Assembly: GCA_937900875.1 (NCBI GenBank)
Contig: CALCGD010000249.1
Location: 9,977 to 73,976 of the forward strand
Reading direction: 5' to 3'
DNA length: 64,000 bases
Source of the DNA: an uncultured Flavobacteriales bacterium
GTDB lineage: Bacteria > Bacteroidota > Bacteroidia > UBA10329
Positions within the stretch are counted from its first letter, which is position 1. The number at the start of each line of letters is the position of its first letter. The notes beneath the pieces are model-generated. The model had not been told where the DNA came from and ran no database searches. It saw nothing but the letters and a program-made list of their open reading frames with translations. Of this stretch, positions 1 to 64,000 are shown piece after piece. Made by a program: the position numbers and the translations under genes.

Positions 1-118
1 GAATCTGAATATCTGAGCACGGAATCTTATCTGATTCGCGTGCGCTGAACGCCAAAGAGATAAACAGCCCAACAACGGCAACAACGAGGAATGATATGTT
101 TAGAATCTTCCTAATCAT
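1..118 (-). CDS. ftsQ: cell division protein FtsQ, N-terminal part only (gene runs off the window start)
   Basis: Minus-strand ATG at 118..116 overlaps the murC stop (ATGA). Translation is MIRKILNISFLVVAVVGLFISLAFSARESDKIPCSDIQI: a short cytoplasmic N-terminus followed by one TM helix, typical of FtsQ. It occupies the expected position after murC in the dcw order. Too short to appear in the ORF track. Confidence 0.5.
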   Translation of the reverse strand, partial: MIRKILNISFLVVAVVGLFISLAFSARESDKIPCSDIQI

Positions 119-1479
119 AATCCAAGTTTGTGTTTGATTGGTGCAACTAATTGGTCGATATCGCCAGCGCCCATGGTCAGCAGCACGTCTACATTATCTA
201 TAGAAATGTCTTCAACAGCCGCAGTTTTGGAAACCAATTCTTTGGATGGAGCGTTGATTTGGCTGAGTAGAACAGAGGAAGTGATTCCAGGCATTGGTTC
301 TTCTCTAGCTGGATAGATGTCTAGCAGAGTCACTTCGTCTAGTTCGCTTAAGCTTGAAGCGAATTCGGTCATGTGATCTTTGGTGCGGCTAAACAAGTGT
401 GGCTGAAAAATGCCTTTCACTTTACGTCCAGGAAAAAGTTCTCGAACAGAGTTTACGCAAGCAGAAATTTCTGTTGGATGATGCGCGTAGTCGTCAATGT
501 ATACGAGTTTATCTGTGTTGATGTGAACGTCAAATCTGCGTTTAACACCCTTGTATGAAGCAAAACCATTTCTGATTTCAGCATCTGATAACCCAAGTTG
601 GTCTACCGCTGCGAAAGCTGCTACAGCATTTTCAAGGTTATGCATTCCAGGCATTCCGAAAGTCAAATCGCTAATGGTTCGGGTAGGTGCGTGCATGCTG
701 AAAGTATACTTCCCGTCCACCACAGATAAATTGGAAGCGTGGTAATCGCTTTTTTCTTGTAGGGAGTAGGTGAAACTCTTTCTAGATGTGTCTGAGAAAG
801 GAAGCCCAGCGCGATATATGAGCGTTCCGTTTTCGGAGATACAGTTTGTGAAATCATGAAAGGATTTCAGCATTTCATCTGCCGATCCGTAAATGTCCAA
901 GTGATCTGCATCTACAGATGTTACGATGGCAATATTTGGAGTAAGCGTAAGGAAAGAACGGTCAAATTCATCCGCTTCAACCACCATCAGGTTGCTACTT
1001 GTGGAAGTGAGTAAGTTGGTGTTGTAATTTGATGAAATGCCACCTAAGAATGCGTTGCAGTCTTGCGATGATGACTTAAGCAAATGAGCTACGATAGAAC
1101 TGGTGGTTGTTTTACCATGCGTACCAGCAACTGCTACTGTATTGTAGCTTCTGGAAAGAGCGCCCAAAACTTCTGATCGCTTAAGAACCTCGAATTTGTT
1201 TGCTTGAAAATAGGCTAGCTCATTAAGTGCTTTAACCGCTGGTGTGTAAATAACAAGCGTGTTTTCAGGGTTTTTGAAAGTATCAGAAATTTCAACCGTA
1301 CTGTCGCTATAATGAATGTTAATGCCAGATGATTCTAACTCTTTGGTAAGCTCCGTTTGGGTACGGTCGTAGCCTGCCACTGCCTTGCCTTGTACGGCAA
1401 AGTAGCGCGCCAAAGCGCTCATGCCGATGCCACCAATGCCAATTAGGTAAACAGCTTGTATGTGTCCTAAATCTCTCAT
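115..1479 (-). CDS. murC: UDP-N-acetylmuramate--L-alanine ligase
   Basis: 454 aa; N-terminal GIGGIGMSALA nucleotide-binding motif and Mur ligase central GTHGKTTTS P-loop; position in the dcw cluster. Confidence 0.92.
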   Translation of the reverse strand: MRDLGHIQAVYLIGIGGIGMSALARYFAVQGKAVAGYDRTQTELTKELESSGINIHYSDSTVEISDTFKNPENTLVIYTPAVKALNELAYFQANKFEVLKRSEVLGALSRSYNTVAVAGTHGKTTTSSIVAHLLKSSSQDCNAFLGGISSNYNTNLLTSTSSNLMVVEADEFDRSFLTLTPNIAIVTSVDADHLDIYGSADEMLKSFHDFTNCISENGTLIYRAGLPFSDTSRKSFTYSLQEKSDYHASNLSVVDGKYTFSMHAPTRTISDLTFGMPGMHNLENAVAAFAAVDQLGLSDAEIRNGFASYKGVKRRFDVHINTDKLVYIDDYAHHPTEISACVNSVRELFPGRKVKGIFQPHLFSRTKDHMTEFASSLSELDEVTLLDIYPAREEPMPGITSSVLLSQINAPSKELVSKTAAVEDISIDNVDVLLTMGAGDIDQLVAPIKHKLGL

Positions 1480-2606
1480 GCTACTTTGGCGAGTTTTAGG
1501 ATTTCCTGCGCGATTTCCGCATCGGCATTGGGTAACGCAAGCGTCTTAATATTGGTGCTTAGAGTTGCCCTTTTTTCATCGTTTGACAGAAGGTTTAAGG
1601 CCTCTTCACAGGCTTTTGAACCAGCTTCTTTGTCAGTCACAAGTATTGCTGCGTTTACATCAACCAATGCTTGTGCATTTTTAGTTTGATGGTCTTCGGC
1701 TGCAAAAGGAAATGGCACTAGAACGGCAGGTTTGCCTACAATACATAATTCTGAAATAGAACTAGCCCCAGCCCGCGACAGCACGACATCTGCCACGGCA
1801 TAGGCTTGGTCCATTGTGTAGATGAAGTCAGACACGTAGAAGTTTGAAGCATTCGCTTCCGCAACCGCCTTTTTTGCTTCGTCAATAAAAAGCTTTCCTG
1901 TTTGCCAAACTACCTGCACATTGGCATCCATAAAGGTATTGATGTTGGCTTTTAAAGCCAAGTTCATGGATCTCGCTCCTAGACTTCCGCCAATTACTAG
2001 AAGCGTCTTTTTAGTTGGGTCAAGCTTGAAGGTCTTCATTCCTTCATCGCGCTTTCCATTCAAATTCAGAATGTCTTGTCTCACAGGGTTTCCAGTTCGA
2101 AGAATGTTCTGACTAGGGAAAAACTTGTCCATGCCATCGTATGCGACACACACTTTCTTAGCTCTAGCTCCCAATATTTTATTGGTAATGCCAGCGTATG
2201 AGTTTTGTTCTTGAATTACGGTTGGAATACCAGCAAGTCCAGCCGCGTACATAACAGGGCCGCTTGCAAAGCCACCAACACCAACCACCACATTTGGTTT
2301 GAATGACCGGATGATTTTGCCAGATTTCAGCAAGCTTCCAATCAAACGGAATGGAAAGGCCAAATTCTTGAGCATATTACTGCGGTTTATGCCTGAAATA
2401 TTGAGCCCAATAATTTCATAGCCAGCAGCAGGAACTTTTTCCATTTCCATTTTACCGATTGCGCCAACAAACAGAATTTCAATGTCTGACTGAATATTCT
2501 TCAGTGCGTTTGCAATAGCAATGGCTGGAAAGATGTGTCCACCAGTTCCGCCTCCAGATATGATAACCTTAACCTTAGACATGAGCGACTTCAGGTTTAG
2601 GTCCAT
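1476..2606 (-). CDS. murG: undecaprenyldiphospho-muramoylpentapeptide beta-N-acetylglucosaminyltransferase
   Basis: 376 aa; ISGGGTGGHIFPAIAIA N-terminal motif typical of MurG (GT28); dcw position. The true start may be the internal Met (MSKVKV), which shortens the overlap with ftsW. Confidence 0.9.
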   Translation of the reverse strand: MDLNLKSLMSKVKVIISGGGTGGHIFPAIAIANALKNIQSDIEILFVGAIGKMEMEKVPAAGYEIIGLNISGINRSNMLKNLAFPFRLIGSLLKSGKIIRSFKPNVVVGVGGFASGPVMYAAGLAGIPTVIQEQNSYAGITNKILGARAKKVCVAYDGMDKFFPSQNILRTGNPVRQDILNLNGKRDEGMKTFKLDPTKKTLLVIGGSLGARSMNLALKANINTFMDANVQVVWQTGKLFIDEAKKAVAEANASNFYVSDFIYTMDQAYAVADVVLSRAGASSISELCIVGKPAVLVPFPFAAEDHQTKNAQALVDVNAAILVTDKEAGSKACEEALNLLSNDEKRATLSTNIKTLALPNADAEIAQEILKLAKVA

Positions 2607-3750
2607 CTTTTAGCGAGCGACTTACGCTCAAAATCATTCCAATGGCGATGGAGGTGAACCAAATAGAGGTTCCTCCCATACTTAATAGTGGTAGCGGCTG
2701 ACCAGTTACAGGAAACAAGTTGACAGCAACGGCCATGTTTATGAATGCCTGAAAAATAAGGCTGAACATGCAGCCAAATGCCAATAATGTACCAAAGGGC
2801 GATGTGCCTTTGTGAACGATTCGCAGTCCGCGAAAGAGGAGAATGAGGTAGAGAAACAGGATTCCGAATCCTCCCACCATTCCCCATTCTTCTATGATTA
2901 TGGCGTAAATAAAATCTGCGTACGCACTCGGCAATCGATTTCGCTGAACACTATTTCCGGGTCCAACACCGGTGATTCCGCCTTGCGCTATGGCAATTTT
3001 TGCTTGCTCCGTTTGGTAGTTAGCGTCTGCGGTTTCAGCAGTTTCTTCATTATTAAAATAGGTTTCGATACGGGCTTTCCAGGTGCCAAAACGAGGTAGT
3101 ACTTTTTCTATGGGAACGGCATATGAAAGCAAGAACACGAAGGCTCCTGCCAGAATAATGCTTCCAACCAAACCAGTGATGTACAACAGCTTGACTCTCC
3201 CAATAAATAGGACAACCAATGAGGTTGCAAATAGAACCGCAGATGTGGAGAAGTTGGCGGGCAAAATAAGGGCGCAGACTAATAGTACTGGCCAAATGAG
3301 ATGCAAGAATCCGTCTTTAAAATCAGACATTGAATCTTGTCTTTTTGATAACTGCCGAGCCAGATATGCGATAAGTGCAAGTTTGGCTAAATCGGAAGTT
3401 TGGAACGACATATTAATGATTGGTACCGTGAGCCATCTAGAAGCTTGGTTTACGGACGTGCCAGAAATAAGGGTAATTGCAAGGAGAGGTATGGATACCC
3501 AAATAAGTATTTGGGCTATCCTAGAAAAATAGGTGTAAGGCACTTTATGTACGGTATAAATAATACCCCAACCCATCAAAATGATAGCCATGTGCTTCAT
3601 TAGATAGAACTCGGTATTGCCGCCTTGTTTGGCGTAAGCCAGATTGTTGGTTGCGCTGTATACCGCCATCATAGAAACGAGCGATAGCAAGAATACCACG
3701 GCCCAAATGACCATGTCTCCTTGTAGATATTTGCGCACCAATTGGTTCAC
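2575..3750 (-). CDS. ftsW: SEDS-family peptidoglycan glycosyltransferase FtsW
   Basis: 391 aa polytopic membrane protein of the FtsW/RodA family; located between murD and murG. Confidence 0.88.
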   Translation of the reverse strand: MNQLVRKYLQGDMVIWAVVFLLSLVSMMAVYSATNNLAYAKQGGNTEFYLMKHMAIILMGWGIIYTVHKVPYTYFSRIAQILIWVSIPLLAITLISGTSVNQASRWLTVPIINMSFQTSDLAKLALIAYLARQLSKRQDSMSDFKDGFLHLIWPVLLVCALILPANFSTSAVLFATSLVVLFIGRVKLLYITGLVGSIILAGAFVFLLSYAVPIEKVLPRFGTWKARIETYFNNEETAETADANYQTEQAKIAIAQGGITGVGPGNSVQRNRLPSAYADFIYAIIIEEWGMVGGFGILFLYLILLFRGLRIVHKGTSPFGTLLAFGCMFSLIFQAFINMAVAVNLFPVTGQPLPLLSMGGTSIWFTSIAIGMILSVSRSLKDGPKPEVAHV

Positions 3751-3751
3751 C

Positions 3752-4297
3752 TTATTTTTTGTCTAGTAGGTTTTTAACTGCCTTTGTAAACTGGTTTCCT
3801 CGGTCTTCGTAGCTCTCGAATAAATCGTGGCTAGAGCAAGCTGGGGAAAGAATGACTTTGTCTCCTGGTTGAGCAAGAGCGATGGCCGCTTTAACAGCTT
3901 CTTCTGCGGTACTAGCCCCAACAATTACATCAGCAAAACTCATGAAGGTTTTAAACACGCTGCTATTCTCTCTGCCTAGGCAAACGATGCCTCTCACTTT
4001 ATCTGCAACCAATTCTTTCAGCATTCCGTAGTCCTGTCCGTCTTGTAATCCGCCTACTATCCAAACTGCAGTTCCTTGCAGCCTTTCTAGCGAATACCAA
4101 GTGAGGTCAACGTTGATGGCTTTAGAGTCATTGATAAATTCAATGTTGTTCCATTCGCCAATTAGCTCTTGACGATGTCTGGTGCTTTGCACATCAGACA
4201 CACTTTCTTCAAGAATTTGCTTTCTTAACTCCAACAGGCTATTGAACATTTTCTGTTCTTCGGTCTGCACCTCGTTATTCCAAGTTTTATTTTTCAT
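3752..4297 (-). CDS. stand-alone Mur-ligase C-terminal domain protein (diverged tandem partial copy of the murD 3' end)
   Basis: 181-aa ORF that aligns colinearly with the last ~160 residues of the adjacent MurD (4317..5651). Examples: FINDSKAINVDLTWYSLE vs FINDSKATNINSTWYALE; VWIVGG; SAEEAVKAA; LSPACSSHDLFESYEDRG vs LSPACASFDLFENYEDRG. Roughly half of aligned residues are identical by eye. Intact reading frame with its own start. Confidence 0.5.
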   Translation of the reverse strand: MKNKTWNNEVQTEEQKMFNSLLELRKQILEESVSDVQSTRHRQELIGEWNNIEFINDSKAINVDLTWYSLERLQGTAVWIVGGLQDGQDYGMLKELVADKVRGIVCLGRENSSVFKTFMSFADVIVGASTAEEAVKAAIALAQPGDKVILSPACSSHDLFESYEDRGNQFTKAVKNLLDKK

Positions 4298-4316
4298 TGG
4301 GTAATAGGTTTATGGT

Positions 4317-5651
4317 TTAAAGCGACTTTACAGCAGCCTTGAATTTTCTACCTCGGTCTTCATAATTCTCAAACAGGTCGAAGCTTGCACACGCAGGTGA
4401 AAGCAGGACGGCATCTCCTTTCTTTCCTATGTAGTAAGCTGCTTTTACGGCCTCTTCCGCACTCGATGTGTCCACTATTGTCTCAACTATGCCTTCAAAG
4501 GCTTTGTGGATTTTTTCGTTGTCGGTGCCTAAGCAGATAATCGCCTTCACTTTGTCTTTTACCAAATCGGCCACAATGGAGTAGTCATTTCCTTTATCAA
4601 CCCCACCTACAATCCAAACCACAGGCTGGTTTTGGCATTCTAGCGCATACCAAGTGGAGTTAATATTTGTGGCTTTGCTATCGTTAATGAAATCGATGCC
4701 ATGAACTTTTCCGATGTTTTCTAATCGGTGCTCAACGGCACTAAAATCGCTTAAGCTTTCTCTTACGAGGTCTTTGCGCAGTTCTAACAATCGACCAACA
4801 ATTCCAGATGCCATAGAATTGTATGTGTTGTGTTTGCCCTGCAGTGCTAGTTTGTGAATGGACATGTTGAAGTTTGTGTTATTGAGGTTTATGTTGAGAT
4901 TATTTTGGTCTGTGTAGGCTCCCTCTGCTACAGTATCGGTAAGTGAGAAAGGATATTTTTTGGCAGCATAGCCACCTGAATTGAGTGCATTTTTGATGTT
5001 TTCATCTTCTGCACAAAAGATGAGTGCATCGTCTGAAGTTTGGTTTTGAGCAATGCGCATTTTAGATGCGATGTAGGCATCCATTCCAGCGTATCGATCA
5101 AGATGATCAGGTGTGATATTGAGAAGTACAGCAATGTTTATTCTGCTGTCAATCATTCCGTCAAGCTGAAAACTGCTTAGCTCTAAAACCAGATAGTCGA
5201 ACTCTTGATCGGCCACTTGCCAAGCAAGGCTTTTACCCACATTGCCAGCTAACCCAACGTTTAGCCCTGCTTTGGTAAGCATGTGATGAGTAAGTAGCGT
5301 AGTTGTAGTCTTACCGTTTGTGCCTGTTATTCCTATAGTTTTAGCGTTGGTGTACTTCAGCCCAAATTCGATTTCAGAAACAACAGGAACACCTTTTCCG
5401 CGAAGCGATTGAACGAGCGGAGCAGATTCAGGAATTCCTGGACTTTTAATAACCAAATCTGCATTCAGAATTTTCTCTTCTGTATGCTTGCCTTCCTCAT
5501 AGTCAATCTTCCAATTTTCTAGGTTTTTGGCATACTTGTCCTTCAGCTTTCCTTTGTCAGAAAGGAAAACATCATATCCCTTTTTCAGACCCAGATAAGC
5601 TGCGCCCGTACCGCTTTCGCCTCCACCCAATATGACCAGTCTTTCTGCCAT
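4317..5651 (-). CDS. murD: UDP-N-acetylmuramoylalanine--D-glutamate ligase
   Basis: 444 aa; N-terminal ILGGGESGTGAAYLGLKKGYDVFLSD Rossmann motif, [10 protein letters not shown]-loop and Mur ligase C-terminal domain; dcw position. Confidence 0.92.
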   Translation of the reverse strand: MAERLVILGGGESGTGAAYLGLKKGYDVFLSDKGKLKDKYAKNLENWKIDYEEGKHTEEKILNADLVIKSPGIPESAPLVQSLRGKGVPVVSEIEFGLKYTNAKTIGITGTNGKTTTTLLTHHMLTKAGLNVGLAGNVGKSLAWQVADQEFDYLVLELSSFQLDGMIDSRINIAVLLNITPDHLDRYAGMDAYIASKMRIAQNQTSDDALIFCAEDENIKNALNSGGYAAKKYPFSLTDTVAEGAYTDQNNLNINLNNTNFNMSIHKLALQGKHNTYNSMASGIVGRLLELRKDLVRESLSDFSAVEHRLENIGKVHGIDFINDSKATNINSTWYALECQNQPVVWIVGGVDKGNDYSIVADLVKDKVKAIICLGTDNEKIHKAFEGIVETIVDTSSAEEAVKAAYYIGKKGDAVLLSPACASFDLFENYEDRGRKFKAAVKSL

Positions 5652-6901
5652 TATCTGAGTTTGAGCGTTACAATTGTGAGCACGGCTAGCATTAATCCTA
5701 CAATCCAGAAGCGACCAACAATTTTGGCCTCATGCATTCCTTTTTTCTGGAAATGATGATGTAGCGGAGACATTAGGAAAATTCTTCTTCCTTCTCCGAA
5801 TTTCTTCTTGGTGTATTTGAAATAGCTAACCTGCATTACAACAGATAGATTTTCCATTAGGAATACACCACACAGAATAGGTATGAGTAATTCTTTACGA
5901 ATTGCAAGTGCGAAAACTGCGATAATTCCACCCAAAGCGAGGCTACCCGTGTCGCCCATAAACACTTGAGCAGGGTACTGATTGTACCACAAGAACCCCA
6001 CGCAAGCACCGATAAAAGCGGATATAAAAACCACCAGTTCGCCCGAACCTGGGATGTACATTATATTGAGGTAATCGGCAAAAATGATATTGCCCGATAC
6101 ATAAGCAAACACGGCAAGGGTAACGCCAATAATGGCAGAAGTTCCAGTTGCTAATCCGTCTAATCCATCCGTAAGATTTGCCCCGTTGGACACAGCTGTT
6201 ACAATGAAAATGACGATGGGAATAAAGATTAACCAACTCCAATCTTTGGCATTGTCTCCAAGGAAACCCAAGAGTGAACTGTAGTCAAATTCGTTATTCT
6301 TGAAGAAAGGAATAGTAGTAACCAGTGAATGTTCCGCTTCGCCATAAACAGGGGTTGTCTGACCTGTAACTGTTCTGCCATCTACCACCGCTTCTATAGT
6401 GGTTCCTCCGCTTGCCAGTCGTTCTTTAACCGCTACGTTTTCATTGAAGTATAGGGTGCACGCTACGATTATACCAATGCCAACTTGTCCCATTACCTTG
6501 AACTTTCCAGCTAGACCCTCTTTGTCTTTTTTAAAGACCTTGATGTAGTCGTCTATAAAACCAATGGTGCCCAACCAAATGGTCGAAACAATCATGAGAA
6601 TTACATAAACGTTGTGCAGTTGGGCAAATAGAAGGGTAGGTATTAGGATGGAAGAAAGGATGATAATCCCTCCCATTGTTGGTGTTCCTTGCTTCTGAAT
6701 TTGACCTGCCAAGTCTAGGTCTCTTACGATTTCGCCAACCTGCTTTAATTGCAGGTACTCAATTACTTTTTTGCCGATAATCATAGAGCAGATAAGCGAT
6801 GTAATTACGCTAGCTGCAGCACGGAATGAGATGTATTGGAACACTCCTGCGCCTGGCAGGTGATAATGAGTTTCTAAGAAATCGAACAGATAGTATAGCA
6901 T
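5651..6901 (-). CDS. mraY: phospho-N-acetylmuramoyl-pentapeptide transferase
   Basis: 416 aa polytopic membrane protein of the MraY/WecA family (DGLDGLA motif); dcw position. Confidence 0.9.
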
Positions 6902-8361
6902 TAGCAGATCTGTTTTAGGTTGGTAGAAAGCACTTCCATGTCATCAAAAGCGAACTTTTCACCTTTTATCTCTTGGTATTTCTCATGTCCTTTTCCTGCA
7001 ACTAGAATGATGTCACCGGGCTGAACCATTAAGCAAGCTGTGCGGATGGCTTCTGCTCTATCCACGATGCTCACCGCTTTACGCCCAAGCACGGGGTCAA
7101 GCCCTTTTTTCATATCTGCCAGAATTGCTTCTGGTTCTTCGCTTCGAGGATTGTCGGAGGTTAGGATTACCTTATCAGAACCTTCAGCTGCAATACGAGC
7201 CATTTCTGGTCGCTTGGCTTTATCCCTGTCTCCACCACAACCAACTATTGTAATGAGTTTTTCGTTTCCGGTTCTTAATTCGTGTATGGTAGAAAGCACA
7301 TTTTCTAGCGCGTCAGGTGTGTGAGCATAGTCCACAATACCGAGCACGTTATTCTCTGTTTTTATAAACTGAAACCGTCCTTCTGGAGAATGAAGATTAC
7401 TCAGGGTAGTTAGTATCTGAAGCTTCTCTTCCTTAAGCTCGATGGCTGCGCCATAAACGCTTAGAATGTTGTAGGCGTTAAACGAACCAATCAGTCTTGT
7501 GATTACCTCCTGACCGTCAATATTCAGAATGAGTCCAGTTAAGTTGTTTTCCAAGATTTTGGCCTTTCTATCTGCCATGGATTTCAGTCCGTAGCTAATA
7601 ACCTTTGCCTTGGTGTTTTGCACCATTACTTCCCCGTTTCTGTCGTCTAGGTTTACAAGCGCAAATGCGGTTGATGGAAGCTGATCGAACAACATTTTCT
7701 TCGATTTGATGTAATGGTCGAAGTTTCCGTGATAGTCGAGATGATCGTGGGTGATGTTTGTGAAAATGGCACCTGTAAATTCAAGACCTGCTACGCGATG
7801 CTGGTCAAGAGCATGTGAGCTAACCTCCATGAAGCAGAATTCACAACCTGCTTTCACCATTTCGGCTAAAAGGTTGTTGAGACTTATTGGGTCAGGAGTA
7901 GTGTGCGTTGCCTTTACTTCAGTTTCATTAATGAGATTTCTTACGGTAGAAATGAGACCAACTTTGTAGCCCAATCCTTGGAATAATTCGTAAAGAAGAG
8001 TGGCAGTAGTAGTCTTTCCGTTAGTACCCGTAATGCCAATTAACTTTAGGTTTTCCGATGGGTTGTCGTAAAAATTTGAGGCGATAATACCAGCTGCAAA
8101 TCTGCTGTTCTTTACTTGAATGTAGTTGACTTCTGCAATTTGTGCCTCAGGAATTTGTTCGCAAACAATTGCTTGCGACCCTTGCTTAATTGCTTGGTCT
8201 ATGTAATCATGACCATCAACCACATTGCCTCTAACTGCAATAAAAAGAGAGAATTTTTTAGCCTGACGAGAATCAATACAGATGTTTTCAATCGCAACAT
8301 TTGTTGACCCCAAAACCTCATCGATTCCTGCTCTGTATAATATGTCTTTTAGCAGTTTCAT
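6901..8361 (-). CDS. murE: UDP-N-acetylmuramoyl-L-alanyl-D-glutamate--2,6-diaminopimelate ligase
   Basis: 486 aa Mur ligase ([13 protein letters not shown]-loop); dcw position between ftsI and mraY. Confidence 0.9.
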
Positions 8362-10457
8362 AAAAGATGTATTGTGATTTCACGACCAACTGTAGCTCTA
8401 GTGCCAGGGATTATTGATTGCTGCCTAACCACGCCAGACCCTATCATATTTACTTTGAGGCGTGCATTTTCGAGCAAGAACAGCGCGTCCATTGCGCCCA
8501 TTCCAACAACTCTGGGCACCAAATTTTCAATCACTTCTCTCTCTGTTATCTCAACTGAATCTGAGAAGGATTGAGCTACAGCCCATTTTGCATCTGGGTC
8601 TTTCACCTCAACTTGTATGTTTAGTTTCTTGAATGCCGTAACTAAGTCCGCCTTTTCGCTCACTTTAGAAACAGGGATTAAGCTGTTTGCTAATGCTGGG
8701 TCGGTAGTTACTTCTTCGTGCATTTTGATTTGCGTAGAGTAGACCTTATCAGAAATTTCCTTGAAAATTGGGCCGGCTACTAAGTTGCCGTAGTAAACAG
8801 AACTGGTAGGTGAATCGATCACCACAATACAAGTGTATCGAGGTTTCTCTGCTGGGAAATATCCAACGAATGAAGCTTGATACGTCTTGTCTCGTTGGTA
8901 ATTCCCGTCTTTGGCAATCTGAGCCGTTCCTGTCTTACCAGCAATCTTGTAGTTTGCGTGCTTCAAGTTGCTAGCTGTTCCATGGTCAACAACTCCTTCA
9001 AGCAATACTTTCAGATTGTCGATGGTGCTTTGAGAACATATTTTGTCCTGAATGACAACGGTTGGAAATTCCTTTTCGATTTTACCGCGCTTCTTGATGG
9101 CCTGCACCATTTTTGGTTTAACCATTTTGCCATTGTTGGCCACAGCGTTATAAAGCGTCAGAATTTGTAAAGGAGTTTGGAGTACTTCATATCCAATACT
9201 CATCCAAGGCAATGAGATGCCAGACCAAGCAGCGTCATCTGGCGAAGCTATCGATGGCTTTCCCTCTCCTTTGATTTCAAGTCCAAGAGGTTGGTCCAGT
9301 TTCATTGCTTTCAACCTTTTTACAAATTGCGCTGGATTTTCTCTGTAATACTGATTTACCAACTTTGAAATACCAACGTTAGATGAGATTTCAAATGCTT
9401 TGGCCACTGTTATTTTATTGTAAACGCCCGTTTTTGAGTCGCGCATTGTGCGATCGTAGAATTTCTTGATGCCACCTTCTATGTCTACCGAGTCCGTAAG
9501 GTCTACATGACCATCTTCCAGTAGGCAAAGCATGCTTGCCAACTTGAAGGTTGAGCCAGGTTCGGTTGGAGACCCAATTGCGTAATTGTAAGTCTCGGCA
9601 TAGGTTCCATTTTCTTGAACTGTGAGGTTGGCGATGGCCTTAATGTTGCCAGTTTCAACCTCCATTAAGACCGCGCAGCCATGATGGGCTCCATGCTTTT
9701 CTAATTGAGTAAGTAACGCATGTTCGGCAACGTCTTGAATGTTAATATCAATAGTTGTGATAAGGTCAGAACCATCTTCTGGTTCAACTTCATTCACATC
9801 ATTAAGTGGTTTTAGGTTTCCTCCAGCAATTTTTTGCATCAGCCGTTTCCCAACTACACCAGATAGTTCTTTTGAATATGCCCCTTCTAAGCCAACTCGA
9901 TAATCTTCTCTGTCATAGCCAATTGTTCTTGAAGCCAATTGTTTAAATGGTTTGGCTCTTTTGTTTCGCTGATGAATGATTAAGCCACCACCGTATCGCC
10001 CTTTATTGAAAATTTCAAATTCACGGAGCGCCTTAAGTTGTTTGTAGTCAACTTTTCGTTTTATAAGATGGTATTGACTCTCGTTATTCCTGGCCTGCGT
10101 TAATTCTCTTGCATAAACTGTAGATGATTTGTCTTGAAATAGTCTAGCCATCTGCTGCGAAAGCTTGCCAATATGCTCATTGAAATACTCATCGGATAAG
10201 GATGGTATGGCAGCATCCCATCGCACCTCGTAAATAGGTTTTGATGTGGCCAAAAGACTACCGTCTGAAGCGAAAATATTACCTCTAACTGCCTCGATAG
10301 TGATGAAAGAGGTGGTTTGAGTTTCAGCTTTTGATTTCCACTTTTCACCTTCTAAAAACTGAATTTGCGCGACTCTGGCAACAATGGAAAGCGCAAAAAC
10401 GCACATCAAGCCATAGGCTAGATATACTCGTGTTTTTATTTGCTTTTCGTGGCTCAC
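8358..10457 (-). CDS. ftsI: penicillin-binding protein (class B transpeptidase, FtsI/PBP3-like)
   Basis: 699 aa; N-terminal TM anchor, PBP dimerisation domain and transpeptidase motifs (STFK, SSN, KTGT); dcw position. Confidence 0.88.
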   Translation of the reverse strand: MSHEKQIKTRVYLAYGLMCVFALSIVARVAQIQFLEGEKWKSKAETQTTSFITIEAVRGNIFASDGSLLATSKPIYEVRWDAAIPSLSDEYFNEHIGKLSQQMARLFQDKSSTVYARELTQARNNESQYHLIKRKVDYKQLKALREFEIFNKGRYGGGLIIHQRNKRAKPFKQLASRTIGYDREDYRVGLEGAYSKELSGVVGKRLMQKIAGGNLKPLNDVNEVEPEDGSDLITTIDINIQDVAEHALLTQLEKHGAHHGCAVLMEVETGNIKAIANLTVQENGTYAETYNYAIGSPTEPGSTFKLASMLCLLEDGHVDLTDSVDIEGGIKKFYDRTMRDSKTGVYNKITVAKAFEISSNVGISKLVNQYYRENPAQFVKRLKAMKLDQPLGLEIKGEGKPSIASPDDAAWSGISLPWMSIGYEVLQTPLQILTLYNAVANNGKMVKPKMVQAIKKRGKIEKEFPTVVIQDKICSQSTIDNLKVLLEGVVDHGTASNLKHANYKIAGKTGTAQIAKDGNYQRDKTYQASFVGYFPAEKPRYTCIVVIDSPTSSVYYGNLVAGPIFKEISDKVYSTQIKMHEEVTTDPALANSLIPVSKVSEKADLVTAFKKLNIQVEVKDPDAKWAVAQSFSDSVEITEREVIENLVPRVVGMGAMDALFLLENARLKVNMIGSGVVRQQSIIPGTRATVGREITIHLL

Positions 10458-10822
10458 TTTTCAGGTATTGCTTTTGGTTTTACAAGAATTTTCTTTGGCG
10501 GCACAACACTTTCATAGATTCCCATAGGAGCTACCGCTTTTGCCACTTCACTTTGCTTGCTCACAATCATGAGTTCGGAACGTGTTGAAATGAACTCTGA
10601 GCGAAGCTCCTTTAGCTCATTATTCAGCTTTTCCATTCCAATTATTCCTCCTTCTGCGTAATGGCTGTTGCCTATGTAGAAAATGCCAATTCCAAACAGA
10701 AAGAGGAGGTATGGGATGTTGTTTATTACATTATCCCGCGTTAAGAAACTCCCGTCTAGCACGGAAAGCACTCGTTTCGCAACTCCGTTACTTTGGGTGG
10801 TATTTGTGGATTCCTCGCTCAT
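10454..10822 (-). CDS. ftsL: FtsL-like cell division protein (small bitopic membrane protein)
   Basis: 122 aa with a single TM helix and a coiled-coil-like tail; lies between rsmH and ftsI as in Bacteroidota dcw clusters. Confidence 0.6.
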   Translation of the reverse strand: MSEESTNTTQSNGVAKRVLSVLDGSFLTRDNVINNIPYLLFLFGIGIFYIGNSHYAEGGIIGMEKLNNELKELRSEFISTRSELMIVSKQSEVAKAVAPMGIYESVVPPKKILVKPKAIPEK

Positions 10823-11718
10823 TGAATTTTTTCGGCAATTCTAAGCTTGGCACTTCTTGCTCTTGGGTTTCTAGCAACCTCTTCGTCTGAAGCAATAATT
10901 GGCTTTCTGTTTATGGCGTTGAAAGGGACTATTGGCTTACCGTAAAAGTCCTTCTCAATTTTGCCTTCAATGTTTCCGCTTCTCACCATATTTTTTACCA
11001 ATCTATCTTCTAAAGAGTGGTAGGACATTACGACCAATCGACCCTCATCTGCAAGGATTGTTGGCATTTGGTTTAGCATCTCTATCAATGCTGCCATTTC
11101 ATCGTTCACTTCCATTCTAATGGCTTGAAACACTCTTGATAGGAAGCTATTTTCTTTCCCACGTTGAGCCACAGGAAGAATTACTTCTTTAAACTGGTCG
11201 ATAGTTTCAATTTCAGAAACGGACCTTGCCGCAACTATGGCCTTGGCAAGTTTCCAAGCTTCGTTTAGGTCTGCGTTTTCTCGAAAAATTCCAGAGAGTT
11301 GCTCCGCAGAGTATTGGTTTACCACTTTGTACGCAGTGAGTTCAATTCCGTCAGACATTCTCATGTCTAAAGGACCGTCTGCTCTTGTGCTAAAGCCCCT
11401 ACTTGGCACGTCAATTTGAAATGATGAAATGCCCAAATCGGCAAGAATGCCATTAACAGGCAACGCCTTATGGTACTTCAGAAAGTTGCGCACATACCTG
11501 AAGTTGTGTGGTATGAAAGTGAAATGTTCGTCCTGTATCAGGTTCATTTGTGCGTCTTTATCCTGGTCGAAGGCGTACAGATGTCCGCCTTTGAGTTTCT
11601 TAAGTATTTCACGCGAATGACCTCCACCTCCGAAGGTTAAATCCACGTAAATCCCTTCAGGATCAATGTTTAAGCCGCTAATACACTCCTGTAACAGGAC
11701 TGGGTCATGGTAAGTCAT
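10819..11718 (-). CDS. rsmH: 16S rRNA (cytosine1402-N4)-methyltransferase RsmH (MraW)
   Basis: 299 aa; YVDLTFGGGGHS SAM-binding motif characteristic of RsmH; dcw position. Confidence 0.9.
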   Translation of the reverse strand: MTYHDPVLLQECISGLNIDPEGIYVDLTFGGGGHSREILKKLKGGHLYAFDQDKDAQMNLIQDEHFTFIPHNFRYVRNFLKYHKALPVNGILADLGISSFQIDVPSRGFSTRADGPLDMRMSDGIELTAYKVVNQYSAEQLSGIFRENADLNEAWKLAKAIVAARSVSEIETIDQFKEVILPVAQRGKENSFLSRVFQAIRMEVNDEMAALIEMLNQMPTILADEGRLVVMSYHSLEDRLVKNMVRSGNIEGKIEKDFYGKPIVPFNAINRKPIIASDEEVARNPRARSAKLRIAEKIQ

Positions 11719-12178
11719 CAGCCCCGATATTTAGGCTGCCCATGACTTCTTCAGCCAGTGTGGCAATGTCTGTTTCAGGATTGCTAAGCACTTTTTCGTA
11801 TGCTGCCTTGTCCCATATTTCTACATAGGTACCGGCAGATGCGAGAACGATGTCTTTGGAAATTTCGCTGAACCCAACAAGGTCTTTGGGAATTAGCAAA
11901 CGTCCGGTAACATCAAGCTCAACTATCTTGACCCCAGCGGTAAACAACCGAATGAACTCGACATTCTGGCGCTTAAACCTGTTCAGTTTATTCACCATAC
12001 TCATCTTTTCATCCCACTCACTCATCGGGTACAATTCAATGCACTTTTCGAACATGCCTCGCTTTAAAACGAAGCCGCTTTCAAGTTGAGACATCAATTG
12101 CTTCTTCAATGCTGTAGGTAGCATGAGTCGGCCCTTGGCGTCCACTTTGCATTCATATGTACCGATTATGTTGGTCAC
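11705..12178 (-). CDS. mraZ: transcriptional regulator MraZ
   Basis: 157 aa; duplicated MraZ/SpoVT-AbrB-like halves (KVDAKGRLMLP and DVTGRLLIPK); first gene of the dcw operon. Confidence 0.88.
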   Translation of the reverse strand: MTNIIGTYECKVDAKGRLMLPTALKKQLMSQLESGFVLKRGMFEKCIELYPMSEWDEKMSMVNKLNRFKRQNVEFIRLFTAGVKIVELDVTGRLLIPKDLVGFSEISKDIVLASAGTYVEIWDKAAYEKVLSNPETDIATLAEEVMGSLNIGADDLP

Positions 12179-12215
12179 TTACACATGGGTTTATCAGGTA
12201 AAGTAATGGATTATC

Positions 12216-12244
12216 TCCCACTATTTACCACAGTTTACCACAAC
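12216..12244 (-). promoter_or_regulatory. candidate MraZ operator: three direct GTGG(T/G) repeats at 10-nt spacing
   Basis: The minus strand reads GTGGTAAACTGTGGTAAATAGTGGGA, 37-67 nt upstream of the mraZ ATG and just downstream of a TACATTTG -7 box. MraZ operators in other bacteria are series of GTGG(G/T) direct repeats between the promoter and mraZ. Confidence 0.45.
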
Positions 12245-12263
12245 TGTTGAAAACTTTATAGTT

Positions 12264-12271
12264 CAAATGTA
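12264..12271 (-). promoter_or_regulatory. candidate Bacteroidota sigma-A -7 box (TACATTTG) for the dcw operon
   Basis: Minus-strand TACATTTG matches the TAnnTTTG consensus; about 90 nt upstream of the mraZ start with the repeat array in between. Confidence 0.35.
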
Positions 12272-12316
12272 CAGAAAGGTTACAGTGTAACGTGATATGA
12301 GTAGGTTTTAGTACAA

Positions 12317-12343
12317 GTTGGGCTGTGGTAAAAAGTGGTATAA
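12317..12343 (+). promoter_or_regulatory. second, plus-strand set of GTGG repeats (GTTGGGCTGTGGTAAAAAGTGGTATAAT)
   Basis: GTGG at 12325 and 12335 (10-nt spacing) plus GTTGGG at 12316, in inverted orientation relative to the mraZ-proximal array, upstream of the divergent hydrolase gene. A TAATTTTG box follows at 12406..12413. Confidence 0.3.
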
Positions 12344-12400
12344 TTGTTAATAACCTAATGGTTTTCCACATCATTTATTGGTCAATTCACCCTGTCATTT

Positions 12401-13189
12401 TTGGTTAATTTTGACCAAAACGTCAATCAAGTGGTAAAAGAGGAGTCTGGACATAAGTACATTGAGCAAGGAGAAGGCCCAGTGTTGGTGGTTTTACACG
12501 GTTTGTTTGGTGCGTTAAGCAACTTTCAGGATGTACTTGACGAATTCTCTAAGGATTATAAAGTGGTAATTCCAATTATGCCTATTTATGAATTGCCTCT
12601 GCTTAAGACCAATGTGAAGGAATTGGCGGATTATATTCACTCCTTTATTGAGTACAAGTCGTTCGATAGCGTAACGCTGCTTGGAAACTCGTTAGGCGGG
12701 CATGTTTCTTTGGTGTACACCGTAGCTCATCCTGAGAATGTAAACGCGCTGATATTAACTGGAAGCTCTGGGTTGTATGAAAATGCTTTTGGCGGTTCGT
12801 TTCCGAGAAGAGAGGATCGAGAGTACATACGCAAGAAAGTTGAAACCACTTTTTATGATCCGAAAAATGCCACTGATGAATTGATTGAAGAGGTTTTTGG
12901 GATTATTAATGATCGAAACAAGCTTATAAGAGTTTTGGCTATCGCTAAATCAGCCATTCGGCACAACATGAAGGAAGAATTGCCTGGGATTATGATACCA
13001 AGTTGCTTGATATGGGGAAAAAATGATGGGGTAACACCACCAGAAGTTGCCGAGGATTTCCATAAGTTCTTACCTAATTCTGAATTGCATTGGATTGACA
13101 AATGCGGACATGCCCCTATGATGGAGCACCCAAAAGAATTTAATGGCATTTTGTCTCCGTGGTTGCGGACGCACGTTCTTAAGAACTAA
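12401..13189 (+). CDS. alpha/beta-fold hydrolase
   Basis: 262 aa; HGLFG oxyanion region and GNSLGG nucleophile elbow (GxSxG). The start is uncertain: a TTG at 12401 or an in-frame GTG at 12431. Confidence 0.75.
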
Positions 13190-13191
13190 TT

Positions 13192-13806
13192 ATGATAATT
13201 AAAGAAGTAGAGTTTGTGATGAGCAACTCTGACGTGCGTAAATGTCCGAAACCGGATAGACCGGAATATGCTTTTATCGGTCGGTCTAACGTTGGAAAAT
13301 CTTCTCTGATTAATATGTTAATGGATAAGAAGAGCTTGGCGAAAACCAGTTCTACCCCGGGTAAAACACAGCTGATTAATCATTTTTTGGTGAATAAAAC
13401 ATGGTACTTGGTTGATTTACCGGGTTATGGCTATGCGAAAGTTCCAAAAGCTCAAAAGGTAAAGTTTGAGCGCATGATTTCGGATTACATCCTTCTTCGA
13501 GAAAACCTAGTCACAGTATTTATACTAGTGGATATTAGGCACAGTCCGCAGCAGATTGATTTGGAGTTTATGGAATGGCTAGGTCTTTCTTCCATTCCGT
13601 TCACGATGGTTTTTACTAAGCTAGATAAACTTAAACGAGGAGAGATTGAGCCCAATTTAAAGAAGTATAGGAATAAGATGCTGGAGAAATGGGATGAGTT
13701 ACCTATTCAGGTTATTACTTCTGCGGAGAAGACGGATGGTCGAGAACCACTTCTAGAGTATATAGAGAAATTGAATACAGATTTCGCGACAAAGTTTCAG
13801 AAATAA
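13192..13806 (+). CDS. engB: ribosome biogenesis GTP-binding protein YihA/YsxC (EngB)
   Basis: 204 aa; [15 protein letters not shown]1 motif, DLPGYG G3 motif and EngB family length. The likely true start is the internal Met (MSNSDV). Confidence 0.85.
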
Positions 13807-13836
13807 AAAAGGCTCCAATTTGGAGCCTTTTTTATT
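13805..13836. terminator. bidirectional rho-independent terminator
   Basis: Perfect stem GGCTCCA/TGGAGCC with a 3-nt loop, flanked by an A6 run upstream and T6 downstream. Lies between the convergent engB (+) and the T9SS cargo gene (-). Confidence 0.7.
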
Positions 13837-13851
13837 TGGTGTCTTGTTCAG

Positions 13852-15756
13852 TTATCTAATCAACTGCAACCAACCCGTTTCCTTGAAGTTGAAATTGTCA
13901 AGCTCGTTGTTAATGGCGTTACCCGATTGCATTTCTGCTTTAGATATAACGTAGAAGTAAGTTCCAGATGAAGCTTCCACACCTGCAGAAGTAGTACCAT
14001 CCCACGAAATAAGAGGCGAAGAGTTTTCAAAAACTACATTACCCCATCTGTTATATATTTCCAATTTAAATGGCCCTACAGCGCTAGTTCTAACGTCAAA
14101 TACATCGTTCCAACCATCGTTGTTCGGAGTAAACACATTTGGTACAATTAATCCTTCAACTACGTTTACAGGAATAACTAAAGTGTCTAGGCATTCAAGA
14201 CCACTTCTCACAATCAACTGAATATCATACGTACCAGTTTCATAGTATGAATGGAAAGGCAATGAATCTGTACTAGTGGTTCCATCTCCAAAATCCCAGT
14301 ACCATTCACTGGTAAGTAAGCTAGAATCTGCCATCTCTAGAATGTCATGAATGAAAATGCCTCCAGGTAAAGTGGGGTCCGTGACAACCGTGAAATTGGC
14401 AACTGGTAATGGCCATACTTCGACAACATGTGTTCTTAGTAATGATGCGCAGCCACCGTTGATATTGTTGGGTACTGTTTCAATTACTTCCACAGTGCCG
14501 AAAATGGCTGCAAGACTATCGTTAGCCCAGATTACTGTTACAGAGGTGTTTGTCTGATTAACAACCGTACCGCCAGTTACCACGAAATCGTAAGTCGAAC
14601 CATTGTCAGGAACCGTATATACGGAAGGTACACTCGCACACAGAGCAGTGTCTCCGTCTACCGAAGGCTCAGATGGAACATTGAATCCAAGAACATAGGC
14701 ATCTTCAGGATACGTTTGGTAATCGTCCCAAGCATAACGCACAACTTGTTGCAATCCGCCAATTGGGGCGCTGGCTGTGTTACCCATATTTTCCCACAAC
14801 GCGTTAGCAACGCTCCAATTTGCGATGGTGTTATAATCCTCGTCAAGTTCAGAAGGATTTGAGTATAGTGCAATATCTGCGTTTGGAACGGCTCCTCCAG
14901 TTTGATTTATTCTGTGATACCACCAAGGATTGACATAACAAATAGTGGTGTCAACATCAGACACTGGCAAACTGTTTATAGTAGCATTTCGGTTTACAAA
15001 ACGTACGTGAAACCAATCAGCATCTGTTGTAGCTGGCTTAATTGTAGCGGGTCTATAACGCTTAAATTGATTTGGGGAAATGTTGAGTGCCGACCCAACA
15101 GGGAAAAGATAACTTGCATTTTGAACAACCGCTCTGGCCAAGTTTCCATTTTGTAAACTTGAGACGAATGCGCAAGTATCACAGTTGGCATTTCTCAAAA
15201 TTGCACCAGTAGCATTATTAAATACGAAGAGCGTGTCAAAATCTGTTGCCCATTCTCCAATACCTAACTTTAGTTTACCAGTTTCATCAATTTCCGCATT
15301 TACTCCTTCCTGAATTCTCCTGATATCTCCAACAAGTGTAGCGTCATGAAACCTGCTAACAGAATCTCCTTGGATTGAGTCTGTAGTCATAAATTCAACT
15401 TTTCCTTCTCCCGCAAAATAGGTTCCGTTGTTTTCCCAGTCACCGTAAAGCTCAAATCGGCCGTCATTTCCAGGAATTTGTAATGGAAAACTTCCGTCAC
15501 CACCTGCTTGGCCATTATTGATGAAATCGCCATGAATGATGAACTTTCCTAAGTTCACCATGATGCTATCGTTGTTGGTAACTCCTCCATCAACCCAAAC
15601 TACTGCTGAGTCGTTCACACCACCATTGATGTAAAACATTGCACCGTTATTGAAGATTAGAGGGTCTGGCTCTGCTTGTGCAAGCACCTGACCTACAAAC
15701 CCAGTCACCAATGCAAGTGATAGGAAAAGACCATTTAAGGGGGTTGAAATTTTCAT
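13852..15756 (-). CDS. secreted PKD-domain protein with a T9SS type-B C-terminal sorting domain
   Basis: Signal peptide MKISTPLNGLFLSLALVTGFVGQVLAQA (start taken at the internal Met); a PKD-like WYWDFGDGTTSTD motif; C-terminal VPNVFTPNNDGWNDVF motif diagnostic of the type-B (gliding-motility-associated) T9SS C-terminal domain. Confidence 0.75.
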   Translation of the reverse strand: MKISTPLNGLFLSLALVTGFVGQVLAQAEPDPLIFNNGAMFYINGGVNDSAVVWVDGGVTNNDSIMVNLGKFIIHGDFINNGQAGGDGSFPLQIPGNDGRFELYGDWENNGTYFAGEGKVEFMTTDSIQGDSVSRFHDATLVGDIRRIQEGVNAEIDETGKLKLGIGEWATDFDTLFVFNNATGAILRNANCDTCAFVSSLQNGNLARAVVQNASYLFPVGSALNISPNQFKRYRPATIKPATTDADWFHVRFVNRNATINSLPVSDVDTTICYVNPWWYHRINQTGGAVPNADIALYSNPSELDEDYNTIANWSVANALWENMGNTASAPIGGLQQVVRYAWDDYQTYPEDAYVLGFNVPSEPSVDGDTALCASVPSVYTVPDNGSTYDFVVTGGTVVNQTNTSVTVIWANDSLAAIFGTVEVIETVPNNINGGCASLLRTHVVEVWPLPVANFTVVTDPTLPGGIFIHDILEMADSSLLTSEWYWDFGDGTTSTDSLPFHSYYETGTYDIQLIVRSGLECLDTLVIPVNVVEGLIVPNVFTPNNDGWNDVFDVRTSAVGPFKLEIYNRWGNVVFENSSPLISWDGTTSAGVEASSGTYFYVISKAEMQSGNAINNELDNFNFKETGWLQLIR

Positions 15757-15876
15757 CAGATAGGTAGTATTTGGTCGATACGATTTTCTGTAAGCACACA
15801 AATATAGACGCGCGAAGCCAATGTTTCAAATAAATTAGAACGTTGTGGCTTTAAAGAAAGGATTGACACGAGGAAA

Positions 15877-16212
15877 TTAGCCCTCCTCGGAGAACATTTC
15901 TTCCGCGAAATGACGCCCGAAATCCCTCATGTCGGCAGCCATTTTGTCCTCATTTGTTGCCCTTTGGAGTGAGTCCGCCATTGAGATGATTGTTTGATGA
16001 AAAAACCTCTTCATTTCATCCACCCTCATTTCTTTGGTCCAAAGGTCCATGCGCAATGTTTCTTCGCTTTCTGTATCGTAAACAGAAATCATGATAGCTT
16101 TTGAGTCTAACTGCTTATCCATGCCAGCATCGGTTGCAAGCCATGTGATTTTTTCTGGAATTTGATTTTCGTCAAGGGTAACCTTAAAATTGATCTCTGA
16201 TGACTTGCTCAT
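15877..16212 (-). CDS. gldC: gliding motility protein GldC
   Basis: 111-aa soluble protein immediately downstream (1-nt gap) of a ~335-aa lipoprotein, matching the gldB-gldC pair of Flavobacterium johnsoniae in size and order. Confidence 0.55.
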   Translation of the reverse strand: MSKSSEINFKVTLDENQIPEKITWLATDAGMDKQLDSKAIMISVYDTESEETLRMDLWTKEMRVDEMKRFFHQTIISMADSLQRATNEDKMAADMRDFGRHFAEEMFSEEG

Positions 16213-16213
16213 T

Positions 16214-17227
16214 CTATTGTTTGGGTTTGTATTTAGAACTCGCCAAAATGGCTTGTGAGTCCTGATTTATCATTAGCTCCTGAAGACTTATTTCAGGATT
16301 TGCTTTCATGTATTTTCGAACGATTTGCCAACCTATCCATTGGCCTAATCTACCGGGCGACTCTTTAGGAATTCCTGCTACAAACGGGGCTTGATTAATC
16401 CATTTGTTAATGGTCATAAAGTCTGTTGAATAGAGCAATTCTTGGTCAATTATATGCGCCCAAACTCTTGGTTCAAACTCGTAGCACCATTCCATTGCTT
16501 CATTCGGAAATCCAATTTTTACGGAGTCGGGTGATTTTCGCAGGACAGCGTCTGTTGCGTAAAGAATTTTCCCTTCAAATATCATATAGTCTAAAAGAGA
16601 ATTGCGCACGGCCTCGGTTTCATACATTGATTGAATCCATCCTTTCATAGCCTGTGGCACTACCTGTTCTCGTTTCATGTTCGAAAACATGTATTGAGGA
16701 ATTCCTACTTGCGGATATACAGGGTAATCAGCGCCCAAAAACATATCTAAACTGATGGCCATGGTAGATTTTGTGGCAACAACTGGGTAGTTTAACGCAG
16801 AAATCATGAACACTATTTCGGGAATAGTGCTATCTGGAAAATGATAGTGGAAATAACTAAAAGCGCTGTTTAAATCATTTTCAATTTCTGATAGCTCTGG
16901 ATATTCAGTTTCGGTGTCTTCAAAAAGAACCTTCATGTTTTCGTCCACAATAAACTGAGCTACAGCAAACGGGAATCCGTCAGATTCAGGATGTCCAATT
17001 TGAAGAACGCCATCACAGTAATCAACCAAAAACTCACCGTATTTGGCGTAAAGTTGATCGGTATTGGTCTCGCCAGCTGCTGGATTTAACGCGAAAACAT
17101 CTTGGTCCAGTCGCTTAAATTCGAGTTCAATTTCAGCACCTTTTAGGTCAATATCTAATGGATTAGAATCACATCCCACTAGTAGAAGCAATGCCGAAAA
17201 ACTGAATGCGAAGAAGGAAATTCTCAT
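16214..17227 (-). CDS. gldB: gliding motility lipoprotein GldB
   Basis: 337 aa; lipoprotein signal with lipobox LLLVGC; followed by gldC; nadE in the vicinity as in F. johnsoniae. Confidence 0.55.
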   Translation of the reverse strand: MRISFFAFSFSALLLLVGCDSNPLDIDLKGAEIELEFKRLDQDVFALNPAAGETNTDQLYAKYGEFLVDYCDGVLQIGHPESDGFPFAVAQFIVDENMKVLFEDTETEYPELSEIENDLNSAFSYFHYHFPDSTIPEIVFMISALNYPVVATKSTMAISLDMFLGADYPVYPQVGIPQYMFSNMKREQVVPQAMKGWIQSMYETEAVRNSLLDYMIFEGKILYATDAVLRKSPDSVKIGFPNEAMEWCYEFEPRVWAHIIDQELLYSTDFMTINKWINQAPFVAGIPKESPGRLGQWIGWQIVRKYMKANPEISLQELMINQDSQAILASSKYKPKQ

Positions 17228-17276
17228 GCCCGATTATTCATGTAATTTTGCGAACGCAATTGAAGCGGTCGAAATT

Positions 17277-18095
17277 ATGAAAAACCTACTTCTGATATTA
17301 TCGGTTATTGTGTTAAGCAGTGAAGCGTTTGCTCAAGACCAGGCCGTTGGCCCTAAAACAAGAAAGAAATTCAAAATTGGATTTCAACTTTCTCCAGCCG
17401 TTGATTTCTTTCAGCCTAATACTGAAGGTGTTGACCTAGATGCTGCCAAAGCAAAATTTGGTTATGGCATGATTGCCGAGTATGCATTTACTAATAATTA
17501 TGCGTTAGGGTTTGGATTAGAGCATAAAATGTCAGGATCGGCACTTGACTTTGGCGCAGATGCTGATGCTCGATACTTGTCGCAAACTGATGCAATGGAG
17601 TACAGATTGCTTACAAGAACATATAGGTACGATTATATCAATTTGCCTATTACGCTCAAGTTAATGACTAACGAAATTGGGTATTTCACATACTTCGGCC
17701 AGTTTGGCGTGGACGTGTCTGTACTTGCTTCATCAAGAACAAAGGACGAAAGACAACAGCTTGAAACTTCTGTAACGGATACAGCTGGGGTTGTAACCGA
17801 GACATTCTCTGCATCATCAACCACAGATTTTAAGGGGCGTTATAACCAGAGCATGTTCATTAACGTAAAACTGAGAATTGGCGCAGGGTTTGAATGGAAT
17901 TTTTCAGGAAACACCTCGATGGTCGTAAGTGTGTCTTACCACAATGGATTTATTGACTTAATGAAAGACCCTACAAACGATACAGTAGCTAATGATGAAG
18001 GTCTTTACAAATATGACGAAACAAGAACGAAAGTGCCGTTTGAAATGAGTGCCAACTTGCATCATGTTGCATTAAATGTTGGTATTCTGTTTTAA
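17277..18095 (+). CDS. outer-membrane beta-barrel (porin-like) protein
   Basis: Signal peptide MKNLLLILSVIVLSSEAFAQ; alternating amphipathic strands; C-terminal ...NVGILF with a terminal Phe. The ORF-track extension back to 17064 overlaps gldB and was rejected. Confidence 0.6.
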   Translation: MKNLLLILSVIVLSSEAFAQDQAVGPKTRKKFKIGFQLSPAVDFFQPNTEGVDLDAAKAKFGYGMIAEYAFTNNYALGFGLEHKMSGSALDFGADADARYLSQTDAMEYRLLTRTYRYDYINLPITLKLMTNEIGYFTYFGQFGVDVSVLASSRTKDERQQLETSVTDTAGVVTETFSASSTTDFKGRYNQSMFINVKLRIGAGFEWNFSGNTSMVVSVSYHNGFIDLMKDPTNDTVANDEGLYKYDETRTKVPFEMSANLHHVALNVGILF

Positions 18096-18118
18096 TCTTA
18101 GCCCGTAAGAATACCTTT

Positions 18119-18145
18119 GCCGAAGCCTCTAGCTTCGGCTTTTTT
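18119..18145 (+). terminator. rho-independent terminator
   Basis: Stem GCCGAAGC/GCTTCGGC with loop CTCTA, followed by TTTTTT, directly after the beta-barrel gene stop. Confidence 0.65.
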
Positions 18146-18150
18146 GTACA

Positions 18151-19788
18151 ATGCAAATACGTTTAGCGCAGCTTAATTATCACATCGGAAATTTCGAACA
18201 GAACGTTCGGAAGATTGTGGGGGAAATAAAAATTGCCAAAGCGGATAGGGTTGAGCTAATCGTTTTCTCTGAATTATCGGTTTGCGGATATCCACCTAGA
18301 GATTTTCTTGAATTTGAAGATTTCATTTCAAAATGTGAGGATTCTATAGCTGAAATTGCTAGTCATTGTATTGGTATAACAGCTATTGTTGGTGCTCCGC
18401 TCCGGAATACTTCTGTGAACGGAAAAAGCCTGTTTAATGCGGCTTTTGTACTAGAAAATGGTGTTGTGAAGAACATGGTTAGAAAGAGTCTTCTTCCCAA
18501 TTATGACATTTTTGATGAGTACCGATATTTTGAGCCAAACCGAGATTTTGATATTGTGGAGATAAATGGTGTTCGCGTGGCGTTAACTATCTGCGAAGAT
18601 TTGTGGAACATTGAAGATCCGCTATACATTACAAATCCAATGGATGAATTGATGGAGCAAAACCCGCAATTGATGATAAATATTGCGGCATCACCATTCG
18701 ATTTCAATCATAGAGAAGATCGTATTCGTGTCCTTTCTGCAAACTGCAATAAGTACGGTTTGCCCTTATTGTACGTAAATCATGTTGGTGCGCAAACCGA
18801 GTTAATTTTTGATGGAGGTTCTATGGCAATTGACTCAACTGGGAAATTGCTTCACGAACTTGAGTATTACAAAGAAGACAAGGCCAGCTTTGAATACAAT
18901 AAAGGATTGAAATTAGTGAGCGGAGAACCTAGGTTTGATACTCGTTTAAAAATTGAAAGGATTCATGATGCGTTGGTTTTGGGCGTAGCAGAATACTTTG
19001 AAAAATTAGGTTTTAATAAGGCTGTTTTAGGTCTTTCTGGTGGTATAGATTCGGCTGTGGTTCTTTATCTGGCAGTTGAAGCGTTAGGTAAAGAAAACGT
19101 TCGAACATTATTGATGCCGTCAGAATATTCATCTGCTCATTCTATTGATGATTCGGTGAAATTGTCAGAGAATTTAGGGACAGCTTATGACATTGTTCCG
19201 ATAAAAAACTTATTTGAAAATTTCAGAAAAGACCTTAACCCCATGTTTGGCAATTTGCCATTCAATTTGGCGGAAGAGAATTTGCAAGCCAGGATAAGAG
19301 GTGTGCTGTTAATGGGCATTTCAAACAAATTCGGGAATATCGTTCTCAACACTTCCAATAAAAGCGAATGTGCAGTGGGTTATTCAACCATTTATGGCGA
19401 CATGAACGGTGGGCTATCGGTAATTGCAGATTTGTATAAAACGGAAGTTTATGATTTAGCGCGATGGATTAACCGAAATGGCGAAGTAATACCTGAGAAT
19501 ATCATTACCAAAGCTCCGAGCGCTGAGTTACGGCCCGATCAGAAAGATTCAGATTCATTGCCAGAGTATGCTGTTTTGGATGAGATTTTGATACAATATA
19601 TCGAGAATAGAAAAGGCCCAGCAGAAATTGCAGCTATGGGACATTCGGAAGAATTGGTAAATAGAATACTAAGACTCGTGAATCTAAACGAGTATAAAAG
19701 ATACCAGACTCCTCCCATACTAAGAGTGTCTAAGAAAGCGTTCGGCATGGGCCGCAGAGTACCAATTGTGGGTAAATACCTTTGTTAA
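18151..19788 (+). CDS. nadE: glutamine-dependent NAD(+) synthetase
   Basis: 545 aa; N-terminal nitrilase/CN-hydrolase domain (ELSVCGYP) fused to an NAD synthetase domain (SGGIDS PP-loop). Confidence 0.88.
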   Translation: MQIRLAQLNYHIGNFEQNVRKIVGEIKIAKADRVELIVFSELSVCGYPPRDFLEFEDFISKCEDSIAEIASHCIGITAIVGAPLRNTSVNGKSLFNAAFVLENGVVKNMVRKSLLPNYDIFDEYRYFEPNRDFDIVEINGVRVALTICEDLWNIEDPLYITNPMDELMEQNPQLMINIAASPFDFNHREDRIRVLSANCNKYGLPLLYVNHVGAQTELIFDGGSMAIDSTGKLLHELEYYKEDKASFEYNKGLKLVSGEPRFDTRLKIERIHDALVLGVAEYFEKLGFNKAVLGLSGGIDSAVVLYLAVEALGKENVRTLLMPSEYSSAHSIDDSVKLSENLGTAYDIVPIKNLFENFRKDLNPMFGNLPFNLAEENLQARIRGVLLMGISNKFGNIVLNTSNKSECAVGYSTIYGDMNGGLSVIADLYKTEVYDLARWINRNGEVIPENIITKAPSAELRPDQKDSDSLPEYAVLDEILIQYIENRKGPAEIAAMGHSEELVNRILRLVNLNEYKRYQTPPILRVSKKAFGMGRRVPIVGKYLC

Positions 19789-19796
19789 TTCGGAAA

Positions 19797-20195
19797 ATGA
19801 AAAGAATTATTGCTCTTATGATAATGGTTGTGGTTGCCGGTGGTTGTGCAACCAAAGATGAGAAAGCTCGAACCAATATTGCCCAAGTTTGGCGAATTTC
19901 TAAAGTGCTACAAAATGGCTCTGATGTAACCACCACCTATACTGATAGTAGAATTTCCTACCGGATTTCGTTTAGCAGTAGCGGAGCTTTTTTAGAACGA
20001 TATTACCCGTTCAGCGGAGCTGATGAGATTAGTGTATCTGGTACTTGGTTTTTCTCAGATGGTATAAGAAAAGTGTCGCTGGACGATAATAATCAAGCAC
20101 GCGTTTATCAAATTGACCTTCTTGAGGAAGACAATTTTAACATAACTGATCTTGGGTCGACTAACAGTCGTCAGATTGAGTTTGTTCCGGAATAA
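19797..20195 (+). CDS. hypothetical lipoprotein
   Basis: Signal peptide with lipobox VVAGGC; about 130 aa; no recognisable catalytic motif. Confidence 0.45.
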   Translation: MKRIIALMIMVVVAGGCATKDEKARTNIAQVWRISKVLQNGSDVTTTYTDSRISYRISFSSSGAFLERYYPFSGADEISVSGTWFFSDGIRKVSLDDNNQARVYQIDLLEEDNFNITDLGSTNSRQIEFVPE

Positions 20196-20197
20196 AA

Positions 20198-21223
20198 CTA
20201 ATCGATTGTCCAGGTGTTTTTGCCGCGAAGCAAAGCACCCAAATCTCCTTTTCCAAACTTGCTTTTGGCTTGCTCAACTTGGTTGATGAGAAGGTCTTCG
20301 TAACACGCTCTTTCTTCTGTATAGAACACTCCGAATGGTCGTGGGAAGTTTCCTTCCAACGTTGGGTCACCATAGAAACGAACTAAGATGTTTGCTTTAC
20401 CACGATCATTCTCATCATGAATCCAAAGCTCACTTTCGCTTACCGAATCCAAGTTTACGATAACGGGAGAGAAACCTTCGAGTTTGATGCCGAATTCATT
20501 GTTTGCGCCAAATACCAAAGGTTTGCCATGCTCCACAAATAATGTTTGTTCGGCCTTTGTTGCTTTATCGGTCATGCCGAAAAACGCACCGTCATTAAAG
20601 ACATTACAGTTCTGATAAATCTCCACCATCGATGTTCCCTTGTGTGAATTTGCTCTTGAAAGCACATCACGTAAGTGAACAGGATCTCTGTCCATCGTTC
20701 TAGCGTAGAATGTAGAATCAGCACCAATACATAAAGCTGCAGGGTTAAATGGATGGTCTAATGAACCCATTGGGCTCGACTTTGTGTTCTTTCCTTCTTC
20801 GGAAGTAGGCGAATATTGTCCTTTCGTAAGTCCGTATATCTGGTTGTTAAACAGAAGTATGTTGATGTTGAAGTTTCTTCTCAACATATGAATCAAGTGG
20901 TTCCCTCCAATAGAAAGGGCATCTCCATCACCGGTAATCATCCAAACACTTAGGTCAGGATTTGTGATTTTGAGTCCGCTTACAACCGCTGGGGCACGAC
21001 CATGTATGCTGTGCATTCCATACGTATTCATATAATATGGGAAACGGCTACTACAACCAATTCCTGAGATAAAAACCACGTCTTCGCGCTTTACGCCAAG
21101 CTCAGGAATTACCTTTTGTACCTGCTTTAAGATGGAGTAATCGCCACAACCTGGGCACCATCTTACTTCTTGGTCTGTTTCAAAATCCTTGGCGGTTAGT
21201 TCGCCAGTTAATACTTCTGCCAT
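20198..21223 (-). CDS. korB: 2-oxoglutarate:ferredoxin oxidoreductase subunit beta (TPP-binding)
   Basis: 341 aa; WCPGCGDY motif and TPP-binding GDG...N signature; follows the alpha subunit. Confidence 0.85.
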   Translation of the reverse strand: MAEVLTGELTAKDFETDQEVRWCPGCGDYSILKQVQKVIPELGVKREDVVFISGIGCSSRFPYYMNTYGMHSIHGRAPAVVSGLKITNPDLSVWMITGDGDALSIGGNHLIHMLRRNFNINILLFNNQIYGLTKGQYSPTSEEGKNTKSSPMGSLDHPFNPAALCIGADSTFYARTMDRDPVHLRDVLSRANSHKGTSMVEIYQNCNVFNDGAFFGMTDKATKAEQTLFVEHGKPLVFGANNEFGIKLEGFSPVIVNLDSVSESELWIHDENDRGKANILVRFYGDPTLEGNFPRPFGVFYTEERACYEDLLINQVEQAKSKFGKGDLGALLRGKNTWTID

Positions 21224-21225
21224 AT

Positions 21226-23094
21226 CTATTTAAGTATTTCCAGAACCTTATTCTTAACCTCATCCTTACTGAAAGGAATTCCTTTCACCTTGTTCAATGC
21301 TACCGTAGGAATGAGGTATTTGCTTCGAATCATCATGTTCAATTGTCCCATATTCATTTCTGGAATAAGAACAGTGTCGAAACTTCTCAAAACAGCCTCA
21401 ATGTTTTTTGGGAAAGGGAACAAGTAGCGAATGTGTGCATGAGAAACGGAATGTCCTTCCTCAATAAGTTCTTTGGTAGCCGCTTTAATTGCTCCAAATG
21501 TTGAGCCCCAACCAAGTACCAGCACTTTTCCTTTTGCTTCGCCCAATTCAATATCCTGAAGAGGAATATTATTCGCGATGTTTTCAATCTTCTGTGCTCG
21601 AGTATTCACCATGTGTTGGTGATTGTCTGGATCGTAGCTGATGTTGCCCGTTCCGTCTTGTTTTTCAATTCCTCCCACACGATGTTCCAATCCAAGTGTG
21701 CCCGGAATGGCCCATTTACGCACAAGATTCTCGTCTCGTTCGTACGGAAGATATTCTCCGTCTTTCAAATCGCTTGGTGTGGCGAAGTTTGCTTTGAAAG
21801 CTGGTAATTCATCCTCATTTGGGAAACGCCAAGGCTCTGCTCCATTTGCCAAATAACCATCTGACAAGAAGAAAACGGGTGTCATGTGCTCCACCGCCAA
21901 ACGGCAAGCTTCAAAAGCCATATTAAAACAATCGGCAGGCGTTGCTGCCGCAACCACAGCTACAGGCGCTTCGCCATTTCGGCCATAAATCGCTTGTAAA
22001 AGGTCCGCTTGTTCGGTCTTAGTCGGTAGTCCGGTAGATGGACCGCCACGCTGTACGTTGACAATGACCAATGGTAACTCCAACATCAATGCTAATCCAA
22101 TGGCTTCGCCTTTTAGCGCAATACCCGGACCGCTTGACGCAGTGATTCCCAACGCACCACCGAAAGAAGCGCCAATTGCAGAAGCCACAGCGGCAATTTC
22201 ATCTTCTGCTTGGAAAGTTTTCACTCCAAAATTCTTGTGTTTTGCCAGTTCGTGCAATATATCGGAAGCTGGAGTGATTGGGTATGAACCGTAGAACAAA
22301 TCCAATCCTGATTTTTGAGTGGCTGCAACCAAACCAATGGCTGCTGCTTCGTTGCCCATAATGTTACGGTAAACGCCTTTCCCCATTGGGGCCTTATCAA
22401 CGCTAAATCGCGTTGTAGGTGTTTCTGTTGTATCGCCAAAATTGTAACCAGCACGAAGAACTTTTATATTGGCAGCAACAATTTCTGGCTTCTTTTTAAA
22501 CTTCTCAGTTAAGTATTTGATGGTAGGGTCTAAAGTTCTATCGAACATCCAAAGCACGTAGCCAAGCACAAACATGTTCTTGGTACGGTCGATGTCTTTT
22601 GTGCCCATCCCGCTGTCCTTCAGGCATTCTTTAGTCAGCTTTGTTACCTCAATTGGGTAAACTTTGTAGTTGCTTAGCGAGCCATCTTCTAATGCACTAA
22701 TTCCGCTTTCTACTTTGGCAAGACGAAGATTTTTTGCGTCAAAACCATCGGTGTTAGCAATAATAATCCCGCCCTTCTTGAGGCTTTTGACGTTAGCTTT
22801 TAGGGCCGCTGCGTTCATTACAACCAACGCGTCACATTCATCACCTGGGGTGAAAATCTGAATGCTTCCGAAGTGCAATTGGAAACCAGAAACCCCTGCC
22901 AACGTACCTTGTGGGGCACGTATCTCGGCCGGAAAATTCGGAAACGTGCTTAAATCGTTGCCAAAAAGTGCATTTGTATCGGTAAACTGTGTTCCTGTAA
23001 GTTGGATTCCATCTCCAGAATCACCTGCAAACAGGATGGTAATTTCCTTGGTCTTTTCTAATGTAGCGGACATGCGTGTTTTTGTGGTCGGCAA
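21226..23094 (-). CDS. korA: 2-oxoglutarate:ferredoxin oxidoreductase subunit alpha
   Basis: 622 aa; fused gamma/alpha-type domains of 2-oxoacid:ferredoxin oxidoreductases; a 2-nt gap to korB. Confidence 0.85.
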   Translation of the reverse strand: MPTTKTRMSATLEKTKEITILFAGDSGDGIQLTGTQFTDTNALFGNDLSTFPNFPAEIRAPQGTLAGVSGFQLHFGSIQIFTPGDECDALVVMNAAALKANVKSLKKGGIIIANTDGFDAKNLRLAKVESGISALEDGSLSNYKVYPIEVTKLTKECLKDSGMGTKDIDRTKNMFVLGYVLWMFDRTLDPTIKYLTEKFKKKPEIVAANIKVLRAGYNFGDTTETPTTRFSVDKAPMGKGVYRNIMGNEAAAIGLVAATQKSGLDLFYGSYPITPASDILHELAKHKNFGVKTFQAEDEIAAVASAIGASFGGALGITASSGPGIALKGEAIGLALMLELPLVIVNVQRGGPSTGLPTKTEQADLLQAIYGRNGEAPVAVVAAATPADCFNMAFEACRLAVEHMTPVFFLSDGYLANGAEPWRFPNEDELPAFKANFATPSDLKDGEYLPYERDENLVRKWAIPGTLGLEHRVGGIEKQDGTGNISYDPDNHQHMVNTRAQKIENIANNIPLQDIELGEAKGKVLVLGWGSTFGAIKAATKELIEEGHSVSHAHIRYLFPFPKNIEAVLRSFDTVLIPEMNMGQLNMMIRSKYLIPTVALNKVKGIPFSKDEVKNKVLEILK

Positions 23095-23179
23095 AGGTAA
23101 TTGCTGGGTTTGGTTAAACCTTAATGGTCGTCATAAGACCTGCAACGTTTTTAAGGTAGGGTAGGTCTTGATTAACTGC

Positions 23180-23428
23180 TTAATAATTAAGGGCTTCTAC
23201 TGATTTAATCTGTGGTACTGAACGTTTTACGGCTTCTTCGACTCCAGCTTTGAGCGTCATTTCGCTCATATTACAAGTTTTGCAAGACCCAAGTAGTCGT
23301 AACTGAACAACCATGTCATCCGTTATGTTTACCAGTTCCATATCACCTCCGTCAGCAGCAAGAAAAGGACGCATGGTTTCTAATGCTTCCTCCACTCTAT
23401 CTCTAAGTTTCGTATCCATCTTGTTCAA
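23180..23428 (-). CDS. NifU-like (Nfu) Fe-S cluster scaffold domain protein
   Basis: 82 aa; DGGDMELV...GSCKTCNMSEMTL CxxC motif typical of the NifU C-terminal domain. Confidence 0.8.
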   Translation of the reverse strand: MNKMDTKLRDRVEEALETMRPFLAADGGDMELVNITDDMVVQLRLLGSCKTCNMSEMTLKAGVEEAVKRSVPQIKSVEALNY

Positions 23429-24550
23429 TTATCGTGTGGTAATCTCTACTCTTTTTGTGGCGTCTTGAGATTGGTTTCTTTTGTCAACTTCTTGGTTTAC
23501 TGCCAAGGCGAGGTCTTTGAATACCTGAGCAATTGGTGTGTTGTCTTGAAGCAAAGCTGGTCTGCCCGCATCTCCAGCTTCACGAACGGATTGTACTAAA
23601 GGAATCTGCCCAAGCAATGGAACATTAATCTGTTCTGCAAGACCTTTTACGCCATCTTTTCCAAAGATGTAATACTTGTTGTCTGGTAATTCTGCAGGGG
23701 TGAACCATGCCATGTTTTCAATCAACCCGAGAACTGGCACATTGATGCTATCGAGACGGAACATTGCCACGCCTTTCCGCGCATCAGTGAGCGCTACTTC
23801 TTGAGGTGTACTTACCACAACAGCTCCTGTTACAGGAACGGCTTGAACTATGGTCAAGTGCACATCGCCCGTTCCAGGAGGAAGGTCGAGTAGGAGGTAG
23901 TCGAGTTCATCCCACCACACATCGCCAAACATTTGTTTGAGCGCTTTGGTGGCCATGGGCCCGCGCCAAACAATGGCTTGCGTTGGATCAGAGAAGAAAC
24001 CGATACTCATCACTTTTACACCGTAACTTTCTACCGGCAACATGTATTGTTTGCCTTCTATAACTTTAACTTTCGGCTTTTCGCTCACGATATCGAACAT
24101 CAGTGGCATGCTTGGGCCGTAGATGTCGGCATCTATCAGCCCGACTTTAAAACCTTGCTTTGCGAGGCCAACGGCCAAGTTTGCAGTAACGGTGCTTTTG
24201 CCAACCCCGCCTTTACCAGATGCAACGGCAATTATGTTTTTGACTTTGCTCAACGTTGGTGGTCCTTGCGGGCCAGATTGAACGGGTTTGGCGGCAATAT
24301 TTACACGCACCTTAACTTCTCCAAACTGAGCGGTCAGTGCGACAAGAATTTCGCCTTCGAGTTTCTTTCGGATGTTGAGTGCAGGACTCTTTACTTCGAG
24401 GTCAATGTCAATCTCTTTTCCAAAAACCTGTATGTTTTTCAATTCGCCACTTTCGATAATGCTGACATTACCAACTGGCGACTTCACGGTTTTGAGCGTT
24501 TCCGCTACGGTCTGCTTATTTAGATTCATTCTAAGTGCAAAGGTAGTCAC
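23429..24550 (-). CDS. Mrp/ApbC/NBP35 family Fe-S cluster carrier ATPase
   Basis: 373 aa; deviant Walker A SGKGGVGKST; CxxC near the C-terminal part; paired with the Nfu gene. Confidence 0.85.
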   Translation of the reverse strand: MTTFALRMNLNKQTVAETLKTVKSPVGNVSIIESGELKNIQVFGKEIDIDLEVKSPALNIRKKLEGEILVALTAQFGEVKVRVNIAAKPVQSGPQGPPTLSKVKNIIAVASGKGGVGKSTVTANLAVGLAKQGFKVGLIDADIYGPSMPLMFDIVSEKPKVKVIEGKQYMLPVESYGVKVMSIGFFSDPTQAIVWRGPMATKALKQMFGDVWWDELDYLLLDLPPGTGDVHLTIVQAVPVTGAVVVSTPQEVALTDARKGVAMFRLDSINVPVLGLIENMAWFTPAELPDNKYYIFGKDGVKGLAEQINVPLLGQIPLVQSVREAGDAGRPALLQDNTPIAQVFKDLALAVNQEVDKRNQSQDATKRVEITTR

Positions 24551-24580
24551 GAGAGCGATAGTTCAAAGCCTTGAGCTCGG

Positions 24581-25249
24581 TCATTTTTTGGTGCAAATTG
24601 CCACATGCGAAATGGCTAGATCGCTCTTCACTCCTTTAAAACTCACATTGGAAAACCCTGCTTGAACAAGCAACTCTTCTACTCCTTGCGTGGTAAAGTG
24701 GTTTTGAAATATGTGCAGGTTCTCGGTTACAAACGGATAGTTTTTCATGTCGTCTGCGGTACGGAATCCAATAATCAGTTTACCGTTGGGTTTCAAGATT
24801 CTCAGAAGTTCCTGGGCGTCTTGATCAGGTGTAGGCCAGAAATAAATTGTGTTGTTGGTAATAATGGTGTTAAAAGAATTATCTGGGAATGGAAGTCTGC
24901 TCACCTCAGATAAATGCAGTTCTAGTTTGTTGCTTTCGATGGAACTCGAAAGCCTCTTGTTTACTTGATGTATGAGATCTGGTGAGATATCTGCCCCGTA
25001 AACTTTGCCTGTCGTAATCAAATCGCATAATTGCTTGAGCAGCTGCCCGTTGCCAAAGCCGATTTCTAAAACATGATTTGTAGTTTGAATTTCCGCACTC
25101 TGTAGCGCAAGTTGTTCTAGTTCGGCATTGCCTTTGTTCATCATCCTACCAATAAATCGAGACCCGAAAAAACCATTTGGCCTTGCAAGTTGTTGTGCTA
25201 GGTACCCAGAAAGGCCCAAGTTTATTAATAGCTTAAGTAGGAATTTCAT
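24581..25249 (-). CDS. class I SAM-dependent methyltransferase
   Basis: 222 aa; motif I LEIGFGNGQLL and post-I GADISPDL. Confidence 0.7.
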   Translation of the reverse strand: MKFLLKLLINLGLSGYLAQQLARPNGFFGSRFIGRMMNKGNAELEQLALQSAEIQTTNHVLEIGFGNGQLLKQLCDLITTGKVYGADISPDLIHQVNKRLSSSIESNKLELHLSEVSRLPFPDNSFNTIITNNTIYFWPTPDQDAQELLRILKPNGKLIIGFRTADDMKNYPFVTENLHIFQNHFTTQGVEELLVQAGFSNVSFKGVKSDLAISHVAICTKK

Positions 25250-25325
25250 TACCGCAAAAGTAAATCTTAGGATTGGTGCTATCTTGGCCCTTCGTTAAAA
25301 TTGAAGTTCATTTAACCGAACCAAC

Positions 25326-26357
25326 ATGTATAAATATTCTCTCATAATAGTAGCTTTTGTAATCTGCACCGGCTTTACGGCAAGCATATTTTTGACCCCT
25401 ACGTCTTACGATCCAAACACCAGTGTTAGCAGTGTGCTTATTGCGCTTGGCGATGAAGTACCTGAGCACTATGTGGGGACCGTAAACATGGAGAAATTAG
25501 GTTTGGGTAAAGACCTCATCAATTTTGGAGGTGTATATATGAATGGTGCCGTAGAATCGAAATTATCAGAGCATTTTGTGTGTACTGATTGCCATAATAC
25601 ACAGCCAGAAACGAAGTTTGCGCATGATAATGACCCGGATAGCAGACTTCAGTATTCTAAGGAAGCGAACCTGCCTTACCTACCAGGGTCCACTCTTTAT
25701 GGCATTACTAACCGCACTAGTTGGTTTAATGGAGATCATGAAAAAAAGTACGGCAAGGAATTGATTGACCCTGCTAGACATAATCTCAAAAACGCCATTC
25801 AACTTTGCTCCAAAGAGTGTTCTGTAGGCAGAGAATTGACAGATGAGGAAATGGACGGGGTACTTAATTATTTGAACGCCATGGATTTGAAGATGAAAGA
25901 CTTGAATCTGTCTGAGTTAGAATTGGCAAGTATCTCGGCCAATGGTCAAACCGAAGAGGAAAAAGCTGGTAATATTCGATTGCTTCGGTCAAAATTTCTT
26001 CAAGGATATCCTGCCACATTTACCGAAGAGATAGACGTTAAAGAGCGTAAAAAGGGAGAAGAAGGCGACTTAGAAAACGGAAAGTGGATTTATGAGAAAA
26101 GCTGCCTGCATTGCCACGGAGTAGATAAGGTGACCGAAAAAACGGTTTTCGGTTCTGGCGTTGATCAGAAGAGTTTTGCTTGGCTTGCAAAGTATTTCAA
26201 GAAAAGCAATGGCGGTTCTGTCTATTGGATTACTCGACACGGCACTTCCTCAAAGGAAAAAACACCTGAGTACATGCCCATATATTCGAAGGAGAAATTG
26301 AGCGATTCTCAGATTGAAGATTTGGCGGCTTATATTCTTGCTGAGAGTAAGAAATAA
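25326..26357 (+). CDS. membrane-anchored dihaem c-type cytochrome
   Basis: 343 aa; N-terminal TM/signal; two CxxCH motifs (CTDCH and CLHCH); C-terminal helix IEDLAAYIL typical of class I cytochrome c. Confidence 0.7.
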   Translation: MYKYSLIIVAFVICTGFTASIFLTPTSYDPNTSVSSVLIALGDEVPEHYVGTVNMEKLGLGKDLINFGGVYMNGAVESKLSEHFVCTDCHNTQPETKFAHDNDPDSRLQYSKEANLPYLPGSTLYGITNRTSWFNGDHEKKYGKELIDPARHNLKNAIQLCSKECSVGRELTDEEMDGVLNYLNAMDLKMKDLNLSELELASISANGQTEEEKAGNIRLLRSKFLQGYPATFTEEIDVKERKKGEEGDLENGKWIYEKSCLHCHGVDKVTEKTVFGSGVDQKSFAWLAKYFKKSNGGSVYWITRHGTSSKEKTPEYMPIYSKEKLSDSQIEDLAAYILAESKK

Positions 26358-26379
26358 CCAATAAGTATAGAGAGAACTT

Positions 26380-26727
26380 TTAAGTGTTTAAATCCAATTC
26401 TGTCATTGGATTCCAAAAGAGTTTTTCGAAATCAACCACTTGGTTGTTTTCGACTTTCACCCCTTCGTTTTCAAGTAATTCTTGCATAAGGTTTGGTCCG
26501 TCAAAATGAACTTTTCCAGATAGCATACCTATTCTGTTTACGACTCGCTGTGCGGGAACGGGCTCTTTAGAAGAGTGACAAGCATTCATTGCCCAGCCAA
26601 CCATTCGTGCCGCTCCAGGGCTGCCAAGGTATTTGGCAATGGACCCATAAGAGGTTACTCTGCCTGTAGGAATAAGCCTCGCCACTTCCCATACATCTTG
26701 AAAGAAGCCGTCTTTTTTTTGTGCCAA
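26380..26727 (-). CDS. MGMT-family alkyltransferase-like (ATL) protein lacking the catalytic cysteine
   Basis: 115 aa; SYGSIAKYLGSPGAARMVG and VPAQRVVNRIG align to the MGMT DNA-binding domain and to E. coli Atl (LPWHRVVNRHG). PAQRV replaces the PCHRV active site. Confidence 0.65.
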   Translation of the reverse strand: MAQKKDGFFQDVWEVARLIPTGRVTSYGSIAKYLGSPGAARMVGWAMNACHSSKEPVPAQRVVNRIGMLSGKVHFDGPNLMQELLENEGVKVENNQVVDFEKLFWNPMTELDLNT

Positions 26728-26763
26728 TTAGAGAGAGTCAAGTTCCGATGGACAAGGTCGGAA

Positions 26764-27483
26764 TTACAGCGTAAACGCGATGTAATTGATTTTTAGTCCT
26801 TCCTTGAGCCACATGTTTTCATAGAATGTGCGAATGCCCAATTCCTTTTCTCGGTCACATAGAAACTTGTTTTCGCCCTTTTCCAAATCAGCATAAACAT
26901 CGGTCGACTCGCAAAGCGTTTTCAGTCCCATTTCTGCAACCACTTCTTTAGTGTATTCGAAAAATGGCGGATTGTCAGTTTTCAACTGAATGATGCCGCC
27001 CTCTTTTAAAATCTCGCGATAGCGATTGATGAAGTTCGGTGATGTAAGTCTGTTCCTTTCGCGGTTTGTTTGGAGCTGAGGGTCCGGGAAAATTATCCAG
27101 ATTTCAGCGACTTCATCTTTCGCAAACAACCTGTCTATGTGGTTGATTGTAGCGCGTAGAAAACCAACATTTGTTAAGTCGTCAGCTAAAGCCTGTTTTG
27201 CGCCTTTCCAAATTCTGTTACCCTTAATGTCAACTCCGATGAAATTTCGGTTAGGGTACATGCCCCCTTGTCCGACAGAATATTCTCCCTTTCCACAAGC
27301 AAGTTCTAGCGTAATTGGGTTATCGTTTTTAAAAAGTGTAGCAGCCCAATTTCCGGCCAATTCAAACTTTTCTAGTTTGTAGGCATCAGGTACTTCCACC
27401 GTGTTTGGGAATTTAGCTAGGTCAGCAAACCGAGCCAGTTTCTTGGTAAGATTGGGCTTAGTTAAGTCGAATTTCCTCGCCAC
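26764..27483 (-). CDS. trmB: tRNA (guanine46-N7)-methyltransferase
   Basis: 239 aa; LELACGKGEY and IGVDIKG SAM motifs; the IFPDPQLQ motif is characteristic of TrmB. Confidence 0.85.
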   Translation of the reverse strand: MARKFDLTKPNLTKKLARFADLAKFPNTVEVPDAYKLEKFELAGNWAATLFKNDNPITLELACGKGEYSVGQGGMYPNRNFIGVDIKGNRIWKGAKQALADDLTNVGFLRATINHIDRLFAKDEVAEIWIIFPDPQLQTNRERNRLTSPNFINRYREILKEGGIIQLKTDNPPFFEYTKEVVAEMGLKTLCESTDVYADLEKGENKFLCDREKELGIRTFYENMWLKEGLKINYIAFTL

Positions 27484-29074
27484 GACTATTGAAGATCTTG
27501 TATTCCATAAAGTGGTAATTGGTAGAGCTTTCTACCACAATTGTTCCGCCAAAGCTTGTCATCCAACCTTTTACAATCGTATTCGACCAAGGCATCCAAC
27601 TTTCCCGTTTGGTTAAATAAGCGGCTATGTACGGGTGTACCTTAAGAGTGATGTTCTTTTCGTTCTGTTCTTTCAGTACAAAACTTACGCTGTTCTCAAT
27701 CTCTGTATCGAAAAGAACGGAAGCTTCAATTTCTCCAGTACCCGCACAACTTGGACACTTCTCTTTGGTTTTGATATCCATTTCTGGCCTCACACGTTGA
27801 CGTGTGATTTGAATCAACCCGAATTTAGAGGGAGGAAGAATATTGTGCTTCGCACGATCATCTTTCATTTCATCCTTAAGGACATTGAACAGCTTCTTAC
27901 GGTTTTCTGCCTTGTGCAAATCAATGAAATCGACAACAATGATTCCGCCCATATCACGCAATCTAAGTTGACGCGCAACTTCTATTGCAGCTTCAATGTT
28001 GCAATCTAAAGCGTTGGTTTCCTGATCATTGTCAGCATTGGTTCGGGGTCCAGAATTCACATCAATGACATGCAATGCTTCTGTATGCTCAATAACTAAA
28101 TAAGAACCGTTTTTGAAGGTAACATGTTTGCCAAATGCCGCTTTAATCTGCTTGTTAAGACCCAAGCTTTCGAAAAGGGATTGTGTGCCTTTATAGTGCT
28201 TTAGGTTCTTAAGTTTTTCGGGAGAGCTTGCAAGATATTTGCTGATTTCCGCATGCGTTTCATTGCTGTCAACGTAAATATTGCTGAAGTCAGAACTCAA
28301 CATATCGCGAAGCATGGAAGAGCTTCTGCTTAGTTCACCCATAACTCTAAAAGGAGCGTTCGAGTTTTTGACCTTTGCAATCATTTTAGTCCAACGCTCA
28401 ACTAGTTCGTTTAAGTCATCCTCAAGATCCTTAACCTTTTTGTTTTGCGCTGCTGTTCTGACTATGAGACCAAATCCGGCTGGCTTAAGGTCTCTGAAAA
28501 TGTCCTTAAGTCGCTTTTTCTCATCGTTAGATTTGATTTTCTGAGAGATCGAAACCTTCTCGGAAAACGGAACCAAAACCATGAATTTACCTGCGAACGA
28601 AAGTTCAGTAGTTAGTCTAGGACCTTTGGTCGAAATTGGCTCTTTCGCAACTTGTACAAGGATTTCTTTTCCCTGCTTTAGTACGTCATCAATCTTTCCA
28701 TGCTTATCAATTTCAGCTTCTGGCCGAAAACGATCTAGCATGGGGGATTTGAGCTTACCAGCACGGGTAAGGTCTATAAATTTGAGCATGGTTTTAACCT
28801 TCGGACCTAAATCCAAATAGTGTTGAAAACCATCTTTCTCGTAGCCTACGTTAATAAACGCAGCGTTAAGCCCGGGCATGACTTTATGTACACGTCCGAG
28901 GTATAGGTCTCCAACTTGGAAAGCGCTGTCGCCACTTTCCTCATGGAGTTCTACAAGTTTTTTGTCCTTTAAAAGGGCAATATCAACCTTAGAAGGTTGC
29001 GATGAGATTACCAGGTCGTAATTCACGGATAGCAGTTTATAGCCGCCTACCGCATATAGCGTACAACAAAGCAT
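27458..29074 (-). CDS. rng: ribonuclease E/G family endoribonuclease (RNase G-like)
   Basis: 538 aa; N-terminal S1 domain (GDLYLGRVHKVMPGLNAAFINVG), a DNase I-like catalytic core and a Zn-link (CPSCAGTG). The true start may be slightly downstream. Confidence 0.85.
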   Translation of the reverse strand: MLCCTLYAVGGYKLLSVNYDLVISSQPSKVDIALLKDKKLVELHEESGDSAFQVGDLYLGRVHKVMPGLNAAFINVGYEKDGFQHYLDLGPKVKTMLKFIDLTRAGKLKSPMLDRFRPEAEIDKHGKIDDVLKQGKEILVQVAKEPISTKGPRLTTELSFAGKFMVLVPFSEKVSISQKIKSNDEKKRLKDIFRDLKPAGFGLIVRTAAQNKKVKDLEDDLNELVERWTKMIAKVKNSNAPFRVMGELSRSSSMLRDMLSSDFSNIYVDSNETHAEISKYLASSPEKLKNLKHYKGTQSLFESLGLNKQIKAAFGKHVTFKNGSYLVIEHTEALHVIDVNSGPRTNADNDQETNALDCNIEAAIEVARQLRLRDMGGIIVVDFIDLHKAENRKKLFNVLKDEMKDDRAKHNILPPSKFGLIQITRQRVRPEMDIKTKEKCPSCAGTGEIEASVLFDTEIENSVSFVLKEQNEKNITLKVHPYIAAYLTKRESWMPWSNTIVKGWMTSFGGTIVVESSTNYHFMEYKIFNSRGEEIRLN

Positions 29075-29154
29075 TGGGCCTCAATGACCCAATGCTCTAA
29101 AAGGTGTTGGCACTGCCGCGAGAGGCGGCCTGTGAACCTTATCTCAAAGGCTGA

Positions 29155-29247
29155 TTATTTTTTCTTCTTGTGACGATTCTTTCTCAAACGCTTTTTACGC
29201 TTGTGGGTGGCCATCTTATGTCTCTTTCTCTTTTTACCGCAAGGCAT
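29155..29247 (-). CDS. 30-aa highly basic protein, ribosomal protein bS22-like
   Basis: Not in the ORF track. Minus-strand ATG at 29247, stop TAA at 29157..29155. Translation is MPCGKKRKRHKMATHKRKKRLRKNRHKKKK. It aligns with mycobacterial bS22 (..[20 protein letters not shown]..). bS22 is known in Actinobacteria and Bacteroidota. Confidence 0.55.
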   Translation of the reverse strand: MPCGKKRKRHKMATHKRKKRLRKNRHKKKK

Positions 29248-29258
29248 GACAATGTGAT

Positions 29259-30077
29259 TTAAATGTTCTTACTAAGTTCTAATATGTATTCATCTACCTC
29301 TACGGCCTTTGTAGGGTCCTCTAGAAGAGATTTGAATTTCTCTAAATCCGAAATTGCTTCGGGGTACTTTTTTTGTTTTTCGTGCAAATCTGCTAGGTAT
29401 AAATATGCTTCTGCATACTTAGGGTCAATCTCAATTACTTGATTAAATCGCTCCTCCGCCTTGTCGTACTGACCAGATTTAATTGCAAAATATCCAAGGT
29501 TGATTAACACCTTAATGTTGGTAGGGTCTTTTTGTTCAACACTCTTAAGAATGCCAATTCCTTCCATTGGAGGAGTTCCAAGAAAAGACGAACCTTCAAT
29601 TAGGCAAACGCCTAAATCAACTTTAACCTCTAGATTTTCCGGGTCTAGCTCAAGCGCTTTTTCGAAACATGTTCGGGCCTCAGCAAACCATACAGTTTTT
29701 TGAACCGGACTTCCCATATACTTGGCGTTAAGCAAGAATCGCTGACCAGCTTCCGCCCAATGTTCAGAAGTATTCGATTTCTCTGCACGTTTCTGCGCAT
29801 AATAGGAAGAGCCAATGGGCTTACGAATCAAGTCGTAGTACGCAATAATGCTATCGGTGTTTTCTGTGGTACTCGCAGTCTCCCAACGTGCAATATTGGC
29901 TAAAGCTCCGCTATCCAGTCCGTTTTTTATTTCAGTGATATCCGCTAAGATGTCATATGCTTCTACAGGTGCTGCTTCAGCGTTAGCTGCTTCAGCAATA
30001 GGCGCAATTGGCATCAGGTACAAAGCTGCGCTGATGGCGATAGCAACAAGAATCAATATGACTTGCGGGGTTTTCAC
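29259..30077 (-). CDS. secreted tetratricopeptide-repeat protein
   Basis: 272 aa; signal peptide; several TPR-like helical repeats (AEAYLYLADLHEKQKKYPEAI). Confidence 0.6.
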   Translation of the reverse strand: MKTPQVILILVAIAISAALYLMPIAPIAEAANAEAAPVEAYDILADITEIKNGLDSGALANIARWETASTTENTDSIIAYYDLIRKPIGSSYYAQKRAEKSNTSEHWAEAGQRFLLNAKYMGSPVQKTVWFAEARTCFEKALELDPENLEVKVDLGVCLIEGSSFLGTPPMEGIGILKSVEQKDPTNIKVLINLGYFAIKSGQYDKAEERFNQVIEIDPKYAEAYLYLADLHEKQKKYPEAISDLEKFKSLLEDPTKAVEVDEYILELSKNI

Positions 30078-30079
30078 TC

Positions 30080-30364
30080 TTATTTAACGTTCTTCTTAAC
30101 CTGGCTCACAAAAGTTTTTGCAGGCTTAAAAGCTGGAACGTGGTGCTCTGGAATAACAATGGTGGTATTCTTCGAGATAATTCGTCCTGTTTTCTGAGCG
30201 CGCTTCTTCACCACAAAGCTGCCGAAACCTCTTAAATAGACGTTTTGACCTTTTGATAAAGAGCTCTTTACAGATGCCATGAAAGCCTCAACGGTGTGTT
30301 GGACTTGCAATTTTTCGATTCCTGTTTGCTCAGAAATTTCGTTTACAATGTCAGCTTTTGTCAT
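30080..30364 (-). CDS. hup: HU family DNA-binding protein
   Basis: 94 aa; HU/IHF fold signature GFGSF and arm region RxxKTGR. Confidence 0.85.
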   Translation of the reverse strand: MTKADIVNEISEQTGIEKLQVQHTVEAFMASVKSSLSKGQNVYLRGFGSFVVKKRAQKTGRIISKNTTIVIPEHHVPAFKPAKTFVSQVKKNVK

Positions 30365-30408
30365 TAGTGCTTGATTATGAGCAGATTACTACTTCTTTTA
30401 AAGGGGCT

Positions 30409-30416
30409 GCAAAGGT
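30409..30416 (-). promoter_or_regulatory. candidate -7 box TACCTTTG for hup
   Basis: The minus strand reads TACCTTTG (TAnnTTTG consensus), about 45 nt upstream of the hup ATG. Confidence 0.3.
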
Positions 30417-30443
30417 AACCGAATATTTCAATTGAATTGAAGA

Positions 30444-31526
30444 GTGGTTCGTAATTTTAATCGCTTGAAAATAAACCGCGAATCCATTCATTTCCCGAGT
30501 GCTAATTTATTGGTCTGGTATGACCAAGAAAAGCGTGATTTACCTTGGAGAAAAACCTCTGACCCATATCGTATCTGGATTTCGGAAATCATTCTACAGC
30601 AAACGAGGGTTGACCAAGGACTTCCTTATTATCATCGTTTTCTGTCAAAATTTAAAACTGTTTTCGATTTAGCAAAGGCTACTGAGGATGAAGTACTAAA
30701 AACCTGGGAAGGACTGGGTTACTACTCCAGAGCACGTAATCTACATTTTACCGCTAAGTACGTGGTTAGTGAGTTAAATGGATTGTTCCCGAGAGACTAT
30801 GAAGGGTTACTGGCGCTCAAAGGAGTCGGTCCATACACTGCGGCTGCCATAGGATCTATTGCTTACGGCCTTCCAACCGCGGTTGTAGATGGTAATGTTT
30901 ATCGCGTGTTAGCGCGTTTTTTCGGCATTCAAACATCCATTGATGAAACACCAACCCAAAAGCAAATAGCTGGACTAGCACAGGAAATTCTTGATAAGGG
31001 AAGACCAGCAGATTTCAACCAAGCAGTTATGGAGTTGGGTGCAACAATTTGTACTCCAACTGGGCCAAACTGTGGGAATTGTCCTTTACGGGGAGGGTGT
31101 GTTGCGGTTCAAACAAATAACCAGGCTTGCCTTCCTATTCGTTCCAAGAAAATCAAGGTTAGAACGCGGTATTTTTATTATTTGGTGCTATTCTACAAAG
31201 GTGAAACGCAAGTCAGACGCAGACCAGCGGGTGATATTTGGCAAGGTCTATATGAGTTTCCGTTAATTGAATCTGATGCTAGTTTGAGTGACGAAGAGAT
31301 TCTGATAGCGTGCAATTTGAACTCAGACGATGTCGTTAAATCTGTCTCAGATGAGTATGTTCACATCCTTTCTCATCAACGAATTATTGCACGTTTTATA
31401 CTTGTAGAGCGCAAAAAATTAAAGAATAGTAATTACATTACCTCAGCGGTCAATAAGCTTAGTAGCTTTGCGTTCCCAAGATTGATAAATAGATATCTTG
31501 AGAAACAAAACTTTGTTATTGATTGA
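30444..31526 (+). CDS. mutY: A/G-specific adenine DNA glycosylase
   Basis: 360 aa; HhH-GPD motif (ILQQTRV, LKGVGPYTAAAI), a 4Fe-4S loop (C..C..C..C) and a NUDIX-like C-terminal domain; GTG start. Confidence 0.85.
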   Translation: MVRNFNRLKINRESIHFPSANLLVWYDQEKRDLPWRKTSDPYRIWISEIILQQTRVDQGLPYYHRFLSKFKTVFDLAKATEDEVLKTWEGLGYYSRARNLHFTAKYVVSELNGLFPRDYEGLLALKGVGPYTAAAIGSIAYGLPTAVVDGNVYRVLARFFGIQTSIDETPTQKQIAGLAQEILDKGRPADFNQAVMELGATICTPTGPNCGNCPLRGGCVAVQTNNQACLPIRSKKIKVRTRYFYYLVLFYKGETQVRRRPAGDIWQGLYEFPLIESDASLSDEEILIACNLNSDDVVKSVSDEYVHILSHQRIIARFILVERKKLKNSNYITSAVNKLSSFAFPRLINRYLEKQNFVID

Positions 31527-31566
31527 TAAGTTTTGAATCTTTGAGTAAACAGTTTAAAAACAAGTC

Positions 31567-32010
31567 ATGGCTGGCGTAAACAAAGTAATCTTAGTAGGTA
31601 ATCTTGGGGCAGATCCAGAAAGCCGAACAATTGAAAGCGGTGCAAAAGTTGCCAATTTCAGTATTGCAACATCGGAGCGATACAAGGATAAAAACGGAAA
31701 TCAAGTAGATAAAACAGAGTGGCACAATATTGTAGTGTGGCGCGGCCTTGCTGATATAGCCGAAAAGTATCTCAAAAAAGGTTCTCAAGTGTTTATTGAA
31801 GGAAAATTGCGTACTCGTTCTTGGGACGACCAAAACGGCACTAAGCGATATACTACTGAGATTTTAGCTGATAATATGACGCTTCTTGGACGTCCAGAAG
31901 GTGGTTCTTCTTCTGGTGATGGACAAGCTTCGGCATCGTCTTCATCCAAAAATCAAGTAAATGAGCCATCCTCGTCCATGGATGATATTGATGATGATTT
32001 ACCGTTCTAA
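31567..32010 (+). CDS. ssb: single-stranded DNA-binding protein
   Basis: 147 aa; OB-fold, a Gly/Ser-rich linker and the acidic tail DDIDDDLPF. Confidence 0.9.
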
Positions 32011-32048
32011 TCGAATGGATAATCTAGGTTTAACGAATCCGTGCTGAG

Positions 32049-33419
32049 TTGGAAGACCCCCCCGAACACGTTTACGTATTAATTAATTCCCTTTTGTTGG
32101 CTGACTGGTTGTCACTGAACCTTATACTAGGGTTGGTGGCACTTGTTGTATTGTTAGCAGCTTCTGCAATGATTTCAGGAGCGGAGGTCGCTTATTTTTC
32201 CTTGTCAAAATCAGATTTGGACTTGATTGGTCAATCAGAACAGCGCATACAAAAGCAGGCCGTGGTTCTTTTAAAAAGACCAAAGAAATTGCTAGCAACA
32301 ATTTTAGTGGCCAACAACTTTGTGAATGTCGGAATCGTGATTCTGTCAACTTATCTGGTCGCGAAGAATATCCCGACTCACTTACTCAACTATATGTTGG
32401 CCGATGTACTGCCAGTTGCACGAGTAATTGAAGTATTTGGCATTACCCTTATAGTTCTTTTGTTTGGTGAGATTATACCAAAAGTTTACGCCAATCAATA
32501 CGCCATTGGATTCGCCAGCTTTATGTCTTTTCCGCTGTATTATATGTCTATCATGTTTTCTTTTCTCAGCATTCCGCTTATTAAACTCACTTTAATAGTA
32601 GATAGGTTAGGCTCTGGGAAATTTGACCAGCTTTCTGTTGATGAATTAGGCCACGCTTTAGAATTGACAAAACCTGAAACACTAAAGGAGCGTGAAGACC
32701 AGAAAATATTGGAGGGTATTGTCAAGTTTGGCAATACTGATGTAAAGCAAATTATGAAACCTCGAACCGATGTTGAGGCAATTGAACGAAATAGTGGCTA
32801 CGATTATTTGCTGACAAATATTCTTGAGTCAGGCTTCTCAAGAGTTCCAATTTATGAGGAAACGCTAGATAAGATTGAAGGAATAATTCATGTAAAGGAC
32901 CTTTTAACTCATATGGAAGAACCAGATGATTTTAATTGGCAAGAATTAATTCGTCCTGCGTTTTTCGTTCCGGAAAGCAAAATGATTGATGATTTGTTAC
33001 AGGAATTTCGAGTAAAAAAAGTCCATTTGGCCGTGGTTGTAGATGAGTATGGCGGGTGCGAAGGGCTTGTGACTCTCGAAGATATTATTGAAGAAATAGT
33101 TGGAGATATTTCTGATGAGTTTGACGATGTAGAAGTCATCTATTCTAAGCTCGATGACAACAATTATGTGTTTGAAGGAAAAACAAACCTCAAGCAGTTT
33201 TACAGGGCTATCAAAATTGACGGTTCAAACTTTGAAGACAACAAAGGAGAAGCGGATACATTGGCCGGTTTTATTCTGGAGCTGTCAGGTAAAATGCCTG
33301 TGAAAAATCAGAAAGTGGAGTTCGAAAATTTTGAATTTACGATTGAGAGCGTTGATAAACGAAGAATTAAAAGGGTAAAGGTTACCAAGCATGAAGAGCA
33401 TTTGGATGAAGCAGAGTAA
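32049..33419 (+). CDS. gldE: gliding motility-associated protein GldE (CNNM/DUF21-CBS-CorC_HlyC family)
   Basis: 456 aa; four N-terminal TM helices (DUF21), tandem CBS domains and a CorC_HlyC C-terminal domain. Followed by a small lipoprotein (gldD) and preceded by ssb and mutY, as at the F. johnsoniae gldE locus. The start codon is uncertain (TTG or GTG). Confidence 0.6.
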   Translation: MEDPPEHVYVLINSLLLADWLSLNLILGLVALVVLLAASAMISGAEVAYFSLSKSDLDLIGQSEQRIQKQAVVLLKRPKKLLATILVANNFVNVGIVILSTYLVAKNIPTHLLNYMLADVLPVARVIEVFGITLIVLLFGEIIPKVYANQYAIGFASFMSFPLYYMSIMFSFLSIPLIKLTLIVDRLGSGKFDQLSVDELGHALELTKPETLKEREDQKILEGIVKFGNTDVKQIMKPRTDVEAIERNSGYDYLLTNILESGFSRVPIYEETLDKIEGIIHVKDLLTHMEEPDDFNWQELIRPAFFVPESKMIDDLLQEFRVKKVHLAVVVDEYGGCEGLVTLEDIIEEIVGDISDEFDDVEVIYSKLDDNNYVFEGKTNLKQFYRAIKIDGSNFEDNKGEADTLAGFILELSGKMPVKNQKVEFENFEFTIESVDKRRIKRVKVTKHEEHLDEAE

Positions 33420-33984
33420 ATTCCTCTTGACGATTGTATGCTTCATGGTATTTGCTTCGTGTCAAACGGAGTACACACCAAAACCAAGAGGTTTTATTCG
33501 GATTGATTTACCGGAAAAGTCCTATGCCCCGATTGTTACAGATTGCCCTTATTCATTTGAAATACCAACCTACGCATACTATGTTCCAGATAATAGGGCA
33601 GGTTCGGACCCCTGCTGGTTTAATGTAGAATATCCTCAGTTTAAGGCTGTCATACACTTCAGCTATAAACCAATTAGTAATAACCTAAGCGAGTATCTTG
33701 AAGATTCTCGAACACTTACTAATAAACACATAAGCAAGGCGTCAAATATTCTAGAATCGGTAATCATAAAAGACGATTCGCATGTATTTGGCGTGATATA
33801 TAATATAGAAGGAAGCCAAGCGGCATCTCCCATGCAGTTTCATTTAACTGATAGTGTGGATCACTTCTTAAGAGGAGCTCTTTACTTTAATGTAGCTCCG
33901 AATAATGATTCGCTAGCTCCGGTGATAGATTTTTTGAAGGAGGATGCTATGCATCTTATAGAAACGCTCAAATGGAAGTCATAG
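33391..33984 (+). CDS. gldD: gliding motility lipoprotein GldD
   Basis: 197 aa; lipobox MVFASC; immediately downstream of, and overlapping, gldE. Confidence 0.55.
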   Translation: MKSIWMKQSKFLLTIVCFMVFASCQTEYTPKPRGFIRIDLPEKSYAPIVTDCPYSFEIPTYAYYVPDNRAGSDPCWFNVEYPQFKAVIHFSYKPISNNLSEYLEDSRTLTNKHISKASNILESVIIKDDSHVFGVIYNIEGSQAASPMQFHLTDSVDHFLRGALYFNVAPNNDSLAPVIDFLKEDAMHLIETLKWKS

Positions 33985-35053
33985 ACTTCGTTCTAATCTG
34001 AGTTTTTCTGCCTAATGCAAAAAACAGGTAAACCTGAGTTCCAAAAATAAGGCAAGACAAAACTAGGTGAACAGGCTGTGCCCAAGATGGCACGTTCAAA
34101 TAAGCCATAATTATTCCGCTTAAGGCGGCAATTCCAACAAATACAGCTAAATAAATTCCGGCTCTGTAAACGGCAAAATAGTGGTGCAAGTATTTCAATA
34201 TTTGATAAACAACCCAACCATTTCCAATAAGCACAAGAAGTGAGAAAGACCTATGGAATTTGAAAATCCAATCTAATTGACTTATCCAAAGATCTCTGCT
34301 TTGCATATCAAGACTTTTTGCAATCACATCAATTTGTTGTCGTACCTGAGTTCCAATTAGTACTTGCACAAGAGTGATAATGATTAATAAACCCAAGGCA
34401 TATCTAGTAGTATTGTCCATTTTCATGCCTGAAGGAGACCGAAAACCGTAAGCAGTTTTTACGTACAGGTAAACGAGTCCTGCAATAACAACAAACGCCA
34501 AAATCATGTGAGCGGTAAGCACTCCAGGAAGAAGATTGGTAGAAACCACAATCGACCCCATCCAACCTTGAAACCCTGTTACAAACACAATTCCAAGTAC
34601 GACTAGCGGAATTTTCGGCTTCTTTTTCCAGTAAACTAGAGAAGAATAAAAAGCTAAAAGCAGTAAAATTCCAAGTGAAGCGCCTGACAATCGATTAATG
34701 TATTCTATCCAAGTCCGTTGCCAAACGAAATCAGTTTCTTCATAAATAGATGGGTCGTTGCTAATCTGATTAGCGAGCTCAGTTAGCCCCAATGGAGCCA
34801 TCATTTTAGCCAACTTTTCATTTTTCGCTTTCCTGATTAATATGTAGTGCTCCTTGTAATCACTTGGAAGTTCAGTTACACTAGTTGGCGGTATGAACTC
34901 ACCGAAGCATTTTGGCCAATCAGGACACCCCATACCAGAGCCAGTTGTTCTGACCACTGCACCAGCAATGATTACTAAATAAGTACAGAAAATAGAAGCT
35001 TTAAGCAGGCTTCTAAACCAGTCTTGTTTTTTTCTGATGGCGCTTATACTCAT
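33968..35053 (-). CDS. ctaA: haem A synthase (COX15/CtaA family)
   Basis: 361 aa; eight TM helices; GSGMGCPDWPKCFG cysteine-pair motif in the first loop typical of CtaA/COX15. Confidence 0.75.
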   Translation of the reverse strand: MSISAIRKKQDWFRSLLKASIFCTYLVIIAGAVVRTTGSGMGCPDWPKCFGEFIPPTSVTELPSDYKEHYILIRKAKNEKLAKMMAPLGLTELANQISNDPSIYEETDFVWQRTWIEYINRLSGASLGILLLLAFYSSLVYWKKKPKIPLVVLGIVFVTGFQGWMGSIVVSTNLLPGVLTAHMILAFVVIAGLVYLYVKTAYGFRSPSGMKMDNTTRYALGLLIIITLVQVLIGTQVRQQIDVIAKSLDMQSRDLWISQLDWIFKFHRSFSLLVLIGNGWVVYQILKYLHHYFAVYRAGIYLAVFVGIAALSGIIMAYLNVPSWAQPVHLVLSCLIFGTQVYLFFALGRKTQIRTKSMTSI

Positions 35054-35088
35054 TGCGTAAAACTATTAATTAGCAACTTGTATTGACG

Positions 35089-35112
35089 AAAAAAGGATGG
35101 CACAGCCATCCT
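35089..35112 (-). terminator. rho-independent terminator of recQ
   Basis: Stem AGGATGGC/GCCATCCT (8 bp, 3-nt loop), followed on the minus strand by TTTTT; 27 nt after the recQ stop. Confidence 0.6.
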
Positions 35113-35138
35113 TTCTCATTAAATCAATATACAGTCGA

Positions 35139-37346
35139 TTAATGCCCGAACTCAGAAATAAACTTAATTCTAACTAGCCTTATCTCCTCTTCAGTATAAT
35201 CATCTTCGCCAAGCTCTTCTAAAGCAGCTTCTATGCTATCGCTTTCAGCTTCTTCTTGGAAGTACTCATAGATGTCGTCTTGTTTATCCTCGTCTACCGC
35301 GTTATTTATGTAATAATCGAGGTTTACTTTGGTGCCGGAGCTCACAATGTGTTCAATCTCTGTGAGTAATTCTTCCATTTTAAGACCTTTCGCATCTGCC
35401 ACATCTTCTAAATCTAGCTTGCGGTCAATACTCTGAATAATGTAAACCTTATTGCTCGATTTGTTTACGACTGTTTTCACAATCATATCCTGCTCGCGCT
35501 CAATCTCATTCTCTTCTACATACTGCTGAATGAGTTCTAGGAAAGGTTCTCCATACTTTTTAGCCTTTCCAGTTCCAACACCTGTAATATCGGTCAGTTC
35601 CTCCATCGTTATTGGATATCGGAATGCCATATCTTCTAATGATGGGTCTTGAAAAATCACAAATGGAGGAAGGTTATCTTCCTTAGAAATATCCTTTCTC
35701 AGGTCCTTCAGCATTCGGAGTAATTCATCGTCAGCCGCTCCAGGTCCTTTTAGTGCCCCAACAGGAATAGCGTCTTCAGCTTCAGTGGCGGCTTCAAAAT
35801 CATGATCAATTGTCATCATGAAAGAATGTGGCTTGTCCAAGAATTTATTCCCTTGCTCAGTGATTTTTAGAAGACCGTAATTTTCAATATCCTTAGACAA
35901 ATAACCATTAATAATGGTTTGCCTAACCAGCGACTGCCAATATCTATCACCTCGCTCTGTACCTTTTCCATATAGGTCAAGCGTGTCGTGTTTGTAAGAT
36001 TTAATGTTGGTGCTACTTGTACCCATTAGCACATTTATTACGTGCTTGATTTTAAATTTTTCCTTGATGTCTTGAACGGTTTGGATAATCATACCCATTT
36101 CGTTCTGTGCTTCTTCTTTCTTTTTTGGGTGCTTACAATTATCGCAATGCTCATCGCATCTCGCTTCATCAAATTTTTCTCCGAAATAATGCAAGATGAA
36201 TTTCCTTCTGCAAACAGAAGTTTCTACGTAGGTCACCATTTCGCCTAGCAATTGTTTCCCGATTTCTTGTTCAGAAATTGGTTTTCCTTGCATAAATTTC
36301 TCAAGCTTGGTTATGTCGTCATAACTATAAAAAGCTACGCAAACTCCTTCTCCACCATCTCTTCCGGCCCTTCCAGTTTCTTGGTAATAACCTTCCAAAC
36401 TCTTTGGAATGTCATGATGAACAACGAACCGAACATCTGGTTTGTCGATGCCCATTCCAAAGGCTATAGTTGCGCAAATCACGTCTGCATCTTCCATAAG
36501 AAATGCATCCTGATTTTTAACCCTAGTTCCTGCATCCAGTCCAGCGTGGTAAGGCAAAGCCTTAATGCCATTTACCTGAAGCGTTTCGGCCATTTCTTCC
36601 ACCTTTTTTCGGCTGAGACAATAGACTATACCAGACTTACCTTCGTGTTGTTTGATAAACTTGATAAGGTCGCGGGCAATATGCTTGGTTTTTGGACGAA
36701 TCTCGTAATACAGATTGTCTCTATTAAATGATGATTTGAAAACGCCTGCATCAGTCATTCCCAAATTTTTCTGAATGTCTTGCTGAACCTTTGGCGTAGC
36801 AGTAGCCGTTAATGCCATAATAGGAACGTTGCCGATGGCTTCTATCATCGGCCGTAACCGCCTGTATTCAGGTCTAAAATCATGTCCCCATTCCGAAATG
36901 CAATGGGCCTCATCAATTGCTACAAGTGAGATGTTGACACCTCTAAAGAAGTCGATATTTTCTTGCTTGTTCAACGATTCTGGCGCAACATAAAGAAGCT
37001 TGGTAATTCCCGCCTTAATATCGCTCCTTACTTGTTCTGCTTCACCTTTATTAAGAGACGAATTCAGAAAATGCGCTATACCGTTAACTGTGCCAAAACT
37101 TCTTATCGAATCAACCTGATTTTTCATCAGAGCGATAAGAGGAGATACGATTATTGCAGTACCTTCTGTGATGAGGGCTGGTAATTGATAACACAAAGAT
37201 TTGCCACCACCTGTTGGCATAATCACAAACGTGTCATTACCAGCAAGAACATTTTGAATAATCTTCTCTTGCTCTCCTTTAAACTTGTTAAACCCGAAAT
37301 GCGTTTTTAACGCTGCCTGCAGGTCTGTCCCAACTTCTATTTCCAT
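35139..37346 (-). CDS. recQ: ATP-dependent DNA helicase RecQ
   Basis: 735 aa; DEAH box (AIDEAHCISEWGHDFR), helicase C domain, RecQ-C Zn-binding cysteines (CDNC) and a C-terminal HRDC region. Confidence 0.9.
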   Translation of the reverse strand: MEIEVGTDLQAALKTHFGFNKFKGEQEKIIQNVLAGNDTFVIMPTGGGKSLCYQLPALITEGTAIIVSPLIALMKNQVDSIRSFGTVNGIAHFLNSSLNKGEAEQVRSDIKAGITKLLYVAPESLNKQENIDFFRGVNISLVAIDEAHCISEWGHDFRPEYRRLRPMIEAIGNVPIMALTATATPKVQQDIQKNLGMTDAGVFKSSFNRDNLYYEIRPKTKHIARDLIKFIKQHEGKSGIVYCLSRKKVEEMAETLQVNGIKALPYHAGLDAGTRVKNQDAFLMEDADVICATIAFGMGIDKPDVRFVVHHDIPKSLEGYYQETGRAGRDGGEGVCVAFYSYDDITKLEKFMQGKPISEQEIGKQLLGEMVTYVETSVCRRKFILHYFGEKFDEARCDEHCDNCKHPKKKEEAQNEMGMIIQTVQDIKEKFKIKHVINVLMGTSSTNIKSYKHDTLDLYGKGTERGDRYWQSLVRQTIINGYLSKDIENYGLLKITEQGNKFLDKPHSFMMTIDHDFEAATEAEDAIPVGALKGPGAADDELLRMLKDLRKDISKEDNLPPFVIFQDPSLEDMAFRYPITMEELTDITGVGTGKAKKYGEPFLELIQQYVEENEIEREQDMIVKTVVNKSSNKVYIIQSIDRKLDLEDVADAKGLKMEELLTEIEHIVSSGTKVNLDYYINNAVDEDKQDDIYEYFQEEAESDSIEAALEELGEDDYTEEEIRLVRIKFISEFGH

Positions 37347-37611
37347 TCTTTTTTTCCCGTGTTCACTAAAGATAGGGATTTGGCTTGGTGCTCAAAACCC
37401 TTTTTAGTCTTTTTATCCCAACTGGTAATTATACTCGACTAATTCCCATTTTGGGGCTGCAAAAGTGTTCATTTTAACTAAGTTAATCCCTTAATCAGAA
37501 CGGTTGTAACGCGTACATTTATCATTATTGTAGGCGCTTTTGCAATTTGACATTGTTGGAGCAATAATTCCTGTAGTAGAGTAATGTTCTGACATCGCTT
37601 TTTTTAACAAG

Positions 37612-38490
37612 ATGAGTAACCTAACTGTAATAATTCCGGCATTCAATGAAGAGCAATCTTTAAAGGTGCTTCTGCCTGAATTGCTCGATTTTGTAAAACA
37701 AAACCATCTTCAATTAATTATTGTAAACGATGGTTCTTCTGATGCAACATTAGAAGTGTTAAAAGGTTTTGAGACAAGTGCTAATTTTCAATACTTCAGT
37801 CATAAGGTTAACAGAGGATATGGTGGTGCAATAAAGACAGGAATACGCCATTCTACCACTAAATATTCTATTACTATTGATGCTGACGGGCAGCATGATT
37901 TGAATGATGTTCTTGCTTTACAAAATGCCATATTAGAAACGGATGCCGATATGATTGTTGGCAGTAGAATGGCCCAAAAAAATGCCTCGATATATAGAGG
38001 CATAGGGAAATGGCTTATAAGATGGTTTGCTAAGTTGCTTCTTCCAATTCATATCGATGATATTAATTCTGGTATGAAGATTTACAATACCGAAATGGCA
38101 AAAAGGTACATTCGAATTTGCCCAAATCATATGGCTTTTAGTGACATTATTGCTATGGTTTTTATCAGTAAAAAACACTTGGTATTAGAACAACCAATCA
38201 ATATTAAACCAAGAACAGCTGGTACTAGTACTATAAGTACGCTCACTGCTATTGAGACTGTAAAGGAAATCCTCAACATTGTCATTCTGTTTAATCCAAT
38301 GAGAGTGTTTTTTCCTATCGCTGTATTAAGCGTTGTTTTGGCGCTAGCTTGGGGCGTGCCAATTGCTTTAAATGGCCGCGGAGTAAGCACGGGTGCTATG
38401 CTTGGCTTTACCACAGGTTTGTTGTTTTTCTTCTTGGGATTGCTTGCAGAGCAGTTGTCGCAAATTCGAAGAGACAGCGTTGATGAATGA
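37612..38490 (+). CDS. polyprenyl-phosphate glycosyltransferase, GT2 family (GtrB/ArnC/DPM1-like)
   Basis: 292 aa; N-terminal GT-A domain (VIIPAFNEE, DGSSD, DADGQHD DxD motif) followed by two C-terminal TM helices. This is the architecture of GtrB/ArnC. Confidence 0.75.
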   Translation: MSNLTVIIPAFNEEQSLKVLLPELLDFVKQNHLQLIIVNDGSSDATLEVLKGFETSANFQYFSHKVNRGYGGAIKTGIRHSTTKYSITIDADGQHDLNDVLALQNAILETDADMIVGSRMAQKNASIYRGIGKWLIRWFAKLLLPIHIDDINSGMKIYNTEMAKRYIRICPNHMAFSDIIAMVFISKKHLVLEQPINIKPRTAGTSTISTLTAIETVKEILNIVILFNPMRVFFPIAVLSVVLALAWGVPIALNGRGVSTGAMLGFTTGLLFFFLGLLAEQLSQIRRDSVDE

Positions 38491-39406
38491 GCAAGATTTG
38501 CAGGTTAGAAAACGCTGGTATACACAGGTTATGGATGTGTACCGTCACAATAACATTTATATTCCTGGGTTTAATTCCTTCGCTCAATTCATGCTTAAAT
38601 CCAAAGCAGAGGCGCATTTTTCTGTTATTTCTCAAAGGAGTGTATCCGATAAGCAAATTATTGATGAATGGTTTGCTTCAAAAAATGTATTCTTTGGTTA
38701 TGGGGTGTTTAGAAGCGGCACTACGTTTTTAGCCGATTTCTTAAACAGGCACGCCTCTGGTGCAGTGGTGCAGCACGAGGCAAACGTGAACGACTATTGG
38801 TATTATGCACAAGCGATGCAATCAGACGTAGATGCCAATATTTACGTAGAAAACTACCGTTCAGCTGAGGTTTATTATCGACTAGAGGGAGTGGAACTTG
38901 GGACTTACGGAGAGATAAATCCATTTTTGAGAAGGCACGTGAAGGCACTAAAACAAGCGCTACCTAGGGCCAGGCAATTTCAGCTAGTTCGCGACCCAAG
39001 AAATGTTATTCGTTCTCTCATGTCTCGCGAACTTTTCGGGAGAAAAGACCCGATGGCTGATTTGATTTGTCCCCCAAAAGAAGACGAATATTTAGAGAAG
39101 TGGCCTAGTATGTCTCGTTTCGAAAAGTTGTGTTGGCTTTGGGCTGCAGACAATCGATTCATTCGTGAAAACACCAATCATGTTGCCAAATTTGAGTTAC
39201 TCAGAACTGACTTCAGTTATTTTGATGAAAAGATTGTATCCTTTTTGAATTTAGAGGTAAACCCTGATGCCTGGCAATCAGAAATATCTAAGGTGTTCAA
39301 TTCTACTCCCCGTTATACATTTCCGAAATACGCTGATTGGTCAATGGAGCACAAGACTCAATTTGATTCGATTTGCGCACAAGAAATGGCGTATTACGAC
39401 TATTGA
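38483..39406 (+). CDS. sulfotransferase family protein
   Basis: Start taken at MNEQ, overlapping the GT2 stop (ATGA). 5'-phosphosulfate-binding loop GVFRSGTTFLADFL and 3'-phosphate motif LVRDPRNVIRSLMS (RDP...S), as in PAPS-dependent sulfotransferases. No TM segment, so cytoplasmic. Confidence 0.55.
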   Translation: MNEQDLQVRKRWYTQVMDVYRHNNIYIPGFNSFAQFMLKSKAEAHFSVISQRSVSDKQIIDEWFASKNVFFGYGVFRSGTTFLADFLNRHASGAVVQHEANVNDYWYYAQAMQSDVDANIYVENYRSAEVYYRLEGVELGTYGEINPFLRRHVKALKQALPRARQFQLVRDPRNVIRSLMSRELFGRKDPMADLICPPKEDEYLEKWPSMSRFEKLCWLWAADNRFIRENTNHVAKFELLRTDFSYFDEKIVSFLNLEVNPDAWQSEISKVFNSTPRYTFPKYADWSMEHKTQFDSICAQEMAYYDY

Positions 39407-41373
39407 CCGTTTTTCAATTGTTGTATCGACCAATTCAGATTGCCTTTTGCGAGTGCGTAATCTGGTTTTAGAATAAGTGCTTTATTACAGGCCTTTAACG
39501 CCTCCTCATAAAGCCCCAACTTATTATAAGCACTACAAATGTTGTTGTAAGCTTCGGCATAGTTGGGCTTCAATTCTAAAGACTGATATGAAGCCTTAAT
39601 GCAGTTTTCGTACTGTTCAGCATTATAGTATTTCAAGCTTAGATTCAGATATGCCTCTGGAGTGTTTTGCCTAATCGTTTCTTGTTCCAATTGTTCTAAC
39701 TTTTTGGCCAATGTTATTGTTAAGGCATCAAGAAGTCCTTTCGCTTGTTGGTGACCTGGACTCAATTCGAGGGCTAGATTCAGGTGCTTTATTGCATCGT
39801 CTTGATGGCCATTACTTTGTAGCCAATTGGCATAGTGGTAATGGCAATCTGGATAACCAGGCCCCATTTGTACAGCTTGCTTTAGGTGTTTCTCGCCTTC
39901 GACAATTAGGGTTTGGTTTTTTGTTCTTATTCCCAGGGAGTTTTTGGCAATACCAAGATTAACGTACAAGTATGGATGCCCACCATAAGAGGTTTTTAAG
40001 GCACGTTCAAAAAAGGATATGGCCGATTCCATTCTGCCCATTCGCATTTCGGTGAGGCCGTAATTCATAAGGCCGCGACCATTATTAGGACTCTTTATTG
40101 TTACATCTTTCCACAAAGAGGCATCATTATCCCAAACCTCATTTCGCTGAAAAGTACCATGGGCGTGAGCGCCTAAAAAGCAGCTGAGGATGAGTGTAAC
40201 TGCCATTTTTGAAACCACTGATGGTTTTCCCTTTGTGATTGAATCGAAAGCTAAGTAACCGGCCCAAACTGATGCTATTACCAACCCGATGTATGGAAAA
40301 AATGTACGATGATGGTTCATTACTTCAGCAAGCGGAACAATACTCGAGCTAGGGATAAGCGCCACGTAAAACCAGAAAATTCCGAAAGCGATTGGAAGTG
40401 TTTTCCTGTTTAATGCGGCCTTAAAGGCTATGAATAAGGTGATTAATATTACCGTCAATCCAAACACCACCTTACCAGAGACTAAGTCCGTAATTAAGGC
40501 TAGGTCGGAATCTGCAGTGAGTCCTGTCGGATAGAAAAAGGTTTTGATATAAACCCAGAATATATAAGGTTGTGTATTTAGATATTCTAAGGCGTTTACA
40601 TCACTCGGTTTCCATGTTTCAGAAAACATGGATCGAGTGAAAAAATACATAGCAGCACCAAACAAAAAGAAGGGTAACGTGCCTTTTAATGAAGCCCGAA
40701 TTTTCGGAATCACTTTGGCTTTTTCGTCTTTCACGAAGAAAGAAGGCGTTTCTAACAGGAAGTCATAAAGGAATAAGATTGGTGCCAGCATCAGAGTTGT
40801 TGGCTTTGCCAAACACCCAATAATCAATGGGATTAAGGCAATTTCCTTGCTCCAGCCTTTGTTGCTTATGTAGATTAAAACAGCAGATAGAACCATCAAA
40901 GTGGAAAATCCATCTGACCGAGCGATGATGTAGTTAATGGTTTCAGCCGTGGCGGTATGAAACCCAAAAAACGAGGCGCCTATTACAGCTAGTAAGTAAT
41001 GTTTTTGGCCATCAGTTTTCTCAAAAATGCGGAGCAAAAGCAAGTACAATAACCCAAGCAGCAGAAGAAATTCTAGGTATATGTGCCAGTGAAAAACTTT
41101 AGGATTGAGCGATCCGGCTATCCAATAATCTATGGCATTTAAACTTGTAATTACTGGTCGGTATGCCTGATTTGTAGGCAAGCTGCTGGTAGTTTCAGAG
41201 TCCTGAAAAAATTGTGGGAGATTGTCAATGTTCTTTATAAAGCCATTGTTGACTATTGTGTGGCTGTCGTCAAAATGAAAACCATTATCGAAATGATTCC
41301 AATACACTGCTGTAAGCGCAGCGATAAGAAAAATGGCTAGGAAAAACGCAAAAGATTTGGAATTCATGTTCAT
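39400..41373 (-). CDS. TMTC-like GT-C glycosyltransferase fused to C-terminal TPR repeats
   Basis: 657 aa; ~440-aa polytopic membrane domain with a first-loop FHFDDSHTIVNNGFI motif, followed by ~200 aa of TPR repeats. The motif compares to FVHDDxxAIVNNP of eukaryotic TMTC O-mannosyltransferases, and to the DD/DE motif of GT-C enzymes such as ArnT and PMT. Confidence 0.55.
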   Translation of the reverse strand: MNMNSKSFAFFLAIFLIAALTAVYWNHFDNGFHFDDSHTIVNNGFIKNIDNLPQFFQDSETTSSLPTNQAYRPVITSLNAIDYWIAGSLNPKVFHWHIYLEFLLLLGLLYLLLLRIFEKTDGQKHYLLAVIGASFFGFHTATAETINYIIARSDGFSTLMVLSAVLIYISNKGWSKEIALIPLIIGCLAKPTTLMLAPILFLYDFLLETPSFFVKDEKAKVIPKIRASLKGTLPFFLFGAAMYFFTRSMFSETWKPSDVNALEYLNTQPYIFWVYIKTFFYPTGLTADSDLALITDLVSGKVVFGLTVILITLFIAFKAALNRKTLPIAFGIFWFYVALIPSSSIVPLAEVMNHHRTFFPYIGLVIASVWAGYLAFDSITKGKPSVVSKMAVTLILSCFLGAHAHGTFQRNEVWDNDASLWKDVTIKSPNNGRGLMNYGLTEMRMGRMESAISFFERALKTSYGGHPYLYVNLGIAKNSLGIRTKNQTLIVEGEKHLKQAVQMGPGYPDCHYHYANWLQSNGHQDDAIKHLNLALELSPGHQQAKGLLDALTITLAKKLEQLEQETIRQNTPEAYLNLSLKYYNAEQYENCIKASYQSLELKPNYAEAYNNICSAYNKLGLYEEALKACNKALILKPDYALAKGNLNWSIQQLKNGQ

Positions 41374-42392
41374 CTATTAGCCTTCGACACTTTGTCAATT
41401 AACCCGCTGATTGATAGAGAGTCAAAATGTTTGAGGTTCGAATATAGGGCAGGCAAACCAATTGTTGCTGACCAAAAGACTGAAATAAGCCGAGTAATAA
41501 CTCCAATTAGGAGACCATCTTCAAGTTGAAATCCAGCAGCAGAAAACACAACTCCAATCATTACTTCCTGAATACCCAAGTTGCCTGGTAATAGTCGGAT
41601 TAAGAGCACAACTCTTAAGACCAACACTACTAAAAAAACGGATGGAAACTCACTTTCAACTCCTAAAACTTCAGCAGTTTTCCAAAACCAGATTGCTTGT
41701 ATTGTGACTGAGACGCTAGTTGAAATGAGCAGGCCAAAAAAGAGTTTAGTGTTTCTAAACTGATCTGCTAATTGTAACTGAACATTGATGAAAAAGTTGA
41801 TGATTTTGTTCAATGCACCATCGCCATCTCTTGGTTTGGATGGCAAAACATGAAGCGTAGCCCAAAGACCAGCTAATGCAATTCCCATTAGTATTATGGT
41901 AAATCGAAGTTCGAAAGATTGAACTGGAATTAAATACGCTAAAGCCAGCCCAACAATCACGGTTAAAAAAATGCTATTGAGGAAAACCATGAGACCCAGC
42001 GAAAACCCTTTGCTTAGATCGAGGTTATACTTGTGCTTCGAATAGAAAACCTGAAATAGCATGCCACCCTTCATAGGCATGAGGTATAAAAACAAGTGCA
42101 TCATTAAGGGCAGCGTAACGATTTCGCTTTTATCGATCTTGAGTTGATAATGAAGCCAAAACCCCATCCACATTATGACGCCAAACGAGATGTGAAACAA
42201 CAATCCCAACCCTAGCAGTAGAAAGATTTGAACCGTAGAGGTTGAACTGAATAAATGCGATAAATCGACTTCTCGAAACGTGAATGCCACCACACCAAAA
42301 AAGAGTGCGGCCGCCAAACTGAAAACCCCTATAGAACCTAACTTGGACAAATGAAAATCACTGAGTGTGCAAAATAGGTAGAAGAGCGCCAT
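41370..42392 (-). CDS. flippase-like domain membrane protein (UPF0104 / LPG-synthase TM-region family)
   Basis: 340 aa; about eight TM helices; LPGNLGIQEVMIGVVFSAAG resembles the PGGLGxxE motif of this family; 4-nt overlap with the downstream GT-C gene. Confidence 0.5.
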   Translation of the reverse strand: MALFYLFCTLSDFHLSKLGSIGVFSLAAALFFGVVAFTFREVDLSHLFSSTSTVQIFLLLGLGLLFHISFGVIMWMGFWLHYQLKIDKSEIVTLPLMMHLFLYLMPMKGGMLFQVFYSKHKYNLDLSKGFSLGLMVFLNSIFLTVIVGLALAYLIPVQSFELRFTIILMGIALAGLWATLHVLPSKPRDGDGALNKIINFFINVQLQLADQFRNTKLFFGLLISTSVSVTIQAIWFWKTAEVLGVESEFPSVFLVVLVLRVVLLIRLLPGNLGIQEVMIGVVFSAAGFQLEDGLLIGVITRLISVFWSATIGLPALYSNLKHFDSLSISGLIDKVSKANR

Positions 42393-42401
42393 TTTACTGC
42401 C

Positions 42402-43268
42402 TTGAGCACATTACATTTGCAGCCAATGAGTAAAGAAATTCCAGCAGAAGAATTGCCAGAAGAAGGCGACATGTCTTTTTTGGAGCATTTGGAAGTGTTG
42501 CGTTGGCATTTGGTCCGTTCCGTAGCGTCCATTTTTGTTTTCGCAACTGCGGCATTCATAGCTAAGTCATTCATTTTTGATACCGTTTTGCTAGGGCCTA
42601 AAAGCGGTGATTTTTGGACTTACAGAATGCTTTGCAAGCTCTCTGATAAATTTGGCCTCAGCGATTTGTTGTGTATTACCGACATTCCATTCGAACTTAT
42701 TAATATCAGCATGGCTGGTCAGTTTACCACGCATATTGTGGTTTCAATAATTGCTGGCTTCGTGGTTGCTTTTCCATACATCATATTTGAAGTTTGGAGG
42801 TTTATCAAGCCTGGTTTACATAAAACCGAGAGAAAATATGCTAACGGGATGGTGTTTTATACATCGTTTCTATTTATCACGGGCGTGCTGTTTGGTTACT
42901 ACATAATAGCGCCATTGTCGGTGAATTTTTTAGGCGGATATCACGTAAGCGATTTAGTAACCAATCAAATTGATTTGAACAGTTATTTCAGTACGGTTTC
43001 CACACTTGTTTTGGCAACTGGACTGGTGTTTGAGTTGCCTATGTTCATGTATTTTCTTACAAAAATTGGAGTGGTTACGCCTCAGTCGTTAAGGCAATAT
43101 AGAAGGCACGCGGTAGTTGGTATTCTAGTTATGGCAGCCATCATTACTCCGCCTGATGTTTCAAGCCAAGTATTGGTCTTCTTCCCGTTAATGTTGCTTT
43201 ATGAAGTAAGTATTGGGGTTTCGGCATTGGTTTTGCGCAATCAGGAAAAGGCAAATGCCGATATTTGA
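42402..43268 (+). CDS. tatC: twin-arginine translocase subunit TatC
   Basis: 288 aa; six TM helices; conserved FLEHLEVLRWHL N-terminal helix. Confidence 0.85.
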   Translation: MSTLHLQPMSKEIPAEELPEEGDMSFLEHLEVLRWHLVRSVASIFVFATAAFIAKSFIFDTVLLGPKSGDFWTYRMLCKLSDKFGLSDLLCITDIPFELINISMAGQFTTHIVVSIIAGFVVAFPYIIFEVWRFIKPGLHKTERKYANGMVFYTSFLFITGVLFGYYIIAPLSVNFLGGYHVSDLVTNQIDLNSYFSTVSTLVLATGLVFELPMFMYFLTKIGVVTPQSLRQYRRHAVVGILVMAAIITPPDVSSQVLVFFPLMLLYEVSIGVSALVLRNQEKANADI

Positions 43269-43296
43269 AATTAGATGAGCGCGTTGAGGTAGAACC

Positions 43297-45900
43297 ATGA
43301 GTAAATTCAAATTTGTATTCATTGCGCTTTCCATACTTGTTTCAAGTGTTGGGTATTCTCAAGAAAAAACGAAGGTAAAAGGAACGATAACCGATGCGGC
43401 TACAGGCGAGCCTTTGCCGTTTGTGAATGTTGCATTTGTGGGTAAAAGTGTTGGAACTACCACCGATTTTAACGGTAAATACCAAATGGATACCAAGTGG
43501 GGGTCCGATGTGGTTCAGGCATCCTTTATGGGTTATGAGATGATGGAAAAACCTGTTAAACAGGGAGAGAATAACACCGTAGATTTTGCCCTTGAGCCGA
43601 AGCATATTAAGCTGGACGAGGTGGTTGTAAAAGGAAAAGGCCGCTATAAAAACAAAGAGAATCCTGCTGTTGCACTCATTCAGAAAGTAGTTGACAATAG
43701 AGAAAAGAACCGAAAGGAAGGCTTTGATCATTATCAGTACGATAAGTACGAAAAGATGCAGCTCGATATTAACAACATCACAGAGCAGTTCATGAACAGA
43801 AAGGCGTTTAAGAAATTCGCCTTTATGTGGGAATATGTGGATACATCTACGGTAAACGGCAAACCGTACCTGCCGCTATATCTCACAGAAACAAAATCGA
43901 AAGTCTATCTACGAAAAGACCCTCAGGCAGAAAAAGAGATTACATATGGCTTAAAAACCGTGGGTTTTGAAGATTTTATGGATGAGGAAGGAATCGACTA
44001 CTTCATGGAGAAGATTTATCAGGATATCGACATCTATGATAATACCATCAATATCATGGAGAAGCAGTTCAAAAGCCCAATCTCCAATATTGCGCCTATT
44101 TCTTACAAGTATTTCATTCTAGATACAATGGATGTGAGCGGGGTAGAGTGTGTGCAGTTGGCCTTTCAGGCTCGGAATAGCGCAGACTTAGCATTTAGGG
44201 GTGATTTATGGATAGCCCTGGACTCCTCTTATGCCGTTAAAAAGGTTCAAATGGGAATCACGCGAAGCGCCAACATCAATTTCGTGAGCGCATTGGAGAT
44301 TCTACAAGAATTCGATTATTCTGAAGAGTTGAACTGGCACATTGTAAAAGATCAGATGACCATAGATTATAACCTGCTTACCAATAGCATGGGTATGTAT
44401 GGTAAAAAGACGGTTACCTATAAGGATATTATAGTCAATACTCCCGCTCCGGATTCTATTTGGGCCGATCCGGCAAGGTTTATTGTGGTTGAGGATGCGA
44501 AGGAAAAAGGAGAAGAATTCTGGGATACGGCTCGCCATGAAGAATTGGATAAAAACGAGCAGGGTGTTTATGACATGACCAAGGAGATGAAGGAACTTCC
44601 AGCCTTCAAACGTGCTATGAACATCCTTTTTCTTCTCATTTCTGGCTACTATGAAGTTGGTCCTGTTGATTTTGGACCATTATATAATGCGGTAAGTCTA
44701 AATTCTGTGGAACATTGGCGTTTCCGATTGGCCGTTAAGACGAATAAGAAGTTTAATGAAAAATGGCACCTCCAAACCTATATCGCCTACGGTCTGGATG
44801 ACAGAAAAGACAAGCGATGGAAAGGTGGTGGTGGGGTTACTTACCTAATCAATCAGCGGCCTTATCATCAGATTGGAGTTGAGTTTCAAAGAGACATTCA
44901 AATGCCAGGACAAGCACTTTTGCTAGCTAGCGATGATAACATATTCCTTTCCGCCAGAAGAGGTGTTGCCAACCTAATGATCTATTACGATTCGTACCGT
45001 CTCAACTACCTTAAAGAATGGGGATTTGGGCTTGGATTAGGTATAAACTTGGAACATAGAAGGCGCGAAGTTGCCGGTGCATTGACCTTCGACCCAGTGA
45101 ACCCACTTGTTCCAGACCCAAAATTGGTTGTGACAAATGAAGTGGGGTTCAATCTAAGATATGCCCCGAATGTTAAATATTATGAGGGGCGTTCTTCCAG
45201 AGTTCCAATGCTTAATAAATGGCCTATTCTAGATGTAAACTACACGTACGCCATCCCAGAATTGCTAGGGGCGAAGAACGAATATCATAAGATAGGTGTA
45301 CGACTATTTAAGCGGTTTTACATGAGTCCGATTGGGTTTGCTGATACACAATGGGAAGGTGGTCTAATGTTAGGAAAAGTGCCGTTTCCATTGTTGTTCA
45401 TCCATCGTGGAAACCAAACATTTTTTCATGACCCAAACACGTTTAACATGATGAACTGGTTTGAGTTCGTGAGTGACAAGTACATCTCAGTAGATTATTA
45501 TCATCATTTTAATGGGTTCTTCTTTAATAAAATTCCATTTATGAAGAAGCTGAAATGGCGACTTACAAGCGGTGTAAAAGCGGTGTGGGGAGGTGTAGCA
45601 GTAAGCAATACGCCAGGACTTACTGAGAGCGATGAAATATTCAAATTCCCGAACACATTGATTGAAGATGAAGACGGAAACCCAGTCTTAGACCAGTTTG
45701 GAAATGAGCAGTACGATCAGGTGACCTTTACGCTGGAAAAAATGCCATATGTCGAGGCAAGCGTTGGAATAGAAAATATTTTCAAGATTATTAGCGTTGA
45801 CCTCGTCAAACGATTTACACATTTAGACAATCCAAATGTGTCTAAACTTGGAAACGCAAGAGGATGGGGTTTTAGAGTAAGAGCCGGAATCAGATTCTAA
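43297..45900 (+). CDS. outer-membrane protein with a carboxypeptidase-regulatory-like domain plus a DUF5686-type barrel
   Basis: 867 aa; signal peptide; Cna-B/CarbopepD_reg-like domain ([24 protein letters not shown]); a long beta-rich region ending in ...RAGIRF with a C-terminal Phe. The stop overlaps the lptB start (TAATG). Confidence 0.6.
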
Positions 45901-46622
45901 TGAGGTTACACGCAGAAAACATCAAGAAAAAATACGGAAGCCGAACGGTTGTTAAAGGCGTGTCTTTTGATGTTAATCAGGGCGAAATTGTGGGTCTACT
46001 CGGACCAAATGGTGCTGGTAAAACAACTTCATTTTATATGATTGTTGGGTTAATTAGACCGAATGAAGGCAAGGTATATTTGGATGAGCGTGAGATTACG
46101 GACATGCCCATGTACAAGCGTGCCCAGCTCGGAATTGGGTATTTGCCACAGGAAGCTTCTGTTTTTCGAAAGCTTACAGTTGAGGACAACATATTGGCCG
46201 TGTTGGAAATGCTAGGGGCATCTAAAGACGAGCAGTACGCCAAACTTGAATCACTCCTGGATGAATTTGGTTTACAGCATGTTCGAAAGAACAGAGGAGA
46301 CCTGCTTTCTGGGGGTGAAAGAAGAAGAACTGAAATTGCCAGATGCTTGGCTGTAAATCCGAACTTCATCTTGTTAGATGAGCCTTTTGCAGGCGTGGAT
46401 CCCATAGCGGTTGAAGACATTCAACAGATTGTGGCTAAACTCAAAAAGAAGAACATTGGTATATTAATCACCGATCATAATGTGCACGAAACATTGCGCA
46501 TAACTGACCGTGCATATTTGCTGTTTGAAGGCTCTATTCTAAAGGCTGGTACAGCGGAGGAATTAGCGGCAGATGAGCAGGTGAGACGGGTGTATCTTGG
46601 TCAGAATTTCGTACTCAGATAG
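45900..46622 (+). CDS. lptB: LPS export ABC transporter ATP-binding protein LptB
   Basis: 240 aa; Walker [10 protein letters not shown], signature LSGGERRR, Walker B ILLDEP; LptB-typical length. Confidence 0.8.
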
Positions 46623-46623
46623 A

Positions 46624-48201
46624 CTATTCTCTACCGTAAATCCTAGCGAAGTGAATTCCTTTCTTGCTTTCCCAAATCTTGGCGAAGGCACTGTCCGATT
46701 CAACCGCTGCCAATGCACCATTATCGTTATTAAAACTCAAGGTTAGTACGTAGTCTGTCGCAGGAGTAATCGCATTATCGATACATGATGGAAGTTTATC
46801 TGTATTTCGGTAGCCCTGTACTGGGTTTTGCAAAGCTTGTTGAACGATAAAAGTTCCGGAAATACAACTATCAAGGCTCACATTATTCTCTAAATAGACA
46901 ATGCTCTCTTGAATCAATTGTATCTGGTTTACATATTTCATGTTGTCAGAGTTGTTCATTCTGGCATCCGCCTTATTGGCCAAATGGTAGAACATTAACC
47001 CTAATGAAAGCATACCCACATTGAATAGGAAAGCAGATTTTTTAGTGGCAAGGTTAAAAATGGAGACAGCGCAAATTATTACCAACGGTATGAGGAGTAA
47101 AAGGTATCTGCCAATCACAAAATGAGCTGAGGTGAACAGAATTAACGCCAAGCAGACCAAGCCAACTAGTGGGAAAAACAGATGGTTTTTCGAATCGTGT
47201 TTCGAGAAAAAAGTTGCCAGCCAAATTGTGGCTACGATTATTACAGCTGGAAAAACCCAGTAATAATACCAGTTGGGCAACCAAGAACCTGTTCCTTCCA
47301 TGGTTAAGAAAGTGATCCCTATAAATCCGAATAATACCCTAAGAATTCTTGGTCCGCTTTGCCAAGCTAGTGAAGCAGAAGCTAGCGCCACACCTAGTAA
47401 AATTGGTCGTTGTTGTTCTCCGAAAACTGTGCTGAAAACCAATTCTCTTTTGTGTCGCCAAACTTCAGGATCAGTATCAAACATGCTCATGTGTTCAGGA
47501 AACATAAACCAACCAAACTGATTGTATTGCACGAGATAGTAAACAGATGTAAGAACAACCGGAACTCCAACTGACAAAAATTCGAAAACTCGTTTCTTTG
47601 AAAAATCTCGGTCTTTAGAGAACTGAAAAAGTTCCAAAAAGCCAATCATTGCCAGAATTAGGATTCCAGTTTCTTTAGTTAGCAACATAGCTGTTGCCGA
47701 CAGGATAAATAGCCAATACCGTTTTTGTAGATAGAACAAAATGGTGAGCGCAACAAAGAGGCTTAATTGAACTTCTGGTAACAGAAAACCAGCTTGTTGT
47801 ATGAAAATTGGCTGCAAAGCAAAAATTGCAGCAGACCAAAAACCTACTTGTTTTGAAGCAACCTGACTCCCTAATTTGTAAACAACCCAAATGAGTAAAA
47901 CGGATAGAAAAACGGAGAATGCATGGACTGCTGAAAAACTAGTCCCAAACATTGTCATCCAGCAAACAGCCAAAAAGTGAAATAAGATTGGATGCCCTCT
48001 CGAAAGTTCGGGGTCTATAGAATTTGGCGAAAGGCTTGGGCCGTTTTCGAACATATCGAATACCGCTGGGGCGTATACCCACGCTTCGTCCCAGAAATAA
48101 GGAAGGTTGAGAAACGGCAGATTAATGAGAACGAATAAGAAGCAGATAAGTGCAACCGCAACATCCCAAATACAAGCGTATTTCCTAATGGTTGAAAACA
48201 A
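46624..48201 (-). CDS. GT-C glycosyltransferase, ArnT/PMT-like (GT83/GT39 family)
   Basis: 525 aa polytopic membrane protein; first-loop LPYFWDEAWVYAPAVFDM matches the DEARYA...EM signature of ArnT-like transferases. Confidence 0.55.
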   Translation of the reverse strand: MFSTIRKYACIWDVAVALICFLFVLINLPFLNLPYFWDEAWVYAPAVFDMFENGPSLSPNSIDPELSRGHPILFHFLAVCWMTMFGTSFSAVHAFSVFLSVLLIWVVYKLGSQVASKQVGFWSAAIFALQPIFIQQAGFLLPEVQLSLFVALTILFYLQKRYWLFILSATAMLLTKETGILILAMIGFLELFQFSKDRDFSKKRVFEFLSVGVPVVLTSVYYLVQYNQFGWFMFPEHMSMFDTDPEVWRHKRELVFSTVFGEQQRPILLGVALASASLAWQSGPRILRVLFGFIGITFLTMEGTGSWLPNWYYYWVFPAVIIVATIWLATFFSKHDSKNHLFFPLVGLVCLALILFTSAHFVIGRYLLLLIPLVIICAVSIFNLATKKSAFLFNVGMLSLGLMFYHLANKADARMNNSDNMKYVNQIQLIQESIVYLENNVSLDSCISGTFIVQQALQNPVQGYRNTDKLPSCIDNAITPATDYVLTLSFNNDNGALAAVESDSAFAKIWESKKGIHFARIYGRE

Positions 48202-48245
48202 ATTATGAGCCTTTTAACGGTAAGACTAGACCGTAAAGCGGATAA

Positions 48246-48497
48246 CTACGCTTCGGTAAGTTCAAACTCGAAACTTTCCATAATCTGGTTAGCCAATAAT
48301 TCTTTACAGGCTTTTTCTACCTTTTCTTTAGCCGCAGCTTCGTTTTCGGCCTCAACGTCTAAAGAGATGTGTTTGCCAATTCTCACGTTGCCAACTTCGG
48401 GCAGCCCAAGATTTTTCATACTAGAGCTAACTGCTTTGCCTTGTGGGTCTAAGAGTTCCTTTTTTGGCATTACATCAATCTCGGCTTTAAACTTCAT
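48246..48497 (-). CDS. purS: phosphoribosylformylglycinamidine synthase subunit PurS
   Basis: 83 aa; PurS family fold sequence (KAEIDVMPKKELLDPQGKAV). Confidence 0.85.
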   Translation of the reverse strand: MKFKAEIDVMPKKELLDPQGKAVSSSMKNLGLPEVGNVRIGKHISLDVEAENEAAAKEKVEKACKELLANQIMESFEFELTEA

Positions 48498-49233
48498 TTC
48501 GCTTGCTAACTAGGTTGTTGATTATGGAAATAATGATGTACAAAGATAAGATGATAGGTATTGCAACGGGTCTCAGAATTATCAACAGAACCACGGAAAT
48601 TATCAAGAAAACAAATCGAAATTCATTGCCTTTCCATCCAAACGATTTGAATTTCATTGCTAACAACGGAATATCCGTAACCATTAAGGCCGAAAACCCT
48701 ACAGAAGACCCTATAATAAACCACTTGTCTACAATCACTGTTTCTGGGTTCCACCACAAATGCAAAGGCATAAATTCTATCATTAATGGAATGGATATAA
48801 CCCAAAGAGCAGTGGCCGGAGTTGGCACTCCTCTAAAGCTATCAGTTTGCCTGGTGTCTACATTAAATTTGGCTAATCGTAATGCAGAAAAAACTGGAAT
48901 GGCTAGTGGGAAAATGAGAATGGGATGTTCTATGAAACTGTTTAATCCATTAAGAACGAAGCTAGTAGAAACGCTTAAGTAATGCAGTAAGATTAGTCCA
49001 GGAACAACTCCAAAAGTTACCATGTCTGCAAGAGAATCAAGTTCTGCCCCAATTGGAGAACTCACTTTTAATAATCGCGCTACAAAACCGTCAAAAAAAT
49101 CAAACACGGAAGCCGCAACAACCAAATAAGCTGCAGTTAACGGGTCTCCTGCCAGAACTGAAATAATGGCTAAACATCCGCATACCAGGTTTAGCGTGGT
49201 AATGAAATTTGGAATGTGCTTAATCGGGTTCAT
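48487..49233 (-). CDS. CDP-alcohol phosphatidyltransferase, probably phosphatidylserine synthase
   Basis: 248 aa; DG-x2-AR-x8-G-x3-D-x3-D motif (DFFDGFVARLLKVSSPIGAELDSLAD); size and TM layout typical of Bacteroidota PssA. Confidence 0.65.
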   Translation of the reverse strand: MNPIKHIPNFITTLNLVCGCLAIISVLAGDPLTAAYLVVAASVFDFFDGFVARLLKVSSPIGAELDSLADMVTFGVVPGLILLHYLSVSTSFVLNGLNSFIEHPILIFPLAIPVFSALRLAKFNVDTRQTDSFRGVPTPATALWVISIPLMIEFMPLHLWWNPETVIVDKWFIIGSSVGFSALMVTDIPLLAMKFKSFGWKGNEFRFVFLIISVVLLIILRPVAIPIILSLYIIISIINNLVSKRNEV

Positions 49234-49336
49234 AAAGCGAAGGTAGCAATGTGACTATTCTATCGCTTCTAAATTCAATAACAGAATTTTATCAACCTGA
49301 ATCTTTATTTGCATCGTAGATTGCAGGTGGAGATTC

Positions 49337-50296
49337 ATGAAACCAGAACATAAAGAGTTATATCAAGCACTGGAAGACGCCAAAACCGATTCTATTCGGC
49401 TAACGGCACTCCTTGAGCTTGCATTGGTTTTTAGCAACGAAAACTTTGTGGAAGGATGGAAGTTTTCCAACGAAGCCTTGTTGCTTGCCACAAAACTTCG
49501 TGATGAGCCTGCACGGGCAAAATCATTTGAAGGAATGGCAAGTGCTTCTTGGAAGCTTGCGGAGTACTCGATGAGCCTAGAACATTTTGCAGATGCCTTG
49601 GAAATTTATAGGGCTCAGGACGATGCATATGGCGTTGCTAGGTGCTTTTGTGGTATGGGTATTATTTGCGGCAGCGTGGACGAGTTCATTACCGCTTTAG
49701 AATATTTTGAGGAAGGCTTGGCCGCAAGTAAAGAGGCAGATCGACCGCAACTAACTGCCTCTATTACAGGAAATATTGGGAGCGTATACTTCAATTTTGG
49801 TCAGTACCGACAAGCGATGGATTGTTTTCAGCTGGGGCTTGATTATTACCAAGATTTAAGTCTATTGCCAGGTGCTGCCAACATGCTTTCAGGTATGGCT
49901 GGGGTTCACGTTTTTTTAGCAGAATATCAGTTAGGGCTTGATAAGATAGAGAAGGCGATTGCCATTCATCTCAAGGCCAACCACATTGTGGGTTACGCGG
50001 TGGCTAGAATGAACCGAGGAATTACTTTGCACCGTATGGGAAGAATAACTGAGGCAGAACAAGAATTGTTATCAACCTTAGATTATGCTCGTTCTGTTGA
50101 ATTGAAATCGGCCGAATTTGATATTCTCGCGCATTTGGTTGAATTCTATACTGAACTAGGAAAACCCGATAAGATAGCCTTCTATTCAGAGTTACATGCG
50201 GATGGAATTACAGAAGCAAAAAAGCAGACTCTTAAGATGAAAAACGAGCGACTTAAGCATCGAGCTATTCTTAATTCATACCGAAAAACCAACTAA
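49337..50296 (+). CDS. cytoplasmic tetratricopeptide-repeat protein
   Basis: 319 aa; repeated TPR-like helical pairs; no signal peptide or enzymatic motif. Confidence 0.5.
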   Translation: MKPEHKELYQALEDAKTDSIRLTALLELALVFSNENFVEGWKFSNEALLLATKLRDEPARAKSFEGMASASWKLAEYSMSLEHFADALEIYRAQDDAYGVARCFCGMGIICGSVDEFITALEYFEEGLAASKEADRPQLTASITGNIGSVYFNFGQYRQAMDCFQLGLDYYQDLSLLPGAANMLSGMAGVHVFLAEYQLGLDKIEKAIAIHLKANHIVGYAVARMNRGITLHRMGRITEAEQELLSTLDYARSVELKSAEFDILAHLVEFYTELGKPDKIAFYSELHADGITEAKKQTLKMKNERLKHRAILNSYRKTN

Positions 50297-51451
50297 CTAC
50301 TTGGTGTAAAAGTGCCGTTTGAGACCAAGAATCGGCTTTTCAAAATAATTCCAACTCACATGCGAAATTGGCAGAATAATTAAGAACGCAATTGCTGGTT
50401 TTAAGATTAGAAAAGCCCATACGTTTTCGTCTAATCCAAAGGAGGCTAAAACTCTATTTCCAATTAGAAGCCCTATTTCGTGAAAACAGAACAATCCGTA
50501 GCTAATCACGCCTAGGTATGTCATAACCTTTAGCTTGCCGAACTTGAAAAAGCTATTGTCGCAAAAGTTCTGTTCAAATATGAAGAAAGACAGAATTATG
50601 GCGTAAAACATCTTTTCCAGAATCAGGTTAATTACGCCAGGAAATACCAAGTTGTCGAAGAGCTGATGGTAGAAAATAAGGGACAAGCCAAACGCAAGAT
50701 AAATTCCAATAATCGCATTTCGACTAAGAGATTTGAGCGAATCGTATCCCCAATTTTTATTGAATGAAATGAAGGCAAAAATGGCTCCAAGACAAATATC
50801 TCCAAGTAGAAAAAGTGTATGAAACCAGAGGTTTACATCAGTTTGGTAATAGTAAAATGTGGTAGCTGCAAACAACATCAACAGAATAGCGAATAGCCAT
50901 TTTTCACTCTTTCTGAACACAATTAATAGAAAAGGCCAAAAAATGTAGAATTGCTCTTCTACCGAAACGCTCCACAACACACTAATAATTGGAGAATGTG
51001 TCCATCCATGTTCAATCAGAAAGAAATTACCAACAAATAGAATGAAGTACCACGGGTTGCCAATTTCTTGGTACGGCTCATTTATTAAATCCATAGCAAG
51101 AGGCAAAACAACAAACCCAATAAATAGAACTAGAAAGTAGAGGGGCCAAATTCTTAAAGCTCTTCTGATGTAGTAAAGCCAAGGTTTGAAGGTGCCAGCG
51201 CGTTGCCTTTCCTCTAAAATTACCCATGTATTTATGTAGCTAGAAAGAACAAAAGCAAAGCTAAATCCTGTTTTGCCAAAAATATAAACGTAGTTTTTTA
51301 CCAAACCATATGTGCTAGATTCGGTTACAACACTGCTTTCAGTATCAAGGGCATGTCCAAGAAAAATGAACAAGAATGCAATGAACCGAAGCGCATCAAG
51401 ATTTTTGAAGAAGACTTTTTGTCCCATTGGCGACCCGTAAACACGGTTCAA
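50297..51451 (-). CDS. acyltransferase family 3 (OafA/YrhL-like) membrane protein
   Basis: 384 aa; ten TM helices; N-terminal LDALRFIAFLFIFLGHA motif of acyltransferase_3. Confidence 0.75.
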   Translation of the reverse strand: MNRVYGSPMGQKVFFKNLDALRFIAFLFIFLGHALDTESSVVTESSTYGLVKNYVYIFGKTGFSFAFVLSSYINTWVILEERQRAGTFKPWLYYIRRALRIWPLYFLVLFIGFVVLPLAMDLINEPYQEIGNPWYFILFVGNFFLIEHGWTHSPIISVLWSVSVEEQFYIFWPFLLIVFRKSEKWLFAILLMLFAATTFYYYQTDVNLWFHTLFLLGDICLGAIFAFISFNKNWGYDSLKSLSRNAIIGIYLAFGLSLIFYHQLFDNLVFPGVINLILEKMFYAIILSFFIFEQNFCDNSFFKFGKLKVMTYLGVISYGLFCFHEIGLLIGNRVLASFGLDENVWAFLILKPAIAFLIILPISHVSWNYFEKPILGLKRHFYTK

Positions 51452-51572
51452 TTGCGCAACTTAAGCAGATGCTGATCAAAGCTAAGAACTACCTTCGACA
51501 CAATTTTCAGAAAACGTCTCCGTTCGCGGTGTCGTACGCGGTTAAAAGCTGCATTTTTGATAACTTTAACTC

Positions 51573-52697
51573 TTGCTTTCAAACATGACCAGACTACTTT
51601 TCGTCTTCCTCATACTTTCTGCCTCTTTTATGCTTGGAAATCAGGCATTTGCACAAACACCTAAGTACTCTAATGAATTTTTGGCAATTGGCGTTGGAGC
51701 TCGCGGAATGGGTATGGCCAACAGCATGGTGGCTAGTGTAAATGATGTGACAGGAGGGTATTGGAATCCTGCTGCATTGCCGTTGGCTCAAAGAAAGTGG
51801 CAGGTTTCGCTCATGCACTCAGAGTATTTTGCTGGAATCGCTAAGTACGATTACGCAGCAATTTCAGCACCTATTCTTGATGAACATACTCAAGCGGCTT
51901 TCACTTTTATTCGATTTGGGGTTGATGATATTCCAAATACCACTCAGCTTTTAGATGATGAGGGCAACATAGACTACGATAGAGTTACGGCCTTTACAGC
52001 TGCAGATTATGCTTTTCAGTTTAGTGTTGGTCGAAAAAGCCCCAAAATACCGGGATTGAGATATGGCGGAACTGTTAAAGTCGTGTATCGTCATGTAGGA
52101 AAGTTTGCCAGTTCTTGGGGGTTTGGCTTGGATGGTGGTGTTCAGTATGACCTAGGTAAATGGAAATTCGGTTTAATGGCAAGAGACGTAACTTCTACAT
52201 TCAATGCCTGGAATTTCACTCTAGATGATGAAACCAAAGAAGTTTGGCTTCAAACGGGAAATGAGATTCCTAAAAACTCATTGGAGGTTACGCTTCCAAA
52301 AATGATTTTAGGAGCTGGTCGCAGATTCAATATCTACAAAAAGTTTGGTGTTTATACCGAGTTTAACTTCGATTTTACGTTTGATGGAAAGCGTTCTGTT
52401 CTCATAAAAGGCGACCCAATAAGTATTGAGCCGCATTGGGGAATGGAATTATTTTACTCCGATTTTGTATATGTCCGTTTTGGTGTAACCAACATTCAGG
52501 ACTATACAAATGATGATGGCGATAAAATTTGGACTTGGCAGCCAAATGTTGGTGTAGGAGTCCGAATTAAAGATTTCTATATCGATTATGCTTTAACAGA
52601 TGTAGGAAACCAATCCGTTGCGTTGTTTAGTAATGTATTCTCCCTGCGGGTAGACATACATAAAGACATGTTTAAAAAGAAAGAGAAGATTGAATGA
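51573..52697 (+). CDS. T9SS-associated outer-membrane beta-barrel of the PorV/PorQ (FadL-like) family
   Basis: 374 aa; signal peptide; N-terminal EFLAIGVGARGMGMANSMVA...GGYWNPAAL resembles the FLxIxxxARxxGMG...NPA signature of PorV/PorQ shuttle proteins. The stop overlaps the next start (ATGA at 52694..52697). Confidence 0.5.
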   Translation: MLSNMTRLLFVFLILSASFMLGNQAFAQTPKYSNEFLAIGVGARGMGMANSMVASVNDVTGGYWNPAALPLAQRKWQVSLMHSEYFAGIAKYDYAAISAPILDEHTQAAFTFIRFGVDDIPNTTQLLDDEGNIDYDRVTAFTAADYAFQFSVGRKSPKIPGLRYGGTVKVVYRHVGKFASSWGFGLDGGVQYDLGKWKFGLMARDVTSTFNAWNFTLDDETKEVWLQTGNEIPKNSLEVTLPKMILGAGRRFNIYKKFGVYTEFNFDFTFDGKRSVLIKGDPISIEPHWGMELFYSDFVYVRFGVTNIQDYTNDDGDKIWTWQPNVGVGVRIKDFYIDYALTDVGNQSVALFSNVFSLRVDIHKDMFKKKEKIE

Positions 52698-55600
52698 GGA
52701 AACTTTTACTGATAGCTTTCTTGCTTCAGTCTGTTTTTGCCTTTTCGCAGCCGTATGGTAACGAATGGGTGAATGCCTCTCAACCTCATTTCAAATTTAA
52801 CATACACCAAGAGGGAGTTTATCGCATTAGCTATCAGGTTTTATCCGATGCTTTGGCCGCGCAAGGCCTAAACCTCAATTCCATTGATCCTCGAAATATT
52901 CAAATTTTTGCCCGTGGCGAAGAACAATATCTGTATGTAGGAGGTGAGGCTGATGGGAATTTTGATACCAACGATTTTATTGAATTCTATGCTCGCAAAA
53001 ATGATGGGGTATTAGATACGGAGGTCTATTTCGATAATCCGCTCAATAACGCCAACCCGTACCATAGTCTAATAAACGACACAATTCGGTACTTCCTTAC
53101 TTGGAACAACTCTATTGCCAATGCGAGAATGACGTTGGAATCGGATGTCAATTTTACTGGATACACCCAGTCTTCGTACATATTAAGAGATGAAATAGAC
53201 GAGTTGCACGACACCTATTTTACTGGTCAAAACTACGTGGTAACAGGCAGTCCAAGCCCGATTTATTCTGGTGGAGAAGGTTTTTACGGTTACTATTTTG
53301 ATGCAGGCTGGACTGATAGTTTTTGGAATTTAGGAACTGTGTTTAGAGATGCTTCTGGCCCAGATGCAGAGGTGGAAATTGGAATAGTTGGCGCCTCTTT
53401 CGATGATAAAAACCTTCATATTCAAGGTCCATCTATCAGTTTTGATACGGTAATGGAAAAATACAACGGCTATCGGTTCAATTTCAATGTGCCAACGGCC
53501 TCTCTCGGAGTAAATGCGTCCAACTTCACATTCTCTATGAACAACCCTGTTACTAACGGTTCGTATCGTGCAATTGTTGGTTTTGTAAGAGTACGATACC
53601 CACAAACTCCAAATGTTGGAAACGGACAAACAGCAAAGTTTATCGTTGACGATAACCCAAATTATCCAAGTCAAGCCAAGAGTTATGTTCAGTTGGCTGG
53701 GTATACGCAAGGAACTCCACGACTTTACGACTTAACCAATCATAAACGGATTTCAGTTGGTGGTTCGCCAGGTAGTTACCGCTTTCTAATACCAGACAAC
53801 GGCAGTTTAAAACACTGCTATTTAACCAACGAATCAGGAATTGCATCAAACGCTATTTCTGTTCTTACACCTGCTGGATCAAATGGCTCTGTTTTCTTCA
53901 CGGATTTCGATGCTTTGGACGCAAATACAGACTATTTCGCCATCGGAAATGCTTCTATGTTTGCGGAGGTTCAGCAATACGCGGCTTATCGAAATGTATC
54001 GGGTTATAATGCGATTGCTATAGATGCTGATGAACTCTATAACCAGTTTGGGTGGGGAATAAATAAGCACCCGCTGGCTATTCGAAAATTTGCCAATTGG
54101 GCGTTAGGAAACCTCACCGCCCCTTCGCATATCTTCCTCATAGGCAAATCGGTTTCGTCTCTTTCTGCTCGAAATAATCCCGCTCTTTTTGCAGAGATTA
54201 TGGTGCCAAGTTTTGGTCATCCGCCTAGCGATAATATGCTCACATCATATCTCGGAACGGGAACTTATTTAGAAGAAACAGGAATTCCTGTTGGGAGATT
54301 GGCCGCAAAAAGTGGTGATGACGTGACCGAGTATCTAGATAAGATAATGGAGTACGAAGCGTTGCCGAACAATCTTTGGATGAAACGAATCCTGCACTTT
54401 TCGGGTGGTGGTACGCAAAACGAAGTTGCCCAAATTCGTTCGTTTATGGATTCGTACAAAACCATAATTGAAGACACGCTTTACGGTGCCAGTGTTCAAA
54501 CTTTTCAGAAAACGAGTTCAGAGCCTTTTCAAATTACACAGGTCGATTCTATTACAGATTTGGTTGAGACCGGTGTTCAGTTGATTAATTTCTTTGGACA
54601 TGGGTCAGCCGTTGGTTTCGATGTCAGTATAGATCATCCTTCTCTGTTCAATAATCAAAACGGTAAGTATCCGTTTATGATGGCGAATTCATGTTTTGCA
54701 GGAGATATCCACCAACCCTCAAGTGTTCCAACTTCAATTTCTGAAAACTGGGTACTCGAGCCACAAGGTGGAGCGCTTGGATTTTTAGCTACAATTGGTC
54801 CAGGTAGCAGGTTTTACCTCAATAGTTATTGCACTAATTTCTACCACAGTGTTAGTCATTTAGAGTACTATAACACCATTGGCTGGCAGATTAAGAAAGC
54901 CATTAGAGAAAATGCGCAGCCGTTTAATGACATTACCAAGTTGCACAATCTGGAGTATACGCTCCATGGCGATCCAGCATTAAACATCACCAACAGGGAG
55001 AAACCAGATTTAATGGTTAATCAGCCTGCTATTTGGTTTGAACCGGAAGAGATTACCACCGAGATGGCTGATTTTGAAATGTTTGTGAAGATTACCAATT
55101 TGGGTGCTGCTTTCACAGATTCTTTTGTAGTAGAGATAACTCGACAACTTCCAACCGGACAAATTGATACCACTATCAGTATTATTCATCCGCCTGTTTA
55201 TTACCTAGATACTATGAGTGTATTTATCCCAATCGATTTGATTGATGGATTGGGTATTAATACCATTTGCATTTCGCTCGATAATACGCAAATCATAGAT
55301 GAACTTTCGGAAGTGAACAATGATGTTTGTATTGACGTGAACGTCTTATCTCCAGATATTGTGCCTATTTGGCCATATAAGTTCGCTGTAATTCCAGACC
55401 AAGGTCCAACCTTGAAATGTTCTACAGGTAGCCCTTTTGCACCAGAAAAAACGTATAGGATTGAACTGGATACAACCGATTTATTCAATAGTCCGTTAAT
55501 GCAGTTTACCACCATCACCCAGGGTGGCGGTGTTGTTAATTGGACACCAGGCTTACTTCAAAACATGCCAGATAGTACAGTCTATTTTTGGCGAGCAAGC

Positions 55601-57736
55601 GTTGATTCTGCCACCTACGGTTTTTACAAATGGAGAGAAACTTCCTTTCAGTACATCGTAGATAAGTATGGTTGGGGACAAGCACACTACTTCCAATACA
55701 AGGAAGACGATCACATTAATATGGTTTACAACCGTCCTGAATTAGACTGGGATTTTGTGCAAACCATGAAGCAGTTTAAGATTAACAATTTTGGTAATCC
55801 TACTACGCTGGCTGAGGCGGAAGCCATCAATTTCTTTATAGATAATGGTAGAGAGGAATACCTCGGTTGCACGGGAGGAAACGTGTTTACACCGCAGCTG
55901 CTTACCGCGGTAATGGATGGGTGTACCCTCAAGCCTTGGGAAACTCCCGGAAACGACCCAGAAACGGGTGAGTTTATTCCTGGAGGAGGAGCGCAAGGGC
56001 AGTTAGAACCTTGTAGAACCCGTCCTGAAAAATGGTACCAATGGGCTGCTACCAGCGGTACATCAATGAATAACATGGTTACGTTTTTAGGAAACACAGT
56101 TCCTGATAGCAGCTATATAGGAATAGCCACTTGGCTTAACGTAAACCTTGCTGGGCTACCCGCCAACGTGCTTCAGGTTTTTCACGATTTAGGTGCTACA
56201 GCCATCGATACACTCTCTGGTGTTCCGTATGCGTTTTTCGCGCAAAAAGGAAATCCAGCTTCGGCCATAGAAGTTTTTGGAACCGACATCAACGACTATA
56301 TAAGCCTTACGGCTGATATGACTGGATGTTGGAACAACGGAACAATCACCTCTAAGTACATTGGACCTACATCGCAGTGGAATTCGTTGCATGTTCGTTC
56401 TCACCCCAAGGAAAACCCAACATTAGATAGCATTGGCATCAATGTAATTGGGGTACGCCCGAGTGGTGTAGAAGAGGTGGTTATGACTGGAATTAATGGT
56501 AATAGCACCGATATTCTTGATTTATATAACTCTATTGATGCTGCAGAATTTCCTCGATTAAAACTCAATGCCTACTGTAGTGATGATAGTTCTGCTAGCA
56601 CTCCGCCACAAATGGATAGGTGGCAGGTGTTGTTTGATGGAGTGCCGGAAGCTGCACTAAATCCGCATATAGGCTACCATTTTGAAAGTGATACTATTAA
56701 TGATGGTGAGCTTCTGAAATTCACCGTGGCAATTGAAAATATCAGCGATTTCGATATGGATAGTTTGCTGGTGCATTACTGGATACAGGATGGGCAAGGC
56801 AATCGAAATTACATTCCGTATCCGCGACAGGCGCCTTTGTTGGCTGGAGATATTTTACTCGATACCGTCATAACTGATCCGCTCGATTTCTTAGGAGGAA
56901 ATGTGTTTTGGGTGGAAGTTAACCCGAGAAGACCGGATCAAACTTCGGGCTACGATCAGCTAGAGCAATATCACTTCAATAATCTAGCAAACGTTCAGTT
57001 TTCTGTTTCTGGAGATGATGTAAACCCAATAATGGATGTGACCTTTGATGGTATTCACATTCTTGATGGTGATATCGTTTCTGCCAAACCATTTATTGTG
57101 ATTGAGTTGGATGATGAGAGTCAATTCAGATTGCTAAACGACACCGCAGATTTCCAAGTGTTCTTAAAACAACCGGAATCAGAAGTACTACAAAGGGTTT
57201 GGTTTGAGGGCTTCACTAACATGCAGTTTTATCCAGGTGAAGAACCTACAAACAAGGCACGAATTGAATGGCCAGCTGAGTTTGCTGCCGATGGTGTCTA
57301 CGAACTTTGGGTACAGGGCCACGACAAATCGAACAATGCCTCAGGAGATCAATACTACCGAATAAGTTTCGAGGTAATTAACGAAGCCACCATCAGTAAT
57401 GTGCTCAATTATCCAAACCCGTTCTCAACGTCCACCCATTTCGTATTTACAATTACCGGTTCAGAGCAGCCAGATTATTTCAAAATACAGGTAATGACCA
57501 TCACCGGCAAGGTGGTCAGAGAAATTACCATGGACGAACTGGGCCACATGAATATTGGCCGAAATGTGACCCAATATGCGTGGGATGGAAAAGACACCTA
57601 CGGAGACCAGCTCGCCAATGGCGTTTATCTTTACAGAATGGTCGCCAAATTAGATGGCGCATACATCGAGCATCGCGATAGCGGAGCCGACAGATGGATT
57701 GAAAGTGGTTTTGGCAAGATGATGTTGATTCGCTAA
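52694..57736 (+). CDS. gingipain-like C25 cysteine peptidase with a T9SS type-A C-terminal domain (PorU-like or paralogue)
   Basis: 1680 aa; signal peptide; C25 catalytic dyad context INFFGHGSAVGFD ... 27 aa ... MANSCFAGD; C-terminal type-A sorting domain with YPNPF and GVYLY motifs. Confidence 0.6.
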   Translation: MRKLLLIAFLLQSVFAFSQPYGNEWVNASQPHFKFNIHQEGVYRISYQVLSDALAAQGLNLNSIDPRNIQIFARGEEQYLYVGGEADGNFDTNDFIEFYARKNDGVLDTEVYFDNPLNNANPYHSLINDTIRYFLTWNNSIANARMTLESDVNFTGYTQSSYILRDEIDELHDTYFTGQNYVVTGSPSPIYSGGEGFYGYYFDAGWTDSFWNLGTVFRDASGPDAEVEIGIVGASFDDKNLHIQGPSISFDTVMEKYNGYRFNFNVPTASLGVNASNFTFSMNNPVTNGSYRAIVGFVRVRYPQTPNVGNGQTAKFIVDDNPNYPSQAKSYVQLAGYTQGTPRLYDLTNHKRISVGGSPGSYRFLIPDNGSLKHCYLTNESGIASNAISVLTPAGSNGSVFFTDFDALDANTDYFAIGNASMFAEVQQYAAYRNVSGYNAIAIDADELYNQFGWGINKHPLAIRKFANWALGNLTAPSHIFLIGKSVSSLSARNNPALFAEIMVPSFGHPPSDNMLTSYLGTGTYLEETGIPVGRLAAKSGDDVTEYLDKIMEYEALPNNLWMKRILHFSGGGTQNEVAQIRSFMDSYKTIIEDTLYGASVQTFQKTSSEPFQITQVDSITDLVETGVQLINFFGHGSAVGFDVSIDHPSLFNNQNGKYPFMMANSCFAGDIHQPSSVPTSISENWVLEPQGGALGFLATIGPGSRFYLNSYCTNFYHSVSHLEYYNTIGWQIKKAIRENAQPFNDITKLHNLEYTLHGDPALNITNREKPDLMVNQPAIWFEPEEITTEMADFEMFVKITNLGAAFTDSFVVEITRQLPTGQIDTTISIIHPPVYYLDTMSVFIPIDLIDGLGINTICISLDNTQIIDELSEVNNDVCIDVNVLSPDIVPIWPYKFAVIPDQGPTLKCSTGSPFAPEKTYRIELDTTDLFNSPLMQFTTITQGGGVVNWTPGLLQNMPDSTVYFWRASVDSATYGFYKWRETSFQYIVDKYGWGQAHYFQYKEDDHINMVYNRPELDWDFVQTMKQFKINNFGNPTTLAEAEAINFFIDNGREEYLGCTGGNVFTPQLLTAVMDGCTLKPWETPGNDPETGEFIPGGGAQGQLEPCRTRPEKWYQWAATSGTSMNNMVTFLGNTVPDSSYIGIATWLNVNLAGLPANVLQVFHDLGATAIDTLSGVPYAFFAQKGNPASAIEVFGTDINDYISLTADMTGCWNNGTITSKYIGPTSQWNSLHVRSHPKENPTLDSIGINVIGVRPSGVEEVVMTGINGNSTDILDLYNSIDAAEFPRLKLNAYCSDDSSASTPPQMDRWQVLFDGVPEAALNPHIGYHFESDTINDGELLKFTVAIENISDFDMDSLLVHYWIQDGQGNRNYIPYPRQAPLLAGDILLDTVITDPLDFLGGNVFWVEVNPRRPDQTSGYDQLEQYHFNNLANVQFSVSGDDVNPIMDVTFDGIHILDGDIVSAKPFIVIELDDESQFRLLNDTADFQVFLKQPESEVLQRVWFEGFTNMQFYPGEEPTNKARIEWPAEFAADGVYELWVQGHDKSNNASGDQYYRISFEVINEATISNVLNYPNPFSTSTHFVFTITGSEQPDYFKIQVMTITGKVVREITMDELGHMNIGRNVTQYAWDGKDTYGDQLANGVYLYRMVAKLDGAYIEHRDSGADRWIESGFGKMMLIR

Positions 57737-57780
57737 AGCAGTTCATCACCTCTTTACTTCTCTTCTTCAAACTCAAAACC

Positions 57781-57788
57781 TACCTTTG
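57781..57788 (+). promoter_or_regulatory. candidate -7 box TACCTTTG for lpdA
   Basis: Exact TAnnTTTG match 23 nt upstream of the lpdA ATG. Confidence 0.3.
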
Positions 57789-57810
57789 CGCCCGATAAAA
57801 ACAGCGAAGC

Positions 57811-59211
57811 ATGGCAAAGTATGATGTAACAATAATTGGGTCTGGCCCAGGAGGATACGTAGCAGCAATCAGATGCGCTCAATTAGGAATGAAGGTGGCT
57901 CTTATCGAAAAGTATCCTACGCTTGGTGGTACTTGCTTAAACGTAGGGTGTATTCCGTCAAAAGCGTTACTCGATTCTTCGCATCATTTTCACACTGCAG
58001 AACATTCATTTAAAGAGCACGGAATTGATATTTCAGCACCAAAAGTGAACATCAAACAGATGATTAACCGAAAGGGTGACGTGGTAAAATCCAATGTTGA
58101 TGGTATTGCCTTCTTAATGAAGAAGAACAAGGTTGATGTGTATAAAGGGTTCGGCAGTTTTGAAAACAAAAATAAAATTATCGTTACCCAAAACGGTAAA
58201 ACCGAAACGCTCGATACGGATAAAGTAATCATTGCTACAGGTTCAAAACCATCGTCTTTACCCTTTATTACAATTGATAAAAAGCGCGTAATTACTTCTA
58301 CCGAAGCCTTGAATTTAACCGAAGTTCCAAAGCATTTAATTGTTGTGGGTGGTGGAGTTATTGGTCTTGAGTTAGGTTCTGTTTATGCTCGATTGGGCGC
58401 ACAGGTTTCCGTTGTAGAATACATGGACGGAATTATTCCAACTATGGATAAAACCTTGGGTAAAGAATTACTGAAGGTGTTGAAGAAAGAGGGCATTAAA
58501 TTCTATCTCAGCCATAAAGTAAAAGCAGTTTCGGCAAAAGGTAAAACCGTTACACTTAAGGCGGACGATAAGAAAGGAGCAGAAGTCACTTTAGAAGGAG
58601 ATTACTGCTTGGTTGCTGTTGGTAGAAGAGCTTATACCGATGGCCTTGGCTTAGATAAAGTGGGTGTTCCAACGGACGATAGAGGCAGGGTGGAAGTGGA
58701 TGCAAATCTTCAAACCAAAGTGCCCGGAGTGTATGCTATTGGCGATGTAATTAAAGGAGCTATGCTAGCCCACAAGGCGGAGGAAGAAGGAATATTTGTG
58801 GCAGAAGTTATGGCTGGCCAAAAACCTCATGTAGATTATAATTTGATTCCTGGAGTGGTTTATACTTGGCCAGAAGTTGCAGCTGTTGGTCAAACCGAAG
58901 AGCAGTTGAAAGATGCTGGTGTAGAGTATAAAGTTGGTTCTTTTCCCATGCGTGCTTTAGGTCGTTCTCGCGCCAGCATGGATTTAGATGGGTTGGTGAA
59001 GGTGTTAGCTGATGCCAAAACGGACGAAATTCTAGGAGTTCACATGATTGGAGCACGTGCGGCAGATATGATTGCAGAAGCTGTTGTAGCTATGGAATTC
59101 AGAGCTTCTGCGGAGGATGTTTCTAGAATGTCTCATGCACACCCAACATACACAGAAGCCATTAAAGAAGCCTGTCTAGCAGCTACAGATAACCGTCCAA
59201 TTCATATGTAA
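57811..59211 (+). CDS. lpdA: dihydrolipoyl dehydrogenase
   Basis: 466 aa; FAD motif GSGPGGY; redox-active disulfide GGTCLNVGCIPSK; NAD motif GGGVIGLE; C-terminal dimerisation HAHPT. Confidence 0.9.
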   Translation: MAKYDVTIIGSGPGGYVAAIRCAQLGMKVALIEKYPTLGGTCLNVGCIPSKALLDSSHHFHTAEHSFKEHGIDISAPKVNIKQMINRKGDVVKSNVDGIAFLMKKNKVDVYKGFGSFENKNKIIVTQNGKTETLDTDKVIIATGSKPSSLPFITIDKKRVITSTEALNLTEVPKHLIVVGGGVIGLELGSVYARLGAQVSVVEYMDGIIPTMDKTLGKELLKVLKKEGIKFYLSHKVKAVSAKGKTVTLKADDKKGAEVTLEGDYCLVAVGRRAYTDGLGLDKVGVPTDDRGRVEVDANLQTKVPGVYAIGDVIKGAMLAHKAEEEGIFVAEVMAGQKPHVDYNLIPGVVYTWPEVAAVGQTEEQLKDAGVEYKVGSFPMRALGRSRASMDLDGLVKVLADAKTDEILGVHMIGARAADMIAEAVVAMEFRASAEDVSRMSHAHPTYTEAIKEACLAATDNRPIHM

Positions 59212-59241
59212 ACAATTGGCAACTAAAGCTGTTTCAAATCC

Positions 59242-60252
59242 ATGAATCCAGAAATCGGGGTATTGTTAATGAATGTTGGTACACCTGACTCTCCGGAGGT
59301 TGGTGATGTACGCAAGTATCTTTCGCAGTTCCTCAACGACCCTCGTGTAATTGATATTCCGTGGGTTGCTAGAAAGATTTTGGTTAATGCAATAATTGTC
59401 CCTTTCCGAGCGCCAAAGTCTGCTAAAATATACAAGCAAATGTGGACTGATGAAGGGTCTCCATTATTGATACACAGCGAGAACTTTAAAAACGGATTAC
59501 AAGAAAGTTTAGGAGAAAAGTATCAAGTGGAAATAGCCATGAGGTACCAAAGCCCTTCTGTAGAAGAGGGGTTAGAAAAGATACGCAAGAACAATCCCAA
59601 GAAAATAATTGTGGTGCCTATGTATCCGCAGTATGCTTCTTCATCTACTGGCACGTGCATGGAGGATGTAATGCGCGTTGCCTCAAAATGGTGGGCAATA
59701 CCTGAAATGGTTTTTGTGAATCAGTTTTATGATTTACCGGGTTATATAGATGGATTTGTAAAGAAGGCAAAGGAGTTTGATATAGATTCTTTCGACCACG
59801 TTTTATTCAGTTATCATGGATTGCCTGTTCGGCACTTAGATAAGATTTATGATGAAGGTCTTTGCTCAGATCGTGATTGTGAGAATGAGTTAACTAACGA
59901 GAATCACTTTTGCTACAAGGCAACTTGCTACGCAACTACCAGGAGCATTGCCAAAGGTTTAGGGTTATCTGAAGACAGATATTCTGTTGGCTTTCAATCT
60001 CGTCTTGATGATAAATGGATAAAGCCTTATTCTGATAAAGTAGTTGCCGAAAAGGCCAAGTCAGGAGTCAAGAAAATGCTCGTTTTCTCGCCAGCTTTTG
60101 TTGCTGATTGTCTAGAAACGCTTATTGAAATTGGACACGAATACCAAGAGATATTCGAGGTGAATGGCGGAGAGAAAATTCAGCTTGTCCCGAGTTTGAA
60201 TAGCGACCCTGATTGGGTTGAAGCATTTGCAAATCACATTAGAACAAAATAA
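59242..60252 (+). CDS. hemH: ferrochelatase
   Basis: 336 aa; VLLMNVGTPD N-terminal motif and the conserved His/Glu regions of ferrochelatase. Confidence 0.85.
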   Translation: MNPEIGVLLMNVGTPDSPEVGDVRKYLSQFLNDPRVIDIPWVARKILVNAIIVPFRAPKSAKIYKQMWTDEGSPLLIHSENFKNGLQESLGEKYQVEIAMRYQSPSVEEGLEKIRKNNPKKIIVVPMYPQYASSSTGTCMEDVMRVASKWWAIPEMVFVNQFYDLPGYIDGFVKKAKEFDIDSFDHVLFSYHGLPVRHLDKIYDEGLCSDRDCENELTNENHFCYKATCYATTRSIAKGLGLSEDRYSVGFQSRLDDKWIKPYSDKVVAEKAKSGVKKMLVFSPAFVADCLETLIEIGHEYQEIFEVNGGEKIQLVPSLNSDPDWVEAFANHIRTK

Positions 60253-60281
60253 AAAAGGCGCCTAAAGGGCGCCTTTCTTTT
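60253..60281. terminator. bidirectional rho-independent terminator
   Basis: Stem GGCGCC/GGCGCC with loop TAAAG, flanked by A6 upstream and TTTCTTTT downstream, between the convergent hemH and the T9SS cargo gene. Confidence 0.7.
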
Positions 60282-60299
60282 ATAGAAATTTTCTAAGCT

Positions 60300-62006
60300 T
60301 TATTTCAGCATTACACGTTTGCTGTAGTTACGGATTCCATTAGATAGGTTGATTATGTAGATACCTCTTGCGAGGTCATTTACATCAAGATTTACTTTAT
60401 TCAATCCGTCATATCCTACGCCACCAAAATCAAGAACTCTACGTCCGCTTGCATCATATAGCATGATGGTGTAATCTTCATTTTCTCTAGATGTGAACTC
60501 AACTACAAGCTCGCTATGGTCAACGTCATAAGCGTTAACAAAATTGAATTCGCTGTCATCAGATCCACATGTTACAGCAAGTACATCTGAGTATTCAAAC
60601 TTACCTGCGAAATCAACATTTTTCAATCGGTAGTAAGAAGTTCCTCCATAAGGTAATTCATCTACAACCGTATAAGAGATTGGCTGGTTGCTGTTTCCAG
60701 CACCTTCAATCACATCAACAATTTCCCAATCAGTACCATTATTGCTTCTTTCTACAGTAAAGAAATCGTTGTTTGTTTCTGTCCAAGTAGTCCAGCTCAG
60801 GTCAATTTTTCCGTTAGCGCACTCGCCAACAAATCGAACCAATTCAATTGGTAGAGGATCACTGTTATCAACCAATGTCCACACTGGGTACATGTCTTCA
60901 TAGCTAGTCGCTGGATCCTGACCAATTTGTATTGAAACTGTGTTTGCTGCTGTATTGGTAATAACTGAAGGGACTCCATAAATCCAGTCACCCCATTTGT
61001 CAAGGTCATGATTGTAACGTTGAGCTATTAGGTTGGCTTCCGTAATGTGGTTTATCGGACCGGCAATTTCAGCATCTGCGTACTTAAAAACGTATTCGGA
61101 TCTTGGATTTACTCCATAACCACCATTGTCCTCGCCAATGTTTCCTTCATCAATAATCCAAAATCTATCTGTAACAAACCTGTGAGCGGCTTGTATGTAA
61201 TCATCCGTCAAATGATTAACAGTGGTTGGAAGGTCAGACCAAGCAGCGCCAGGGTAAGGACCTGCAGTAATATTTGGGTATGTTCCTTCATCAAACGTGT
61301 TGTACTCATCTGTTCCGTACGTGGCAAATGTTTTGTACGCGGAAGATGGTGTTCCAGCAGTTGTAATGTTGTAACCAAATGCCAAGTTAGCAGGAGCTGG
61401 GGCATCTGTACCAAAAGGTATAGTGTAGTTACCAGTAAGAGTTCCAATGTCCCACTTAAGTATTCCGTATCCACCACTAGATGGAGCGCTTTCAGAAATA
61501 ATAAATCCCCCAAAGTTGGAAATAGCCCCAGGTCCTAAAGCAGCATTTTCCAAAGTAAGTGTTTGGGAGTTTAGACGAACGCTTTGAAACGACAGAGAAA
61601 GTTGTCCGTAGACATCGGTATCGACCCCATTTAACGTCTTTTTTCCAGAACCTGCTACTCGTAAATTGTAAAAATTTGTTTTTACCGTTCCAGTGATATC
61701 GGCCGCTGCTCCGTCAAGCTCAACCATTCCGCCAGTGGTTGCTATTGGAGTTGCTCCAAAGACACCATTCGCGTCATTATTCTCCCATTCACCTTCAACT
61801 TGGATAATTCCATTATTCGTGACCTGACCTGAAGTTTCATTCTTAAATCCCCCCCCGTCAATGTTCAAATATGTGCCTGTAGTAACATTAATCTTGGCGC
61901 CATTATTTACCATTCCCTGACCAAAAGATGCAGAATATGCTGCAATCGAAATGGCAACAACGAGTGAGGTAATCTTGGAGGATGAGTATATAGATTTCAT
62001 GGTCAT
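60300..62006 (-). CDS. secreted Gly-rich beta-helix-like protein with a T9SS type-A C-terminal domain
   Basis: Start taken at MTMKSIY (signal peptide SLVVAISIAAYSASFGQ); Gly/Thr/Asn-rich repeats; a penultimate module ELVRFVGECANGKIDLSWTT...YYRLKNVDFAGKFEYSDV common in T9SS cargo; C-terminal GIYIINL...KRVMLK. Confidence 0.65.
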   Translation of the reverse strand: MTMKSIYSSSKITSLVVAISIAAYSASFGQGMVNNGAKINVTTGTYLNIDGGGFKNETSGQVTNNGIIQVEGEWENNDANGVFGATPIATTGGMVELDGAAADITGTVKTNFYNLRVAGSGKKTLNGVDTDVYGQLSLSFQSVRLNSQTLTLENAALGPGAISNFGGFIISESAPSSGGYGILKWDIGTLTGNYTIPFGTDAPAPANLAFGYNITTAGTPSSAYKTFATYGTDEYNTFDEGTYPNITAGPYPGAAWSDLPTTVNHLTDDYIQAAHRFVTDRFWIIDEGNIGEDNGGYGVNPRSEYVFKYADAEIAGPINHITEANLIAQRYNHDLDKWGDWIYGVPSVITNTAANTVSIQIGQDPATSYEDMYPVWTLVDNSDPLPIELVRFVGECANGKIDLSWTTWTETNNDFFTVERSNNGTDWEIVDVIEGAGNSNQPISYTVVDELPYGGTSYYRLKNVDFAGKFEYSDVLAVTCGSDDSEFNFVNAYDVDHSELVVEFTSRENEDYTIMLYDASGRRVLDFGGVGYDGLNKVNLDVNDLARGIYIINLSNGIRNYSKRVMLK

Positions 62007-62186
62007 CAAATTATTTGTTTCAACCCAAATAGATTGAACCGAACGTAAAGCTATTATTTTACACCTGAAAGTTTTAGTAAAAAAGCATTGCCATTTAAAT
62101 TTCAACTTTGCAGGAATCTTACATTTCGTGGAATTAATACGATTTTACAACGCCTACGTTGTGTCGTTTATCGATAAATATGCCGC

Positions 62187-63455
62187 ATGAGCTGGATTAA
62201 AAGAAACAAGACTAATGGGCTATTGCAAGCGGAAATTGACTCGTTAATTTCTAGTTCGTCAACTTGTTTGGTTCTGGAAGGTGCTTCTTTAGCACAGTCT
62301 GATTTTATCGGTAGTGAGTTTAAGTTTTCCAGACTTATTGGTATTGGCGTGAAAACCGAAATAGTAGGTGGATTAGGCCACAGTTTATCAGACTTAACTA
62401 GTTGGCTTGTGCAGCAACAAGATTTGGTTTTGGGTTACTTAAGTTATGATGCTAAAAATTTACTCGAGGATTTAGAATCCAACTCTACGGATTCTATTGG
62501 CTTTCCTCACTTTCATTTCTTTGTTCCTGAAACGGTTATTATTGAACGTGGTGATCAGCAATCGGTACTTTCTCATTTGACTGAGATCATCGTTCCTGAG
62601 CCTGCCAAATTTAATCACATTGAGCTTGGCATTCCTGAAAAACTCATTTCTAGACTTGATTATGTGAGGCAGGTTGAATCCTTGAAAAACCACATTCAAC
62701 AAGGGGATATTTATGAGGTAAATTATTGTGTGCAACATGGATTCAAAAACACATTCATAAATCCGTTTCGCTTGTATATGGAGCTCAGGTCTGAATCTCC
62801 AGCGCCATTTTCTGCTTATTTGAAAACCGAGGGAAAACACCTCATTAGTGCCAGTCCAGAGAGATTTATGAGAAAAGTAGGTGCTAAGATTCTTTCTCAA
62901 CCCATGAAAGGGACTAACAGAAGATTAAATGAAAATGCAGAACAAATGCAGGCACTTAAACAGGATGATAAAGAGGTTGCTGAGAACGTAATGATTACCG
63001 ATTTGGTTCGAAATGATTTGTCCAAAACCGCGAAGAAAGGTTCCGTGCGTGTTGAAGAATTATGTGGCGTGTACGAGTTTGAACACGTTAATCAGATGAT
63101 TTCATCCATTACTTCAGAATTAAGAGATGATTGTAATGCTCTGGACGCTTTACTAAGTGCATTTCCAATGGGTTCGATGACGGGTGCGCCAAAAATCAGT
63201 GCTATGAAACTGATAGAGAGCCACGAAGATTTTAAGCGTGGAATGTATTCAGGGTCAGTAGGTTACTTCACTCCCAAATTAGATTTCGATTTTAATGTTG
63301 TCATTCGAAGTGTATTGTACAATGAATCTCAAAAAGTAGTCACCTTTCCAACAGGTAGTGCGATAACCATCAATTCAGACCCGGATAGGGAGTATGACGA
63401 ATGCATGCTTAAAGCTGAAGCCATGCGTAAAGTTCTGTTAAACCATGCAAAATAG
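62187..63455 (+). CDS. pabB: aminodeoxychorismate synthase component I (chorismate-binding enzyme, PabB/TrpE family)
   Basis: 422 aa; chorismate-binding C-terminal motifs (SPERFMRK, GMYSGSVGYF, PxGSxTGAPK). Confidence 0.7.
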   Translation: MSWIKRNKTNGLLQAEIDSLISSSSTCLVLEGASLAQSDFIGSEFKFSRLIGIGVKTEIVGGLGHSLSDLTSWLVQQQDLVLGYLSYDAKNLLEDLESNSTDSIGFPHFHFFVPETVIIERGDQQSVLSHLTEIIVPEPAKFNHIELGIPEKLISRLDYVRQVESLKNHIQQGDIYEVNYCVQHGFKNTFINPFRLYMELRSESPAPFSAYLKTEGKHLISASPERFMRKVGAKILSQPMKGTNRRLNENAEQMQALKQDDKEVAENVMITDLVRNDLSKTAKKGSVRVEELCGVYEFEHVNQMISSITSELRDDCNALDALLSAFPMGSMTGAPKISAMKLIESHEDFKRGMYSGSVGYFTPKLDFDFNVVIRSVLYNESQKVVTFPTGSAITINSDPDREYDECMLKAEAMRKVLLNHAK

Positions 63456-64000
63456 GTTTCTTTCAGTCCTCAGTAAATTTGGATTTTATCCTTCCCAACA
63501 GCCCATTTTGGTGGCCGTAAGCGGTGGTGTTGATTCTATGGTTCTTGCTGCTCTTTTTTATGAAAGTGGAATTGAAATAGGCATCGCGCATTGCAACTAT
63601 CAATTGCGCGAAGAGGCTTCGGGTAAAGATGAAGATTTGGTTCGAAATTGGTGTTCAGAAAGAGGCATTCCATTTCATCTTGCTCGGATAGACACAGAAG
63701 GATTAGCGAAAACCACGAGTCATTCGATACAAATGGTTGCTAGAGATGAACGGTATCGTTTTTTTAAGCAATTGTTGAATTCGCATAACTACTCAGTCAC
63801 GGCATTAGCTCATCACGCTGATGACCGAGTAGAGACTTTGCTCATGAATATTCTGAGAGGTACTGGAATTCGAGGTTTACAAGGCATGCCTTCAAAACGG
63901 AAGGGAATCATCCGCCCTTTGATTGGATTTACTAAAAAAGAAATTCGGGATTACGGTAGGGAAAGACAAATTCCTCATCGAGAAGACGCTTCAAACGCTC
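63445..64000 (+). CDS. tilS: tRNA(Ile)-lysidine synthetase, N-terminal part (continues past the window end)
   Basis: ATG at 63445 overlaps the pabB 3' end; PP-loop ILVAVSGGVDSMVL, then HCNYQLRGEASGKDEDLVRNWC and DDRVETLLMNILRG typical of TilS. Confidence 0.8.
   Translation, partial: MQNRFLSVLSKFGFYPSQQPILVAVSGGVDSMVLAALFYESGIEIGIAHCNYQLREEASGKDEDLVRNWCSERGIPFHLARIDTEGLAKTTSHSIQMVARDERYRFFKQLLNSHNYSVTALAHHADDRVETLLMNILRGTGIRGLQGMPSKRKGIIRPLIGFTKKEIRDYGRERQIPHREDASNA

Follow-up and report, generated by a model that had tools for sequence, protein, structure and literature searches.

Animal TMTC1-4 (CAZy GT105) are ER protein O-mannosyltransferases for cadherins and protocadherins. The reaction assigned to them moves mannose from Dol-P-Man onto Ser/Thr residues in cadherin-type domains, and the TPR arrays of TMTC and OGT select protein substrates. 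In bacteria, envelope glycans and lipids are decorated by ArnT, GtrC-type enzymes, and mycobacterial Rv3779, and the products of ArnC and PpgS are destined for lipid A and arabinogalactan. Other described pathways include the Streptococcus mutans Pgf system (the GT2 PgfS, the epimerase PgfE, and the membrane glycosyltransferases PgfM1/M2) and the mycobacterial PpgS/Rv3632/Rv3779 pathway. TMTCs feature seven ligand-binding motifs, M1-M7 (PMC7801869, Table 4), and as of that 2021 analysis their transferase activity was inferred, not demonstrated (PMC7801869). We found no characterized bacterial TMTC homologue or named Bacteroidota O-OTase in the literature searched, and no TMTC chain in the PDB sequence or Foldseek PDB searches. 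GT105 is listed in the automatic CAZyme counts of one bacterial genome.

Here, we compare these systems with a locus from an uncultured Flavobacteriales bacterium, contained in a 64-kb window that comprises the whole stretch of DNA analyzed (Table 1). The evidence largely supports kinship of the focal gene's product with the animal TMTC O-mannosyltransferases; in this bacterial protein, a membrane sugar-transferase domain carries a protein-binding TPR tail. An earlier note on this DNA had described the gene as a TMTC-like GT-C enzyme; its observation is confirmed and its interpretation is largely supported. Gene calls on 14 metagenome contigs give the identical 657-aa protein. Because its family comprises 65,366 cluster representatives, the window protein adds to an existing kind and is one more member of a huge family. 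A tblastn search of the window for a paralogue of the gene returned weak matches only, none of which was accepted.

Table 1. Features of the TMTC-like locus, in window coordinates
Feature	Position	Strand	Basis
TMTC-like GT-C glycosyltransferase-TPR fusion gene	39400..41373	-	ORF; 657 aa
N-terminal 11-TM GT-C domain, aa 1-415	40129..41373	-	hhalign vs TMTC1-4, Foldseek, helix map
First periplasmic-loop motif WNHFDNGFHFDDSHTIVNNGFIKN, aa 25-48	41230..41301	-	exact translation
Candidate catalytic D35-D36 codons	41266-41271	-	aligned to TMTC DD motif M1
Periplasmic (predicted) TPR array, aa 417-656, about 7-8 helical hairpins	39406..40125	-	Pfam, PDB matches, AF2
GT2 polyprenyl-phosphate glycosyltransferase, 292 aa	37612..38490	+	Pfam Glycos_transf_2 2.4e-27
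Sulfotransfer_3-like protein, 307 aa	38483..39406	+	Pfam PF13469 5.3e-9; start confirmed
PF03706 (LPG_synthase_TM, MprF flippase-domain family) membrane protein, 340 aa	41370..42392	-	Pfam 2e-20
Second GT-C, ArnT/PMT_2 type	46624-48201

Homology to TMTCs

In hhalign, the N-terminal-domain profile matched the published alignment of TMTC1-4 with 99.4% probability (E=6e-22) over 390 columns (query 18-419) that take in every one of the 11 TM helices, against at most 1.9% for reversed and shuffled controls. HMMER matched the window family and TMTC in both directions at 42-89 bits, and the TMTC HMM scored 47.7 bits on the window protein itself. Identity to TMTC is about 18-24%. The same N-terminal profile reached 29% over only 121 columns against the window's own ArnT/PMT_2-type GT-C. 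As measured by these profiles, the affinity is specific to TMTC and not to the ArnT/PMT_2 type.

The alignment to DUF1736, PMT, and ArnT models that the earlier note had suggested came out negative for the Pfam models. Neither DUF1736 (PF08409) nor PMT nor PMT_2 matched the N-terminal 434 aa at E<=10. Searched with Pfam and NCBIfam, the full protein and aa 1-434 yielded TPR models and no other match at E<=10; PF08409 is likewise absent from all close homologues, and the window protein has no MIR domain. Against PDB sequences, phmmer with the full protein recovered TPR proteins only, and an HMM of the family's TM domain recovered no matches. Overall, homology to TMTC surfaces only with the whole-domain TMTC profile.

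The C-terminal fusion to TPRs was described correctly at the outset. Pfam TPR models cover aa ~435-650 (TPR_2, 3.2e-16; TPR_1, 2.2e-12; TPR_19; and others), among PDB sequences the array matches consensus TPR proteins as well as the TPR domain of OGT, and AF2 places helices across aa 417-656. The array is kept throughout the family.

The first-loop motif and ligand-binding residues

The motif WNHFDNGFHFDDSHTIVNNGFIKN comes immediately after hydrophobic helix 1 (aa 7-23), and its likeness to the TMTC1-4 loop, also proposed in the earlier note, is upheld. In the published TMTC alignment, the human TMTC4 loop reads GDFVFDDSEAIVNNKDL (PMC7801869, supplementary file 2); the corresponding NGFHFDDSHTIVNNGFI of the window protein has 9/12 identities to it over FxFDDSxxIVNN, and hhalign places the DD of the window family and the DD of TMTC in one column. 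The motif is not due to chance: F34, D35, D36, H38, and N43 are unchanged across 50 homologues that share only 40-73% overall identity.

The register extends through the domain, as seen when residues of the window protein are paired with the TMTC3 numbers of Table 4 in PMC7801869: DD (35-36 in the window protein; 31-32 in TMTC3), YRP (71-73; 70-72), RxD (152-154; 143-145), K (190; 188), D (288; 303), and R (356; 376). All of these residues are invariant in the 50 homologues save D154, which is present in 48/50 and replaced by E in the other two. In terms of the seven motifs, M1 (DD) and M3 (RxD) are present; M2 is partial, reading (NQA)YRP versus SHKSYRP, with His-Lys changed to Asn-Gln; M4, KE(T/Q)xxT, keeps K190 and has Pro191 for the metal-binding Glu (among the 50 homologues, P in 34 and E in 12); M5 retains D288 and D290, with the Trp in half of the family; M6 retains only its second Pro (P341); and M7 is HR versus ER. 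hhalign does align the DUF1736 loop, which lacks the DNPA stretch. A catalytically dead TPR scaffold was rejected because all retained proposed catalytic and ligand residues are invariant in the 50 homologues.

Fold and topology

The full-length AF2 model (pLDDT 90.7, pTM 0.83) was uninformative in Foldseek, as its best 50 matches were all TPR or other helical-repeat proteins with no GT-C enzyme among them, and the search was therefore repeated with an N-terminal-only model (pLDDT 84.9, pTM 0.89). GT-C enzymes make up 18/21 of its best PDB matches (ranks 1-18 and 21), with probabilities of 0.95-1.00 and query TM-scores of 0.33-0.51, whereas the probability of non-GT-C matches is never above 0.15. 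They include AglB (5gmy, E=1e-5), ArnT (5f15, 7.8e-4), STT3, PglB, PimE, Pmt1/2 (6p25_B), and EmbC. The modeled N-terminal domain has a GT-C fold, and PMT1/2 and ArnT, the two enzymes named beforehand for structural comparison, are both among the best matches. Similarity to GT-C enzymes, on which the earlier interpretation depended, is accordingly found by profile as well as by structure.

Like TMTC, the window protein has 11 TM helices in the helix map. Its predicted cytoplasmic loops have a K+R density of 0.26 and the predicted periplasmic ones 0.056, and the positive-inside rule predicts that the DD loop and the TPRs are periplasmic, in line with the extracytoplasmic DD pair originally assumed. 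Since the TPR array follows the 11th (odd) TM helix, it would be exposed to the same compartment as the DD loop.

Gene neighborhood and family distribution

The GT2 gene is convergent with the GT-C gene. Its top NCBIfam matches are PpgS, AglJ, ArnC, and PgfS, although GT2s beside family members all score far below the equivalog cut-offs (e.g., 81 bits vs 370); in the PDB, it has a full-length match to ArnC (9hwj, E=8.5e-14, residues 3-288), followed by DPMS (5mlz) and GtrB (5ekp). By these matches, it is of the ArnC/DPMS/PpgS type and a candidate donor synthase. There is an 8-nt overlap between the GT2 stop and the sulfotransferase-like gene, and the latter also runs 7 nt into the 3' end of the GT-C gene. 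The sulfotransferase-like product features conserved R-(S/T)-G-T and R-D-x5-R-S stretches similar to PAPS-binding loops and had two insignificant matches only among PDB sequences (E=0.27, 0.89); we consider it a candidate for tailoring the donor sugar. This gene and the GT-C gene occur together in 11 loci.

Upstream of the GT-C gene, the stop of the PF03706 gene overlaps the GT-C start by 4 nt. The Pfam match covers 3-300 of 302 profile positions, the NCBIfam model TIGR00374 ('flippase-like domain') is weak (E=0.0095, 15.4 bits, cutoff 43.2), and a search of PDB sequences gave no relative of known structure. The protein is a candidate flippase for a lipid-linked sugar, a role that we infer outside MprF, and its gene adjoins the GT-C gene in L004-L007 and L010-L013. 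At the level of protein family, the locus does co-encode the donor synthase and flippase that were anticipated.

The GT2, sulfotransferase-like, PF03706, and GT-C genes constitute a four-gene module. They are kept together in L004-L007, L010, and L011, and also in L012 and L013, which lie on contigs labelled Gammaproteobacteria with unrelated flanks; an ISL3 transposase adjoins the module in L012. In L008, the four genes are rearranged yet still together. Between conserved flanks, the sulfotransferase, the PF03706 gene, and the GT-C subclade come and go jointly, as seen in L037 and L089 relative to the window, and these two close relatives with the same flanks harbor a GT-C version only 41% identical. 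The TMTC-like gene behaves as a swappable cassette, with tandem paralogues, and related genomes encode a sulfotransferase, methyltransferase, or epimerase at the equivalent place.

Across related loci with at least 6 kb on both sides, a GT2 of the polyprenyl-P-sugar-synthase type lies within 6 kb in 28/44, and none does in the other 16. A DUF2304 gene is present in 26/85 loci of the wider family; where such a gene and a short PpgS-like GT2 are both listed, the two are neighbors. Members of the family occur widely in Bacteroidota, including cultured Aquimarina, Hydrotalea, and Mucilaginibacter strains such as Aquimarina agarilytica ZC1, Hydrotalea sandarakina DSM 23241, and Mucilaginibacter frigoritolerans ATCC BAA-1854. 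The prospect of a tractable model raised in the earlier note holds for these strains and not for the window gene itself, because its own host is an uncultured Flavobacteriales bacterium.

Proposed pathway and alternatives

The analysis shows homology, fold, predicted topology, residue conservation, and gene linkage, whereas we infer which donor is used, that it is flipped and sulfated, and that the acceptor is a protein. We propose, with a probability of roughly 0.65, that the TMTC-type inner-membrane GT-C acts last in a four-gene module for periplasmic glycosylation. First, on the cytoplasmic side of the membrane, the ArnC/DPMS/PpgS-like GT2 would place one nucleotide-sugar-derived sugar on undecaprenyl phosphate. 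Next, the sulfotransferase-like enzyme, which is translationally coupled, may tailor the lipid-linked sugar, which is the weakest step, and the PF03706 membrane protein would flip it. Finally, the GT-C domain would pass the sugar on to an acceptor in the periplasm, with K190, R356/H355, and Y71-R72 binding the lipid phosphate and sugar, E144 and D288/D290 coordinating a metal, and D35/D36 activating the acceptor hydroxyl. The acceptor would most likely be Ser/Thr of TPR-selected proteins, as in the animal TMTCs. Use of a polyprenyl-phosphate-linked sugar by the GT-C domain is suggested by the adjacent, recurrently linked ArnC/DPMS-like GT2. Against this pathway, no curated model recognizes the TM domain, some TMTC ligand residues differ, 16/44 fully flanked loci lack a GT2 within 6 kb, and the PMT_2-type GT-C 5 kb away could share the GT2.

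The same chemistry could instead serve an envelope glycan or lipid (LPS or lipid A, peptidoglycan, or capsule), with the TPRs only docking the enzyme to an assembly machine. Three-component glycan-modifying systems are common in bacteria, ArnT is among the best structural matches, and the window GT2 is most like ArnC and PpgS. We nevertheless consider a non-protein acceptor unlikely given that the profile affinity is to TMTC and not ArnT/PMT_2 (99.4% vs 29%) and that the TPR array is conserved family-wide.

A more specific version of the module, which we offer as a tentative and rather doubtful elaboration, is built around a sulfated donor in this clade. The cytoplasmic PAPS-type sulfotransferase would act on Und-P-sugar, the PF03706 protein would be a dedicated flippase of the resulting doubly anionic lipid, and the TMTC-like enzyme would put a sulfated monosaccharide on periplasmic or surface proteins; the locus would then represent one allele of a swappable donor-tailoring cassette.

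The adjacency itself could also be inherited synteny, in which case the GT2 feeds the PMT_2-type GT-C or another pathway and the donor for the TMTC-like enzyme is made elsewhere. The PMT_2-type GT-C recurs in L006 and L089, 16/44 loci have no nearby GT2, and many Bacteroidota loci share a TatC ... RecQ frame, so some of the linkage is phylogenetic inertia. However, the four-gene module occurs without a TatC, RecQ, or PMT_2 gene in L008, L012, and L013, and the GT2 beside distant family members is a different one, associated with DUF2304 and equal in functional class. Both observations argue for functional linkage rather than descent, and we regard synteny alone as an improbable explanation.

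Lastly, it is highly improbable that the protein is the O-OTase of Bacteroidota general O-glycosylation, moving a complete, pre-assembled glycan in one step from undecaprenyl diphosphate onto D(S/T)(A/I/L/V/M/T) sites: although that enzyme is unnamed in the glycoproteome papers (PMC10897501, PMC11611037), the OTases AglB, STT3, and PglB are top structural matches, and the family's wide occurrence in Bacteroidota would suit such a role, the conserved partner is a polyprenyl-monophosphate-sugar synthase, which indicates a donor carrying one sugar, the gene is an exchangeable cassette that has tandem paralogues and a markedly divergent version in the same-flank relatives L037 and L089 rather than a single housekeeping copy, and its nearest homologues, the TMTCs, add single mannoses (PMC7801869).

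Comparison with known systems

The bacterial family to which the window protein belongs is very large and unstudied, and thousands of proteins annotated with nothing more than 'tetratricopeptide repeat protein' probably act as periplasmic glycosyltransferases. They point to an unexplored glycosylation pathway of Bacteroidota, probably acting on proteins.

The proposed module follows the logic of the ArnC/ArnT and GtrA/GtrB/GtrC systems, in which a GT2 makes Und-P-sugar that is flipped and used in a periplasmic GT-C transfer, and its GT2 has the full-length ArnC match and its GT-C the ArnT structural match. It differs in that its GT-C is not of the ArnT/PMT_2 type and carries TPRs, its flippase candidate is PF03706 and not GtrA or ArnE/F, and a sulfotransferase-like gene is inserted. 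The fungal and animal PMTs (GT39) and the actinobacterial Pmt protein O-mannosyltransferases share the GT-C fold and the loop-1 acidic pair; the window protein has no PMT or PMT_2 match and carries a TPR array in place of a MIR domain. For the Pgf and PpgS systems, the likeness lies in the GT2s beside family members, whose best NCBIfam matches include PgfS and PpgS, and in the short GT2 plus DUF2304 pairing and the epimerase that recur in related loci, whereas their GT-C partners are not TMTC-like and lack TPRs.

The closest likeness in architecture is to animal TMTC1-4, which share the 11-TM GT-C domain with a non-cytoplasmic TPR array, the whole-domain profile match, and the same motif order at near-equal numbering (DD, YRP, H..E / RxD, K, P..L..D, IPSSS~PASN, (H/E)R, RN). 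The window protein differs in being only about 18-24% identical with no DUF1736 match, in having other residues for the SHKSYRP His-Lys and the KE-motif Glu, and in lying in an operon-like module with donor-pathway genes; its donor lipid must be undecaprenyl rather than dolichyl, and the sugar need not be mannose. The bacterial family thus keeps the TMTC architecture and most of the proposed ligand-binding residues and is encoded beside a probable donor pathway, and its cultured carriers offer a route to the biochemistry, structure, and genetics that animal cells make hard.

A TMTC-like transmembrane domain fused to TPR repeats

In the GT-C/TPR protein, WNHFDNGFHFDDSHTIVNNGFIKN follows immediately past the first hydrophobic helix (aa 7-23), and many Pfam TPR models match the C-terminal third; translation and Pfam thus confirm the loop motif and TPRs that the earlier note described. 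Standard searches with the full protein returned TPR families alone (Pfam and NCBIfam) or TPR proteins only (phmmer against PDB sequences). The N-terminal 434 aa gave zero Pfam matches at E<=10, including DUF1736, PMT and PMT_2, so the Pfam test proposed in that note was negative and the protein falls outside Pfam DUF1736. Likewise, an N-terminal-domain profile matched nothing among PDB sequences at E<=10.

We compared a family alignment of 21 N-terminal domains (A2) with the TMTC1-4 rows (human, zebrafish and Drosophila) of the alignment in the PMC7801869 supplementary file. With hhalign, the two aligned at 99.4% probability (E=6e-22) over 390 columns spanning the entire TM domain (query 18-419, template 8-432); control alignments, made by reversing the TMTC alignment or shuffling its columns (five versions), gave at most 1.9%. 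The single window sequence scored 97.7% against the TMTC profile. In HMMER, the A2 HMM scored 12 TMTCs at 42-83 bits, and the window domain reached 47.7 bits with the TMTC HMM (E=6.5e-17 against a single sequence, or about 1e-7 scaled to 1.8e9 sequences). The affinity is specific to TMTC: against the window's ArnT/PMT_2-type GT-C, 5 kb off, A2 reached just 29% over 121 columns. The kinship with TMTC suggested from the loop motif is therefore borne out across the whole domain.

The model of the protein contains 11 membrane helices, as deduced for TMTCs. With the N-terminus inside, K+R per residue is 0.26 in cytoplasmic loops vs 0.056 in periplasmic loops. By this bias, the predicted periplasmic side takes in the DD loop (aa 24-97), the TPR array and the loops with candidate ligand residues (H139/E144, K190, D288 and R356), in agreement with the extracytoplasmic position claimed for the DD pair.

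Family size and conservation

From a 5.8-billion-protein collection, 685 of 8,000 candidates scored were homologues. Most came from Bacteroidota MAGs; a few carried Lysobacterales or Xanthomonadales labels. Most named homologues are called "tetratricopeptide repeat protein", and some JGI records use PilF. When 1.84 billion cluster representatives were scanned in full with the A2 HMM, 65,366 proteins matched at E<=1e-3 (of these, 36,404 at <=1e-10 and 5,628 at <=1e-30); the window protein thus belongs to a very large family. Across A2 and a second alignment of 50 full-length homologues, 40-73% identical (A1), invariant or near-invariant residues are F34, D35, D36, H38, N43, N68, Y71, R72, P73, H139, E144, Y148, R152 (with S153 and D154), K190, P282, D288 (with D290), P327, P341, N353, H355, R356, R410 and W414.

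Prokaryotic TMTC homologues have already been mentioned (PMC7801869), and GT105 is listed in one bacterial genome's automatic CAZyme count; full-text literature searching found no characterised bacterial member of the TMTC-like family. The idea of a tractable model could hold for relatives in cultured strains of Aquimarina, Hydrotalea and Mucilaginibacter (41-45% identical to the window protein), the window organism itself being uncultured. Aquimarina also has a second TPR protein (740 aa) convergent with the GT-C gene. In L004 (5070-8974), one PF03706 gene precedes two tandem GT-C/TPR paralogues (644 and 657 aa); the arrangement also occurs in L005, and the homologues P0032 and P0008 share one contig.

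A proposed glycosylation module

Features of the window, with supporting matches
Feature	Position	Strand	Basis or remark
GT2	37612-38490	+	Whole-length match to ArnC (9hwj, E=8.5e-14)
Sulfotransfer_3-like gene	38483-39406	+	Pfam; start overlaps GT2 stop by 8 nt
GT-C/TPR gene	39400-41373	-	ORF, 657 aa
Loop-1 motif, aa 25-48	41230-41301	-	Translation
PF03706 gene, MprF flippase-domain family	41370-42392	-	Pfam; end 4 nt inside GT-C gene
PF03706/tatC start region	42392-42426		Divergent predicted starts
ABC ATPase	45900-46622		Adjoins second GT-C
Second GT-C, no TPRs	46624-48201	-	525 aa; Pfam PMT_2 (2.4e-9), DUF2079, PMT
Type IX secretion genes	51573-57736	+	
Type IX secretion genes	60300-62105	-	

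After ArnC, the next GT2 matches are archaeal Dol-P-Man synthase and GtrB. Its best NCBIfam matches (PpgS, AglJ, ArnC and PgfS, each a polyprenyl-phosphate glycosyl synthase) lie below equivalog cut-offs. The Sulfotransfer_3-like protein has conserved R-(S/T)-G-T and R-D-x5-R-S sequences resembling PAPS-binding loops. Of the co-encoded donor synthase and flippase named in the earlier note, the former has a candidate in the adjacent ArnC-like GT2; the latter is a candidate from the PF03706 family with a presumed flipping role. The PF03706 gene and tatC start only about 10-35 nt apart, leaving almost no room for two promoters, so one start may be miscalled.

We propose a pathway in which the GT2 would form an Und-P-sugar, an accessory enzyme would tailor it (here possibly by sulfation), the PF03706 protein would flip the lipid-linked sugar, and the TMTC-like GT-C would move the sugar in the periplasm onto TPR-selected acceptors, most likely Ser/Thr of proteins. 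Homology, fold, residue conservation, gene linkage and the topology prediction are results of the analysis, whereas the donor, its flipping, the sulfation and the acceptor are inferences. The second GT-C, 5 kb from the TMTC-like gene and with orthologues at the equivalent position in L006 and L089, might draw on the same lipid-linked sugar from the GT2; its proximity counts against this model.

Candidate acceptors would include the cargo proteins of type IX secretion. The window encodes a 1680-aa Peptidase_C25 protein (PorU-like), preceded by a 374-aa ORF without a Pfam match (possibly PorV), as well as a 601-aa protein that carries a Por_Secre_tail sorting domain. In L017 (2-1903), a 633-aa Peptidase_S74 (endosialidase-chaperone) protein is encoded immediately before a GT-C/TPR gene that has a sulfotransferase gene beside it. 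This domain is typical of self-cleaving trimeric fibre proteins, and the L017 protein is another possible substrate.

Linkage and possible transfer of the module

The four genes occur together in Flavobacteriales and other Bacteroidota (L004-L007, L010 and L011). They also do so on large contigs labelled Gammaproteobacteria, L012 (8955-14324 of 841 kb) and L013 (8964-13735 of 381 kb), with 46-73% identity to the window's genes and none of its other flanking genes. On one side of the L012 module is an ISL3 transposase fragment (13851-14324), on the other a collagen-repeat/DUF7467 protein (6056-8005), which might be a substrate. These labels and the ISL3 neighbour suggest horizontal transfer of the four-gene module as a unit.

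Relative to window 37612-42392, L037 (9995-12840) and L089 retain conserved flanks (RecQ 85-86%, GT2 80-81%, TatC 76% and DUF5686 86% identical), but their GT-C/TPR gene has just 41% identity, and they lack the sulfotransferase and PF03706 genes. The pattern resembles a cassette swap, with the GT-C/TPR, sulfotransferase and PF03706 genes moving together.

A GT2 lies within 6 kb in 28 of the 44 non-redundant loci with at least 6 kb on each side, and L001, L003 and L009 lack a nearby GT2; such incomplete linkage across the family counts against the proposed pathway. Where 11 loci carry the sulfotransferase, 5 others have a methyltransferase and 14 an epimerase in its place. L029 (12300-19876) carries an NAD-dependent epimerase and unannotated genes of about 510-540 aa.

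Comparison with known systems

In L008 (2371-6785), where module order is rearranged and the flanks differ, the locus also has an NAD-epimerase gene and an FAD-oxidoreductase-like gene, the latter reminiscent of DprE1/DprE2-type epimerisation of a lipid-linked sugar. A DUF2304 small-membrane-protein gene is present in 26 of 85 loci and, in every locus where both genes are listed, adjoins a short PpgS-like GT2; the pair may resemble mycobacterial PpgS/Rv3632. In L071 (12313-14273) and L079 (13067-14123), this GT2 (about 237 aa, best NCBIfam PpgS) and adjacent DUF2304 lie past the GT-C gene; in distant family members, a methyltransferase often sits between the GT-C gene and the pair.

Human TMTC1-4 have 11 TM helices and seven conserved motifs, which in TMTC3 are DD (31-32) and SHKSYRP (66-72) in loop 1, RxD (143-145), KE(T/Q)xxT (188-193), DW (303-304), PxxP (358-361) and ERxxY (375-379) (Eisenhaber group, PMC7801869). 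Differences in the window protein count against the model: Pro stands in place of the Glu of KE (12 of 50 family members have Glu), Asn-Gln replaces the His-Lys of SHKSYRP, and the DUF1736 loop is divergent. The hhalign register pairs DD with DD, (NQA)YRP with (SHKS)YRP, H139..E144 with HP.HTE, R152-S-D154 with GRAD, K190 with the Lys of KE, P282..L285..D288 with P..L..DW, IPSSS with PASN, H355-R356 with ER, and R410-N411 with RN past TM11. Overall, the comparison supports the window protein as a distant TMTC homologue that is predicted to work like TMTC.

What the first reader, a model, noticed from the sequence alone, without database searches (positions are those of the whole stretch)
51573..57736. 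Translationally coupled PorV-family beta-barrel and a 1680-aa gingipain-like C25 peptidase with a type-A CTD, in an order reversed relative to canonical porU-porV
**Seen in sequence.**
- The 374-aa barrel carries the FLxIxxxARxxGMG...WNPA N-terminal signature I associate with PorV/PorQ T9SS shuttle proteins.
- Its stop overlaps (ATGA) the start of a very large secreted protein with an intact C25 catalytic dyad (GHG ... 27 aa ... NSCFAG) and a type-A T9SS sorting domain.

**Established knowledge.** The T9SS sortase PorU is a C25-family peptidase, and porU is normally encoded immediately upstream of porV.

**Inference.** The barrel comes first here and the peptidase is about 400 aa longer than typical PorU. 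This is therefore one of two things:
- the attachment-complex pair in an unusual arrangement, or
- a paralogous shuttle-plus-peptidase module that could process a distinct cargo subset.

Either would be informative for T9SS biology.
Basis: partly seen in the sequence, partly recalled or inferred. Interest (0 to 1): 0.62.

Follow-up and report, generated by a model that had tools for sequence, protein, structure and literature searches.

The report
PorV2–PorU2 paralogous T9SS barrel–peptidase operon
These two overlapping genes are a typical example of an already catalogued but experimentally unstudied gene pair (PorV2/PorU2), a second, paralogous copy of the outer-membrane barrel and surface cysteine peptidase that Bacteroidota use to process proteins exported by their type IX secretion system.

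Summary
A 370/374-aa barrel gene (51585 or 51573 to 52697) overlaps by ATGA a 1680-aa C25 peptidase gene (52694-57736) with GHG(635-637) and NSCFAG(665-670).

NCBIfam already has curated models for exactly this pair:
- The barrel scores 493 bits on NF052325 "putative type IX sorting system protein PorV2" (cutoff 325).
- The peptidase scores 682 bits on NF052324 "putative T9SS sortase PorU2" (cutoff 450).
- Both fail the canonical PorV, PorQ and PorU models.

The "unusual canonical pair" reading is not.

In a scan of 185,579 species genomes, 55-56 of the 80 best PorV2 loci carry PorU2 immediately downstream on the same strand. 25 have the same 4-nt overlap, and PorU2 lengths are 1592-1747 aa. 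The "reversed" order and the large size are therefore family norms. His636 and Cys667 are invariant.

The C-terminal domain is the best conserved part of PorU2, but it is below threshold for type A. 17 loci keep PorV2 without an adjacent PorU2.

I found no paper on this pair. Co-occurrence with canonical porU/porV could not be tested. It is ordinary as an instance, and moderately interesting as an uncharacterised family.

The parts
51585..52697 (+). porV2: PorV/PorQ-superfamily outer-membrane beta-barrel, 370 aa from ATG 51585 (alternative TTG start 51573, 374 aa). Signal peptide aa 1-23, mature N-terminus Gln.
   Evidence: NF052325 PorV2 493 bits against cutoff 325. The AF2 model has pLDDT 80.7, and its best PDB fold matches are F. 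johnsoniae PorV 8GL6_F and 6H3I_F. The profile hits only PorV in the PDB.
52694..52697 (+). ATGA stop/start overlap of porV2 and porU2, which allows translational coupling
   Evidence: Read directly from the sequence. The same 4-nt overlap occurs in 25 of 56 homologous loci.
52694..57736 (+). porU2: 1680-aa secreted PorU-like C25 cysteine peptidase
   Evidence: NF052324 PorU2 682 bits against cutoff 450. Canonical PorU NF033707 gives only 200.8 bits against 420. Full-length homologues are 1592-1747 aa.
52694..52747 (+). Sec signal peptide of PorU2 (MRKLLLIAFLLQSVFAFS), followed by the invariant Gln19
   Evidence: Sequence. Q19 is invariant in 25 and in 42 homologues. The cleavage site is inferred, not predicted by a tool.
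52703..55321 (+). PorU-like N-terminal region plus catalytic domain (aa 4-876), the region covered by the PorU2 model. Aa 27-767 also align to positions 2-734 of the canonical PorU model.
53942..54985 (+). Peptidase C25 domain (aa 417-764)
   Evidence: Pfam PF01364, 175 bits. The profile aligns aa 411-766 to P. gingivalis PorU 6ZA2 residues 405-788, E 1e-17.
54599..54601 (+). Codon of the putative catalytic His636 (in GHG)
   Evidence: Invariant in 42 PorU2 sequences. Aligned to the His of AGHGG in PorU 6ZA2. Codon checked.
54692..54694 (+). Codon of the putative catalytic Cys667 (in NSCFAG)
   Evidence: Invariant in 42 PorU2 sequences. Aligned to the Cys of ITATCDF in PorU 6ZA2. Codon checked.
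55007..57370 (+). About 790-aa array of beta-sandwich (Ig/FN3/CARDB-like) domains with one alpha/beta insert (aa ~772-1559). No second catalytic domain was recognised.
   Evidence: AF2 model of aa 760-1680, pLDDT 85.1. Foldseek gives generic multi-Ig hits plus PorU 6ZA2. There are conserved blocks at aa 921-1000 and 1441-1480.
57371..57733 (+). C-terminal sorting-type Ig-like domain (aa 1560-1680), with NYPNPF, GVYLYR and an invariant terminal G-K-M. It is the most conserved part of PorU2.
   Evidence: FlgD_ig 29.2 bits (above 27). Por_Secre_tail 19.4 and CHU_C 19.8 are both below 27. TIGR04183 18.3 is below 23, and the PorZ C-terminus matches at E 4e-5. Weak match to the PorU CTD. Mean identity to the window sequence about 0.7 across 42 sequences.
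48246..49233 (-). purS and pssA: the conserved divergent upstream neighbours of porV2. This is context, not shown to be functionally linked.
   Evidence: pssA TIGR00473 107.1 bits. pssA lies upstream of porV2 in 60 of 83 loci and purS in 49.
49337..51451 (.). Two lineage-specific genes inserted between pssA and porV2: a TPR protein (49337-50296, +) and an Acyl_transf_3 membrane acyltransferase (50297-51451, -)
   Evidence: An Acyl_transf_3 homologue lies upstream of porV2 in 8 of 83 loci.

Best explanation
The locus is a two-gene operon encoding members of the curated PorV2 and PorU2 families. These form an ancient, vertically inherited paralogue of the T9SS PorV(/PorQ) barrel and the PorU C25 peptidase/sortase.

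Shown here:
- Family membership of both proteins.
- A FadL/PorV-type barrel fold for PorV2.
- An intact, invariant His/Cys pair in a PorU-like catalytic region.
- A conserved barrel-first gene order with frequent 4-nt overlap.
- A highly conserved C-terminal Ig-like domain on PorU2.

Inferred mechanism:
1. Both proteins are exported by Sec. Each has a signal peptide followed by Gln.
2. PorU2 crosses the outer membrane through the T9SS by means of its C-terminal domain.
3. As in PorU-PorV and PorZ-PorQ, that domain is not cleaved off. It docks onto the unusually conserved surface loops of its cognate barrel, PorV2.
4. This tethers a Cys/His peptidase/transpeptidase, carried on a long stalk of beta-sandwich domains, at the cell surface.
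5. There it most likely removes C-terminal signals from a subset of secreted proteins, and possibly re-ligates them to an acceptor. It would act alongside the canonical PorU/PorV/PorQ/PorZ attachment complex rather than replace it.
For: Family membership:
- NF052325 493 bits against 325, and NF052324 682 bits against 450. The canonical PorU, PorV and PorQ models are all far below their cutoffs.

Fold and nearest solved relatives:
- The PorV2 model's best PDB matches are PorV chains 8GL6_F and 6H3I_F (TM 0.64 and 0.55). FadL/TodX come next and BamG is weaker.
- The only PDB sequence relatives are PorV for the barrel and PorU 6ZA2 for the peptidase.

Conservation of the pair:
- 55-56 of the 80 best PorV2 loci from different species have PorU2 directly downstream on the same strand. 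25 have a 4-nt overlap, and 41 complete PorU2 proteins are 1592-1747 aa.
- H636 and C667 are invariant, and the C-terminal domain is the most conserved segment.
- The PorV2 long loops are as conserved as its strands: 0.74-0.84 against 0.56-0.87.

C-terminal domain:
- Together with its tail it is about 115 aa. [quoted passage not shown] It also matches the PorZ C-terminus.
- PorU and PorZ CTDs are retained and bind PorV and PorQ (PMC10202324). Genetic linkage of a cargo and a PorP/SprF-type barrel marks cognate pairs in F. johnsoniae (PMC12618676).

Evidence that this organism has a T9SS:
- The window encodes a T9SS/gliding organism: GldB, GldD, GldE, one type A cargo and one type B cargo.
- A canonical PorQ (347 bits against 220) sits beside a PorV2-PorU2 pair in L041.
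Against: - There is no experimental evidence for this family. No paper was found under these names or as a PorU/PorV paralogue.
- The C-terminal domain does not reach the curated threshold of either the type A or the type B CTD model, so T9SS dependence is itself inferred.
- 17 loci with at least 3 kb of downstream sequence keep a 54-61% identical PorV2 without an adjacent PorU2. PorV2 may therefore have a role that does not need PorU2.
- Co-occurrence with canonical PorU and PorV in the same genome was not tested.
- No complex prediction was possible, so the PorU2-CTD/PorV2 contact is an analogy.
Confidence: 0.6

Rival explanations
1. PorV2 has a primary, PorU2-independent outer-membrane role. 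It could be a shuttle or anchor for other secreted proteins, or a FadL-like channel for a hydrophobic or lipid molecule. PorU2 would then be only one lineage-restricted client that happens to be encoded next to it.
For: - 17 of about 72 informative loci have PorV2 at 54-61% identity but no adjacent PorU2. Instead lnt, a glutaminyl cyclase (PF05096) or ligA follows.
- PorV2 has many more database relatives than PorU2: 7968 against 950 hits within the capped candidate sets.
- PorV2 is strongly syntenic with pssA, in 60 of 83 loci, whether or not PorU2 is present.
- The fold belongs to the FadL superfamily.
Against: - Where PorU2 exists it is always immediately downstream, often translationally coupled.
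- PorU2 could lie elsewhere in the 17 genomes. This was not testable.
- The nearest solved fold is PorV, not the transport-type FadL channels.
- purS, which has no plausible functional link, is as syntenic as pssA. The synteny may therefore simply be a frozen gene order.
Confidence: 0.2
2. The pair is this organism's only PorU/PorV, that is, the canonical attachment-complex sortase and shuttle, merely diverged and with inverted gene order.
For: - No canonical porU or porV was seen in the 64-kb window.
- The PorU-like N-terminal and catalytic regions are shared.
Against: - Both proteins fall far below the curated cutoffs of the canonical equivalog models, and far above those of the separate PorU2/PorV2 models.
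- NCBI curators named them as second copies.
- A canonical PorQ coexists with the pair in L041.
- The pair occurs in Bacteroidales-labelled MAGs, an order in which canonical PorU/PorV are the rule (own knowledge).
- 64 kb is about 2% of a genome, so absence from the window says little.
Confidence: 0.08
3. PorU2 is an ordinary T9SS-secreted C25 (gingipain-like) protease used for nutrition or virulence, and the neighbouring barrel is functionally unrelated.
For: - C25 domain with an intact His/Cys pair.
- C-terminal sorting-like domain.
- Deposited records call it 'C25 family cysteine peptidase' or hypothetical.
Against: - Homology to PorU extends over aa 27-767, well beyond the C25 domain.
- It is single-copy and syntenic among housekeeping genes across orders.
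- Adjacency to PorV2 is fixed and often overlapping.
- The C-terminal domain is the best conserved part, about 70% identity across orders. This is atypical of cleaved cargo CTDs, which lack significant sequence similarity (PMC11285876).
Confidence: 0.07

Closest known systems
NCBIfam NF052324 'putative type IX secretion system sortase PorU2' and NF052325 'putative type IX sorting system protein PorV2' (model name PorVQ2)
   Same: Both window proteins match end to end and far above the curated cutoffs (682 against 450, 493 against 325). The gene order, length and coupling are the family norm.
   Different: Nothing distinguishes the window's pair from the family. The only lineage-specific feature is the two genes (TPR, Acyl_transf_3) inserted between pssA and porV2.
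PorU (P. gingivalis PG0026, PDB 6ZA2; NF033707), the T9SS C-terminal signal peptidase/sortase
   Same: - PorU-like N-terminal region plus a C25 domain with aligned His and Cys.
- A long C-terminal Ig-like domain of the size class of the retained PorU and PorZ CTDs.
- Encoded next to a PorV-type barrel.
   Different: - Scores 200.8 bits against a cutoff of 420.
- About 520 aa longer, because of a much larger array of beta-sandwich domains after the catalytic domain.
- The gene lies downstream of the barrel gene rather than upstream. The canonical order is porU then porV (PMC8564354).
PorV (F. johnsoniae Fjoh_1555, PDB 6H3I/8GL6 chain F; NF033710), the type A cargo shuttle
   Same: - Best structural match (TM 0.64).
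- Shared N-terminal FL.I..AR..G...WNPA signature.
- Similar size.
   Different: - 15-16% identity, and 28.4 bits against a cutoff of 250.
- Sequence similarity is detectable only over the first ~100 residues.
- PorV2 is far more conserved across orders, 53-61% identity.
PorQ-PorZ (a barrel holding the retained CTD of a surface protein in the attachment complex)
   Same: - PorQ is the second-best specific model for the barrel (60.7 bits).
- The PorU2 C-terminus matches the PorZ C-terminus at E 4e-5.
- It shares the architecture in which a barrel anchors one dedicated partner through a non-cleaved CTD (PMC10202324).
   Different: - Below the PorQ cutoff of 220.
- A true PorQ coexists with PorV2 in L041.
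- The partner here is a peptidase, not a PorZ-type beta-propeller protein.
PorP/SprF-type barrels with genetically linked type B cargo (F. johnsoniae)
   Same: A cognate shuttle or anchor barrel is encoded next to its dedicated secreted partner (PMC12618676).
   Different: - It is a different barrel family. No PorP/SprF model hit was listed.
- The PorU2 C-terminal domain does not reach the type B threshold (CHU_C 19.8 against 27).
BamG/BamH of the Bacteroidota BAM complex (PMC12578637)
   Same: A FadL-fold 14-stranded barrel that holds a large surface protein through its extracellular loops. It is widely conserved in the phylum.
   Different: - There was no sequence match to BamG chains in the PDB profile search.
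- Fold matches are weaker (TM 0.42-0.47).
- BamH is a lipoprotein scaffold, not a C25 peptidase.

Membership tests
NCBIfam NF052325 PorV2 | Whole-protein HMM score at or above the curated cutoff (325 bits), end-to-end match | tested here: met
   493 bits, aa 11-362 matched to model positions 4-353 of 354
NCBIfam NF052325 PorV2 | PorV/PorQ-superfamily outer-membrane beta-barrel fold with a signal peptide | tested here: met
   AF2 model pLDDT 80.7, barrel of antiparallel strands with an N-terminal plug. The top PDB fold hits are PorV chains.
NCBIfam NF052324 PorU2 | HMM score at or above the curated cutoff (450 bits) over the N-terminal ~880 aa | tested here: met
   682.4 bits, aa 4-876 matched to positions 2-879 of 879
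NCBIfam NF052324 PorU2 | C25 catalytic His/Cys pair present | tested here: met
   H636 and C667 are invariant in 42 sequences and aligned to the His and Cys of PorU 6ZA2
PorU2/PorV2 pair | Adjacent co-oriented genes, porV2 first | tested here: met
   ATGA overlap in the window. The same order is seen in all 55-56 loci that have both genes.
Canonical PorU (NF033707, T9SS sortase) | HMM score at or above 420 bits | tested here: not met
   200.8 bits
Canonical PorU (NF033707, T9SS sortase) | Cleaves cargo CTDs and transpeptidates cargo onto A-LPS | not testable with these tools
   Needs mutants and mass spectrometry
Canonical PorU (NF033707, T9SS sortase) | Gene immediately upstream of porV | tested here: not met
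   The barrel gene comes first here. The canonical order is described in PMC8564354.
Canonical PorV (NF033710) | HMM score at or above 250 bits | tested here: not met
   28.4 bits, N-terminal 80 aa only. Pfam PorV 15.9 against 27.
PorQ (NF033711) | HMM score at or above 220 bits, and the only such barrel in the genome besides PorV | tested here: not met
   60.7 bits. A true PorQ (347 bits) coexists with PorV2 in L041.
PorV/PorQ family (NF033709, subfamily model) | HMM score at or above 90 bits | tested here: not met
   81.1 bits, just below the cutoff though full length (aa 35-361). Superfamily relatedness is supported by the fold.
T9SS type A CTD cargo (TIGR04183 / PF18962) | C-terminal domain scoring at or above the curated cutoff (23 and 27 bits) | tested here: not met
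   18.3 bits and 19.4 bits. The N-terminal half of the motif (YPNPF) matches. FlgD_ig 29.2 passes. The window's own cargo at 60300-62105 passes with 33.2 and 28.9 bits.
T9SS type B CTD cargo (TIGR04131 / PF13585) | C-terminal domain scoring at or above the cutoff | tested here: not met
   CHU_C 19.8 against 27
FadL/BamG family | Sequence match to FadL/Toluene_X or BamG, with the best fold match to them | tested here: not met
   No Pfam or PDB sequence hit. FadL/TodX and BamG rank below PorV in the fold search.

The most novel reading that the evidence does not exclude
PorU2/PorV2 is a second, mechanistically distinct sortase-type attachment system. PorU2 would ligate a set of secreted proteins to an acceptor other than A-LPS, for instance an amine-bearing membrane lipid.

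Several hints point this way:
- porV2 has a deeply conserved position beside pssA (phosphatidylserine synthase) and, downstream, lnt.
- PorU itself uses a seryl amine as acceptor (PMC10202324).
- Archaeosortase-dependent lipid anchoring needs PssA (own knowledge).

None of this is tested, and purS is equally syntenic, so the gene order may carry no functional meaning.
Probability: 0.05. Interest if true: 0.85.

Novelty: already known. Interest (0 to 1): 0.38.

Why it matters
As an instance it is routine. NCBI's annotation pipeline would name both genes from existing models, and a 99% identical PorU2 is already public.

As a family it is more interesting. PorU2/PorV2 is widespread in non-model Bacteroidota (Crocinitomicaceae, Vicingaceae, Cryomorphaceae and many Bacteroidales-labelled MAGs) and strongly conserved, yet I found no experimental or descriptive paper on it.

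If it is a second surface peptidase/sortase module, it would bear on two questions. One is how T9SS cargo is sorted between release and different modes of surface attachment outside P. gingivalis. The other is phylogenies that treat every PorU- or PorV-like hit as an orthologue.

Tried and rejected
1. BamG/BamH hypothesis, raised by PMC12578637 (a FadL-fold barrel holding a surface protein, highly conserved). Rejected: the PorV2 profile hits only PorV in the PDB, and BamG chains rank below PorV and FadL in the fold search.
2. PorV2 as the lineage's PorQ orthologue. Rejected: 60.7 bits against 220, and a true PorQ sits next to a PorV2-PorU2 pair in L041.
3. Literature under the names PorU2 and PorV2. 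All five hits were false, being superscript citations or unrelated terms. Searches for a PorU/PorV paralogue, '-like', or carrier taxa found nothing specific.
4. Single-sequence search of PorU2 against the PDB found nothing. Only the family profile reached PorU 6ZA2.
5. Fold search of the C-terminal 920 aa gave only generic multi-Ig matches (alpha-2-macroglobulin, complement C5) plus PorU. There was no functional clue.
6. Paralogues in the window or in the ±10 kb flanks of 83 loci. There was none except PorQ in L041.
7. Co-occurrence with canonical porU/porV in the same genome. Look-ups of chromosome-sized carriers return only ±10 kb, so this stayed untested.
8. Cluster-member names added nothing beyond 'C25 family cysteine peptidase' or hypothetical.
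9. The representative-library search showed a graded family: 206 clusters at E ≤ 1e-30 and 2779 at E ≤ 1e-3. There was no sharp score gap within the best 150.

Full report
**Observation**

- The barrel gene runs from 51573 (TTG) or, more likely, 51585 (ATG) to 52697. The ATG gives 370 aa, which is the length and N-terminus of the homologues.
- The peptidase gene runs from 52694 to 57736 and encodes 1680 aa.
- The barrel stop and the peptidase start overlap as ATGA.
- GHG lies at aa 635-637 and NSCFAG at aa 665-670, 27 residues apart, inside a Pfam C25 domain (aa 417-764, 175 bits).
- The barrel carries the NEFLAIGVGARGMGMA...YWNPAAL signature.
- Both proteins begin with a hydrophobic signal sequence followed by Gln. 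Gln19 of the peptidase is invariant in the family.
- One element is weaker than stated. The C-terminal domain scores 18.3 bits on the type A model TIGR04183 (cutoff 23). Scanned alone, it scores 19.4 on Pfam Por_Secre_tail, 19.8 on the type B model CHU_C and 29.2 on FlgD_ig, each with a cutoff of 27. A sorting-type Ig-like domain is therefore present, but 'type A' is below threshold.

**What the genes are**

NCBIfam release 20 has dedicated curated models for exactly this pair.

| Protein | Model | Score (bits) | Cutoff (bits) |
|---|---|---|---|
| Barrel | NF052325, 'putative type IX sorting system protein PorV2' | 493 | 325 |
| Barrel | PorQ | 60.7 | 220 |
| Barrel | PorV | 28.4 | 250 |
| Barrel | PorV/PorQ subfamily model | 81.1 | 90 |
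| Peptidase | NF052324, 'putative type IX secretion system sortase PorU2' (aa 4-876) | 682 | 450 |
| Peptidase | NF033707, canonical PorU (aa 27-767 on positions 2-734 of 1095) | 200.8 | 420 |

The pair is therefore not the canonical attachment-complex pair. It is a member of a separately curated paralogous family.

In the PDB, a PorV2 family profile hits only F. johnsoniae PorV (6H3I_F, E 1.5e-4, N-terminal ~100 aa). A PorU2 family profile hits only P. gingivalis PorU (6ZA2, E 1e-17). That alignment places His636 and Cys667 on the His of AGHGG and the Cys of ITATCDF, and adds a weak match of the two C-terminal domains. [quoted passage not shown]

**Comparative genomics**

A PorV2 alignment (A1) was scanned against one genome for each of 185,579 species. 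At least 585 loci were confirmed, and the 80 best were kept. These come from Flavobacteriales-type MAGs (Crocinitomicaceae, Vicingaceae, Cryomorphaceae, Fluviicola, Crocinitomix), many Bacteroidales-labelled MAGs and Marinifilum.
- PorV2 identity to the window's protein is 53-87%. This is unusually high for an outer-membrane protein across orders.
- In 55-56 of the 80 loci a PorU2 homologue (35-79% identity, usually covering aa 1-1680) starts immediately downstream on the same strand.
- 25 of those loci have the same 4-nt overlap.
- The 41 complete PorU2 proteins are 1592-1747 aa.
- The 'reversed' order, the coupling and the size are therefore properties of the family. The canonical order is porU then porV (PMC8564354).
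- 17 loci with at least 3 kb of downstream sequence have PorV2 but no adjacent PorU2. There it is followed by lnt (L010, L017, L049), by a glutaminyl cyclase (PF05096; nine Bacteroidales-type loci) or by ligA.
- The wider gene order is deeply conserved: purS and pssA on the opposite strand, then porV2, porU2 where present, lnt, lpdA and hemH. pssA lies upstream in 60 of 83 loci (L083).
- The window follows this order, with a TPR gene and an Acyl_transf_3 gene inserted between pssA and porV2.
- HMM searches of all ORFs in the 83 loci and the window found no further PorU- or PorV-like gene, with one exception. That exception is a canonical PorQ (347 bits against 220) beside the pair in L041, a Crocinitomix MAG. 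PorV2 is therefore additional to PorQ.

**Conservation and structure**

Across 42 full-length PorU2 proteins, His636 and Cys667 are invariant. The best conserved segment is the C-terminal 120 aa, at about 70% identity to the window's sequence. It includes NYPNPF and an invariant terminal G-K-M.

Cleaved cargo CTDs show no significant sequence similarity and span 67-88 residues. The retained CTDs of PorZ and PorU span 96 and 108 residues (PMC11285876). The PorU2 domain plus its tail is about 115 residues, and it matches the PorZ C-terminus at E 4e-5.

PorV2 model (pLDDT 80.7):
- It is a barrel with an N-terminal plug.
- Its best PDB matches are the PorV chains of the SprA translocon structures (8GL6_F at TM 0.64, 6H3I_F at TM 0.55). 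FadL/TodX channels come next, and BamG is weaker.
- Its long loops are as conserved as its strands. For an outer-membrane protein this points to a conserved partner.

PorU2 model, aa 760-1680 (pLDDT 85.1):
- It is a chain of beta-sandwich domains with one alpha/beta insert and a terminal sandwich.
- Fold hits are generic multi-Ig proteins and PorU.
- No second enzymatic domain was recognised.

**Context in the window**

The window is ordinary chromosome of a gliding, T9SS-bearing Bacteroidota.
- It carries the mraZ-to-murC division and cell-wall cluster.
- It carries gldB, and gldE with gldD.
- It carries lptB and tatC.
- It carries one type B cargo (13852-15801, minus strand) and one type A cargo (60300-62105, minus strand).
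- No canonical porU or porV lies in these 64 kb, but that is only a small fraction of a genome.

**How it most likely works**

Shown here: family membership, the PorV-like fold, the intact PorU-like catalytic region, the fixed operon structure, and the strongly conserved C-terminal domain and barrel loops.

Inferred by analogy:
1. The analogy is with PorU-PorV and PorZ-PorQ, whose CTDs are retained and bound to their barrels (PMC10202324). It also rests on cognate cargo-barrel gene pairs in F. johnsoniae (PMC12618676).
2. PorU2 is exported by Sec and then by the T9SS.
3. It keeps its C-terminal domain and docks through it on PorV2.
4. It works at the surface as a Cys/His peptidase or transpeptidase on some secreted proteins, in parallel with the canonical attachment complex.

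I put the family assignment at about 0.95, the anchoring model at about 0.5, and a sortase-type role on a distinct cargo subset at about 0.3-0.4.

**Rivals**
1. PorV2 has a PorU2-independent role, and PorU2 is only one client. This is supported by the 17 PorV2-only loci and by the larger number of PorV2 relatives. It is not excluded.
2. The pair is the sole, diverged PorU/PorV. This is unlikely given the model scores and the coexisting PorQ, but it is not formally excluded, because canonical PorU/PorV could not be searched for in a carrier genome.
3. PorU2 is an ordinary secreted protease. This is unlikely, because homology to PorU extends well beyond the C25 domain, the gene is housekeeping-like in its synteny, and its CTD is the most conserved part.
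4. A BamG/BamH-like pair. Rejected.

**Novelty**

The family is already curated and named by NCBI. A 99% identical PorU2 is already in public data (P0121). Deposited records call these proteins hypothetical, 'PorV/PorQ family protein' or 'C25 family cysteine peptidase'.

I found no paper that describes or tests the pair. The instance is therefore already known, while the family's function is open.

One published T9SS phylogeny reports PorV and other nodes of Fluviicola, Owenweeksia and Draconibacterium falling out of place and reads this as horizontal transfer (PMC7323717). Confusion with paralogues such as PorV2 is an untested alternative.

**Limits**
- The key test, whether canonical PorU/PorV coexist with PorU2/PorV2 in the same genomes, could not be run with the remaining caps.
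- No complex prediction was available.
- T9SS dependence, CTD retention and substrate range are all inferred.

Noticed in passing
window 48246-49233 (-) and 57811-60252 (+); loci L001-L083: Gene order is deeply conserved: purS and pssA on the opposite strand, then porV2, porU2 where present, lnt, lpdA and hemH. pssA lies directly upstream of porV2 in 60 of 83 loci spanning Flavobacteriales- and Bacteroidales-type genomes, even where porU2 is missing. Whether this reflects a functional lipid link or a frozen gene order is unknown.
   Followed up: partly
L020, L024, L025, L031, L044, L047, L052, L053, L070 (about 1.5-2 kb downstream of the porV2 start): In Bacteroidales-type loci that lack an adjacent porU2, porV2 is followed by a 366-370-aa glutamine cyclotransferase (PF05096, 305-311 bits) with an N-terminal Ig domain. 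This kind of enzyme makes the pyroglutamate N-termini typical of secreted Bacteroidota proteins. Both PorV2 and PorU2 have Gln after their signal peptides.
   Followed up: partly
L041:550-1596 (-): A canonical PorQ (NF033711, 347 bits against 220) is encoded about 1.4 kb upstream of a porV2-porU2 pair in a Crocinitomix MAG. This is the only direct evidence obtained that the pair coexists with a canonical attachment-complex component.
   Followed up: yes
window 3752-4297 (-): A 180-aa ORF matches only the C-terminal third of MurD (TIGR01087 positions 287-440, 134.6 bits). It lies directly downstream of a full-length murD (4317-5651), inside the division and cell-wall cluster. It looks like a partial duplicate.
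   Followed up: no
window 13852-15801 (-) and 60300-62105 (-): Two T9SS cargo genes. One is a 649-aa PKD-domain protein with a type B CTD (TIGR04131 45.7 bits, CHU_C 71 bits). The other is a 601-aa protein with a type A CTD (TIGR04183 33.2 bits, Por_Secre_tail 28.9 bits).
   Followed up: partly
window 16214-17227 (-), 32049-33984 (+): The gliding-motility genes gldB, gldE and gldD are present, so the source is a gliding-type, T9SS-bearing Bacteroidota. The nearest public relatives are uncultured 'Flavobacteriales bacterium' MAGs.
   Followed up: partly
window 50297-51451 (-); L002, L014-L016, L042, L057, L081: An Acyl_transf_3 family membrane acyltransferase sits just upstream of porV2 in the window and in 8 of 83 loci. 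L081 additionally has glycosyltransferases and lpxD nearby. A link to surface glycan or lipid modification is possible but untested.
   Followed up: no
window 51561-51568 (+): TAACTTTA lies 17 nt upstream of the ATG at 51585. It resembles the Bacteroidota -7 promoter element TAnnTTTG (own knowledge). If real, it would exclude the TTG start at 51573. The sigma-70 scan tool does not cover this promoter type.
   Followed up: no
literature: PMC7323717: A T9SS phylogeny reports PorV and other component nodes of Fluviicola taffensis, Owenweeksia hongkongensis and Draconibacterium orientale falling outside their expected clades, and reads this as horizontal transfer. Picking up PorV2-type paralogues instead of orthologues is an untested alternative explanation.
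   Followed up: no
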